From Octopus bimaculoides (lineage: Eukaryota), in assembly GCF_001194135.2 (NCBI RefSeq), contig NC_069003.1, forward strand, positions 34,219,677 through 34,278,264: a stretch of DNA of 58,588 bases, given 5' to 3'. The notes under the pieces were generated by a model that made no database searches, was not told the DNA's origin, and was given only the letters and a program-made list of their open reading frames with translations. This document shows, in pieces, positions 1 to 58,588 of this stretch. Position 1 is the stretch's first letter. Every line of letters starts with the position of its first letter. A program made the position numbers and the translations under genes.

Positions 1-42
1 ATATATATATACATATATATATATATACATATATATATATAC

Positions 43-73
<31 letters not shown>

Positions 74-1039
74 CATATATATATATACACATATATATAT
101 ATACATATATATATATATACATACATATATATACATACGTATATATATAATTATATATATATTATATATATATATACATATATATATACACACACAGATA
201 ATGATGATGATGATGCCACATGTATAAATGTGGAGTGGGTGTGGACACACGTTTATGTATTTATGTTCATGTATGTCTTGTGTGCGCATATGTTTGTTTG
301 CGAGCGCATCTATCACCATTATTATAATAATAGTATCCAGAGTGAGAAATGACAAGTCTATGACAGATAAATTACATGAAAATATAGCGAGCTATTGCAT
401 GTATGCAGATATCTATGCATATATGCATCTAGGTTTCTATATATGCATGTAGGTATGTATGTGTGCATGTATGTATATATTTATGTACATTAAATGATCA
501 TGTTGATGTTGATTGCCCCTCCCCCCGCCACTGGTCACAATGGAAATGTCTAGAGTCCACACAACAACTGCACACACACATCAAGAAGAAGGGAAGTGAA
601 GACAGTTTAAGAAAAGAAATTTAATTACTGGGTACAGTGTGGGTAAATGAAGAGGGTACAGGGTACAGAGCTGCGTGTCTCAACCTTTCGAAATACCCAG
701 GTCAGATCTAAAACCTGGATTATTTTTGGAGGCCACACGAAAAATAATATTAAGACACAAATCATTTTATTATATTTATCATATTTCTGGAAGGAAGACT
801 GTCGAGGGCTGCCAGAAGGATGATTGAGGGCCATGTGTGGCCCTTGACCCACGTTTAAGAACTGCTAGCATAAAGTGTGGTTTAACAAAGGGATACAAGG
901 TATAGAACAGTCTTGGGCAAACTGTTACACTTGGGACTTACTGAATGGCACATTTAATGAAGAATTATCCTGGATTGTTTTTTTAGTAATGAAGCCCATC
1001 TATTGAAGCAGGGTGGCCTGCTTCTTGGAAAGGGTTTCC

Positions 1040-1270
1040 CCATGTCTGATACAGAGCATGGGTAAATGAAAAGGGTCCAGGGTATTGGGTAAGGGGGAAT
1101 GAAGAGAGTACAGAGTATAGGGCGAGGGTGAATTATGAGGGTACAGGGTATAGGGTGAGGGTAAATGAAGAGAGTACAGGTTATAGAGTGAAGGTAAATT
1201 ATGAGAGTACAGGTTATAGAGTGAGGGTAAATAATGACAGTACAGGGTATATATTGGGTAAATGTAGGGT
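1040..1270. repeat. Degenerate ~30-bp tandem repeat (gggtaaatgaagagagtacagggtatagggtga-like)
   Basis: Recurrent ggtaaat...gtacagg.tata units; one more copy near 640-670. Confidence 0.7.
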
Positions 1271-2459
1271 GCACAGGGTACAAAGTGGTGACATTGAAAG
1301 AGTGAGGTATATACAGTGTCATAGTGAAGAAAAGACAGTGAGGGTGTATATGGAATGAAGTTAAGAAAGTTAATGTATATTATATAGTATACTGAATTTA
1401 AGGGTGTATAATGCAATTAAAATGCAGGTGTATAATGCTGTTAGAAGAGTGGGTGTATAATGCAGTGAAGGTAAAGTGGTGTGTATACAATGTGATGAAA
1501 TTAAAAGACTGTGGGTATAAAAAGATATATAATGCAGTGAAATTAAGTGAGTGGGTGTATATAGTGTGGTAATATTAAAAGACTTAGGGTGTATAATGCA
1601 ATGTTGCTAAGAAATTAAGGGTATGAAGTGCAATGAAATTAAGAGAGTAGGTGTATATAATTTAATGAAATTAAAAATTTAAGGGTATTTAGTGCAGTTT
1701 AGTTAAGAGACCAAGGGTATTTAGTGCAGCGGAATAAATTAAAAAGTTGGGGGTATATAAAGTGCAGTGAACTTTAATTTAGGGGGTGGTGTAAGGGATG
1801 GGAGTAAAAAATGCGTGGTGGACATAATAAAGAGTTGGATATATATAGAGTGGTGAGGGGTTGAGAGAGAGGGGTTGACATTGTATGAAGTTGAGCATTG
1901 AAAAGAGTGGGTTACCTTGCAGTGACGTCAAAAATCTAAAGTTGTGTTTATATAGGTTGATGGAAGATCTGTGAGGTCTTAAATACGATGGTGTGAAGAG
2001 AGACAGACAGACAGATAGAGACAAGGAGAGGTATTACTGTTGCACGCTGTGAAGTAAGAAGAGAAAAAGGACAGAGGGACACAGAGAAAGTGGCAGAGAG
2101 AGAGAGAAGGGGGAAAGATATTATTGTGATATACTGTGAAGATAGATAGAGAGTTTTCAGACAGAGAGAGATAGAGTGACAGACAGACAAGGAGAAAGAG
2201 TGACAGACAGACAAGGAGAAAGAGAGACAGACAGAGATAAATCGAGACAGACAGAGGAGATACTATTATTGGGTGAAGAAAATAGTTGTGGAATTTCCAA
2301 CAGTTTATTCAGAGAATTGGTTCCAACCATTCCAAGAGAATTAAGGTAAAGAATTTTTTCATCCAATATATTTTTGTCATTATTGTGTTTTATTGAAGTT
2401 TAACAAGAAAAAAAAAGGAATATTTTTCATTTTTTATTTTTTCAAAAGTGGAGTTAGTG

Positions 2460-3195
2460 TCACTGTAGTGGTGGTGGTGGTGCTTGATGTGGTGTAGTGG
2501 AGCCTTTTAGTGGCTGTTGTGGTAGTAGTAATTTTGTAGTTGTTGTTGCGATGGTGGTAGTAGTGGTCATATTTGCAATTGTTGTTGTGGTAGTGTCTTT
2601 CTAGTGGTTTCAATGATACTGGTGGTGATGGTGGTGGTGGTAGTGCTGCTATTGTAGCTTAACCCATGGTCAGCCCTTTCAGATCAAAACCATTCCAGAT
2701 GTGACCATCCAGTCTTTTTACTTTTTTTTTTTTTTGCCAGTCATTTTTGTCATTGATTCACATTTTTCTAAGACAGTAAGATTTGATATGAAGAACATAT
2801 GGCTGCTATTTCTAGCAAGATAACCTCAACAATAGTATTAGTAACAGTAACTGGTGTTGTTGTTGTTGTTGTTGTTGTTATGAGAGTGTCTGGTGGTGTT
2901 GGTGTTGGTGGTGGTTAAAATCATTGTGATGGCGAAAGTGGAAATGGTGATGATAGTGGTGGTGGTAGTGGGAGTAGTGACAGTACTGGTGCTGGTAGTG
3001 GAGGTAGTTGCAAGAGTGATAGTGGTGGTGGTGGTGGTGATGGTTGTAGTGATGATAGTGGTGGTGGTTGTGATGGTGGTGAATATGGTGACGGTTGTTG
3101 TAGAAGTTGTGGCAGTGTTGGGTTTTAGTGGTGGCAATGTTAGTAGCAGTGATAGTGGTGGTGGTTGCAGAGGTAGTGGCAGTGGTGGCAGCGTT
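2460..3195. repeat. Degenerate (GTG/GTA/GTT)n trinucleotide field
   Basis: Simple-repeat composition; produces the polyV, polyT and polyH ORFs in the track. Confidence 0.9.
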
Positions 3196-3228
3196 TTCCT
3201 TCATTACTTCCTTTTAACAATTCTAGTT

Positions 3229-3516
3229 AAGCAACTTCTAGACTAAAGGCAACTGCTAAATTTGAAGCAGTTTCTAGACTTGAGGCAACTGTTAAATTTA
3301 CAATAGCATCTAGATTTGAGGCAATTGCTAGATTTAAAGCAACTTTTAGACTTGACGCAACTGCTACAGTTAAAGCAGCTGCTGTATTTGAAGCAACTTT
3401 TAAACATGAAGCAATTGCTAAATTTGAAGCAACTTCAAAATTTAAGGCAACTACTAGATTTAAAGCAACTTCCAAACTTTAAGCAATTGCTAAATTTGAA
3501 GCAACTTCAAAATTTG
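3229..3516. repeat. 18-bp minisatellite, about 16 units (consensus aagcaactkctaratttr)
   Basis: Units such as aagcaacttctagacttg and aggcaactgctaaatttg can be read directly, with partial 36-bp higher-order alternation. Confidence 0.9.
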
Positions 3517-3713
3517 GTGGCATCAGAGAATAGGATAATAGATACATGCAAATGAAAAGTGGGGTGGGGTGAGAAGATGAACACACACACACACACACAA
3601 TGTGACCCTTGCATTTATTTACACCTAAAAATCAGTAAAATATATTTTTTTAATTTTCCCCTTACCTTTTTTTTTCTTTCTTATATTCCAATTCAATGTG
3701 TTATATCCAACAG

Positions 3714-3768
3714 ATTTGGACCTCATGCTTTTTGAGTACATACGGGAGGTTCTTCTAGATCAGGGTTT
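3714..3768 (+). CDS. Penultimate coding exon of an unidentified gene (xLDLMLFEYIREVLLDQG)
   Basis: Pyrimidine tract then ccaacag| acceptor at 3713, TT|gtaagc donor at 3769. Only the phase1-to-phase2 frame is open, and it joins the next exon in frame. Confidence 0.55.
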
Positions 3769-3928
3769 GTAAGCCAGGCCCTAAACAACAACAACAACAA
3801 CAACTACATCAAGAATGCTGTTCACCACTAAACTAACCCCCCCCACTCTACAATAAACAAAACTAATATTTTCATTGTTTTTATTTTATTCCACTTCATT
3901 TTGTTTTTTTTTCTTTTCTATTTTTCAG

Positions 3929-3998
3929 AAATGCATGTGTTCAACGGAATATTCCTCTGGCTCTTGCTCGCTTCTTCCCTGTTAATTTACTGTCATAG
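3929..3998 (+). CDS. Terminal coding exon of an unidentified gene (L)NACVQRNIPLALARFFPVNLLS*
   Basis: Strong acceptor ttttcttttctatttttcag| at 3928; phase-2 continuation from the 3714-3768 exon; TAG at 3996-3998; AATAAA at 4066-4071. Confidence 0.55.
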
Positions 3999-6900
3999 TT
4001 ACGTATTTATTGTGACTGTACCAAAGTTATCTCCAAGACGTAAAGAACCGCCCACTGTAAGTACGAATAAACTACAAAGTGATTGAAAAGTAACTCCCTG
4101 TTTCAAGATACTTATAAATTATTTATTAATTATAATTTTTTCTCAAAGTTTGTGTTTGCTTTTTGAATTTTAGATAAAACCTCACACTAAAAGCTTTTCT
4201 CTCATATCCACTTTCTGTAAAAATTACAATTACTTCTTACGTAGCCTTGAGTTAACCAAAGTCACATGAGAATGCAATTTTGGTAGACAGAGCTCATCAG
4301 TGGAACCATTCTTGTTATTCAATCAATTTAATAACCCTCTCTGGTCTTTGAAACTTGTGAAGGTTATCTCTGCAGATTTTCTATCGAAATTATAACCAGC
4401 ACTGGTTTTTGCTACAACCTTTTGTATCCGAGACTCTGCAGGCTATAATTTCTATAAAATATCTGTAGAGATGTAAGTGATGTAAAAGCGCACTGCTAAC
4501 ACAGGTAAGACACAGCATTGACTTATAAAAACATTTAATATACTTTACATCATGTTACGATTGCATAACGAAATACCACGTCCCTACAAGTCATTGATAC
4601 TCTGGTCCTTGTAGCAAGCATTCAGGTTAGGTATTTGATTTAAGGTTATGTCCCTCATTGAGGATCAGGAACATTTCACTTATTCTCTTTTAGCTCTTAA
4701 GAGAATTTAAAAAAAAAAAAAAGAAAATGAAAAATCTCGTTCGTATTAATTTTTCTTTCCTGTGCACAAAGTAATACTATATAGGAGTTTAAGGAGGTCA
4801 ACTTCGTGTTTAATCTTCCAGGGGTCAATAAAAAAATAATCCCCTGTCTGGTAGTAGAGGGGGCGCTAAAGGTCAACTACTTCTGTCAACACAGTCTTTC
4901 GATCGTCGTGGTTTGGTCAAGAGATTTATTAAGGGGAAACAACTGCACTGGCCAAATATTCTGTCAGTCTCTTTTGCTAAGCTGCTAAGTTACAGGGACA
5001 TAAACACATCGTCACCAGTTGCCAAGTAGTGGTGGGGAACAAAAACACGCTTGCATACACACACACACACACATATCATCATCATCATCAACGTCTGTTG
5101 TCTATGCTGGCATGGGTTGGACGATTTGAGAGGAGCTGCACCAGGATCCATCTTGATTTGGCCTGGTTTCTACAGCTGGATGCCCTTCCTAATGCCTAAC
5201 TCACTTTACAGTGGATTTGGTAGACAGAAACTGAAAGAAGCCTGTTGTATATATATATATATATATGTATGTATATATATAGTGTGTGTGTATGTATCTA
5301 TGTGTGTGTAACTTTGTGTCTGTGTGCTTCTCCTCCCGTCACCGCTTGACAACCGATGTTGGTGTGTTTACATCCCCGTAACTTAGAGGTTCAGCAAAGG
5401 AGACTGACAGAATAAGTTCAAGGCTTAAAAATATGTCCTGGGGTTAATTTCTTCGAATAAAACCCTTCTAAGCTGTACTCCAGCATGGCCACAGGCAAAT
5501 GACTGAAACAAGAATAAAAGAATACACACACACACACACACACATATATATATCTTTATGCATCTATATCTATATATGTATATATATATTTCTATGTATT
5601 TTCCAGTGTACCCTGTATTTGAAGCAATGTCACCCAGATCAAGATACGTGCTGCCCTGGACTCCAATGCACCAATATTCTCTACAGCTATTGTCTCTACC
5701 CCTTCGAGACCTGCTACTGCATGACCAAATCTTACTACTACACGGAAAATAAATAATACTGCCATTCTCTCATTTCAACCAATCCGTTCCGTTTCCAATG
5801 CCAAGGATCAAAGCACCTTCCTTCTTCTTCTTCTTTCTTGCTTCTCCATGTGAAGCCCAGACTCTTCCCACCGAGTGTCATTCCTGTCTGACATTTCTAG
5901 AAAGTCTGATAAATAATGTTTTAAGTTTTGAAAACAAATAAAATGGCTTCGGTTATCGTTATTGCAGCAATTATTGTTGTTGTTGTTGTTGTTGTAATTG
6001 TTGCTGCTGTTGTTGTTGTGGGTTTTTTTTAACCCCAGGTTATTTCTGATTGAGCCACATTTTGATCAAAGATGCTTTAGCAGTGACAATTCTTTTCTTT
6101 ACATTTTTCTCAGCCTTAGTGTATCTAGGACAACATTAGTTCAATGTGATCAATCGTTTTATTAACTCTCAAGCATATAAACCAGCCACATCATGCCCAA
6201 ATATTCTGCCTGTTTTATATCCAAAGTGGCCAAATCCAGCCTCTCACACTTACCCTGCAATGTCATTCCAAAAATATACCAACACATCATTGAAATCTCA
6301 AAGCTGCAAGACAATGCATGATTAATTTAAAACAATTAATTCAAAATAATTAAGCCTTACATTTGACAAAGTAATCCGAATAGTAGGGGCTTAAAAAGGG
6401 TTTTTAATAAAGAGGAATGGGACACAGCAGTTAATATCAAGGCAGTGGATGGATTGAAACACTGAAAGAGAATGAGTTCAAATTCCACCAAGGTTGACTT
6501 TACCTTTCATGGTCGACAAATAAAGTACCAGTTGCGTACTGGGGTCGATCTAATCGACTGGACCCTTCCCCAAAAATTTTGGGCCTTGTGCCTCGAGTAG
6601 AAAATAATATATGCGATTCCAATGGATGGGCAACTAAGTGACGAATAATGACAATCATTTAAGCTTATTTTTGTCTTTAAAATACTATTCAGTTACCTCC
6701 CTTGATTATGTGGTTACCGATGGTTTATCTCCCTTGCATTATTTTCTATAATAGTCTTCCTAAAAGAATCCTTTTCCATTATAGGCACAAGGCCTGTCAT
6801 TTTGCGGGAGGGAGCTAGTCGAGTAAATTAACCCCAGTAGTCAATTGGTTATTTCAATGAACCGGAAAGAGTGAAAGGCAAACAGACTTTGGTGGAATTT

Positions 6901-8807
6901 GAACTCAAAACGTAAAGACTGACGAAATGTCACTTAGCATTTCGTCTGGCATGCTAACAATTCTACCAGATCACCAGTTTCATCTTCGTATAAGAACCTC
7001 GCCCATTCTCCAAAATATTGCTTTTGTTGCATGTGTTATATTCTTGTTAATTGTAAATATATCCTTCGTTTTAATCTTAGATTAATCAACAAAAAATATT
7101 AATGTATTGTGTTTGTATGAAGGAAAGTCTAAAATTCAAGTTTTATTTTTTTTGTTGATTAAATCCAGGAATAAAGTTTTTAAAATATTTTATAATTACT
7201 CCTAAGACTGAGAAGTTATGGACGAAAGGAAAAATATTGTGGAGGACAAAGATTTTTTAAAATTATTTTCATGGTAAATATGGTTTATAAATTGAAGTTC
7301 ACCATTACCTTCTGCCAGAGCCACGTGGAGCTTAGGTGTTTTGCTCATAAACACACACATCACCCGGTCTGAGATTTGAACCCACGATCCCTCGACCACG
7401 AGTCCGCTGCTCTAACCATGTACCTCCACTCCTTACAGAGTAATGTGGACTAACTTCTCATTTCACAAGTGGTAGGGTTTCTGGTGAGTTTCCCATTTAA
7501 GGGGAGATAATCGCTTCTGGATTAAATAAAATTGAAGAACATGCATCCTTTATGCTTAACTTGTTTCAGTCATTACACTGTGGCCATGCTGGAGCACTGC
7601 CTTGAAAAATTTTTAGTCAAACCAATCGACCCCAGTACCTGTGTCCTTTTTAAGCCTGGTATTTATTTTATTGGTCTCTAATACTGAACTGTAAAGTTAT
7701 GGGGAGGTAAACACATTGACACCAGCTGTCAAGCTGTGGAGGCAGGGACAAACAGACACACAACACACACACACATATACATACATAAAATGTGTGTGTG
7801 TGTGTGTGTGTAAATGTAAACAAATATTTGTTTTTTTTTATTAGACGCATCAAAATGTGTATTATACGATACAAATAAGAAGATAATATTTTTTCCAACA
7901 CAGAGTTAACTGTTAGAAAAGCAGAAATGCTGGGTAAACTACCCTTACAAGGTGGGAAAATTTGTCAACAACCAGCCATGGGACTCGAACCCATATCCCT
8001 CAAAGCTTCCATTAAGCTAAACTGCCCGCTGATGAATTCATTCACCGAATTAAATGCTAAATACTTTAGTTTTATAGAACAACCAGTGTGTGTGTATGCG
8101 ACGGGCTTCTTTCAGTTTCCATCTACCAAATCCACTCACAAGACTTTGGTTAGTCCAAGGCTGTAGTAGAAGACACTTGCCAAAAGGTGTCACACAGTGG
8201 GCCTGAACCCAGAACCATGTGGTTAGGAAGAAAACTTCTTACCACACAGCCACGCCTATTTAATTTTTAATCTTTTTTCTTGCTAACGATTCTGCCCACC
8301 GTCCTAACGATCCTGCCTGGCCTGCTAATGATCCTGCCCGGCCTGCTAATGATTCCACCAGCTCATTTCCTTATAATCTGAAATAATAAACAAGTAAAAA
8401 AAAATATTTTAAAAAATTTGTGAATTCATTTTTATTTTTATTTTTAAACCACGCCATTGGTAAATAAATAAAATGACTACTTAGTAGGATGAGATAACTG
8501 TTACTAATGCTATTGTCATTTTCTGTTGTTGTTGTTATTGTAGTGGTTGGCTGGCTGATTAGTAGGTTGGTGTGTGTTGTTGGTCACCCAAACACTTCTC
8601 AAGTTCTACATATAAAAATTTAACCAAGAATATGAAAACAGAAATTGAGAAGCTACTGTTTGTTTTTTGTCTTTATGTTTTTGTTTGTTTCCTTTCTCAA
8701 AGACCCCCACCTCTGCTCTCACCTGTTTCTGTCCTCTCTCTCACTCTCTCTCACTCTTTTCTTTCCCTCTCTCTCTCTCTCTATTTTTCAGTACCACTAA
8801 CTAAAAA

Positions 8808-9974
8808 TCAAGACACGGCAGTGTTGTGTGAACCACTTCTTATATCAGTTATCTGAATCGAACCCATTTCGCATTCAGGTAACATTTCAACATCAATACA
8901 GTTTCTGGGACTAAAAAGTTCTAATTTACTCATCTTACGAGAACTGACAGTACTTTCGTTAGGAGTCACCTCTACACAGTCATCTTGGTCACTATCTAAC
9001 TGGCTCACATTTTCGTTTTTAATAGTGAAACTAATATTTGACGAATTCCTCTTGTTAGCCGACTGTCTCTGACGCACAGTGGAACCGTTTTGAAAGTCAA
9101 TCAGAGATCTCGTGTCGGAGAAACTAGAAGTGTTTGTCGGCAAATGCTGAAATGATGAAGTAGGGATGTTGTCTTTCTCATTAAGAGAAGATTCGTTAGT
9201 ATGATTTACCAATTCCTCTGTCGCTTGATGGAAGTTGGATGAAACGGCAGGATTTAGGTGATCTTCCATATCAGAATGTTGGCTATATTTCTCATCATCG
9301 ACATTAATTGGTTCGATTTTAATGGCATCATCCAGTTGGTAATCGTCCATAGAGCTTACAAGTTTTGCCGATCCGCTCGAGGAACCTACATTAGCGTTGG
9401 CCACCTGGTACATATCAGATTGGCGGTCTTGATGCAATGAAGAGTAGCCAAACCTTTGACGTACGTGTGCCTCGTGCAAGAACTTTTGGTTCATTGCAGC
9501 TGTAGGAACATCGGAGTCGTCGATGAATGAATGGGAATTTACATACTGCTGTTGCTGCTGATGTTGTTGCTGTTGCTGCTGATGTTGTTGCTGCTGCTGC
9601 TGCTGAATGTGCCGGACTTTGTTCTGCTGTCGATGGTAAACAGGCGTCGTCCTGAAGCCACGCCCAGAGTGTAAATTGATGTTATTAAGGCTGGAGGTTG
9701 AAGTCTTTCGGTTGTCTGGGGTAGTCATCAAGTTGGCATCACAGAGCAATTCCAGTTCTTTAATTCCAAGCTGTAGAGCAATCAGCAGCAACTGGTCTAA
9801 GAGTCTGGGAGTCAGACTCAGGACACCGTTGTACATATACTCAGCAAAGGCTGTAAGGGCCTCTCGACTGACTCTTTGGGGGAAATTTACCTGCAGGAAA
9901 CGGTTGGCTTGTACATCTGCATTAAACATAGACAGCAGTCTTGGACAGATTGCCAACAGCACGACTTTGTGAAC
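8808..9974 (-). CDS. DUF3504-BTB fusion gene, coding exon 6 (terminal): C-terminal BTB half plus polyQ/low-complexity tail
   Basis: Acceptor ttttctttcag| at 9975, phase 0. Reads VHKVVLLAICPRLLSMF...ALTAFAEYMYNGVLSL...LLLIALQLGIKELELLC, typical of BTB. Open to TGA at 8808-8810. Confidence 0.9.
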   Translation of the reverse strand, partial: VHKVVLLAICPRLLSMFNADVQANRFLQVNFPQRVSREALTAFAEYMYNGVLSLTPRLLDQLLLIALQLGIKELELLCDANLMTTPDNRKTSTSSLNNINLHSGRGFRTTPVYHRQQNKVRHIQQQQQQQHQQQQQQHQQQQQYVNSHSFIDDSDVPTAAMNQKFLHEAHVRQRFGYSSLHQDRQSDMYQVANANVGSSSGSAKLVSSMDDYQLDDAIKIEPINVDDEKYSQHSDMEDHLNPAVSSNFHQATEELVNHTNESSLNEKDNIPTSSFQHLPTNTSSFSDTRSLIDFQNGSTVRQRQSANKRNSSNISFTIKNENVSQLDSDQDDCVEVTPNESTVSSRKMSKLELFSPRNCIDVEMLPECEMGSIQITDIRSGSHNTAVS

Positions 9975-11251
9975 CTGAAAGAAAACATAAATAACAACAA
10001 CATTAGTTTTGCTCCAGCATGACCACAGCCACCTGGCTGAAACACATAAAAGAATAACATTTCATACAGTCACATTAGTTTTACTAACACTTCAAACAGT
10101 CACCGGTGCAGGCATGGCTGTGTGGTTAAGAAAGTTTGCTTCAAAACCACATGGCTTCAGGTTCAACCCCAATGTTGGGCAGTTTGAGGAAAATGTCTTG
10201 TACTATAGCCCCAAGATAATCAATGCCACACGAGGGAATTTCGGTAGAAGGAAACTACAGGAAACCCATTGTGTGGGTGCGCATGTATGAATGCACATGT
10301 ATGTATGCATGCAAACATGACTGAATGCAGATATTCCACACTGTCACTGCTTCAGAACCAAAAAAATGTTGTGCATTGTCGAAGACCCATGGAATCAAGA
10401 TATCCCTTGCTTGAACAACAGTTAAGGGTTGGTAATAGGAAGGGCATTGTCATCACCATTGTCAACCCATGCCAGCATGGAAAGCGGACGTTAAACGATG
10501 ATGATGATGATGATTTGCCATCCTTGCATGGATCAGTTGCAGGATGCCCTTCCTGTTGCCAACCCTCACCTGTTTACAAGCAAAGGTGAGAATTCTCCCA
10601 AATACACTCAGGTGTCCTGAATTTTTCATGGAAGATTGAAAATGAATAAGCATTACATTTCACAGAGAAATCAGAATGCTAAAGGGTTAAGCTGCTGTTT
10701 GGAACAGAAATCAGAATTAATTTTGATAGAAAGCTTTAATTTAGATCTACGAGTAGCCCTAAATGTGAAATAGCAGCAACATATGACAAATGAAGGCCTT
10801 TATGGAGACCTGCCAAAAGTTAGCAAGAAGATCAGGCAAAGATGACTGTGGCTATCTGGTCACTGCATGCACCGCCCTGCAACTGGAAGCATCCAAATAA
10901 GTCTTGTGGAACCCACTTCATGGTGATGTAAGAAGAGGAAAATGTCATTACACTTAAATTTGACTATTTGATTGCAGACTCTGGCCTGGATAAGTATCCA
11001 GGCCCTCAAGGCCATGATGATGGACCGAGAAGTGTGGCAAATGGACTTTGTTGCTGTGGCCAAGGTTGGAACCTGGCCATAATAAATAATTTAAAACATG
11101 AAATTTGCACCAAAGAACCAATGGTGATCTCAGGTATATTGGTATCAAAAAGGTTAAATGATGATGATGATGAGGTGGTGGTGGTGGTAGTGGTGATGAT
11201 GATGATGAAAGGTACTGAAACCAATGTGATGCTAAACAATCGAAAGCTTAC

Positions 11252-11528
11252 CATTATTTTTGTGGTGCCATTACCAATGGCAGCATCGCAGAGTTTACCA
11301 TTTTTCCAGAGTAAGGCCAAACTTGACATAACATTGTGTTGGTGTTCAGAAATAACAATTTGTTGCTCTTCCTCGTCCTCTTCAGCTTCGTCTCCCAAAA
11401 TCTCGATGCTGAACTCATCGGAAACATCCGGACTGTCGAGTGGAATCGGTGACATCTGAGCAGAAGACTTCTCCACAGAGATGTCATTTTTCCCTTTCAA
11501 CATCGTCATGGAGTGGTGTATATTATCC
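11252..11528 (-). CDS. DUF3504-BTB fusion gene, coding exon 5: acidic linker plus BTB N-terminus (LALLWKNGKLCDAAIGNGTTKIM)
   Basis: Acceptor ttttttcctcag| at 11529 (phase 2) and donor ATG|gtaagc at 11251 (phase 0); 277 nt. The LxxLxxxxxLCD motif marks the BTB start. Confidence 0.9.
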
Positions 11529-11928
11529 CTGAGGAAAAAAAAAATGTTCAGATAATTAAACATCGTAACACAGAATAAATGAATGGAGCTGAATTGGTGA
11601 TTCCCAACCATTTCTTGGCTGTGGAACCCTTTTTTTCATAATTTACTCTTCTGGGCCCTCAGACCCATTCAATGTTTCAAAAATCTTGTTTTATTTTATT
11701 CTTTTTTTTTTTTTTTTTTAATTTGCTTCAGTGATTTCACCGTAGTCATGCTGGAGTACCCCCCTTCAAGGGTTCGATCCCAGGAGTGATTTCTTAAGTC
11801 TAGTACTTATTCTATCGGTCATTTTTACCAAACTACTAAGATACAGGGACATAAACACACCAACACCAGTTGTCGAATGGTGATGGGAGGACAAACACAG
11901 ACACCAAGACACACACACACAAATAAAT

Positions 11929-11966
<38 letters not shown>

Positions 11967-12056
11967 GGGAGAATATACAAATAATAACAACAGACGAGGA
12001 CAGGTGGTGTAAATAACAAAAGGATATATTAGTATGACGCTCGGGAATACGGAAAG

Positions 12057-12093
12057 TCTTTGACGTTTCGAGCTACGCTCTTCAACAGAAAGA
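12057..12093 (-). ncRNA. Hammerhead-like motif in a Penelope-type terminal fragment (fragment about 11975-12133)
   Basis: Minus strand TCTTT-CTGTTGA-A-GAGC(GTA)GCTC-GAAAC-GTC-AAAGA; the core has A6>U. Confidence 0.5.
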
Positions 12094-12649
12094 ATACGGA
12101 GACAAGGAGAAAAACACGGAGAAAAAAAATTGAANNNNNNNNNNNNNNNNNNNNNNNNNNNNNNNNNNNNNNNNNNNNNNNNNNNNNNNNNNNNNNNNNN
12201 NNNNNNNNNNNNNNNNNNNNNNNNNNNNNNNNNNNNNNNNNNNNNNNNNNNNNNNNNNNNNNNNNNNNNNNNNNNNNNNNNNNNNNNNNNNNNNNNNNNN
12301 NNNNNNNNNNNNNNNNNNNNNNNNNNNNNNNNNNNNNNNNNNNNNNNNNNNNNNNNNNNNNNNNNNNNNNNNNNNNNNNNNNNNNNNNNNNNNNNNNNNN
12401 NNNNNNNNNNNNNNNNNNNNNNNNNNNNNNNNNNNNNNNNNNNNNNNNNNNNNNNNNNNNNNNNNNNNNNNNNNNNNNNNNNNNNNNNNNNNNNNNNNNN
12501 NNNNNNNNNNNNNNNNNNNNNNNNNNNNNNNNNNNNNNNNNNNNNNNNNNNNNNNNNNNNNNNNNNNNNNNNNNNNNNNNNNNNNNNNNNNNNNNNNNNN
12601 NNNNNNGAATATGAAGATTTTGGGGTTGGAGGTGAGGGGTTCCACTTAC

Positions 12650-12798
12650 TGGTTTTCTCTGTTGTTTTCATTCTGGCTGCTAACAGAATATCTTTGCAAC
12701 ACCTTCAAAGCTCCCACATTCTCCGATGCCATAACGGACCTTTTATTACTGACAAGGTCCACTGTTTTCACTTTCTCCATAGACGTAGAGCTGCTAGA
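12650..12798 (-). CDS. DUF3504-BTB fusion gene, coding exon 4 (SSSSTSMEKVKTVDL...NENNREN)
   Basis: Acceptor ttcgttgcag|, donor CA|gtaagt; 149 nt, phase 0 to 2, matching both neighbours. Confidence 0.8.
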
Positions 12799-12837
12799 CT
12801 GCAACGAATGTAGAACAGACGGGTAATGATTTCTTTC

Positions 12838-12883
<46 letters not shown>

Positions 12884-13408
12884 TAATAGTAATTTCCTTT
12901 ATTTTGTTTTTTTATTATCGTCATCATTATCATTAAATCATTAACATCAAATGAGTCCACAAATGAGTTGCTGCTATGTGGTTGTTCAATGTGTTAGAAA
13001 TAGCAGCTAAACTCCCATTTTTAGACCAGGCCATCCCTCTCAAGGTCTAATGACAGTCAATTTCTTCTAGAAAAAGAGACAGACAGACAAACATATGCCT
13101 TGTAGTACAGCACGGGTATTTTATTTATTCAGCAACCCACAAAAGGAAAAGCAAAATTGACCTCAGCAGTATTTGAACTCAGGGCACAGAGAGCCGGAAC
13201 CAATAGCCCAAGGCAGTCTATCCAACACTAACAAACCTGCCAGTTAACAGCCATCTTGGAAATACATTAAATATTATACTCCTAGGTAGACCGTATGTAA
13301 CCATGAACACATATTCCATCACCGGCTGAATATTGAAGAGCAGGCCCCAACGCAGAAGCTTTAGATGTAAAGACGTAAACATCACAAATAATTATTTGGA
13401 AAGGTTAC

Positions 13409-13500
13409 CTGTAGCTTTGTTGATAATTCTTTATTTAACCAGGAATTGTCTGTTGGACAAGGACTCTGGTTTAAAGGCATATCCATCGAATGGCTAGCAC
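13409..13500 (-). CDS. DUF3504-BTB fusion gene, coding exon 3 (ASHSMDMPLNQSPCPTDNSWLNKELSTKLQ)
   Basis: Acceptor attttacttctag|, donor CAG|gtaacc; 92 nt, phase 1 to 0; this is the only open frame. Confidence 0.8.
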
Positions 13501-13666
13501 CTAGAAGTAAAATAATATAAATAAAAACAGAACCTTTTTTTTTTAAAGAAGAGCTGGGTCAACAAAAACTCGAAAAACTGAAATAGCATCAAAGTTCAAG
13601 AAGGGACCCTTGAAATTATATTCAGTCAATAAGTAAACCAGAAATCTTTGGTGATTGTATGTTTAA

Positions 13667-13882
13667 CCCTTTAGCATTTAAACCTGGCATATCTGGCCCA
13701 ACTATTCTGTTTTATGTTCAAACTGGCCACATCCAGCCTCTCACACCTTTTCTACAATATCATTCTGAAAATAAACAATCACATCATCAAGACCTTAAAG
13801 CCATGAGATAATGTATGATTAATTCAAAATGATGTGAATAAACAAGCATTATATTCGATGGAATAATCTGAATGCTGAAGGG
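13667..13882 (+). mobile_element. piggyBac-like MITE, family 1 (CCCTTTAGCATT...AATGCTGAAGGG)
   Basis: Terminal inverted repeats flanked by TTAA at 13663-13666 and 13883-13886. Related copies near 6170-6395, 10600-10690, 23030-23256, 42405-42605, 44990-45132 and 57985-58234. Confidence 0.8.
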
Positions 13883-14732
13883 TTAAATCTTTGTAGATCA
13901 GGAATCACTATTAGTGAGATAGAAGCATGTTTGGTTGTTTTCCGTTGTTATTGTTGTTGTTGGTATTTTTCAAGCAGTGTTTAGTCTCTTGCCACTTGGC
14001 ACCACCCCAGGCTGCTTTCACCCACAACTTTTAACAGCTGAAACAGAAACTGCCAAGCTGAATAGTCTCCACTCCGTTTCAAGGTCCTTAGTTTCTTCTG
14101 GGAGTTCTCTGAATTATAATGCAACAGTATCTTCATACCTGATGCTTAAAGACTCTTCTCCCCGCAAGATCCTCGCAGGGAGAAGTGGGCACAAGAGATG
14201 AGATGAGATGATTGTTTGGTCTCTGTTTGAGACGTGGTACTGGGTACTCGTAGTACCTACTATGGAGTGGTACTCTATCGTATCGTTGTATCGTCGTCGT
14301 TTAACGTCCGCTTTCCATGCTAGCATGGGTTGGACGATTTGACTGAGGACTGGTGCAACCAGATGGCTACACCAGGCTCCAATCTGATTTGGCAGAGTTT
14401 CTACAGCTGGATGCCCTTCTATGTCCAAAGCATATTAGTTATTATGCAGCAGTAATGTGTGGCCATAGAATTGACCATGCAATGAGGTGGTACTGCATAC
14501 CTATACTGCCTACTATGAAATGGTACTGTGTATCCATGGTGATTACTACACAGTAGTACAGAGTGAGATAAAGCGAAGTGAGGTAAGGTAGAATAAGGTG
14601 TTGTACCTTGAAATACATTAGAATTCTAGCAGCAGATTTGAACTCAAGACTGTGGAGAAAGTAGTCCAATACCATATCCACTTGTCCACAGTCGAACACG
14701 TATTTGAAAATGAAATTCTATTTAATTCTTAC

Positions 14733-14814
14733 CTTTATTGTAGTCTGTGAGACCAAAGCTTTGTAGCTGTGACGAAGATGTTTTCACTGAATTATCAGAG
14801 GTGGTAGGTGTGGT
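14733..14814 (-). CDS. DUF3504-BTB fusion gene, coding exon 2 (TTPTTSDNSVKTSSSQLQSFGLTDYNK)
   Basis: Long T-rich tract then ttttgcag| acceptor, donor AAG|gtaaga; 82 nt, phase 0 to 1. Confidence 0.8.
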
Positions 14815-15039
14815 CTGCAAAAATAGAAATAATAAAATAAAACAAATAAAAACAGTAACAGCTCCTGGCATCAGTAAAAAGTAGCAAAGAGGGGATTTAA
14901 ATGACCCCTTTTAGCATTTTTATCATCATCATCATTAAATGTCCACTTTCCATACTGCCACGGGTTGAATGGTTTGACCGGATGTTGTGAGCCACAGGAC
15001 TGCATCATGCTCCATGTCAGCTTTGGCATGGTTTCTACG

Positions 15040-15091
15040 GTTGACACCTGATGAAGGCTAGAGGGTATATCAACCGAAACGTTGTGTTAAC
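15040..15091 (+). ncRNA. Minimal type I hammerhead ribozyme motif (Penelope-type)
   Basis: GTTGACAC-CTGATGA-A-GG...CC-GAAAC-GTT-GTGTTAAC: 8-bp stem I (one G-U), intact core, palindromic ACGT stem III, weak stem II. Confidence 0.65.
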
Positions 15092-15308
15092 AACAAACAA
15101 AATGAGGACAAATATCCGTCAAATGTAAATAATGTAAATAATTTAAATTTTTATCTTACAAACTGAAATGGGAGCTTGACAAAATTAACTGAATTAGCAT
15201 AGAATAATGGTTTCATATTTTTTTATAATTAAGATCTAAGCTGTTAATATATGAATGCGAAAGAGATAGTTGAATAACTGTAAACCTACTTTTGGGCCAC
15301 CCTGTATA

Positions 15309-15580
15309 CAGTAACACCTCGACATACAAGAGATCGTTTGTAAAGTGGAAACTCATAAAACAAAGCAATAACTTCCTGTAGTAGCAACGAGATCTTGTGC
15401 GCTCATGTTACTCCATTGCAATATGCAGCTGTGTAGATGTGTCAGAACCAGTTGTTGTCACATGTTGTGACATTACCACGCACACAAAATGGCTGTTTAA
15501 CCTTTTTATATTCATTATAAAATAAAACTCATAAACCTGGGGTCTTGTAAAGCAGGCCCTTGTAAAGTGAGGTATTACTG
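15309..15580. mobile_element. Tc1/mariner-pogo (Tigger-like) MITE
   Basis: Imperfect ~22-bp TIRs CAGTAACACCTCGACATACAAG and CTTGTAAAGTGAGGTATTACTG, with TA on both sides. Confidence 0.75.
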
Positions 15581-15586
15581 TATATA

Positions 15587-15780
15587 GTGAAGGCACGTGG
15601 CCCAGTGGTTAGGCTGTTGCACTCATGATCATTAGATTGTAGGTTCGATTCCCAGACTGGGCAGTGTGTTGTGTTCTTGAGCAAAACACTTCATTTCCCA
15701 TTGCTGGAGCAGGGGGAATGTTGGCCTGCTCCTTCTAGCCAGCAGGGTGGCGTCATTTGAATGCTAAAACAATGCTGACC
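15587..15780 (+). mobile_element. tRNA-derived CORE-like SINE
   Basis: gtggcccagtggttagg (A box) ... ggttcgattccc (B box) ... gtgttcttgagcaaaacactt; reverse copies at about 7270-7420 and 22330-22510. Confidence 0.7.
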
Positions 15781-16403
15781 AAAGCCTTGTGACTGGATTT
15801 CATAGAAGGTACATGAAAGAAACCACGTAAAAAGCACTAGCACTGGTGCCACTTGGAAAAACACCCCATACACTGTGTAAAGGGGTTGGCATTAGGGAGG
15901 GCATCCAGCTGTAGAAACCATGCCAAACTGACAATTGTGGCCTGGTGCAGCTTTCACTGAGTAACTTGCGAGACAAAGATCCTTTGAGAGGGGAGAGGGC
16001 ATTGGAGAAGGGGACCAACATAAAATAACAACCAATGAAAATTAAATGACACCTCTTTTAGAATGTCTTCTTCATATTTTGACATATGTAGAAAAAAAGA
16101 AAAAAAAAGTAAACGAAAATAAAAATATGTTAAACACTATGGTTGGTGCTTAACTTTGGTGAAATGAAAACATGGAAAGAATGTGACATATATAAATCTC
16201 CCAGAACGGTATTTTGGTCACATGACAGTGTTAATAATGTAAACATAATAAAGATAAACAAGTTTGTAGGATAAAACTGTGGAGAAGTCCACCAATGTTG
16301 TTGAAATGTCAGATTCTAAAATATTCAGGCTTCACACAATAATTTATTAGGAAAAGTGGAAAATTTGCTTCTAAACCATCAATTTAACACTAATCAATAT
16401 AAC

Positions 16404-16810
16404 ATTATTATTGTTACAGTAAGGCAGTGAGCTGGCAGAATTGCTAGCATGCTGGGCGGTCTGAGTTCAAATTCCACCGATGTCGACTTTGCCTTTTATC
16501 CTTTTCGGGTCGATAAATTAAGTACCAGTTGCATACTGGTGTCCATCTAATTGACTGGCCCCCTTCACCCAAAATTTCAGGCCTTGTGCCTAGAGTAGAA
16601 ATGAATTATTATTGTTACAGTAAGGTGGTGGAGCTGGCAGAATCGTTAGCACACCGGGCAAAATGCTTGGTGGTATTTCATTTGCCGGTACATTCTGAGT
16701 TCAAATTACACCAAGGTCGGCTTTGGCTTTCATCTTTCAGGGTCAATAAATTAAGTACCAGTTGAGTACAGGGGACGATGTAATCGACTTTCCCTTCCCC
16801 CAAACAAGTA
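16404..16810 (+). mobile_element. Two tandem copies of a second tRNA-derived SINE family (aaggcrgtgagctggcagaa...gagttcaaat...gtcgataaattaagtaccag)
   Basis: A-box and B-box-like head in both copies, ~201-bp period. Other copies near 6440-6605, 6775-6975(-), 29095-29245 and 37795-37894(-). Confidence 0.8.
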
Positions 16811-17129
16811 AAAGAATAAAAGAACGACATTGTTTTCAAAATTAATTGGAATAAAGGTGGTTTTTCAACAAAGCTGTTAACAAAAGGGTCAAGTCCCTTG
16901 TTCGTGGACATGATGCAAGGCCAGGAGATAGACATAACCTTCTGGTCATTTCAACGATTGTCCAGCTCACTACCTCTTTCTAAAGACACTAAAGTTAAGT
17001 AAATCAATTCAACGGCCACTCCGACTTAGAAATGGACTTTCTCACACCATCAACACAATGACAAATTCAATGGCTTGCAGTAAACAGTTATGTCCCTTTG
17101 TGTTCTGTCTCTCCAAGTCAGACATTTCT

Positions 17130-17878
17130 AATCACCACCACGACCACCAGCATCGCCAACATCATCATCACCCCCAATATCATCATTGTCAACATCGTCA
17201 AGCCTTCTGCTGTCACCATTACTACCACTACAGCCATCATCACTATCACTATCATCATCATCATCATCATCGTCAACAAGGTCATCAATGGTGTTATAAT
17301 CAATCCTTCCAGTGTCCCCTTTATTATTCTCCTCCTCCTCCTCATCATCATCATCATCACATTTAAAATACTGTTGTTGTTGTTGTTGCTGCTGCTTTTT
17401 TTTGGAGGGGAGGGGATATTTTTGTTGCTTTTTTTGTTGTTTTTTTTTTTAGCAGCAGCCTGAATACACTGCCATTGAAGAAACTCGAAGCCATTTTTGC
17501 TACTTGATAACTTAACAATACCAACAACAACAACAGCAACAACAACAAGCTACCGCTGTTGCTATTGGTGCAGTAGGTGCAGCAGCTGAAATAAATGAAT
17601 AAATAAACAAGCAGAGAAAATGTCAATATATATATATATATATATGGACAATAGTAAATAATTAAATAGCAACAGTGACATAGAATGGTGGCAGTGGTGG
17701 TGGTGGTGGTGGCAGCAGCTGTGGTGGTGGTGGTGGGGGGGCAGTGATGAAGTTAGTAGCAATGGTTATGATGGTAGGAGAAGTTGTGAAGGCGGTGGTA
17801 GAGGTTGTAATGATGGTGGTGGTGGTGGTGGTGGTAGTAGTAGTAGTGATGGTGGTACAGTAGTAGTAGTAGTAGTAG
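17130..17878. repeat. Mixed (CAT/CAC/GTG/TTG)n trinucleotide microsatellite field
   Basis: Direct reading; a similar field lies at 24545-24770. Confidence 0.9.
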
Positions 17879-18642
17879 NNNNNNNNNNNNNNNNNNNNNN
17901 NNNNNNNNNNNNNNNNNNNNNNNNNNNNNNNNNNNNNNNNNNNNNNNNNNNNNNNNNNNNNNNNNNNNNNNNNNNNNNNNNNNNNNNNNNNNNNNNNNNN
18001 NNNNNNNNNNNNNNNNNNNNNNNNNNNNNNNNNNNNNNNNNNNNNNNNNNNNNNNNNNNNNNNNNNNNNNNNNNNNNNNNNNNNNNNNNNNNNNNNNNNN
18101 NNNNNNNNNNNNNNNNNNNNNNNNNNNNNNNNNNNNNNNNNNNNNNNNNNNNNNNNNNNNNNNNNNNNNNNNNNNNNNNNNNNNNNNNNNNNNNNNNNNN
18201 NNNNNNNNNNNNNNNNNNNNNNNNNNNNNNNNNNNNNNNNNNNNNNNNNNNNNNNNNNNNNNNNNNNNNNNNNNNNNNNNNNNNNNNNNNNNNNNNNNNN
18301 NNNNNNNNNNNNNNNNNNNNNNNNNNNNNNNNNNNNNNNNNNNNNNNNNNNNNNNNNNNNNNNNNNNNNNNNNNNNNNNNNNNNNNNNNNNNNNNNNNNN
18401 NNNNNNNNNNNNNNNNNNNNNNNNNNNNNNNNNNNNNNNNNNNNNNNNNNNNNNNNNNNNNNNNNNNNNNNNNNNNNNNNNNNNNNNNNNNNNNNNNNNN
18501 NNNNNNNNNNNNNNNNNNNNNNNNNNNNNNNNNNNNNNNNNNNNNNNNNNNNNNNNNNNNNNNNNNNNNNNNNNNNNNNNNNNNNNNNNNNNNNNNNNNN
18601 NNNNNNNNNNNNNNNNNNNNNNNNNNNNNNNNNNNNNNNNNN

Positions 18643-18693
<51 letters not shown>

Positions 18694-19390
18694 TATATAC
18701 ACAATATATATACAACAGGTTTCTTTCAGTTTCCATCTACCAAATCTACTCACAAGACTTTGGTCAGCCCAAGGTTATAGTAGAAGACACTTGCCCAAGG
18801 TGCCACGCAGTGGGATTGAACCCTTACCACACAGTAAGATTTCAACAAGGACTACAGAAAAATGAATGTTTTGATCCTGGACCTATTCAATTAGGGATGA
18901 CCTGGGGTTAAATAACAAAGTAATGTTAACTACTTGGTCCACTGGTCAACAAGACATCTATATAGTCCTTCAGTCAACTAGAAATAGCAGTCAAATTTCT
19001 TGAAATCACACCATTTTATCTTTAAAAAAGGAAGGGCATACTGACCAATGTAGCCTGAGATATACAAAAAGCTGCAAAGGTCATGGGTGGAATGACATTG
19101 ATCTTAGATTTACATTCTCGTAACTTAGCAGTTCAGCAAAAGGGATCGATATAATAAGTACTAGACTTAAAAAACTAAGTCCTGGGGTCGATTTGCTTGA
19201 CTAAAGCCCTTCAAGGTGGTGCCCCAGCATGGCCACAGTCAAATGACAGAAAGAAGTAAAAGAATAAAATATAAAAGCTTTAATCCCACTCTCTCCAGAT
19301 TCTGTCATTTCATTCCTCCTGGAATCAATAGAATACAATCAATAACATATATGAGATCAATAAACCACATAGTCTGGAAGATATCCTTAC

Positions 19391-20512
19391 CTGTTGTGTG
19401 TTTTTCTCTTCGTCTGCAAACGAGTTGTCCGCAGACGATTCTGCACTGCAAAGGTTTGCCGTAATTGCCTGCCCCATAGAGATCTTGTCCTTGTTGCTAA
19501 TACGCTGATAACCAGAGAGATAAGAAGCTGACTTCTGTCCCATCACAGCCATTATCATATTTGATTCAAAGTATTTCCGCAGAATGGCTGCCCCAGTAGC
19601 TCTTATTGAATGGTTGGTATACGTTCTGGACAAAGAGCATGTTCTACTCAGACCAGACATGAATTTGGCCAAGTTTTTCTCACCAACAGCAGATCGACAA
19701 TACCAGATGTCGTCATCAAAGAATGAATTCTCTCTTGGTCTCTGCCAAAGTCGGTCGCAGTCCGGATGGAGTTTGCTCAGATACAGTTGAAAGGACTTCA
19801 CCGGACACAAACGGCTGCCCACTGACTCCGGCATAACTCCAGTTATGCTTTCAGACTGGTTCTCTTTCGGACTGGATCCAAACTCATCCACTTTGACAAC
19901 AACTTTCAATCCGGATTCTGGATCCTTCATGACGGCAAATGTCGATTTCGTCATTTTGGACATGTTTTCCATTCCCCGTCGAAAGAAATACATGCGTATG
20001 TCAAACTGAACCTTATTCAATAACCCGGCTGGTGTGCTCGGGTCAAAGTAAGCAGATTCATACAAAGACTTTAGGTCGGCACTTGTTATCACTGGATGAT
20101 GTTCGACATCGCCTTTACCGAGTCTTTTCAATTCCATGATCGCTGCCTTGAAAAACTGATTAGCATCGGAAAACTCATTATCTTTGATAATATCAATTTT
20201 TCTAAAATAAGGTGCTGACCTCAAGTATCGGTTTAATCCATATCGAAAGTTTTCTAAAGAGTTCACTTTGTAGTGAGTGCCATCAGCCTGCCTGGCATCG
20301 ATGTAGAAATTTCCAAGACTCTTGTTCAATGTTGGTACGTCAAAGTTTTCAAACTTCTCGTTAAATCCTTTCTCCCTCAGATATTCTCGGAAGTTGTTTG
20401 CTGCAGTCTTATTCGACCGAATAGTTCGGCTAGAACTCATCTTCAAATCAAACGGAATTTCCAGGATGTTTGCAGACATCTCTGTTTTGGCAATGTCTCT
20501 TGAAGAATCCAT
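19391..20512 (-). CDS. DUF3504-BTB fusion gene, coding exon 1: Crypton-derived tyrosine-recombinase-like (DUF3504) domain, 374 aa
   Basis: Uninterrupted ORF with motifs characteristic of CryptonA/DUF3504 proteins: FY..AR..DG..YK..SL..FRYGLNRYL, FFRRGMEN, LCPVKSFQLYLSKL, LWQRP, WY..AVG.KNL..FM, YTNHSIRATG, MGQKS..LSGY. Donor CAG|gtaagg at 19390, phase 0. Confidence 0.9.
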
Positions 20513-20991
20513 TTTTACGAATACAGCTAATTCTTCAAGCTACACGAGTTAAAATGTTTCGCCAACAAGAAACATGGTAGAGGAATTTCTTCCAACAGAT
20601 TCTCAAAGATATCTCTTCAAAAAGTTTCAGCTTCGATTGTTCCAGTTGGATGTAAAGGTGACAGAATTACTTCACTGAGGCAAACCATTCTGTGAATATC
20701 ATTATGATGAAGGCTGGAACAAGGGTGATCAGTCAGTAATTGGCATTGGACAGCAACGCCATAGAATCACAACAATAAGGAATCATAAAAACAGGTTTTT
20801 TTTTTTTTTTGGTCTTTCTTTCAGATATTAATCATTGTATGTGTGTGCATGTGTGTGTATCTTATAGCACCAGTCTTTCAGAAGATTTGTTGAGCTTTTA
20901 TTAGTAAATTCGCTGGAGTCAGTTGAGGTTTTCTAGAATATAAAAAGATAGTCCATTCCATAAAATCAGATTATTCGCTGCCAGAAACAGT
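20513..20991 (-). other. Putative 5' untranslated part of the DUF3504 exon
   Basis: Strong acceptor ttttctcttttatttttcag| at 20992; in-frame TAG at 20540-20542 closes the frame upstream of the ATG. That AG could also be an alternative acceptor. Confidence 0.55.
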
Positions 20992-21149
20992 CTGAAAAAT
21001 AAAAGAGAAAAAGCAACATAAACAATATAACAGAATTATAAATTTTTAGTAGAAAACATTTTTTAAAAGAATGCAAATAGAAAATGAATAAATATATAAA
21101 AAACTATGTTTGAAGTGTTCTATATTTCTCATTCCATTATTTAATCATC

Positions 21150-21575
21150 ATCATCATCGTTTAATATCTGTTTTCCATGCTGACATGGGTTGGACGGTTT
21201 GACTGGGGACTGACAAGCCAGGAGGCTGAACCAAACTCCAATCTGATCTGGCAAGGTTTCTACAGCTGGATGCCCTTCCTAATGCCAACCACTCTGAGAG
21301 TGTAGTGAGTGCTTTTTATGTGCCACTGGCACAGGAGCCAGTCAGGTGGCACCGGCATCGGTCACATTCGGATGGTGCTTTTTACGTGCCACCGGCACAG
21401 GAGCCATCAGGGGGCACTGGCATCGGTCATGCTCGAATGATGCTTTTTACATGCCTCCAGCACAGGAGCCAGTCAGGTGGCACTGGCATCGGCCACGCTC
21501 AGATGGTGCTTTTCACGTGCCACCAGCATGGGAGCCAGTCAGGTGGAACTAGCATTGGTCACATTCGGATGGCAT
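21150..21575 (-). mobile_element. SINE/LINE-tail element ending in (ATG)n, with four internal ~66-bp tandem units
   Basis: catcatcatcgtttaa..tttccatgct..catgggttggacg terminus also seen at 5085, 10470, 14300, 40080 and 54590; tandem unit gtgctttttaygtgccacyggcacaggagccagtcagg at 21309-21571 and about 33450-33655. Confidence 0.75.
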
Positions 21576-22621
21576 TTAGAATTTTATTGATAGGATTTGT
21601 TGTTGGACAAAAAAATTCATTGGATCAAAAGATGTCAGACGAAAAGACATTTGACAAAGTGACAACGGACATGAAGACATGGCACCATAATCTATCTTCC
21701 TGTACGTGTCCTGTGGGGTACCTATTATCCCTTATTCTTAAACTCTATTTTGAAATATTTCTCCTTGCTGTTTGTTTAAACTGCCAAGCTTTTCTGGAAG
21801 GTGATTGAAATAACCATGGAGATAATGGACCTTGAAGCTCAAGTTACAGAGAAGCTTTTTAAAAACTGAAGAGCATGTCATCCACTAATTTAGATTAGTT
21901 GTCTGCCTAATGGTTGACAATCAAGTGTTAATAGTTAGAACAAACCAATGTCATGCAGAGAACTCAGACCATTAAGTGCCAAGGAATAACAATGTTTTAT
22001 AAGCTTTCTTATCTCGGTGACACTATCACATATCTCCAAGTTTTTCTAAGCTTAGTCTCGGGGAATTCACTGCATAAACAGCAAAAGCAAACACTTGTTT
22101 TGTTCAATGCTTTTACTCTAAGCTTTTTGCACTGAAATAAACTGACTTACTTTAGTATGTGTTTGTTTAAGAGTATGTAAAGAGTTGGTTTCAAATCATG
22201 ACACAAGGCCAGCAATCCTAGGGAGGAGTTAAGTCAATTACATCAACCCCAGTGCGCAACTGGTACTTATTTTATTGACCCCCAAAAGGTTGAAAGGCAA
22301 CCATCGTTATGGGAGATTCAGTGTGACACAATGTGACAAGGCTGGCTTCTTTTGAATTACAGGTACAACTCAGTTTTGCCAGCTGAGTGGACTGGAGCAA
22401 TATGAAGTAAAGTGTCTTGCTCAAGGACACAACACACCACCAGGAATCGAACTCATGACCTTATGATTGAAAGCCAAAAACCCTAACCACTAAGCCATGT
22501 GCTTTCACATATAAAGAGGTCAGGTATTCTGTATCTCCAGAAGTAAAAACGTTAGAGCAAAACTGGTAATATATTTGGAACCAATACCCTCTGAATACCC
22601 ATGAATAGGTCTAGTGTTTAA

Positions 22622-22986
22622 CCCTTTGACTGTTGAAAACAGATATATCCGTTCAAGATCTTACAACTGCTAACTGCAGAAAGTGATGTTACCCCATGGC
22701 TTTTGTGAAAACCTCTCCTTATTGCTGCGAGAAATAAAGAAGTCCTCAGTGACACTTTTGACAAATGACAATTTTTCAGATTCTCTTAATTGTTTTTTCA
22801 CATATTTCATCAAATATCTCTTTATTGAGCCAAAATCAAATGTTTTTAGGGGTGGATATGAAAATCCATACCCACAGGGGATACTGAAAAAGCATTGCAG
22901 AAACAGAAAATATCAATTCTATTTTTTGATGGATAATTAACATCGTTATGGGAATGACCATGAAATTTAATTACAGAATCAAAGGG
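22622..22986. mobile_element. piggyBac-like MITE, family 2 (CCCTTTGA...TCAAAGGG)
   Basis: 8-bp perfect TIR flanked by TTAA at 22618-22621 and 22987-22990; internal sequence unrelated to family 1. Confidence 0.7.
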
Positions 22987-23853
22987 TTAAAGCACCAAAA
23001 TATATACTGGCTAAAGTCCGGTACATTTTAATACTTTAGCATTTGAACTGACCATATGTGACCTAAAGTGTCCAACCTGTTTTGTGTTCAAACTGGCCTG
23101 ATTTGGCCTCTCACACCTACCTGGCAATAAATTCTAAAGCATAAACAATCACATTATCAAAATCACAAAGGTACGAGATAATGCATGATTAATTCGAAAC
23201 CATGTGAATGAATAAAGCATTAAATTTAAGAGAATACTCTGAACGCTAAAGGGTTAGGGGTTAAGGGTGGTTGTAGAACAAACAAAACGCCACGATCTGA
23301 TAAGCAAATGCAAATGTGAATTGGAGGTCCAACACCCACATGTTAGTCTTGAACAAATCTCAGGTGTAACTCAGTAACCCAATGTTGATATCACAGTCAT
23401 TCAGAACTAATACAAACTGTGTTACTAAATATTTTTATATGGATCTATTTCTCGACGAAATCGGGTGAATAGTTAAATATATATATCAACTATTGTTGTT
23501 AATATTTTGCTTGTATTATAACTGACACCATTTCAATGTATGACAATAGCTCGCCTACAAACATGACGTGTTAAATAGAGCTTCCAAATAGGCTGGGCGG
23601 TTTTTTTTTTTTCATTTATTTTTTTTTTTACATTGCTTAGAGAAAAAAAAAAAGAAATGAATAGGAATGCGATCGCCCACGGCTGTTATGGTAACCAGAG
23701 GCTGTGAGTAACAAGGGACACATACTCTGATGACAACAAAAATTACATGTGTGCCTGCGTTTGACCCCTGCAACTGCTTGGCAACTAGTGTTGGTTTGTT
23801 TACATCTCCATAACTTAGTGGTAGGTTCAGCAAAAGCGACCAGAAAGAAAAAG

Positions 23854-24001
23854 GGTAAATTTACAGATTAACACCCGCACAATTTTCACTAGTGTGTTAG
23901 GGTTAAGGTTAGTGTTTTAGGGTTACGGTTAGGGTTAGGGACAGAATTCCCACCCTAACACCCTAGTAAAAATCGTGCAGGTGTTAATCTGAAAATTTAC
24001 C
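23854..24001. mobile_element. 148-bp foldback MITE with internal TTAGGG-like repeats (Merlin-like termini)
   Basis: 49-bp TIRs (44/49 identical) starting GGTAA; 8-bp TSD AGAAAAAG at 23846-23853 and 24002-24009; interrupts a SINE tail. Confidence 0.8.
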
Positions 24002-26033
24002 AGAAAAAGTACCAGGCTTTAAAAAATAAGTCCTGGGAGGNNNNNNNNNNNNNNNNNNNNNNNNNNNNNNNNNNNNNNNNNNNNNNNNNNNNNNNNNNNN
24101 NNNNNNNNNNNNNNNTGGCCACAGTCTAACGACTGAAACAAGTAACAGATAGAAGATAAAGAATATAAAATATAACTGTTTTTTTTACAGTGATATCAAT
24201 GACTTGGCCAATTTTTCAGAGTTTTGCAGCAGTACATCACTTAGTAATTCATAAAGCAATTCACACTACAAAGATGGGAGATCTTCATTTATAGGCTGAA
24301 GATTTGATTTTAATCTGGACACAACACTTAAATCACGGCCTACCATTCTGTGGCGCTCCATCTGTGGCCAAACTCGCCATCTGTCGCCAGTTTAATGTTT
24401 AATTCATCTCAAGAGATTAGCAAAGATTGAAATATTTCTTTCTTCCGCTGTTGTTTTGGTCTTTCAAAAGTACAAGTCCAGTAAAGTCTTCTCTTAACGC
24501 TTCAAATGAAAATGTTAAACAGCACCATATCGGTATTCTGCCAGTTCACCGCCTTAAATGATGTCTGATATTATTACTAATATTACAATCGTTTATTACT
24601 TGCTTCTTCATCATCATCATCATTATTGTACTCATCACCATCATTATCATCACCACCATCATTGTCATCATCATGATCATGATCATCACCACCACCACCA
24701 TCATGATCATCACCACCACCATCATGATCATCATCATCGTCACCATCATCATCGTCGTCGTCGTCATCATAATATTTATACTGTCTCCAACATATCTCGG
24801 TATAAGCTAAACTGACATGCTGACTAACTAAACAATGACCTATATACATTTTTAATTATTACCGCTTCATCAACAGGTAGCTTGATTCCAGGTTTGAATT
24901 ATACAAGTCAATGATGCAATGATGCAGGCAGCCAGCATAATGCAGTAAGAGATGGAGATTCTTGTGATCAGCATCTCTATCTCCTCATCAATACTTTTCT
25001 CACCAAGATCAATGATCAATTCTTCAAGCATTAAATACTCTTCTCACACATATATACATCATACACATATATATTTGCACACAAAAATGCACACACACGT
25101 GTGTGTGTGTGTGTATGTAAATATATTAATACAACATATGTACGTGCATATGAATGATATTAAATAAATGACAAAAGAACAGGAGTTATGTAATCACATT
25201 CATTAGCTTACAGCTGTTTCTGCTACAAGGACCTATGCTCCAGAACTGAGTGCCAGAGGGTTGTTATTGTTTCATCAGTGTTTCTATACTGAGGAAAACA
25301 AAAATTCAAATATACAGCTGCACACACAGAGGCACACACACACATATATACATGGACATACATATACATATACATAAACACATAAAGATACACAAGCACA
25401 CACAGATGCATGTTCACAGCTATATCGATAAACAGATACTCCTTGGTTTACAACATGTCACATGTCAGTTGGTGGTGTAGGTCTTAAAAATGAAGTGATA
25501 AGCTGTTTCGTGTCGAGCCAGAATCTGAGAAATTTACAATTCAGATACGGATGGCTGAGCACACAGCGCTATTAATATGGGAATTGGCAGCATCACCAAG
25601 ACAGAGATAAACATCTGCATATGAAGATGTACACAGACGTAGAGAGCTAAGATGTACATACACATCAACATATACATAATTACATGCATACACACACACA
25701 CACACACACACACGCATATATATGTATGTACAACAATGCATACGCATGACACGCTCACGTACCGATACCTACATATTCTTTCGTTTGACTGTGGCCATGC
25801 TGGAGCACCACCTTTAGTCAAACAAATCGACCCCATGACTCATTGTTTGTAAGCCTAGTATTTATTTTGTTAATATCTTTTGCCGAATCGCTAAGTTATG
25901 GGGACGTAGACACACCAACATCGGTTGTCAAGCGACAGTAGGGGGGGGGGGGNNNNNNNNNNNNNNNNNNNNNNNNNNNNNNNNNNNNNNNNNNNNNNNN
26001 NNNNNNNNNNNNNNNNNNNNNNNNNNNNNNNNN

Positions 26034-26080
<47 letters not shown>

Positions 26081-26809
26081 GCACACACATATATATATTC
26101 GATGGGTTTCTTTCAGTTTCTGTCTACCAAATCCATTCACAAGGCTTTGGTCGGCCCGAGGCTATAGAAGAAGACACTTGTCCAAGGTGCTACACAGTGG
26201 GACTGAACCAGGAACCATGTGGTCGGGAAGCAAGGAAGAAGATGAGACGATGACCACAGGTCAGATGTTAGTGGGAGGAAGGAGAAAAGTGGGAGAGAGC
26301 AGAGAGAGAAGGCAAAAGAAGGTGAGAGAGAGAGAGAGAGAAAGGGAGGAAGAGATGTCATATGGAAATATGGAACTATTTACCTGTAAACAAATTTAGC
26401 AACCCTACGTGATGATCCATTTAAATAAGTTAAAAACATATTATAATAAATGTACAAACGAGAAACAAACACAGAAGGTCACCAACTCCTCGTTAGTTAT
26501 TGGTCAGAGGGTCAAACGCAATCCGCACCTTAATTAAATTAGCTTTATTGTTTACAGACATCATACAATTACGTTTTTCTTTTATCTGTCATTTGACTGT
26601 GGCCATGCTGGAGCACTGCCTTTAGCCGAGCAAATCAACCCCAGGACTTATTCTTTGTAAGCTTAGTACTTATTGTATCGGACTCTTTGGCTGAACCGCG
26701 AAGTCACAGGGATGTAAACACACCAACATCAGTTGTCTAAGCAATGGTGGGGGAACAATCACAGGCACACAAACACAGACACGCATAAACATATATATAT
26801 ATATATATA

Positions 26810-27050
26810 TATATAGAAAAAAATTTTAATTAAGGTACTCAGAAACCTGGATGTTTGTACATTTACAGATTTTTATTAATGTCACATATTAAATAAAGCG
26901 CTTTTCACCTAGTCGTGTAGGTTTTTCAAATTGAAAAACCTACACGACTAGGTGAAAAGCGCTTCATTTAATATGTGACATTAATAAAAATCTGTAAATG
27001 TACAAACATCCAGGTTTCTGAGTACCTTAATTAAAATTTTTTTCTATATA
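26810..27050. repeat. 241-bp near-perfect palindrome (120-bp arms, 1-nt spacer, 1 mismatch)
   Basis: 26810-26929 is the reverse complement of 26931-27050, centred on A26930. Confidence 0.95.
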
Positions 27051-28353
27051 ATTTCTGTACATCACCTCCAAACCAGGCTTCTTTCAGTTTCTGTCTACCA
27101 AATCCACTCCTAAGGCTTTGGTCGGCCCGAGGTTATAGTAGATGACACTTGCCCCCAGGGTGCCATGCAGTGGGACTGAACCTGGAATATGTGGTCAGAA
27201 AGCAGGCTACTTACCACACAGCACTCCTGTGGCGAAATTCTTTTCTCTTTATATCTGACCCAAGCTAAAGCTTCGTTATAGAAATTAGCAAAGTGAAACC
27301 AAACAAAAGCCACATGATTATGAAGCAAACTTTTTAATCCTTAAACTGCAACATTAAATCTCGTGGTTATTCCAGTAATGATGTTAAAAATCTACCAAAA
27401 GAAAATAGAAATGGTATTTCCTGCAAGTCATGTGGACTCAATAAATTTGAAATCTTTCAACCAAAAATAGCTTTAAACATGACATTCCTCAACAAAAAAT
27501 GGATTTGGTTATAAAACTACTTTTCTGCAGTTAGGGGTAATGGAATTTTAAGTGGACATATCTGATTTCCACTGTAAAAGGAAAATGGAAGTTTGAGTGG
27601 ATATGTCTACTATCCACAAATGGAATTTGGGGTGGATATATCTGATTTTTGCAGTAAAAGAGTAATGATAAAATTTTGAGACTGGCTTCTGTGCCAGTGG
27701 CACGTAAAAAGCACCTACGACACTCACAGAGTGGTCGGCGTTAGGAAGGGCATCCAGCTGTAGAAACACTGCTAGATCAGACAGGAGCCTGGTGCAGCCT
27801 CCTGGCTTCCCAGACCCCGGTCGAACCATACATTAATTTTATAAGAATATAAATAAAACATAAAAAACAGACAGAGTTGGAACTCTTTTAAATAATATAT
27901 TCCTCTATACACTATCATACAAACCCCTTTTTATATATATATATATATNNNNNNNNNNNNNNNNNNNNNNNNNNNNNNNNNNNNNNNNNNNNNNNNNNNN
28001 NNNNNNNNNNNNNNNNNNNNNNNNNNNNNNNNNNNNNNNNNNNNNNNNNNNNNNNNNNNNNNNNNNNNNNNNNNNNNNNNNNNNNNNNNNNNNNNNNNNN
28101 NNNNNNNNNNNNNNNNNNNNNNNNNNNNNNNNNNNNNNNNNNNNNNNNNNNNNNNNNNNNNNNNNNNNNNNNNNNNNNNNNNNNNNNNNNNNNNNNNNNN
28201 NNNNNNNNNNNNNNNNNNNNNNNNNNNNNNNNNNNNNNNNNNNNNNNNNNNNNNNNNNNNNNNNNNNNNNNNNNNNNNNNNNNNNNNNNNNNNNNNNNNN
28301 NNNNNNNNNNNNNNNNNNNNNNNNNNNNNNNNNTATATATATATATATATATA

Positions 28354-28401
<48 letters not shown>

Positions 28402-29253
28402 CACACATACATACAAATACACGTGTGTCCGTGTATGTAATGCATGTATGTAAATTATGTAAATGGATCTCCGTCAGTTTCAACGATGAGTACTCCAGTT
28501 ATTCAATCAGCTAAATTGCCTACTCATTGAATTTTAGTGAAAGTGGCTGGGTATCTCACCCTTTGTGCATTGTATGACAAGGCTTCCACACAGTTTCCAT
28601 CGAACCAAATTCATTTATGAATATCTGAGTTGACTCCAGGTAAATGTAGAAGACGCTAGCCTAAGACGGGCAGGCTGCGGGGATCGAAAACGGGACCTCG
28701 TAATTGCGATACAAACTTCTTAACCACTCGGTCCAGCCTGCATCCAACACACAAACATCTTATCAGGCAATCTTCGGTATTGAAAGACAACATCATTCGC
28801 CTATGCCACTTCCTTCCCCTCATGACATAAATAAAGAGGCTAGGCTGGAAAAATGGGTGAATGACACTCCGGAGACCAATACCGAAGGATGACCATCTAT
28901 CCGCCTAAGCTCTCTCGGTTGTTTGTTTACGAGCGTTGCTTCCTTGACACTTATAACGAAACAATGCAAACGGGGTCGGTTCCACAGACTAAAACGCTTC
29001 AAGGTGGTGCCCCAGCATGACAGTCACAGTCCAAGGACAGAAAAAAGTAAAAATAATAAATAAATAAAATAAAAGATACATGCACACACATATATACGTT
29101 CTTCGTTCAAATTCCGCCGAGGTCGATTTTGCCTTACATCCTTTTGGGAACGATAAATTAACTACCAGTGAAACACTGGAGTCGATGCAATCGACATAAC
29201 CCCTCCTCCAAAAATTTCAGGCCTTGTGCCTATAGCAGAAAGGATCATTATTA

Positions 29254-29291
<38 letters not shown>

Positions 29292-29497
29292 GGGGTTCTT
29301 AAATCTAGACGCAAAACAGCCAGGCAACAACTTTGCGTTTGTTTCGATTATTTTTTTCTTCTCTATTATTAAACAAAATGTAATCAGTACAAACGAAGGA
29401 CATTTGCTATGGAGTGTAATACGTGTTAACTAACTGCACCAACAACCCTGGCTATATATNNNNNNNNNNNNNNNNNNNNNNNNNNNNNNNNNNNNNN

Positions 29498-29558
<61 letters not shown>

Positions 29559-30125
29559 ACGTGTGTGTGTCTAAAAAGATATAGTCTTCGTCCATTTGTC
29601 CCTCTAGGAAACATACGTTTGGATTGTTTGGGGGATGCTGGAGACGAGGAAGTGTTTCACGAGAAACAACAGCTAGCAATTCTCACACCCACAGGAGACA
29701 ACCCCACCATCCTGGATGAACCAAAAGCCAAAAAGAGAAAAAAAAAATGAAAAATGCTCTCGTCTAGACAGTCGGTTTGTGGCGTTGATTTAGATCGATT
29801 TGTCTAGCCTTGGAGCAAAGAGCAATAACGATAGCTTTTCTCAGCATATACATACATATATATATATGTATATGTATATATATTTATATATACTCCCACA
29901 TTGGTTGGTAGAGGTCTATTTAGAAAAGGAAATGATAACAGAAGAGGGGGGTGGAGTTTGAACAGGGGTGGGTTAGTTGGCTGCTTATCCTGAAAAACAC
30001 TGACGCACGAATTAAATTAAATTAAATTAGGAATTAGAATTGCAGACAAAAAACAAACAAACAACAAAATCCGAATGAAACGAGATCGGAAATAAACAAC
30101 AAAAAACGGAGAGTGATACTCTTAC

Positions 30126-30173
30126 TTGATGTTGATGGTGGTTGTGGTGGTGGAGATGATGAAACTAAACCAA
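30126..30173 (-). other. Putative 48-nt upstream (probably 5' UTR) exon of the DUF3504-BTB gene
   Basis: Acceptor atattttaaag| and donor CAA|gtaaga on the minus strand. Confidence 0.4.
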
Positions 30174-30808
30174 CTTTAAAATATATATATTACATCTAGA
30201 TCCACGAAATAGCTTAAATTGCAATATACATTTCACAAAATCAACAAATATATACACAATGTAATATATACGTATATACATATATATGAGTGTCTGTGTA
30301 TATATACATATCCTATATATATATATNNNNNNNNNNNNNNNNNNNNNNNNNNNNNNNNNNNNNNNNNNNNNNNNNNNNNNNNNNNNNNNNNNNNNNNNNN
30401 NNNNNNNNNNNNNNNNNNNNNNNNNNNNNNNNNNNNNNNNNNNNNNNNNNNNNNNNNNNNNNNNNNNNNNNNNNNNNNNNNNNNNNNNNNNNNNNNNNNN
30501 NNNNNNNNNNNNNNNNNNNNNNNNNNNNNNNNNNNNNNNNNNNNNNNNNNNNNNNNNNNNNNNNNNNNNNNNNNNNNNNNNNNNNNNNNNNNNNNNNNNN
30601 NNNNNNNNNNNNNNNNNNNNNNNNNNNNNNNNNNNNNNNNNNNNNNNNNNNNNNNNNNNNNNNNNNNNNNNNNNNNNNNNNNCTGTTTCCAAAGACAGCA
30701 TCAAAACAACGATGGCAGAGCAGACACGTTTGTTATATGTCGTGGTCTGACCATGAAAACTGTTACAGAAATAAGGCGTACGACACAAGAATGATCGTGT
30801 GTGTGTGT

Positions 30809-30856
<48 letters not shown>

Positions 30857-31031
30857 TATATATATATATTTGTGCATATATATATGTATAGACGTGTGTG
30901 TGTTTATGTGGTTGGAGTGGGGATTGTTATACACTACAGAAAAGATACTTGTGTAAACAGATCGGATTGTAGGTTGTGTGTTTGTGCATGCATATAAATA
31001 CATATATATTTGTGCATATATATGTGTGTAT

Positions 31032-31080
<49 letters not shown>

Positions 31081-31143
31081 GATGCATATCAGACAGACAG
31101 ACAGATAGATGGATAGACATGTGTGTGTGTATATATATATATA

Positions 31144-31178
<35 letters not shown>

Positions 31179-31332
31179 GCACACACACAAGCGAACGCAG
31201 AGATCAATGAGCCCAATTAGAGATGTAAGTTATGAAAATTTCGATTCCCATTTTAAAAAAAAAGGAAAAATACAAGATGAATAAAAACCACAACAATAAC
31301 AACAAAAACTAAACCAAAATAACATAATAATA

Positions 31333-31369
<37 letters not shown>

Positions 31370-31374
31370 CTCAC

Positions 31375-31560
31375 CTCGATCAAGGCGTCCAAAAGCGAGA
31401 AAGAAACAACGAAGCCGTATCGATATATGATTATATATAAATAAAGGATCAGCCGAATGTTTCCACTCTGTTTTTATTTCGAAGACACGTTTAGATGACT
31501 TTTTTTACTCTTATTTCCATTTCATTGTTGCAATTGTTGGTGGTTAGAGAAACATTGCCG
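31375..31560 (-). other. Putative first (non-coding) exon of the DUF3504-BTB gene; 5' boundary uncertain
   Basis: Consensus donor GAG|gtgagt at 31374, locally CpG-retaining sequence, and CCAAT boxes just upstream. Confidence 0.5.
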
Positions 31561-31586
31561 TGTAGCCTCATAACAAATTGCACACG

Positions 31587-31619
31587 ATTGGATACTCGTG
31601 TACAATTCAGCCAATCGGA
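31587..31619. promoter_or_regulatory. Pair of oppositely oriented CCAAT (NF-Y-type) boxes
   Basis: ATTGG at 31587-31591 and AGCCAATCGG at 31609-31618, 5' of the minus-strand donor at 31374. Confidence 0.45.
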
Positions 31620-32019
31620 TGGCCTCTTATATTAAACATTCTACCCCTCCCTCAAATCTTGTTTGTTTTTTTCATTTATTTTTTTAAATGTTGAGAGGAC
31701 GATTCTTCCTGGTCTTTCTTCTTTGCGTTTTTTGCTGTAGATTTTTGTCCCTTTCTTTTTTGTTATCACTGTTGTTGTTTTTTCAACTCTTTGTAATGTT
31801 GCTAGTACTTTTTGACTGTGTTTACTTATTTTTTTTATTTATTTGTTGATTTTTTTTTTGATAACTACTTCGTTTACAAATATTTCAGTTTATTGTTTTT
31901 TTCACAGCCCATCCCACTTCTAAATTCTAACTAACCACTACTACCACTAATATCATCAGTTGTCACAAATGTCTGGTCTCACCCTCTCTTGGTAATCTTT
32001 CTTGACGATCTCTCATTCA

Positions 32020-33000
32020 TAACTGTGAACCAAGGGCTATACCTCTTCAAAGCTAGAAAGTACTCCAGCACCAAGCAGCGACTCATTCTGTACAAATCTC
32101 AAGCGTGACCCACAATGAACTACTGCTTGTATGTATGAGCCGTCCATCCATCCTACCGTGCTGCTTGCATAGATTCCTGTGAGCCTCTGTCATCACCTAA
32201 TTGTATTATATTTGAATTGGAAGCTTGAGTCAACGAATAGATCTTTCGCTAGCTGATTGCACAATCATGGACGCTGCCCCTGTAGATGTGTTGCAGTTAC
32301 TCTCTTGGTAGAAGCTGTGGTGTGTGCGTACGAGTAGATGTAATCGCCTTACCTCGACTGCGAGTCTGTCTTGCGGTATCCAATCCTTGAAGCTTGCCCC
32401 GACCCAAAGTACACCGGGAACAGCAGCTGCCTCTCCCAAACCCAGACCGTCGCTTAACACGTCTTGTCCTGACCACAACCCCGTTCGAAAAGGGCACGAA
32501 TCCCGATCGAGGCTCCCTCTGCCCTTTTTCCCCTTCCGGTCAGCCTCCCCAGACACTGACGTCATACCACAGAAGCTTAGTGATCTAAGATTCCTCCACT
32601 CAGCATCAATGTAAGAAGTATTGTTGACTAAGATGAGCTCTGCTTCTACTTTATCACAATATGTCATACTGCAGTCACATGACTTCGCCACACCCCTGGT
32701 AGGGTGGCTGAACAGGTGCTATGCTTTGCCGAAGGGCAACCAATCACTATGCAGGGTATGGTTATCACTCCATGAGGTATCTTCTAAATACCTGCTGGTG
32801 CTATGGGTACACACAAACGTCCTTTGTGGCATTCAAAAGAAAGCCATCCATCTAGCTGATGGATAGCTTCTTTTCAATACCATCAAAATGGTTGCATTGC
32901 CCAGCTGGTAGAGGACTATGAGGACCTGGCCCAAGATTGCAGTTCTGTCAAAGAAATGTGATGCAAGAAAAGTATGCATGACAAAGAGCAACCAAATCTT
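32020..33000 (+). mobile_element. Decayed CR1/L2-group LINE ORF2 C-terminal fragments
   Basis: LFKARKYSSTKQRLILYKSQA*PTMNYCLYV* from 32043 resembles the LYKAQVRPxMEYC motif; GIQKKAIHL near 32830; multiple stops; locally higher GC. Confidence 0.6.
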
Positions 33001-35026
33001 ACCATCTTGGAATATCCGCAGATGTACAGTGAATTTACATCTCAGATCTCCTTTGACCAGAGTTGAGCATCTGCTTTTTTTTTTGTGGAAAGGACATCTG
33101 TTGGTCAGCCAGTCCATCTGTTGCACACTCTATACCAGTGGTTTTCAACCATTTTATGCCCATCGGCCCCTTTGGTTCCTATTTTATTCTACTGGACCTC
33201 CATAGCCATTTGAGATATATAAAAATCTTAGTCGTTAGCATGCCAGGCAAAATGCTTTCTTTTCTCCTCTCTTATCTTTTACTTGTTTCATTCATTAGAC
33301 TGCAGCCATGCTGGGGCATCACCTTGAAGAATTCTTAGTTGAATGTTAGGTGTTAGGAAGCCAGGAGGCTACACCAGGTTCCAATCTGATCTGGCAATGT
33401 TTCTACAGCTGAATGCCCTTCCTAACACCAACCATTCCAAGAGTGTAGTGGGTGCTTTTTACATGCCACTGGCACAGGAGCCAGTCAGGTGTGCCTGGCA
33501 TTGATCACATTCGGATAGTGCTTTTCATATGCCACCGGCACAGGGGCTAGTCAGGGGGTACTGGCATCATCCACGTTCGGATGGTGCTTTTTACGTGCCA
33601 TTGGCACAAGATCCAGTCAGGGGTTACTGGCATCAGCCACGTTCGGATGGTGCATGTTGTTGTTGATGTTGTTGAAACAAGAGATGAGAATAAACTTCAG
33701 AAATTCCAGTCTGCTGAGCCAACCAACCAAAAAGTCCAAACCAAGGATGGCATCTCTTTGGTCAATCAATATACTAGATATAGCAGCCAAATCTCTCTAA
33801 GAACAACAATGAAGGACATCAGTTTCGATGATGATTATTTACTTATTCAATCAGTTGAATTACTTTCTGGTTGAATTCTTGTCTTAGTGGCTGAGTACTC
33901 CAGAGACATATGTAATCCTGAAGCAGAATCAGGGCGACAAAATGTGCAACAAGGCTGGACCTTTGAATTCCAGATATAATCCATATGACAGGCTTCCATA
34001 TAGTTTCCATCTGTCCAGTTTCATAAAAGGTTTGGTTTGATCTGAGGTTACGGTAAAGATGCTTGCCCAAGGGTGTCATGTAATCACTAGGTCCCAGGAT
34101 CAAATCAGGGATGTAAGGATTGTGAAGTGAACATTTTAATCATTCGCCCATGCTGCATCCAAAAACTGGGCACTCCACCGGTTATGATGAAGAGGGTTCC
34201 AGTCGATCAGATCAATGGAACAGCCTGCTCGTGAAATTAACGTGCAAGTGGCTGAGCACTCCACAGACACGTGTACCCTTAATGTAGTTCTCGGGGAGAT
34301 TCAGCGTGACACAGAGTGGTAAGTAACTTGCTTACCAACATCATGGTTCTGGGTTCAGTCCCACTGCATGGCACCTTGGGCAAGTGTGGTCATTGATCAA
34401 TTTTGCTTCTGCAAAACTCACCAGAAAAATGCTTATTTTTTTTCAATAAAATTTTCAACAAACACCTTTCAGATTGGTGTAGGTTGATGAGTATATCGAA
34501 ATCAAACGTGAAACAATTATAATAATGATAGGTGGACACATCACATATATATGTAACAAATTGGAACCTGAATTTCTGAAAGTAACCATGTGATGTGTGT
34601 CAGTGGGTATGTGTACGCGCTCAGTAACTTTTTGGGGTTTTTTAAAATATTAATTTCCGATATAATGGTAATCTACACCATCTAAAAGATATTTGTAGAA
34701 AAAATCGTAATAAAATATATCCATTTTTCTGAAAGTTATGAGGAAACAAAGTCTATGGGGAAAGGCACACTTGTGTAGGTGTGCCCCGATATTTTCTTTA
34801 CGTTAGTTAACCCAAAAGACTTCTATTGAGAAAAAAAAAAAGTTAAGTTGATTTGAACAGTAACATTGACCTCTAAAAAAAAAAAAGAAAAGAGAGAGAG
34901 AAGGAAAAGAAAAGAGAGAGAGAGGGAAAAGAAAAACTGGCAGCCAAAGATTTCATCTCTTTTTCTTTTCTTGTCCGCCCCCACAATCCCATTTACACCT
35001 TCATCTCAGCTTCAACATTGCCGAAC

Positions 35027-35340
35027 ATTTCCGGACAGCTCCGATGTTCTACGAACGGTTCCGGCTTTACTCGAGTGGCCTGACGAGAACGAGGTTTTTA
35101 TCCGGGTACTGTTGAACGCTTTTTTACAAGATGGCAGCTTGCTCCTGAAATTCGAGGTTGTTTTTTTTTTTCCCACAACACTTGAAAGTGTGTGTCCTTT
35201 TTTTGTTGCTTCACCTTCCCTGCCGATCAACATCACTGCTGCACCATGGTGTCCTATTACCAATAAGACGACTACGGGGGAAACGCACATCTTCTCTGTT
35301 TTCAGCCACTTCGCTTTTCTTCCCTTTGCCAGTGAAAGGT
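35027..35340 (+). promoter_or_regulatory. Promoter-like CpG-retaining segment and candidate non-coding first exon (possibly of HUWE1)
   Basis: ETS-type TTTCCGG/TTCCGG, YY1-type CAAGATGGCAGC at 35127-35138 in sense orientation, and donor AAG|gtaaaa at 35339. Linkage to HUWE1 is inferred. Confidence 0.35.
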
Positions 35341-36469
35341 AAAAACCTGTTCAGATCTTTTCAGCCAAATTGCGACTTGCTTTCTAATGTACGATATCTC
35401 ACCTAAATATACACAAATATCCCTACCTTTATCCCTCCATAAAACACATATATACATCCTTGGTTCATTAACCTTCATAATATCCATTTATCCACCAATA
35501 TACACATATATTTATCCATTTCTAGGCCTTCTATTTAATTGCTGTGATGCCCCCTTCTTTTACAAATCTTTGTTTCACCATGTTTATCTAGAATCTTCTC
35601 TTAGATATATCTCCGCTCTGCTTTCTCATCTAACAGACAATACCTTGTTTTATGATAATATTCAGCATACATAAATATACTTCTGGCTATACGTATTCAC
35701 AGATATATAATATATACACATATACATCTTCATATGTGATTGAGAAAAGTATATATATCTCCCATTCGCATCTCTCTCTCTTATATTTTCCCTCTTATCC
35801 TCTTTCTAGTGTATATATATATATCTATCTATATATATATATGTGTGTAAATCTATATTTATATAAAGGAATATCTACATTAAGCTTGTTCCTTTCCTTT
35901 CTCAACTCTCCTCTCTCTCTGTATATCGATCCCCCTCTCTATTTCCTTATTGTCTATCACTTCTCTCCCCCCTCATTCTCTCTGTCTTCAATGTGTAAGA
36001 GTCATGTTTCTTTCTCCTTTGTGTCTGTGTCGCTCGCTCTCATATTTAACACACACACACACACACACACACAAATATACTTATATATATATATGTATAT
36101 ATACAAATGTGTATAAACTAAAAACAGAATTCATGTAAAAAGAAAAAGATATATATAGCTACTTTAAATGAAAATCTTGTGAGAATGGCCTTCACATTTT
36201 CGTATTTTATGCGGTGCATTTTCGTTGCTAACTCTAGTATGTATTCGGCGTGTGTGTGTGTATTATATATATAATATATATATATATAATATAATATAAT
36301 ATATAATATAATATAATATATAATATAATATGTGTGTGTGTGTATGTAGATATACACTTGTAATTAATGTGTACATGTTCCTCTAACTCTGAATCAGTGT
36401 ATACAGTTAGACTTCAATTTTATATTTCTGCTATATATTTTCTGATCAACATTCTTATTAACCAGTCTC

Positions 36470-36500
<31 letters not shown>

Positions 36501-39500
36501 AAACCTCATCTCGTGCTTTTTAACATACTCCCCTTCTCGTTTTCAAAGCCTATGTATGTATGAATAATACAAAGCTTGTATATAGTATGGTTTTATTGGG
36601 GTTTTACGATAGATTACCTTTATAAAATACATTTTTTTTTCTTTTCTGCTTCCCACCTTTTCCCAAACTTTAAAAATCGTTTGACTTTTGTCTGTACCAG
36701 AAAAAAAATACGCGTCTTTACTCCATATATTTATATACATTTATATATACTAGCACGTTCGTTTTATACATACACATATATATATATTAAATACAATCGT
36801 GTGTGAATTTCGCCATTTTCGCTTCCTTACACTGTTAGCTTTCGCTGCATAAATACAATACAATAGAAGGAGAGAAGAAAAAGAAATAAGCAAAAACCTT
36901 AACAGAGCTGGACATTTGATTTACGTTTTGTGTTTTTAGTTTAATCCGTTAAAAGATATTGTTTCCGTTTTATTTTAGTTAAAGATCGTCTCTCTTACTC
37001 TGTATTAGCAATTAATGTTTTCATTTCATAAAGTTGAATGTTTGGTTTAGTTTTTTATACAGGTTCCCTTCTTCAGTTCGTAACATGATGTTGGCAAACC
37101 TGTGTGTGACTAATATACACACACAGTCACTGTGTGTGTGTGTACAATTTCTGTTTTCTGTTGGTGAATACAGTTTAATCTGAATATGTGTGTGGCCTTG
37201 TGCCAAATTTAGAAATCATTTTCAGTTGAATAATAGAAATAATATGGCAGAGGCACAGACCTCAAGAATTAGAATCTTTCAGCTGTTTGATTATGAATTT
37301 TCTTGCAAAGACGAGCCAAAACAGAAGTTTTTTTTACCCGCCGCCCTCAACGCGCGCGCTCACACCCATTCAAGGTGCATCTGTTAAGAATGCGGTTGGG
37401 TTAGGCGGAATATTTTAATAATATTGTCGATTTCACTAACAACAGACTGCATCAACTCACCGCTCAGAAGCAGACACATTGGATTTGAACTGGCAACGTA
37501 ATGAGATGTAGTAGCTAAATAGTGCTTTGATTTTTTTCTCCTCCTCCTGTGTCGTTTGTTTTATTATCATTTACAAATTACTTTGTAAGAGTGCACACAT
37601 CGCAAGAGCAGGGGCTGATTATTGGCACAAATTGCTTTGTAAAAGTGCACACATTGCAAGAGCAGGGGGCTGAGCTCATGGCCGTTCATCTTTGACCCCT
37701 TGTCACAGCTTTGGTCCCTTACATTGGCCACTAATATCGTATTTCTCATTTCTGCATTATTCATTGTAATTATAATAATTTTTTTTCTTTCTCACTTTGG
37801 CACGAAGCCAGCAATTCTGAGGGGGATGGGAGAGGTCGATTTGACCGCAATGCTAAACTGGTACTTATTTTATCGACTCCCGAAAAGCAGAAGTNNNNNN
37901 NNNNNNNNNNNNNNNNNNNNNNNNNNNNNNNNNNNNNNNNNNNNNNNNNNNNNNNNNNNNNNNNNNNNNNNNNNNNNNNNNNNNNNNNNNNNNNNNNNNN
38001 NNNNNNNNNNNNNNNNNNNNNNNNNNNNNNNNNNNNNNNNNNNNNNNNNNNNNNNNNNNNNNNNNNNNNNNNNNNNNNNNNNNNNNNNNNNNNNNNNNNN
38101 NNNNNNNNNNNNNNNNNNNNNNNNNNNNNNNNNNNNNNNNNNNNNNNNNNNNNNNNNNNNNNNNNNNNNNNNNNNNNNNNNNNNNNNNNNNNNNNNNNNN
38201 NNNNNNNNNNNNNNNNNNNNNNNNNNNNNNNNNNNNNNNNNNNNNNNNNNNNNNNNNNNNNNNNNNNNNNNNNNNNNNNNNNNNNNNNNNNNNNNNNNNN
38301 NNNNNNNNNNNNNNNNNNNNNNNNNNNNNNNNNNNNNNNNNNNNNNNNNNNNNNNNNNNNNNNNNNNNNNNNNNNNNNNNNNNNNNNNNNNNNNNNNNNN
38401 NNNNNNNNNNNNNNNNNNNNNNNNNNNNNNNNNNNNNNNNNNNNNNNNNNNNNNNNNNNNNNNNNNNATATATATATATATATATATATAGCCATTTTAC
38501 GCCCGTCTTCCCTGCTGTGTGTGTGACTGAATTAGCATTTTAGAAAAATATTTCCGTGGTCGTTGAGATTCTTAATAAGACAAGCCATAAATATATTACT
38601 GCTAGATGTTTATACTCGTAAACCTCATCACATATGTCGGACGAGGCGATGTATATTTAGTTTTATGTAATCAGTACTGGTTAAACCAGACTAATTATTA
38701 TTATTATTCGTTTAAATATATCCTTGATAGGTCAGCAGTGTCGGATTTTAAATTTAAGTTAACTCCAGAGTTTTTATATAAGTTTTTATTCCCAAATAAA
38801 TCCAATTTTCTGGAAGTATGACTGTTGTTTGGTGCGGATGACTGCTATGTATGTAACAGGAGGGGACCATTTATTGAATTAATGTTAATTGAAATAATTT
38901 AGATTATTATTATTATTATATGCTACCAAGGATCACTTCGACGTAATCGACTAACCGCCTTCCTCCCACCGAAATTTCTGGTCTTGTGCTTGTACTAGAA
39001 ATAATTGTTTAAATATTCGTCTGATGTAATCAAATATTCTTTAACGGAAATTTTAAGTAGGTTTCTTTTATTTTCTGGTTATTGTTTTTTTTTTAAATTT
39101 TTAATACTCCCCCCCCCCTTCCTTAAAAGGTTGTCTTTGGTCGGTGTTGTTTATCAGTGTTCCACAACCCCTACGGGAGTCGGAAGTAGCCAATTCTGTC
39201 TGTTGGACGACAATATCGCTTGAAATAAAACCAGTCAGGTGGTAGTGGTTCTCAGCATTGAAGGAATTCTTGTGAAGTCCCCAGAAAATGTGTGCATGTT
39301 TGTCCCCCCCCCCTTTTTTTTCTGCTTTAGTTTTCCACGAAGGCAAGAAGCCATTACATAATATCTAGAAGCTCTGTCATTTGATCAATATTTTAGTATG
39401 AAAATTNNNNNNNNNNGAAATTAATATTCTTATTGATCTACCTTATCTGTCGTTGGGATTTAGTCTCTAATGTCAGCTTTACCTATTATTATTGGTTCTT

Positions 39501-40695
39501 TCTGTTCTGCAACAATATTGTTGTTATTGTTAGTTTTATTTCCTCTTGAAAATCCAATTGTGACCGGCAACTCCATTATACAATGTATTATGATTGTAAC
39601 AGGTTTAGAATGTTTTGCACATTTCCGTTTAAAAAAAACGAGGAAAAACACTTGTAATTGAAAATTATAGCAAACCATTGTTTCACAAGTTGATATAAGT
39701 TTTTCCGTTTTTGGGTTCATACAAATTGATTGGATGGCAATCAACCACACACACACACACACACAAACACATATATATAGTGACAGTTGTGAACGGTTCC
39801 ATGACACAAGTTGTGTGTTAGGAACATTACTGGTGTTCCTGTTAGTTTGAACTTGGGAGCTTCCTTGCAGATTTCAATATTTAAAAAAAAAAAAATCAAG
39901 TCTTTAATGAAATTTTAAGGGATGGGTTTGAATTTTCTATAAAGTATCCAGTTCTGAAGTTTTCCACCACCTTGCTTGCTTGAACTATTTCTCACCATCT
40001 ATTATTATTATACCATTTCCATTCAGATTGGAGGCTGGTGTTGCCATCCGGTTTCACCAGTCCTCAGTCAAATCGTCCAACCCATGCTAGCATGGAAAGC
40101 GGACGTTAAACGATGATGATGATTCCATACTACTAGAATGTTTTCTCTTCTCATTTCCTTCCTTAAATTGCTCACACAATCTGTTGTTTCTCTCGAGCAT
40201 ATGTTTCACATTCAATAGATGGATGGCACCGATATCCTTCCTCTGTAGAATTTGTGGGTCTTAAAAAGACATGAACTGCCAAAACTCTTGTCTTGTGAAA
40301 TAAACAAAGGAAGTGAAAACGACTCCGTTTAGCTATTTTATGAAATCTGTATTTTTATTTTCACCTTTTGCTTACTAACTCACCTGCTATTTTTAGTAAA
40401 TTCTCTAATATACTCACTAATTAGTTCCAGAACTAAATTCTGGCCAGTGTTCGTTTATGTACTAACAACCAGAACCTTCTGTGATTAGTCTTTAAAATAA
40501 TTTATCTTTTAAAGTCTCAAGCTAATCTTCCATATTCTATGATGTGTAGGTTTTTTTCACAATAAAATTTGTAGAAAACTAGTTTAAAAATAACAACATT
40601 GATGGAGGTGACTGAATCTTGAGATTTGAGTCAAATTGTAAATTTTAAGTTGACCAAAGCTTCATTTCATCCATTGACCTATTCAACCTTTAGGT

Positions 40696-40902
40696 GAGTG
40701 GTTCCCAACGTTTTTGCACTTGCGACTCCTTACCCAAAAGCTTGAAACCCATGCGACCCCCTACTTTCATCAGAGCATAAAAAATGTAATTGATGAGTTG
40801 AAAAATTACCCCAAGCCACTTCTAGTAAGGCTACGCAACCTCCCTGCTAAGGCTTTGTGGGAACCTCCCCAGGGGATCGGAACAACTGGTTCGGAACCCC
40901 TG
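40696..40902. mobile_element. hAT (Charlie-like) MITE
   Basis: Ends (c>g)AGTGGTTCCCAAC and GTTCGGAACCCCTG; exact 8-bp TSD CTTTAGGT at 40688-40695 and 40903-40910. Confidence 0.85.
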
Positions 40903-41137
40903 CTTTAGGTGGAATTAGCTGGTAGGTGAAACCTGAAGTCTCAGTCTACTCAAAATTTACAATACATCTTTTAACATCTTTTATAGATGCAGGTGTGGCT
41001 GTGTGGTAAGAAGTTTGCTTCCCAACCACATAGTTCTGGGTTCAGTCCCACTGTGTGGCTCTTGGGAAGTGTCTACTCTATCCCCAGGCCAACCAAAGCC
41101 TTGTGAGTGGATTTGGTAGAGTGAAACTGAAAGAAGC

Positions 41138-41169
<32 letters not shown>

Positions 41170-43494
41170 GTGTTAGTGTTGCCTTGACACTGCACATGAA
41201 AGTTAACATGTGTCATCATCATGCAAGCAGTGTCTTGTTTTCAGTTTTCTATGAAAACCTGTTTTGCCAGGGTGTGGTGGAGTTATTTAACTGCTTGAAA
41301 ACAGGTGGGGTGTTGGTGAAAGGAAGGGCATCCAATCATAGAAAGTCTGCCTCAAAATTTCATCCAACCCATGCAAGCATGGAAAAGTGGACATGAAAAC
41401 AATGTTTGTTGTTAGTTATACTTGCAACAGCTAATATGCATTACTTTTTTTTTTTAATAAACTCTACAATTGAAGTGAAATGGAAAAAATGTTTAGTGAG
41501 AGCTCGAGATTTTAGTAGTTGATATTTTAAAATAGTTTTTTTGTAGACAAAATTTTAAATGGCTCAATCTTTTCATTATGGTATTGGCAATGATTTCTCC
41601 TTATATTTTATTTAGCATGTTCTTTTTGTTTGTGTCTGGATGGAATACTTGGTGACAGATATGTGCAGACCATATCACTTGTCTGACACTATTATAGAAT
41701 GTACATTACCACAGAAAAATATTTGACTGGAATTTCAAAATTATTGAGGTGGGTGGATGGTGGAAAATATTCAGTCCTGGGTGGAGGTGGGGAGAATTTT
41801 AGATTTGAAACCATGTTGTTTAAAAATAAACTCTGGTAATGGAGAGTTTTGTGTTGCAGTCTGTTGATGTAACACTGATCTCATACCTGCTTCAGATCTG
41901 TTGATTATAATAGTTAACCTGGCTCTGAACATCTGAACAAAGAAGCTAAAGAAGTTTGAGTGAGTGTAGGTTTTATATATATATATATATATATATAATA
42001 TTTTAAAAAACTTTTTTGTCAATACCATTAGTAATGTACCTGAGAAGAGACATAGAAACAATACTAATTAGTTAGTGAAGGAGTTGAGTCAGCCCATGTG
42101 GGTCCAAGAGAGAGATTGGCTATAGTTAAAATGGCTATTAGGGGGAAATAGTGGGCTTTGTAGTGTTAGCTGTTAAGATGGGGGAAAATGTCAGGTGACA
42201 TGGGATGAATTGGTTCCTTGTGTAATGCTGGGAAGTGTTATTCCTGGTAAGTGACATAAAAGAGAAAAGTACTCAATACTAAAATAAGAGCAGTAGTACA
42301 AAAGAACAAAACTATGCACAGAAAAACCTGTCCAAACCATTCCAGCATAGAAGCTGTAAGATGAGGATTCTATTTCGAAGGTTAGTTCATGGAGTTTGGT
42401 ATTAATCCTGTTGCATTTAAACTGGCCATATCCAACGAAAATATTCTACCTGTTTTATAGTCAAACCAGCCAGATCTGGCTTCTCACAACTCCTCCACAA
42501 TGTCATTTGAAAAACTGCACATCATCAAAATTTCAAAGCTATGAGATAATGCATGGTTAATTCAAAACTGTGAATGAGTAAGCGTTTTGACAGTAATTTG
42601 AAAGCTTGTAGTAGACTCTATATAAGAAGGATAGAGCTTGTATTGAGTTTGGTTTTCACTCTATAATTAAAATACTTATTGTAAATAACTTGATGTTAGC
42701 TGCTGGATTTGTTATATCCATGTAATATCAATTGACTAGGGATAGGTGATTGATATCAAGGAAGCCTGGCTCATCTCTATTGCTCCTGTGACCCCTTAAT
42801 GTGATTGGTTTCCTAAACATCCTACTTTGAACTACATCTCTTCTCACTAATATTCTCATGTTCAATTAACCCCCACAACACTTTCTATTGACTCCACTAC
42901 TCCATTTCAGGAATGGATGAAATTAATATGGCCACTGTTCTTCAGATTGTTGGGAGGGTTTACTAAAAGGACTGATAGGATTGCTATGGAGAAACCAGCC
43001 TAATAGAACAAAATATGCAAAACTATTTTGACCAAAGTCCAGCTGCAAGTTGATCTGGTCAATAAATGAAGAAATGTGAAGGTGTTACTATAGTGCTGTT
43101 ACTAATCACTAGATGGACTCCCTATTTGTGCAACTACCATAATTAGCTTCCAGTAAAGCTATGACCTTTTTATAGGAATCCTTTGAGGACTGGCAGTTAT
43201 TATAGCTGGCCTCCTAGTCTGATTCCTGTAACACAAAAGCCTCTGGCACATGTGTGCACGCACACATGCATATATAAAGATAAAACAAAGAAGATATATT
43301 TAAGATGTGTATTTGTATATATGTTTCATACACATATGTATGCACATATATACTCATATACATTATGCAAAACAGCTGGAATTGAAACAATGCTGTGTCT
43401 ATTCATTCTTAACTCATTCCAGCAAGCTTCTTACCACACAGCCACAGAGAAATCCTTTGATTAAGAGTACCCCATTTGGTGATCTGGTAGTTTC

Positions 43495-44420
43495 TGAGTA
43501 ATCTATTTGTAGACAAATGGCTTGTGAGGGCTGTACCTGCAATGTATGGGGATGTTGTCAGCAAAGCTAGTTACCAATGAAGACAGCGATGACTTTAGTG
43601 TGCAGATAGGTGTTCATCAAGGGTCAGTGTTCAGTTCCCTTCTATTTCCAGTTCTTCAGTTCATAATGGGAGTTTAGAACTGGATGCCCTTGGGAAGTCC
43701 AAGCTGATGACCTTGTTCTAGCTGAATCAATAGTAGAATTAAAGAGATTTCAGGAATAGAAGCAAAACCTGGAATCAAAGGGCAAAGGAAAACAGACAGG
43801 ACCCTGCTACCATCAGAGAAATGGCCTTGCTCAATATATGGAAAAATGCTCATTTAACATCTGTTTTATGCTAGTGTGGGTTGTAGAAATTCCATATGGT
43901 GTATCCAGAGCAAACTATGGATGCAGATGCACAGGTGCAATAAACCCTTGCAGTACACAAGAAATACATGCTTTCAAATGCCTGGGATGATTCCACTAAT
44001 TTGGTCACCTTGGTGACAGACAGCTTCTGTTACCTGAGTGATCTAATTAGTAATGGAAAATGTTCTGAAAGTATAGTAGCCAGAATAAGAGAGAATTGTT
44101 AGGTTTCCTCTCTGAGTGAAAGGTACCAAGTATGATGCTTGTGCACTAACTGCAATGCTACATGTTGGTGAGATTCTGAATACAGAGGACCTACAAAGAC
44201 TAGGTAGAAAGGAAGCATGCTATGCTGGATGTAAAGACTGGTGGTATGGACATGTGATGCATATGGATGTGGATAAAAGAGTGTCAGTCACTTAATGTGG
44301 ATGGAACTTGTTGAAGGAGGAGACCCAGGAAGACATGGGTTGAAGTAGTGAAGGCAGATCTTAGGACTTTGAGTGGTGATATACAGTACTCAAGAAGACC
44401 TGTCTAGCCATGCACACTAT
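43495..44420 (+). mobile_element. Decayed RTE-clade LINE 3' fragment
   Basis: Frameshifted remnants of WLVRAV.AMY, VQIGVHQGSV.S.LLF, FRTGCPWE..ADDLVL, NLESKG and FCYLSD. Confidence 0.8.
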
Positions 44421-47400
44421 GTATGCTACAGCTTGGCCCATACTCTGATCCTCCCCCCTGAGTCACTTCCTGTTGATATCCATTCCTTGTTCTTTCTGCC
44501 CTCAGCCTCTCACTCATATTTGCCATAGACCACCCTACCTCTCACTCTTTCCTCAAAACCTGAGGCTCACCATTTGACCCTACCCTCTCCTCTCTATTTT
44601 TTGCTCCTGCTGCTGCTGTAAGTAACAAAAGCATAACCTGTTCCTACTCAACCATGTGTTGTAGTTTCTCTGCTGCCAATCACCACTCCTTGCTTTCTGA
44701 GCTACACCCAATTGACATCTACCCATTCATTCATCGTTCTTACCACCGTTGGTCCTCCCACCCACTCATATCTGCCCTTGTCCACACCTGCACCTGTTTT
44801 ACTACATTCAAAACTTTCACCTTGTGTTTCTATTCATTCCTCATTCCCTTCCTATGCACCTGTAATATTAAGCACCGTTCCTGATTCTTCCACCTCCAAA
44901 TTTTCTTCTATTCACTTAGACATGTGATTATTCTCAGAGAAAGTTCTGGCACTTTGTCACCACTTCTCCTTCTGGCATCACTCCAGCCACACCCATCCAT
45001 ACCGACCCTACAATGTCATTAAAAAAAAAAATACAATCACATCATTGAAATCTTGAAGGTGTGAGATTATGCATGATTAATTCAAAAATAAACAAGCATT
45101 ACATTTGACAGAAATTTGAATGCTAAAGGGTTCATAGAATCCAAACTCAATATGGATGAAGTGAAAAACTAAGAATTAAATGGGTGGATGATTTCAAGAA
45201 TTGAATAAATTTAATAAAAATTGAACAAGGACAGCACAAGAAAAGCAGAGATGATGATCCCCCATGGTTTTGAACTTGCTGAAAGCAGATGATATCTGAT
45301 GTTGAAGGTAGTGGTGTACAAGTTACACCACCAGCAACGCTATTTAAGACTTGCTCAACATATTGGTCACCTGCATTGGTAGAATGGACAGTGTTCTGAT
45401 TGATTGATTGATTGATTGATATGGATTAGCTTTAGACATATTGAACATTTATTTATATTATCTATCCTTTTGATAAAATTTAATTATACAAACTCAAGAA
45501 AAAAGGATTACTTCATTATCTTCTAATGTAGTATAGACATAAATATCTGTTTAACATATTTTCCAGCATACAAATTATTATTTTTTTTTTTTTTATATAA
45601 ACACTGTAATGTGTATATAGATACAAATAAGATAATTTATTTTCAAATGCAAAGATGCTATTAGAAAAGCAGAAACATTGGGTAAATCCCCCTTACAAAG
45701 CTGAAAAATTTGTTAAGTCATCTGTTGACAAATGTTTCTCTTTGTAAGGGGGATTTACTCAATGTTTTGGCTTATTTTCTTATTTGTATCTATAGTGTAA
45801 ACATTCAAACATCCTCACTATCTTTGCAAATCATGCTGCATTTCACATGGAGGCTGTGCTCCTTCAAAGTTGTCTTGGTGTATAAGTTGACCTACCGTTC
45901 CTTGGCTATAAATTTTGGTCTGAAATATTCAACTTGTATGCTGGAATGTTTGTGATTTATACATTTTATAGTTTAAGGAGCAATCCACACTGAAAACCCC
46001 ATATTGGTTTAGTTTTGACTTTGTGTGATTGTTAGTGGATGTTATTGCATATGAACAGGACATAGTTATGCAACCCTTTAGGTATTAATTTTGAAAATAA
46101 TGAGCTGTCCAAGCAGTTGGACTTCCAGCAGTTTATTTATCTATTTATTTTTGTTACAAGGTGTTAAAATACATTAGTAATTTTAGCATCGCTGCAGACC
46201 AAGAACTCGAATACCTGCTGTAAGCAATTGCAATTTAAACCTGTTAGGTCTGACTTTGGGAAATTGAAGCTATTTCTTACTTAGTGGAGAAAGTTTTTTG
46301 GTTCATTAGTCATCAATGTCAAGTTCTGGATAATCAGCAGCTATGCCAAATCCGAGGGAGAACAGATAAAAATAGGCGATGTTAATGACATGTCTCAGTG
46401 TATGATAGTTTAGGGAAAAACAAAGCATTGATTATATTTAGTATTTATATGTGGTTGGTGGGTTTTTCTTAATTTTTTAAATTGCTTTTTTAAAGAAAAC
46501 TACAGTCTGTCAGATTGATTAGTTTTAGAGAATTTTATCCCATCTGAAGGTGTTGGGATTATGCTGTCTTGAAAAGTATTTGTTTGTTGCCAACAAGGAA
46601 AATTAAAAATTTAAGTGTTATACCGGCTGTGTAGCTGTATTTAATCCTTTTGCAATGGTAATTCTAATGAAATGCACTACCTCTATGTTGTCATTTAATT
46701 TTGACAATTAGAAAGGATTTGACAAAATAATTTTGTCATTGATGTTTGGGACATAATTTAGCAAAAGGTTCTTGCTCAAAGTTATGACGAGTGTTTTAAT
46801 CTAAATAAAAATTCTTTAGAATAGTCCTTTATTTTTAGACCAAAGGTTAATTTGGACAGGTTAGAATTAGCATTGTTTAAGTCATTTACTTTGTAACAAA
46901 ATGCTGTGTTGACTGGGCTTTGTCCTATATAAGTGACTTTTGGCTGTTCATTTAATTCTTCATTGATTAACATGACAAGGACTTGACTTTCTTGATCCCA
47001 ATCTTAAATTTTGTCCATAATGATGGTAGAGCTTTTGGACTATTTTGCTTTTGAGCTATGTTCAAATCTGTTACTTAAAGTTTTGTTGTACGTTGCTTCA
47101 GTTTGTATACCTATGGAAAATAAGTTCCAGGAAATCTTGAGATTGTTTCTGTTGTTCTCTTGAGAGAATGGTGTTTTACTTTGGTTCAGTTCAGTAAGCT
47201 AACTACTGGCCATTAAAAACATCAAGGTTTAGGAAGCATTTATATATATATTCTGTCGGTCAGCTATATTACGGGGACATAAACAAACTAACACTGATTG
47301 TCAAACAGTAATGAAGGACAAACACATATACATATGGGCTTCTTTCAGTTTCCTTCTACCAAATCCACTCATAAGGTTACATCAGTAACATTGCTGTGAT

Positions 47401-48307
47401 GCTTGGTGTATGTGAGTGGGTCTATATGCATATTAAATTTAATTAGGTGCTAATAATCTTTTAGAATCATTCCAAACACAAGTACACAGAAATTGAAGTT
47501 TTTTCCTGATTGGAACAAATTCATTTTGTCTCTATAAATTTAATGTGCTTCATTACATGTACAGTAAGAGATTTTAATTATCTTTGAGTAATGTTCTTTT
47601 TAATTATTGATGGTCTTTCTTTGTATTCTGCAAGTTGATTTTCATGATTTTATATTGTTGGGCAAATTCTGAATTTCAGACCAGGAAAAGTTCAACATTA
47701 GAAAGCTATTTATAGTTTGTTGATGTTTAGCCTTAAGTCGACTCTGATCAAAATATAACTAGGATCAGTCATTTCAGTCATGATCACTCATATCTTTTTA
47801 TATCTTTAGGACTACACTGTCTTAATTTCTAAGGCAGCAGAATTTGAGTGAATTTAGCTACTATTCTTAGCAAGTCTACCAAATAGTTGTTCCTTTTAGC
47901 TGTAGTTATACACTCGGGTGCTTTAGAACAAGTGTTGATTAAGCTAATTTGGACTAATTTGCATGGTCTTATCAAGATTTCTTAAAGATTAATCTAATAG
48001 GAACTAAAACCTTTCACTCAAAACTTGAGGTATTGATGTGCAACATAAATCCACCATACTTAACATGGTTTTGTTTTACTTGTTTCAGTCATTTGACTGC
48101 GGCCATGCTGGAGCACCACTTTTAGTTGAGTAAATCGACCCCAGGACTTATTCTTTGTAAGCCTAGTACTTATTCTGTTGGTCTCTTTTTGCTATCATGA
48201 GATTTCATATGGCCAAACTTTACCTCAACCTTGTCTTAGACACCACCTTCATTAAGCAAATGATTTGTGGCTTTCTAACTTTATTATTTTGAAAATTAAG
48301 TGAAATA

Positions 48308-48445
48308 CCATGGCTGTGTGGTAAGAAGCTTTCTTCCCAACTACATGGTTCCAGGTTCAGTCCTACTGTGTAGCGTCTTGAGCAAGTGTCTTCTACTATA
48401 GCCTTGTGAGTGGATTTGGTTGCCAGAAACTGAAAGAAGCCCATC

Positions 48446-48502
<57 letters not shown>

Positions 48503-48705
48503 GTGTGTGTGTGCCTTTGTGTCTGCGTTTGTTCCTTCATTGCTTGACAATTGATGTTGGCATGTTTACATCCCCGAAACTTAGCGTTTCAGCAAAAGAG
48601 ACCAATAGAATAAGTACTAGGCTTACAAAGAATAAGTCCTGGGGTTGATTTCTTCGACTAAAGGCAATCTTCCAGCATGGCCGCAGTCAAATGATTGAAA
48701 CGTGT
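48308..48705 (+). mobile_element. tRNA-derived SINE, near full-length representative of the most abundant family
   Basis: Head atggctgtgtggtaagaag...ggttcagtcc(c)act, body gcaagtgtc...gatttgg...gaaactgaaagaagcc, internal (TA/TG)n, tail gtcgattt...ccagcatggccgcagtcaaatga. Other copies at 49113-49460(+), 40990-41170(+), 10110-10270(+), 5205-5520(+), 25780-26230(-), 26580-27225(-), 7555-8255(-) and others. Confidence 0.85.
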
Positions 48706-51700
48706 AAAAAAAGTAAACAAGTTTTTTTTAGTTTTTTTAAGTATAGCTACAAAAGGTAAAACAATTTAAAGCTAAAGTTCACCACACACACACACACACA
48801 CACCAGTGATGTCAGCTTTGAGCTGGCACAATTTTCAATCTCTTAGTGTTTGTAACGTACCATTTTGGCATAGATGCTGGTGCAAAGTTGGCAAAACCTA
48901 CTCTGTGTATAAAACTTAAAAATGTAAACATTTTAAACATGTTTTAAATGGTATTATAAACACAGCAAAGATCAACGGGTCCACCTATGAGACTCAAACC
49001 ATGATATCTAATGGACCATGTTGTTCTGTTTCATCTTTAATTATTCTGTACTATTATCATTTACTTTATTAATTATGATTATAATTTCTACTTGTTAATG
49101 TAGTGTTTCTATAGGCATAAGCGTGGCTGTATGGTAAGAAATTTGCTTCCCAACCACATGGTTCCGGGTTCAGTCCCACTAGCTCAAGCCAGTGTCTTCT
49201 ATAGCAATGGGCTGACCAAAGCCTTGTGGGTGGATTCAATAGATGGAAACTGAAAGAAGCCTATTGTGTGTTTGTGTGTGTGTTCCCCAAGAATTCTTGA
49301 CAACTGTTGTTGTTTTTTTTTTTACGCCTCCCATAACTTAGCAGTTTGGCAAAAGGGACCAATAGAATAAGCATCGGGCTTAAAACAAGGTACTGGGGTT
49401 GATTTGCTTGACTAAAATCTCAAGGCAGTGCCCCAGCATGGTCACAGTCTAATGACTGAAACAACTATAAAAGACACTATAGTGCCGTAGTGTACGTAAT
49501 ACTGTATTTCCTGGCAGACCAGTCTGTATGGCATATAGTGTAAGCATGTAGTTTTAAGCTAACAAACATCGTCACTATCTTTCCAAATCCAGCTGCGTTT
49601 CACATGGAATTGTTGGTGCNNNNNNNNNNNNNNNNNNNNNNNNNNNNNNNNNNNNNNNNNNNNNNNNNNNNNNNNNNNNNNNNNNNNNNNNNNNNNNNNN
49701 NNNNNNNNNNNNNNNNNNNNNNNNNNNNNNNNNNNNNNNNNNNNNNNNNNNNNNNNNNNNNNNNNNNNNNNNNNNNNNNNNNNNNNNNNNNNNNNNNNNN
49801 NNNNNNNNNNNNNNNNNNNNNNNNNNNNNNNNNNNNNNNNNNNNNNNNNNNNNNNNNNNNNNNNNNNNNNNNNNNNNNNNNNNNNNNNNNNNNNNNNNNN
49901 NNNNNNNNNNNNNNNNNNNNNNNNNNNNNNNNNNNNNNNNNNNNNNNNNNNNNNNNNNNNNNNNNNNNNNNNNTAAGTTACATTTAAGTACAAAATTGTG
50001 ATTAATTTGAAGCCATAAAATACTCAACAATGATTTCAAAACCCATTATTTTGAGATTTAACTCTTTGAAATTACAATTCAAATATTATGAAATGCTGTT
50101 CAGATGAAGATTCAATTAGTCAAATGTCTATCATAATTTCATGTCTGCTTTCCATGCTGGCATGAGTTGGACAGTTTGGCAGAACCTGAAAAGTTGGAGG
50201 CCCACTTAATGCTCCAATGTCTTGGTTTGACGGTTTCTACTGCTGGATACTCTTCCTAATGCCAACCTCTTTACACTGTATTGATTGCTTGACTTCACGA
50301 TACCAGCACTAAACAGGTTCTCCTCTCGATTCCGTATTGCCTCTACTTGATTTGGAAACCCCTTATAAAGTGTACTGAGTACCCTTTTTTTTTGTTTTTG
50401 TATCACTCCAGTGTAGGAACTTTGTGACTTGCATTGCTAAAGAGACCCCATGACTGAAAGGAGCTAGAATACAACAGTGTGATGACTGTAGGTGAAGTGA
50501 GGAGAGGGGATAAAATATGAATGAGAGGGTCGTAGTGGAGAGAGTATCAAACTTGATGGGGGTGGGTATTAAAGTAGTTAGTACCAGGGACTGGAGAGAG
50601 AGAGAGAGAGAGGCTGGGTAGTAATGTATATTTTAATAAAAGTATAACTTAAACAAATAAAATCAATCTTCAGTTTTGATCAATTATTTTAGTTTTGTTT
50701 GCTAATTGCAATATTTCATTCCTTCAGCTGCTCACGTTTGTCTCCTGTAATGCTTTGTTAATTGAGGTTACATCAGAATCGTTGAAGTTATTGCTGCTGC
50801 TGCTGCCATCACCATCGTTTTTAGGCCTTCTTTCTGGACCCTAGACTCGTGTAGTGCAGTTATAGCAGCACATATGTCCTTTATTTACCTCTGTTAACTT
50901 TTTTTATATCAACATTGGAGCTAGGAGTAACCTTTGCATATTGTGACTCACTCTGCCACATCAACAGTTCTCAGTTATTGATTTAAAAAAATATATATAT
51001 ATAAAGTAGGTTAGACTATTTCAATGTATTCAAATCCAATACATAACTTGTGTGTGTTGCATTAAATTTGGATTTATTTCAGCAAGCAGTAACTATATAA
51101 AATTTTTACTTGGTCTAATATGTCTTTAGAGGCTTTTTATCTCCACAGTAAAGCTTTGTGTGTGATGATACTACAATCACTGGCTAAGAAAGTAAAAGTA
51201 TTTTTGTAATTGTAACAATTTGGTGTACTTTTAGAGTTAAATATTAAAAGAAATTTTTTGATTCTGTTTTATCTCGTTTCTTTTCTTTCTTTTGTCTCCA
51301 ACTGCAATTGTTTCTCTGTGACAGGAGAGTTGCTGATTAGTTTCTGACATTTTAATGTGACTGGTTGATTTATGCTGGGTGAAAAAGTGCAATGTTGGTG
51401 GTGACAAGTACTTTTTGAGAAGCAGTAAGACCAGAAAGATTTCAGAAAATATACTCAAGTTGGTCTTGAAGAGTTTGGCCTAATTGATAAAATGATGTAT
51501 GGGGGGGGGGGGGATATGTAAGACTTAATCTTTTATAACTTTGGAAAATGGACATTAAAAAAAAAAATTTAACCTCCTTGTTTCTGTTGAAATCACTGGC
51601 TTTATCTGNNNNNNNNNNCAAAAAATTAACACAACTGTTACTTCTATCGCTAATTTAGAAGATTAAAACCAAGTCTTAGATGAATTCCTCAAACATGTTT

Positions 51701-53026
51701 GCGAAGACAAAATAATGGTGAGGAGATAAAAAAAAAAATTTAACCTCCTTGTTTCTGTTGAAATCACTGGCTTTATCTGAATTAATTTTGGAAATAAGAG
51801 TTAAATAATTGATTACTAAAGGGAGATCGTAGTTGGATTGCATTAGAGATTTGAATAATTCTACATTTAAGGAACACACCATTCTGTTTTGAGTTTATGA
51901 ATTTCTGCAGGCTTATATTCTTGTGAGGTGTGTGTGTGTTGCTTAAAAGAAACAAAACCTGAAATTGAAATGACACAAGTTTATTTTTTGTATGGATTAA
52001 TATGTATATGTTATTAACTGAAGTGTTAGTCCTGGTGTATTTATCATGGTGTTTGTGATTGATTGTCAAAATCATTTCAGTCAAAATATCTTAGGCAGAT
52101 TAATCTTGATAGCTTCTACACTCATTTATCCCAACAACATTTGCTGCTCTATTAAGTGGCTGCTTTCCCAATTTTCTTTTACAATTAGCAAGACAAACTT
52201 TTGGCATTTATTCACTTTTCACTTAATACAGTAGAACCTCGGGTTTTCAAACGGCTCTCATCACAAGTAAATCATGCTTTATCTCCTGTCTTTCTCATAT
52301 TCATTTAATACAGTAGTACCTTGGTTTCTGTCAGAACCTGAAATACCCAGTTACTTTCAACATGTGGTTGCATTTACTGCACCTTCTTTTTCATTCTCAA
52401 ATACATCAAATTTTCTTCTAATTGAATGTGAAATTGGTACCTGTTTCTTTCAAGTGTATATATAGTGAAGTTATTGAGAAAAAATGTGCAGAAAACTTGT
52501 AGAACCTAAATTTCCACTTTATAAAAATGTTAGACAATGGTCTGTCAAATCCAGGGGTCTAAATATTGAGCATAATATCACAATTTTATATGTGATAGTT
52601 TTGTTTTCTCTATGGCTTCTGATACTAATACACCTGTGGATGTTGTTTGTTCCGTGATAAAAAAAGAAACTAATAATTTTAAAGTGATCTAACTTGAAAC
52701 CTTCCATCAAAATTTTGTGGTAATTTGTTCTGAACACCAGCTTAATAATAACAGAATTGAAACAAAGGCATAGTACTTTATCGGAAATTTGGTAACAAAT
52801 CGTTTAAAGTGCCATCAAATGCCTCTTTACTCTCATCTGCTTTGGAATTTAGTGGATTTGTAAATTTAGTGACTTTTAACAATTGGGCATGTATGATTTC
52901 CGACTAGACAATAATCTGAATAGATCCTGTATTTTCTGTTTCTGCTCCATCCTACAAAACTAAACTATTTGTTTTGCTTTTAGAACACATGAATCCAATG
53001 ATTGAAGATCAAACTGTCGATTCAAC

Positions 53027-53071
53027 ATGAAAATTGATAGGACCAAGTTGAAAAAGTCATCAACAGATGTG
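53027..53071 (+). CDS. HUWE1: E3 ubiquitin ligase HUWE1, first coding exon (MKIDRTKLKKSSTDV); exon spans 52984-53071
   Basis: Acceptor tttgttttgcttttag| at 52983, donor GTG|gtaaga at 53072. The 15-codon peptide closely matches the vertebrate HUWE1 N-terminus MKVDRTKLKKTPTEA. No further coding exon recognised in the window. Confidence 0.88.
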
Positions 53072-56019
53072 GTAAGAAAAGATTTTGTTCTTTTACAACT
53101 GATTTAAAAATATTTAAAGTTCTACAGTAGAAATATTAGTTCTGAAAATATTTATGTATAGGCTTCTTCCTATTTCCTTTTTTTTCTTTCAACATCCTGG
53201 TTTTAAACACTCAGATGCTTAAATAAAATGTTATGTCAACTTTCTACTCTAACTTAAAAATGAAAGCTTACAAAAACCTACAATAAATTAGATTTTTATT
53301 AGAATACTGTAATTGTTTTCACAATTGATATTATTATTATTATTACTGGGATTAAAGCATTCATCCTGCTTAAATATAAATTTCTGAGTAAGTTTAATTC
53401 TGTGATTTGTACAAGTCTTCAGATCATTAACACATTTATAAATGGAAAAGAATGAGGTGCTTGTACAATCAGACAGGCCTTAGTTTCACAATGTCACAAG
53501 CAACTTTTATGGTTATGTCTACCTGAGAATATTCATTAAAAATTGCTGTGGGGGAGATGGACAAAAATCCATGTACTTTGTAATGATGGGTTCTCCAAGA
53601 TGGTGCTTTGGTAAGGCAGCACTCTAATCACACACACACACATCTCAAATTAGGAGGGGGGAATCAAAAGTATTGTGACCATCTGCAGTTCTGAGCAGGT
53701 GTTGCTACACAATAGAAAGCAGGCTATTCATCCAAAGGAACGACTGTTTGGAGAAAGGGGAAAGCTTTCCTGTAGGAAGCGTCTGGTGGGGCTGATCTCC
53801 ATAAAATTGTGGTGGTGGTGGTGGTGGGGAAGTCAGCCTGCGAATGCCATCAGAAAAGAAAAGCTCTCTGGGTTTGGGTAATTGAAAATAGTTTTCAGTG
53901 TGCATTCTGCATGTTTGTGTTATTCAGAAAACAGAGTTGCCATACTTTACAGCCTTCCATATAAAAAAAAATATTATTTTTGTAATACATACATTTTAAT
54001 TTTATAAAATATTTTCTCAAATTTATGTAGTTTCCAATTATTTTAGTTCCTGGCAATTTTAATCTTACTGTGAATGGAAATTTCTGAATCTCTTTGTGCG
54101 TATTTTGTTTTCAACATTTTGATCAGTTCACTATTTTGTGCTGTGTTGCAGCTATTCTCAATGCAGTCAAATTCAATTGAAAATGCAATAATGTGCACAA
54201 TTTGTTTTTTCTTCCTTTCAAATGCATTTCTATTACATATCTCAGCCGAATATTGTTTAGTAATTCATTTTATATTGAGACATTATTACAAAATTTAATT
54301 TTACATCTGAATTTACCTGTAGTTTTGAGACATAAATACAACTTATAAAGTTATGTAATAACTGTTTATGCTTCGAACACTCCATTTATTTATTAACTCA
54401 ACAACAAAACCAGTCTGTGGTTTTAATTAATTTAGAATTTAAGTGAAACACAAAAAAAGGTTATTTTAGTGAGATTATATAAGGGGATTAGCATGGTAAG
54501 TTGATAGTTTTTGGAAAGGACTTTTGCTTTAAGTTGATAGCTTGTTTGTTGATTGGTGTCTCATCTGATGAAATTGTGATATTGTATCATCATCATAATT
54601 TAACACCCACTTTCTATGCTGGTATGGGTCAGATGGTTTGACAGGAGTTGACAAGCTGGAGAGCTGCCAGGCTCCTGTTTGTTTTGGCATGCTTTCTACA
54701 GCTGGATGCCCTTCTTAATGGCAACTATTTCACAGAGTGTACTGGGTGCATCATGCATGGCACTAGCATGGATGCTTCATACATGGGACCAGTACAGGTG
54801 TTGAATGTGTACAACTGATGCTTGGGTACTCATCTGAGGTTGTGGATGTTTTGCCCATTGATTTGGGCTCAGCACTTTAATAAAGCACTCGGTATGTCAG
54901 GGATTGAGCACATTATGATAGTATAAACTGTCGAGTGATAGCCTAACATTGTAACTATAGATGCTGGCATGACTGTTGTTAGAAGTAAGCATACCAACCA
55001 CATGGTCTCGGGTTCAATCCCACTGCGTGGCAACTTGGGCTGAGCAAAACTGTGTTAGTGGATTTGGTAGACAGAAATTGAAAGAAGCCTGTTTTATTTA
55101 TTTATTTTTTTTTTTTGTGTGTGTGGGTTATTGTCTCATTGCCATGCCCTTGTGATGATTGTAAACAAATGTCACCATCATGCAGGTGGTGTTCTTCATT
55201 TCCAATCCACTGTGATGACCTGTCTAGTCATAGGGAACATTACCTTACTTGTAAACAGGTGAGGATTGGCAGCAGGAAGTGCATCCATCTGTAGAAAATC
55301 TGCAACAAATCCGTCGGGGGCCCATGCAAGCATGGGAAAGTGAACATCAAACAATGCCATGTTGGGAAATCATTCATCCAAAATGTTCTTGAAGATGTCT
55401 GAAGCCCTAATGTTTTTGCATTGCTTTGACTCTTAACAAATAGGATTTTGGACTTGGTATTCCTGTTATAATTAAATAAGATGAATCAGATAATTTACAG
55501 TTTTTTGTTAATATATTTTCTGTTTTCAATGAATCTTCCTGCTTCTTTATAAAATTCATTCGCAGCCATCACGAGGATCAGTCAGTTTGCAAATAGTGTA
55601 TAAGAAACATCGTGGGATAATTTTTATCTGTAAATTAATATTGATTTTTTTTTTTTTTTTTTTTTTTTCCCCCATTTTGCTTATTAAAAAAAAAAAATGC
55701 GAATGATTGATTAATGTTGAAGGATTCTTATTTGGAAACTCTTGTCATTTGGTTAAAACATGAAAATAAAACAAGACTGGATAGAATTGTGTCTGTCCTG
55801 CTGACAATTATGTTTGCTCCTGTCATCTTGGGTTTGTTTGAACAAACCAGTCCATCGATGTTTTGTGTCTTTTTGAACCTCTCATTGGCAAATAAATATA
55901 TTTGATCAATAAAACTGACTGATTGATTTATAGCGGCCAACAAATCCCTTATTTTAAAACACTAGCTTAATACCAGCCTTTGATGAAAGGATGCTTGGAG
56001 ATCTCTTTCTCTTCCCATC

Positions 56020-57500
56020 TCTCTCTCTTCCCCTATCTCTCTCCTCCCCCTCTCCCCCATCTCTCTTTCCCTAGCTCTCATCCCTCACTCTCTCTCCCTC
56101 ATTCTCTCCATCCCTCATTCTCTCCATCCCTCACTCTCTCCATCCCTCACTCTCTCCATCCCTCACTCTCTCCATCCCTCACNNNNNNNNNNNNNNNNNN
56201 NNNNNNNNNNNNNNNNNNNNNNNNNNNNNNNNNNNNNNNNNNNNNNNNNNNNNNNNNNNNNNNNNNNNNNNNNNNNNNNNNNNNNNNNNNNNNNNNNNNN
56301 NNNNNNNNNNNNNNNNNNNNNNNNNNNNNNNNNNNNNNNNNNNNNNNNNNNNNNNNNNNNNNNNNNNNNNNNNNNNNNNNNNNNNNNNNNNNNNNNNNNN
56401 NNNNNNNNNNNNNNNNNNNNNNNNNNNNNNNNNNNNNNNNNNNNNNNNNNNNNNNNNNNNNNNNNNNNNNNNNNNNNNNNNNNNNNNNNNNNNNNNNNNN
56501 NNNNNNNNNNNNNNNNNNNNNNNNNNNNNNNNNNNNNNNNNNNNNNNNNNNNNNNNNNNNNNNNNNNNNNNNNNNNNNNNNNNNNNNNNNNNNNNNNNNN
56601 NNNNNNNNNNNNNNNNNNNNNNNNNNNNNNNNNNNNNNNNNNNNNNNNNNNNNNNNNNNNNNNNNNNNNNNNNNNNNNNNNNNNNNNNNNNNNNNNNNNN
56701 NNNNNNNNNNNNNNNNNNNNNNNNNNNNNNNNNNNNNNNNNNNNNNNNNNNNNNNNNNNNNNNNNNNNNNNNNNNNNNNNNNNNNNNNNNNNNNNNNNNN
56801 NNNNNNNNNNNNNNNNNNNNNNNNNNNNNNNNNNNNNNNNNNNNNNNNNNNNNNNNNNNNNNNNNNNNNNNNNNNNNNNNNNNNNNNNNNNNNNNNNNNN
56901 NNNNNNNNNNNNNNNNNNNNNNNNNNNNNNNNNNNNNNNNNNNNNNNNNNNNNNNNNNNNNNNNNNNNNNNNNNNNNNNNNNNNNNNNNNNNNNNNNNNN
57001 NNNNNNNNNNNNNNNNNNNNNNNNNNNNNNNNNNNNNNNNNNNNNNNNNNNNNNNNNNNNNNNNNNNNNNNNNNNNNNNNNNNNNNNNNNNNNNNNNNNN
57101 NNNNNNNNNNNNNNNNNNNNNNNNNNNNNNNNNNNNNNNNNNNNNNNNNNNCCTCTCTCTCTCTTCCTCTCTCTCTCTTCCTCTCTCTCTCTTCCTCTCT
57201 TGCTCTCTCTCTCTCCCTCTCTCCTTTCTTCCTCTCTCTCTCCCTCTTTTTTCCTCTCTCCTTTTTCTCTTCCTCTCTCTCTCTTCCTCTCTCTTCCTCT
57301 CTCTCTCTCCCTCTCTTTTCCTCTCTCCTTTCTTTCTCTTTTCCTCTCTCTCTCTCTTCCTCTCTCTCTCTCCCTCTCTCTTCCTCTCTCTCCTTTCTTT
57401 CTCTTTTCCCCCTCTCTCTCTCCTTTCTTTTTCTTTTCCTCTCCCTCTCTTTCTCCCTCTCCTTTCCCTTCTTACCCCTTCCCTTTCCCTCCCTCCCTCC
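56020..57500. repeat. Polypyrimidine (CT)-rich tract spanning a large N gap (56183-57151)
   Basis: (CTCT/CCCT)n on both sides of the gap. Confidence 0.9.
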
Positions 57501-57867
57501 TGTGTGTTCATGCTCATACCACCCACCATTCCTCAACCGCTCCGCTCCCCCCCACACACACTTTCAATGTCTATCTGGCAGTATTTGCACTGCTGCTTAT
57601 TTTCCTCCGTGTGTTTTATGTAGAAGCTCTTTCTATTTTACTTAATATTGATGTTCTTTGTTACTTAGGTGTGTGTTTCTGTGTACATGTGTTTAAATAT
57701 TTTCCCTTAGTCCTGGTTTAAATGCTGAAGAACTACCTGTGTATCTGTGCGACATAGGCAAGACTTTCTAAAGACAGACGATTTACTATCAGGTGTTGTT
57801 TGACATTGACATGGCTCCACCCCTTAGCAATCAGATTATTCTGACAAATGCAATGCCTTTTCAGTCG

Positions 57868-57958
57868 TTGGTTTTAATTAGTCCTGCATTGTTTTTAATT
57901 AGTCCTGCATTGGTTTTAACTAGTCCTGCATTGGTTTTAATTAGTCCTGCATTGTTTT
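57868..57958. repeat. 21-bp tandem repeat, about 4.3 copies (ttggttttaattagtcctgca)
   Basis: Four near-identical consecutive units. Confidence 0.9.
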
Positions 57959-58234
57959 GTAGTTTCGAAATTATGACAAAGTGACTGTAAATGTTATTAT
58001 AGCATAGTGGGGTAGGTGTGATAAGTTGGATCTGGCTGGCCAGAAGATAAGACAGATAGCACCTTTGGGATAGATATGGCTGGTTTATATGCTAAAGAGT
58101 TAAATTAATCAAGCATTATCGTGTAGCTTTAAAATTTTGAAGATGTTAGTGTTTACTTTTAGAATGACAATGTAGGATAGGTGTGAGAGGTCAGATCTGG
58201 CCAGTCTTAACATAAAACAGGTAGAATATTTAAA

Positions 58235-58588
58235 GAGAGCCTGCCTTATGTCGACCCAATAGAGGGACCAGCTATCCGAGTTGATAGTACCAGGGTAGAT
58301 AAAGCAATTAAGAGTATGAAGACCGGGAAAGCCCCCGGCCCATCAGGAATCACTGCAGAGATGCTCAAAATATCTGGCAGTGTTGGCTATAGCCTAGTCA
58401 CCCGTATTACGAACCAGGTGATACACGAAGGAGTCATACCCTATGACTGGTGTAGCAGCATCATAGTCAACTGCTACAAAGGTAAAGGGGACGCTTTAGA
58501 TACAAATAATTACAGAGGCATCAAGCTGTTAGATCAGGTTATGAAAGTTACAGAGAGGGTCATAGCCCAACTAATTAGGGAGCGAATC
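58235..58588 (+). mobile_element. RTE-clade LINE, 5'-truncated; intact-looking start of the RT region, runs off the window
   Basis: 118 open codons: ...VDKAIKSMKTGKAPGPSGITAEMLK...GVIPYDWCSSIIVNCYKGKGDALDTNNYRGIKLLDQVMKVTERVI, typical RTE RT N-terminal motifs. Confidence 0.9.

Follow-up and report, generated by a model that had tools for sequence, protein, structure and literature searches.

The window analysed here, 58,588 nt of the Octopus bimaculoides genome, raises the question of whether a Crypton-type recombinase domain and a BTB domain encoded on its minus strand are parts of a single protein and, if so, what such a protein does. A preliminary description had proposed a six-exon gene for a 962-aa product in which the first domain is spliced in frame to the second. 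Joining six minus-strand GT-AG exons indeed gives 2889 nt and 962 aa with a single stop at the end and intron phases 0,1,0,2,0; every acceptor is an AG after a pyrimidine tract and the donors read GTAAG or GTAAC. Exon 1 (20512-19391, 1122 nt, aa 1-374), the only first exon of the gene, runs from an ATG start to a GT donor (CAG/GTAAGG), ends in phase 0 and contains the whole tyrosine-recombinase (DUF3504) domain. It is 73% identical in nucleotides and 79-80% in amino acids to a Sepia esculenta mRNA, and exon 1 of an Octopus sinensis paralogue likewise ends in phase 0 at a near-equal position (..EKDQ/GT). Exon 5 (11528-11252, 277 nt) encodes the linker end, an acidic patch and the N-terminal strand and helix of the BTB. 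It is 95.7% identical to a genomic contig of a related species, with no indels and both splice sites kept, compared with 76-78% identity, with indels, for the flanking introns. Exon 6 (9974-8808, 1167 nt including the stop) starts with VHK in phase 0, exactly matching O. sinensis, and encodes the remaining BTB, a Gln/His run and a disordered tail. The junction between both exons (..TKIM/VHKVV..) falls inside the BTB, is colinear with both available mRNAs and agrees in position and phase with that of O. sinensis. Homology support is thus strong for exons 1, 5 and 6. It is weak for exon 4 (12798-12650, 149 nt, linker), which has GT-AG sites and resembles the Sepia and second-species linkers above shuffled sequences (NKR...K[IV]L[QR]RY; p 0.04 and 0.006). 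The part of the proposed model that stays provisional is exon 2 (14814-14733, 82 nt, Ser/Thr-rich linker) and exon 3 (13500-13409, 92 nt, linker), called only from an open frame and GT-AG sites; neither exon 2, compared with the Sepia linkers, nor exon 3 gave significant similarity.

Two assembly gaps lie inside the gene and both are wholly intronic: 17879-18642, bordered on either side by (TA)n, in intron 1 (14815..19390), and 12135-12606 in intron 4 (11529..12649). Intron 1 also holds SINE-like repeat copies, and a search within it for an ORF encoding a DNA-binding domain found none. No codon spans either gap, so the frame across them is irrelevant. Ahead of the second gap, the sequence includes the exon 4 donor with 43 nt of intron, and because the Sepia mRNA is unbroken across the exon 4/exon 5 junction, a hidden exon there is not required. 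Exons 2 and 3 sum to 174 nt and exons 4 and 5 to 426 nt, both divisible by 3; therefore the DUF3504-to-BTB frame holds even without correct exons 2 and 3, and skipping these two jointly also keeps it.

It could be argued that mis-scaffolding at the intron 1 gap, or over-optimistic chaining of exons, has made one gene out of two, or out of a Crypton copy lying near a BTB gene. A gap of 764 nt does separate exon 1 from the remaining exons, exons 2 and 3 have no independent support and exon 1, taken alone, also forms an ORF of 395 aa. In addition, read-through ORFs of 406-409 aa were called on 16 cuttlefish contigs and the deposited Acanthosepion pharaonis model comprises only linker, BTB and tail. 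Against this, the same fusion forms one uninterrupted ORF on RNA-seq contigs of Sepia esculenta (one source run being the larval SRR23936181) and of a second cephalopod, probably a decapodiform. In cuttlefish, 24 contigs (3.9-4.6 kb) carry the orthologue P0001 and 103 carry its 927-aa sister sequence, so that more than 100 intronless contigs have both domains in one ORF; the second-species orthologue, P0002, comes from 21-22 contigs, each about 3.8 kb long. The window exons agree exactly in order, strand and phase with these mRNAs and with the chromosome-level O. sinensis paralogue, and the octopus RefSeq paralogues on chromosome-level assemblies share the architecture. A decaying transposon copy would also not be expected to show the selection measured between P0001 and P0002 (Nei-Gojobori), where dN/dS is 0.039 in DUF3504 and 0.039 in the BTB, against 0.24 for the linker and 0.21 for the tail. 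In this pair, purifying selection on the two domains is strong; between the window gene and Sepia, dS is saturated and amino acid identity is 79% in DUF3504 and 69% in the BTB. An assembly or annotation artefact is accordingly very improbable. These data show that the fusion gene is real, intact, spliced and protein-coding and that its orthologues are expressed as a single mRNA in the cuttlefish and the second species, which confirms the original observation.

The product consists of the recombinase domain with its two lobes, a linker of about 180 aa that is disordered, rich in Ser/Thr and closed by an acidic patch, the BTB, a Gln-rich stretch and a disordered tail. By profile and structural model, the N-terminal domain is a Crypton-type tyrosine recombinase. 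Pfam DUF3504 (PF12012) matches aa 144-286 (20083-19655) of the spliced protein with 33-36 bits (cut-off 29.7 bits), and AlphaFold2 and Foldseek predict the two-lobed fold over aa 25-360 (19433..20440). The model of exon 1 has a mean pLDDT of 75.9; its best match is QRICH1 (9hjt_H, E 4e-9), followed by Cre (1drg/1f44) and Tre (5u91) at E ~1e-5, with weaker matches (E 2e-3 to 1e-2) to lambda Int, XerH, Flp, XerA and Ndc10. Alignment with mollusc relatives places the active site within 19508..19978, at R179 (19978-19976), E182 (19969-19967), K203 (19906-19904), H301-x-x-R304 (19612-19601), Q326 (19537-19535), which replaces the usual His/Trp, and Y335 (19510-19508).

This active site raises the possibility that the protein is still an enzyme, that is, a tyrosine recombinase kept by the host or a nicking and rejoining enzyme resembling a type IB topoisomerase, which would cut DNA through a 3′-phosphotyrosine link at Y335 with its subunits gathered by the BTB. 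The window protein and both orthologues have the complete signature R179-E182-K203-H301-R304-Y335, in agreement with the pattern found in about 70% of the 135 DUF3504 proteins most closely related. In the relative P0010, the segment matching the Tyr region passes Pfam Phage_integrase (PF00589, 29.1 bits, cut-off 27.1 bits, profile positions 109-171). Over aa 296-356, 46 of 61 residues are identical in three deeply diverged species, and the window lineage alone among the DUF3504-BTB lineages keeps the full recombinase C-terminus, whereas P0003, P0038, P0095 and the two further octopus exons for DUF3504 stop shortly past HxxR; the vertebrate DUF3504 genes, too, have all done without this segment. 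A pure binding role does not account for this conservation and the retention of R179, E182, H301, R304 and Y335. Since recombinases work in dimers or tetramers, catalysis would be compatible with a fused oligomerisation domain. However, only the window lineage among the 135 relatives has Gln at the conserved His/Trp position, the structure model is unreliable around Y335 (pLDDT <50 for aa 317-336), a search for recombination sites or repeats near the gene found none and all characterised animal DUF3504 genes are non-catalytic (PMC3212892). The protein may retain residual recombinase chemistry, but an enzyme as such seems unlikely.

The second domain, a long-form BTB/POZ, is assigned by its sequence, as the preliminary description had supposed, to the PF00651 (ZBTB/SPOP/Kelch) class (aa 555-656, 45 bits, E 1.4e-11) and not to the KCTD/T1 class. 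It is preceded by the acidic patch in exon 5 (aa 523-537, 11407-11363) and is divided between the strand and helix of that exon (aa 538-574, 11362-11252) and the rest in exon 6 (aa 575-660, 9974-9717). Further downstream come the Gln/His run (aa 698-717, 9605-9546), the motif IKIEP with an acidic stretch behind it (aa 792-796, 9323-9309), and IKNE (aa 892-895, 9023-9012). Cullin-3 binding, mentioned in the preliminary description beside DNA-binding regulation, would make the protein a substrate adaptor, with the BTB holding Cul3 and the recombinase-derived domain presenting a substrate, whether chromatin-bound or not, to be ubiquitinated. The BTBs of SPOP, IVNS1ABP, KLHL3 and KEAP1 are among the best matches in sequence and structure, and a link to Cul3 is known for the KCTD family, to which the other recombinase-BTB fusion belongs. 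ZBTB-type BTBs (MIZ1, BCL6, ZBTB7, PLZF) match equally well, however. Moreover, the phi-x-E contact (M-F-E in SPOP) aligns to F-N-A or M-F-N, with no Glu, Pfam found no BACK domain and the sequence past the BTB is of low complexity. Because the phi-x-E motif and the BACK/3-box are missing, this role is the weaker option and quite improbable.

The most likely reading, to which we give a probability of about 0.7, is that the protein is a nuclear, self-associating regulator of DNA or chromatin. The recombinase-derived domain would be its targeting module, either by binding DNA directly as a Cre-like clamp or through contacts with DNA-bound transcription factors, the mode of action of another DUF3504 protein, QRICH1, in the Zincore complex. 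Through its BTB the protein would dimerise or oligomerise and recruit partners, and its KxEP would be a sumoylation site, a feature of many repressors. The combination of targeting head, BTB and KxEP would make a nuclear regulator of transcription or chromatin. The poor structure model of the BTB (pLDDT 56.7) and the conserved active-site segment count against this reading.

The relatives of the gene bear on this proposal. The preliminary description had placed the fusion in molluscs at large; it is seen in cephalopods only, and bivalve and gastropod relatives have DUF3504 without a BTB. There are at least four cephalopod DUF3504-BTB lineages, the window gene being one, and the tail motif [IV]KxEP is common to all four, compared with 0.6% of shuffled tails. 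P0003, P0095 and P0038 each combine DUF3504 with PF00651, and their BTBs have LW..(x)..CDA in common. Two lineages already have Octopus RefSeq entries, LOC115209932/LOC106877732 and LOC115220336/LOC106879774, named "uncharacterized protein" there and "BTB domain-containing protein" in UniRef; both have DUF3504, a PF00651 BTB and an [IV]KxEP tail, as the window gene does. LOC115209932 also shares the BTB intron position and is 56% identical in the BTB. In contrast, the DUF3504 domains of these paralogues are only 33-44% identical to that of the window gene and stop past HxxR, without the R and E that it keeps. The LOC115209932/LOC106877732 locus is moreover complex, with numerous alternative first exons. 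In isoforms of an octopus paralogue, all from one locus, shared BTB exons are joined to first exons encoding DUF3504 (X1), CENP-B_N and HTH_Tnp_Tc5 (X10) or HTH_psq (X32), and probably also THAP domains. Alternative heads on the same BTB exons fit the idea that DUF3504 is one of several interchangeable DNA-targeting heads. The window gene is shown to be one of a group of cephalopod genes that share a recognisable BTB-plus-tail module, which stands behind N-terminal domains derived from transposons.

Among the closest known systems is the long isoform (isoform b) of KCTD1 in jawed vertebrates, which likewise connects a Crypton-derived DUF3504, by way of a linker, to an oligomerisation domain of BTB fold, with DUF3504 in upstream exon(s) joined to BTB exons. 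Simple orthology with KCTD1 could be suspected, since the DUF3504 domain is 39% identical (E 2e-53) to that of the long-isoform representative P0124 and the automatic name of one Mytilus DUF3504 protein is "KCTD1_15". It is refuted by BTB class, domain content and comparison of the BTBs, and its probability is negligible: P0124 carries BTB_2 (PF02214, T1/KCTD) and KCTD1-15_CTD, whereas the window protein has PF00651, a Gln-rich disordered tail and no KCTD1-15_CTD, and BLASTP detects no similarity between both BTBs. The KCTD1 fusion is reported solely from jawed vertebrates, and neither the second Arg nor the Tyr survives in its DUF3504 (PMC3212892; signature REFHG--), whereas the window gene keeps both. 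Because no similarity is detectable between the BTBs and the window BTB is not of the KCTD/T1 class, the two fusions are independent, as originally proposed.

QRICH1, ZMYM2/3/4, WOC and KIAA1958 share domain family and fold with the window protein and are selected host genes, fused to other regulatory modules and acting in transcription or chromatin. QRICH1-SEPHS1 is described as a zinc-finger factor coregulator, at least in the account of Bianchi et al. (2025) given in PMC13538652 (PDB 9hjt). The partners of these proteins are a CARD or MYM zinc fingers instead of a BTB, and their catalytic tetrad is gone. Vertebrate DUF3504 genes are domesticated Cryptons and all have lost the R-H-R-Y tetrad (PMC3212892), which the window protein retains except for His to Gln; its retention is a caveat on calling the gene domesticated. 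Crypton DNA transposons, namely CryptonA-like tyrosine-recombinase elements, are a further comparison: the window recombinase domain is 45-52% identical to mollusc DUF3504 proteins of 400-600 aa, which keep R-E-H-R-H-Y and some of which pass Pfam Phage_integrase. Unlike a Crypton, it is one exon spliced to host exons, present as a single copy in the window and with no transposon ends found beside it, and the gene has conserved orthologues with a dN/dS of 0.04. None of the three findings that the preliminary description had named as refuting it was obtained, since transcripts of relatives join the domains, the BTB does not group with KCTD1 and selection on both domains is strongly purifying. 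Its central interpretation is therefore supported, although HUWE1, named there as a neighbour, was not found within the window.

In Drosophila, BTB domains are joined to HTH_psq in Pipsqueak-type proteins, and lola and mod(mdg4) are complex loci. The latter two have an N-terminal BTB and variable 3′ exons, unlike the C-terminal BTB of the window gene. BTB-THAP and BTB-CENPB fusions have been noted in octopus (PMC10027918). All fusions of this kind add a transposon-captured domain to a BTB oligomerisation module, but they carry the small HTH or zinc-ribbon domain of a DDE transposase, whereas the domain captured in the window gene is a complete tyrosine recombinase. The fusion is a new case in the known pattern by which transposon proteins are turned into host regulators.

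The gene was rebuilt by script as a chain of six exons on the minus strand, at 20512-19391 (exon 1), 14814-14733 (exon 2), 13500-13409 (exon 3), 12798-12650 (exon 4), 11528-11252 (exon 5) and 9974-8808 (exon 6). The exons are preceded by an AG with a pyrimidine tract and followed by GTAAG or GTAAC, and the scripted join of the six segments gives a spliced CDS of 2889 nt and 962 codons whose only stop is the terminal one, reproducing the six-exon GT-AG model with one open frame of the preliminary description. Two assembly gaps lie within introns, one in intron 1 (17879-18642) and the other in intron 4 (12135-12606), where it starts 43 nt past the exon 4 donor. Because no codon crosses a gap, the reading frame across them is no concern. 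The same exon order and strand were found in intron-free mRNA contigs of two other cephalopods and in a chromosome-level octopus paralogue. The Sepia mRNA runs contiguously through the junction of exons 4 and 5, and the alignment to the cephalopod mRNAs is colinear through junction 5 (..TKIM/VHKVV..), which falls inside the BTB domain. When exon 5 was compared with L014, a genomic contig from a closer relative, it proved 95.7% identical, with no indels and both splice sites retained, and the introns that flank it were 76-78% identical with many indels. Exon 4 weakly resembles the Sepia linkers (p 0.006-0.04); no such resemblance was seen for exons 2 and 3, which are therefore provisional. Exons 2 and 3 add up to 174 nt and exons 4 and 5 to 426 nt, both multiples of three, so that the frame leading from DUF3504 to BTB is independent of the two least certain exons.

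The identification of exon 1 as a Crypton-type DUF3504 domain was borne out by both profile and fold. PF12012 matches at aa 144-286 with 33.0 bits in the spliced protein and 36.0 bits in exon 1 alone (Pfam gathering cut-off, 29.7 bits), and a weak Pfam match to the QRICH1 domain covers aa 43-121. Foldseek comparison of the AlphaFold2 model of the exon 1 product (pLDDT 75.9) recovered QRICH1 in the Zincore complex (E 4e-9) and Cre/Tre (E about 1e-5), together with weaker matches to lambda Int, XerH, Flp, XerA and Ndc10 (E 2e-3 to 1e-2). These matches indicate that the product of exon 1 has the tyrosine-recombinase fold in full, with both lobes. A dynein fragment present as a fusion in a single Mytilus model dominated the PDB profile search run with alignment A1, which gave no recombinase alignment. 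No exact record was found for the exon 1 and exon 6 ORFs of the window, nor for P0095, another cephalopod DUF3504-BTB protein.

The joining of DUF3504 to BTB in mature transcripts was confirmed in two relatives of the source species, whose spliced mRNAs carry both domains in one ORF. In the full-length search, the Sepia esculenta orthologue (P0001, 926 aa) and an orthologue from a second cephalopod, probably a decapodiform (P0002, 966 aa), both contain PF12012 and PF00651. P0001 is represented by 24 contigs of 3.9-4.6 kb and P0002 by 21-22 contigs of about 3.8 kb, each of them a single uninterrupted ORF with UTRs; a 927-aa sister sequence of P0001 accounts for 103 more contigs. One of the source runs of the fusion contigs, SRR23936181, is Illumina RNA-seq of Sepia esculenta larvae. 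The 90% cluster of P0001 also contains a protein of Acanthosepion pharaonis. The deposited genome model of the orthologue from this species (P0167, CAE1321133.1, 481 aa) comprises linker, BTB and tail without the DUF3504 exon, which indicates that automated annotation is able to split the fusion, and the family is probably under-counted.

The fused architecture is conserved and expressed in these relatives, and purifying selection acts on both of its domains. Between the two mRNAs, dN/dS (Nei-Gojobori) is 0.039 for DUF3504 and 0.039 for BTB, with higher values for the linker (0.24) and the tail (0.21). Synonymous sites are saturated between the window gene and either mRNA, with amino acid identities of 76-79% in DUF3504 and 67-69% in BTB. 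The window gene is an old host gene rather than a decaying insertion. An active Crypton transposon was also considered and rejected, because relatives splice this ORF to BTB exons, neither direct or inverted repeats nor Crypton-style ends were found around exon 1, and the recombinase exon is present in one copy within the window.

The partner domain belongs to the ZBTB/Kelch type, as had been proposed from its sequence. PF00651 matches the spliced protein at aa 555-656 with 45 bits (E 1.4e-11; gathering cut-off, 20.5 bits), and the nearest solved BTBs in a PDB phmmer search are those of ZBTB17/BCL6, IVNS1ABP, SPOP, SLX4, ZBTB7A and KLHL3, with no KCTD structure among the matches. The AlphaFold2 model of this domain, built from six sequences, is poor (pLDDT 56.7), and its Foldseek matches (SPOP, BCL6, MIZ1, ZBTB7, PLZF and KEAP1), all of the PF00651 type and with marginal scores, lend weak support for that reason. 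The domain is a long-form BTB with the predicted secondary-structure order beta1-alpha1-beta2-beta3-alpha2..alpha6. BTB-only searches of a 5.8-billion-protein index with a single sequence and with a six-sequence profile yielded short genomic fragments only, the word-index step having given few candidates.

A fusion of DUF3504 to a BTB is already known from KCTD1, and common descent with it was weighed. When 1.84 billion proteins were scanned in full with HMMER, the best 150 representatives included P0124, the long isoform of KCTD1, which consists of DUF3504, BTB_2 (PF02214) and KCTD1-15_CTD. Its DUF3504 is 39% identical to that of the window protein (E 2e-53), and the window BTB gives chance matches only against it (BLASTP, E 0.82). 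Membership of the KCTD1/KCTD15 family was rejected, as neither BTB_2 PF02214 nor KCTD1-15_CTD PF20871, which both match P0124, was found on the window protein. The KCTD1 fusion has been reported from jawed vertebrates only (Kojima and Jurka, PMC3212892). This restriction and the dissimilarity of the BTBs, which differ in class and share no detectable similarity, indicate that the two recombinase-BTB fusions are independent. Of the convergent fusion in molluscs that had been proposed, the independence stands; the molluscan breadth narrows to cephalopods, since no non-cephalopod protein with the window gene's DUF3504-BTB architecture occurred among the best 150 representatives.

Within cephalopods, Pfam scans of multi-stretch hits and cluster look-ups distinguish at least four DUF3504-BTB lineages. 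The first comprises the window protein, P0001 and P0002; the second is P0003, the product of Octopus sinensis LOC115209932 (O. bimaculoides orthologue, LOC106877732); the third is P0095, from O. sinensis LOC115220336 (O. bimaculoides orthologue, LOC106879774), with the UniRef name 'BTB domain-containing protein'; and the fourth is P0038, known from mRNA contigs of the sequencing project that also yielded P0002. The BTBs of these lineages have in common family-specific LW...CDA residues, and each of their tails has an [IV]KxEP motif with acidic residues after it, a combination present in 0.6% of shuffled tails. The BTB intron of P0003 is identical in position and phase to that of the window gene. 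The DUF3504 halves of the four lineages have diverged much further, to 33-44% identity; the window protein is closer than this, at 47-52%, to DUF3504-only proteins from bivalves. In a neighbour-joining tree of 126 DUF3504 domains, a distance method applied here to long degenerate branches, the four BTB-fused lineages did not group (0/100 bootstraps). RefSeq already lists two of the paralogues, as uncharacterized proteins, and literature searches on DUF3504 in cephalopods or octopus and on the four LOC genes found no description of the family. Other close DUF3504 relatives (P0110, P0039/P0077, P0134 and P0049/P0063/P0140) are fused to KRAB, C2H2 zinc fingers, ATF7IP and Harbinger-type DDE_Tnp_4/THAP; some of these proteins still match Phage_integrase, and some may be chimeric gene models.

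The locus of the second lineage displays a more elaborate organisation. In O. sinensis (L013:9968-70248, the LOC115209932 locus on CM016861.1), an array of intact head ORFs is found upstream of two shared BTB exons and on their strand. The heads include three different DUF3504 domains, DUF4817/HTH_32, an HTH_29-like domain, CENP-B_N with HTH_Tnp_Tc5, and four THAP-like ORFs, one of them confirmed by Pfam and three found by C2CH-pattern scan only. Isoform numbers of the O. bimaculoides orthologue LOC106877732 reach X32, and among them X1 joins DUF3504 to BTB, X10 CENP-B/Tc5 to BTB and X32 HTH_psq to BTB. A 2023 survey noted octopus THAP and CENPB factors with BTB, without mention of Crypton or of a locus of this structure (PMC10027918). 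When all ten octopus head ORFs were searched against the window (tblastn), with 38 kb upstream covered, exon 1 was the sole match, and no THAP motif was found in the window. The array supports the view that DUF3504 may serve as a targeting head.

The recombinase active site is where the window gene departs from its family. In an HMM-guided alignment, about 70% of 135 relatives retain R, E, H-x-x-R, H and Y. R179, E182, K203, H301, R304 and Y335 are present in the window protein, P0001 and P0002; the His/Trp position is Gln326 in all three, the sole changed position beside an intact R-H-R-Y tetrad, and 46 of the 61 residues at aa 296-356 are identical among them. Several relatives match Pfam Phage_integrase in the box II segment, and the DUF3504 relative P0010 does so above cut-off. 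The recombinase domains of P0003, P0038 and P0095, and those of two further DUF3504 exons of the octopus locus, stop soon after HxxR, and several of these have lost R and E. Among the BTB-fused lineages, that of the window gene alone keeps the recombinase C-terminus in full, nucleophile tyrosine included. The exon 1 AlphaFold2 model is unreliable at aa 317-336. In published cases, the second Arg and the Tyr are absent from all vertebrate DUF3504 genes, and catalytic residues have been lost in every described animal DUF3504 gene (PMC3212892). The retained residues are the one feature that a pure DNA-binding-module model leaves unaccounted for. They would be explained if the protein were a BTB-oligomerised host tyrosine recombinase of coleoid cephalopods, still catalytically competent and cutting and rejoining DNA through Y335 as a site-specific recombinase or in a topoisomerase-like manner, and maintained by selection from a time before the window species and cuttlefish diverged (probably the octopod-decapodiform split). 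We consider such an active enzyme improbable.

The surroundings of the gene did not agree with the expectation that HUWE1 adjoins it: a six-frame search gave no HECT C-terminal motif, and Pfam recognised no family among the flank ORFs of at least 58 aa (about 7,000 residues) or in seven selected ORFs, a search that short exons could escape. Neither tRNA genes nor Rfam matches were detected in the window. Interspersed repeats common to the window and the O. sinensis locus amount to about 7.3 kb, about 12% of the window, with a median identity of 79%, which suggests that the window is of octopod origin. These SINE-like repeats form 45 intervals between 4971 and 58231 (for example 26057-26234, 48311-48731 and 21144-21405), and several copies lie inside introns of the gene. 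A 66-nt tandem unit occurs in two arrays, at 21309-21572 (4.0 copies) and 33452-33653 (3.1 copies), with 81-83% matches; the arrays have a near-identical consensus and overlap repeats that the O. sinensis locus also contains, and they probably belong to a single repeat family. Close to the left end, short tandem arrays (1060-1251 and 3229-3516) repeat with periods of 33 and 18 nt. The largest gap (56183-57151) is flanked by a long CT/GA-rich low-complexity tract (55980-57620), and (TA)n or (TATG/TACA)n microsatellites lie at the edges of most gaps. An open frame on the plus strand (58211-58588; ..PGPSGITAEMLK..IPYDWCSSIIVNCYKGKGD..NYRGIKLL) runs off the window end; the truncated frame has no Pfam match but looks like the beginning of a non-LTR retrotransposon reverse transcriptase.

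Of the two functions suggested for the protein, an oligomerising DNA-binding regulator appears the most likely. The long-form BTB would bring self-association and partner recruitment, and the KxEP site of the tail is a putative sumoylation or synergy-control motif. Psi-K-x-E is the established sumoylation consensus, and such motifs are typical of repressors. The recombinase-derived domain would target DNA, or transcription factors on DNA, in the manner of QRICH1 in Zincore, a targeting precedent (PDB 9hjt; Bianchi et al., 2025, as cited in PMC13538652). The other suggestion, a Cullin-3 adaptor, seems less likely, because at the level of sequence the phi-x-E motif of the alpha3-beta4 loop, M-F-E in SPOP, aligns with the Glu-free ..SMFNAD.., and because no BACK/3-box extension follows the BTB (no Pfam BACK match, in a low-complexity region).

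Crypton recombinases have turned into host genes several times, as in KCTD1, ZMYM2/3/4 and QRICH1 (PMC3212892), and the role of DUF3504 is only now emerging, through QRICH1 in Zincore. The window gene represents an independent capture in another phylum and with a different class of BTB. Since its lineage keeps the full recombinase C-terminus with the tyrosine, it is a natural case in which to test if the chemistry of a tyrosine recombinase can survive 'domestication'. The broader pattern in cephalopods is that of one BTB-plus-tail module with many transposon-derived heads, in one octopus locus as alternative first exons, and this pattern may have helped the group to expand its set of regulators.

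In comparison with known systems, ZBTB transcription factors have C-terminal C2H2 zinc fingers, whereas no zinc-finger family was found by Pfam in the 962-aa protein. The L013 locus looks like the reverse of a complex locus of the lola/mod(mdg4) type, in that the BTB body is constant and the transposon-derived heads vary; unlike LOC115209932/LOC106877732 with their multiple alternative head exons, the window gene has one head exon in the 38 kb upstream. In conclusion, the gene is of a known kind, one in which a host regulatory domain was fused to a Crypton recombinase and the recombinase thereby domesticated, and what sets it apart is the PF00651 BTB partner, the phylum, the multi-lineage cephalopod family and the kept catalytic tetrad. 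It shares orthologue conservation, mRNA, purifying selection and host-exon fusion with the domesticated DUF3504 genes of Kojima and Jurka (2011), but those have lost most of R-H-R-Y, and the window protein and both its orthologues keep all four.
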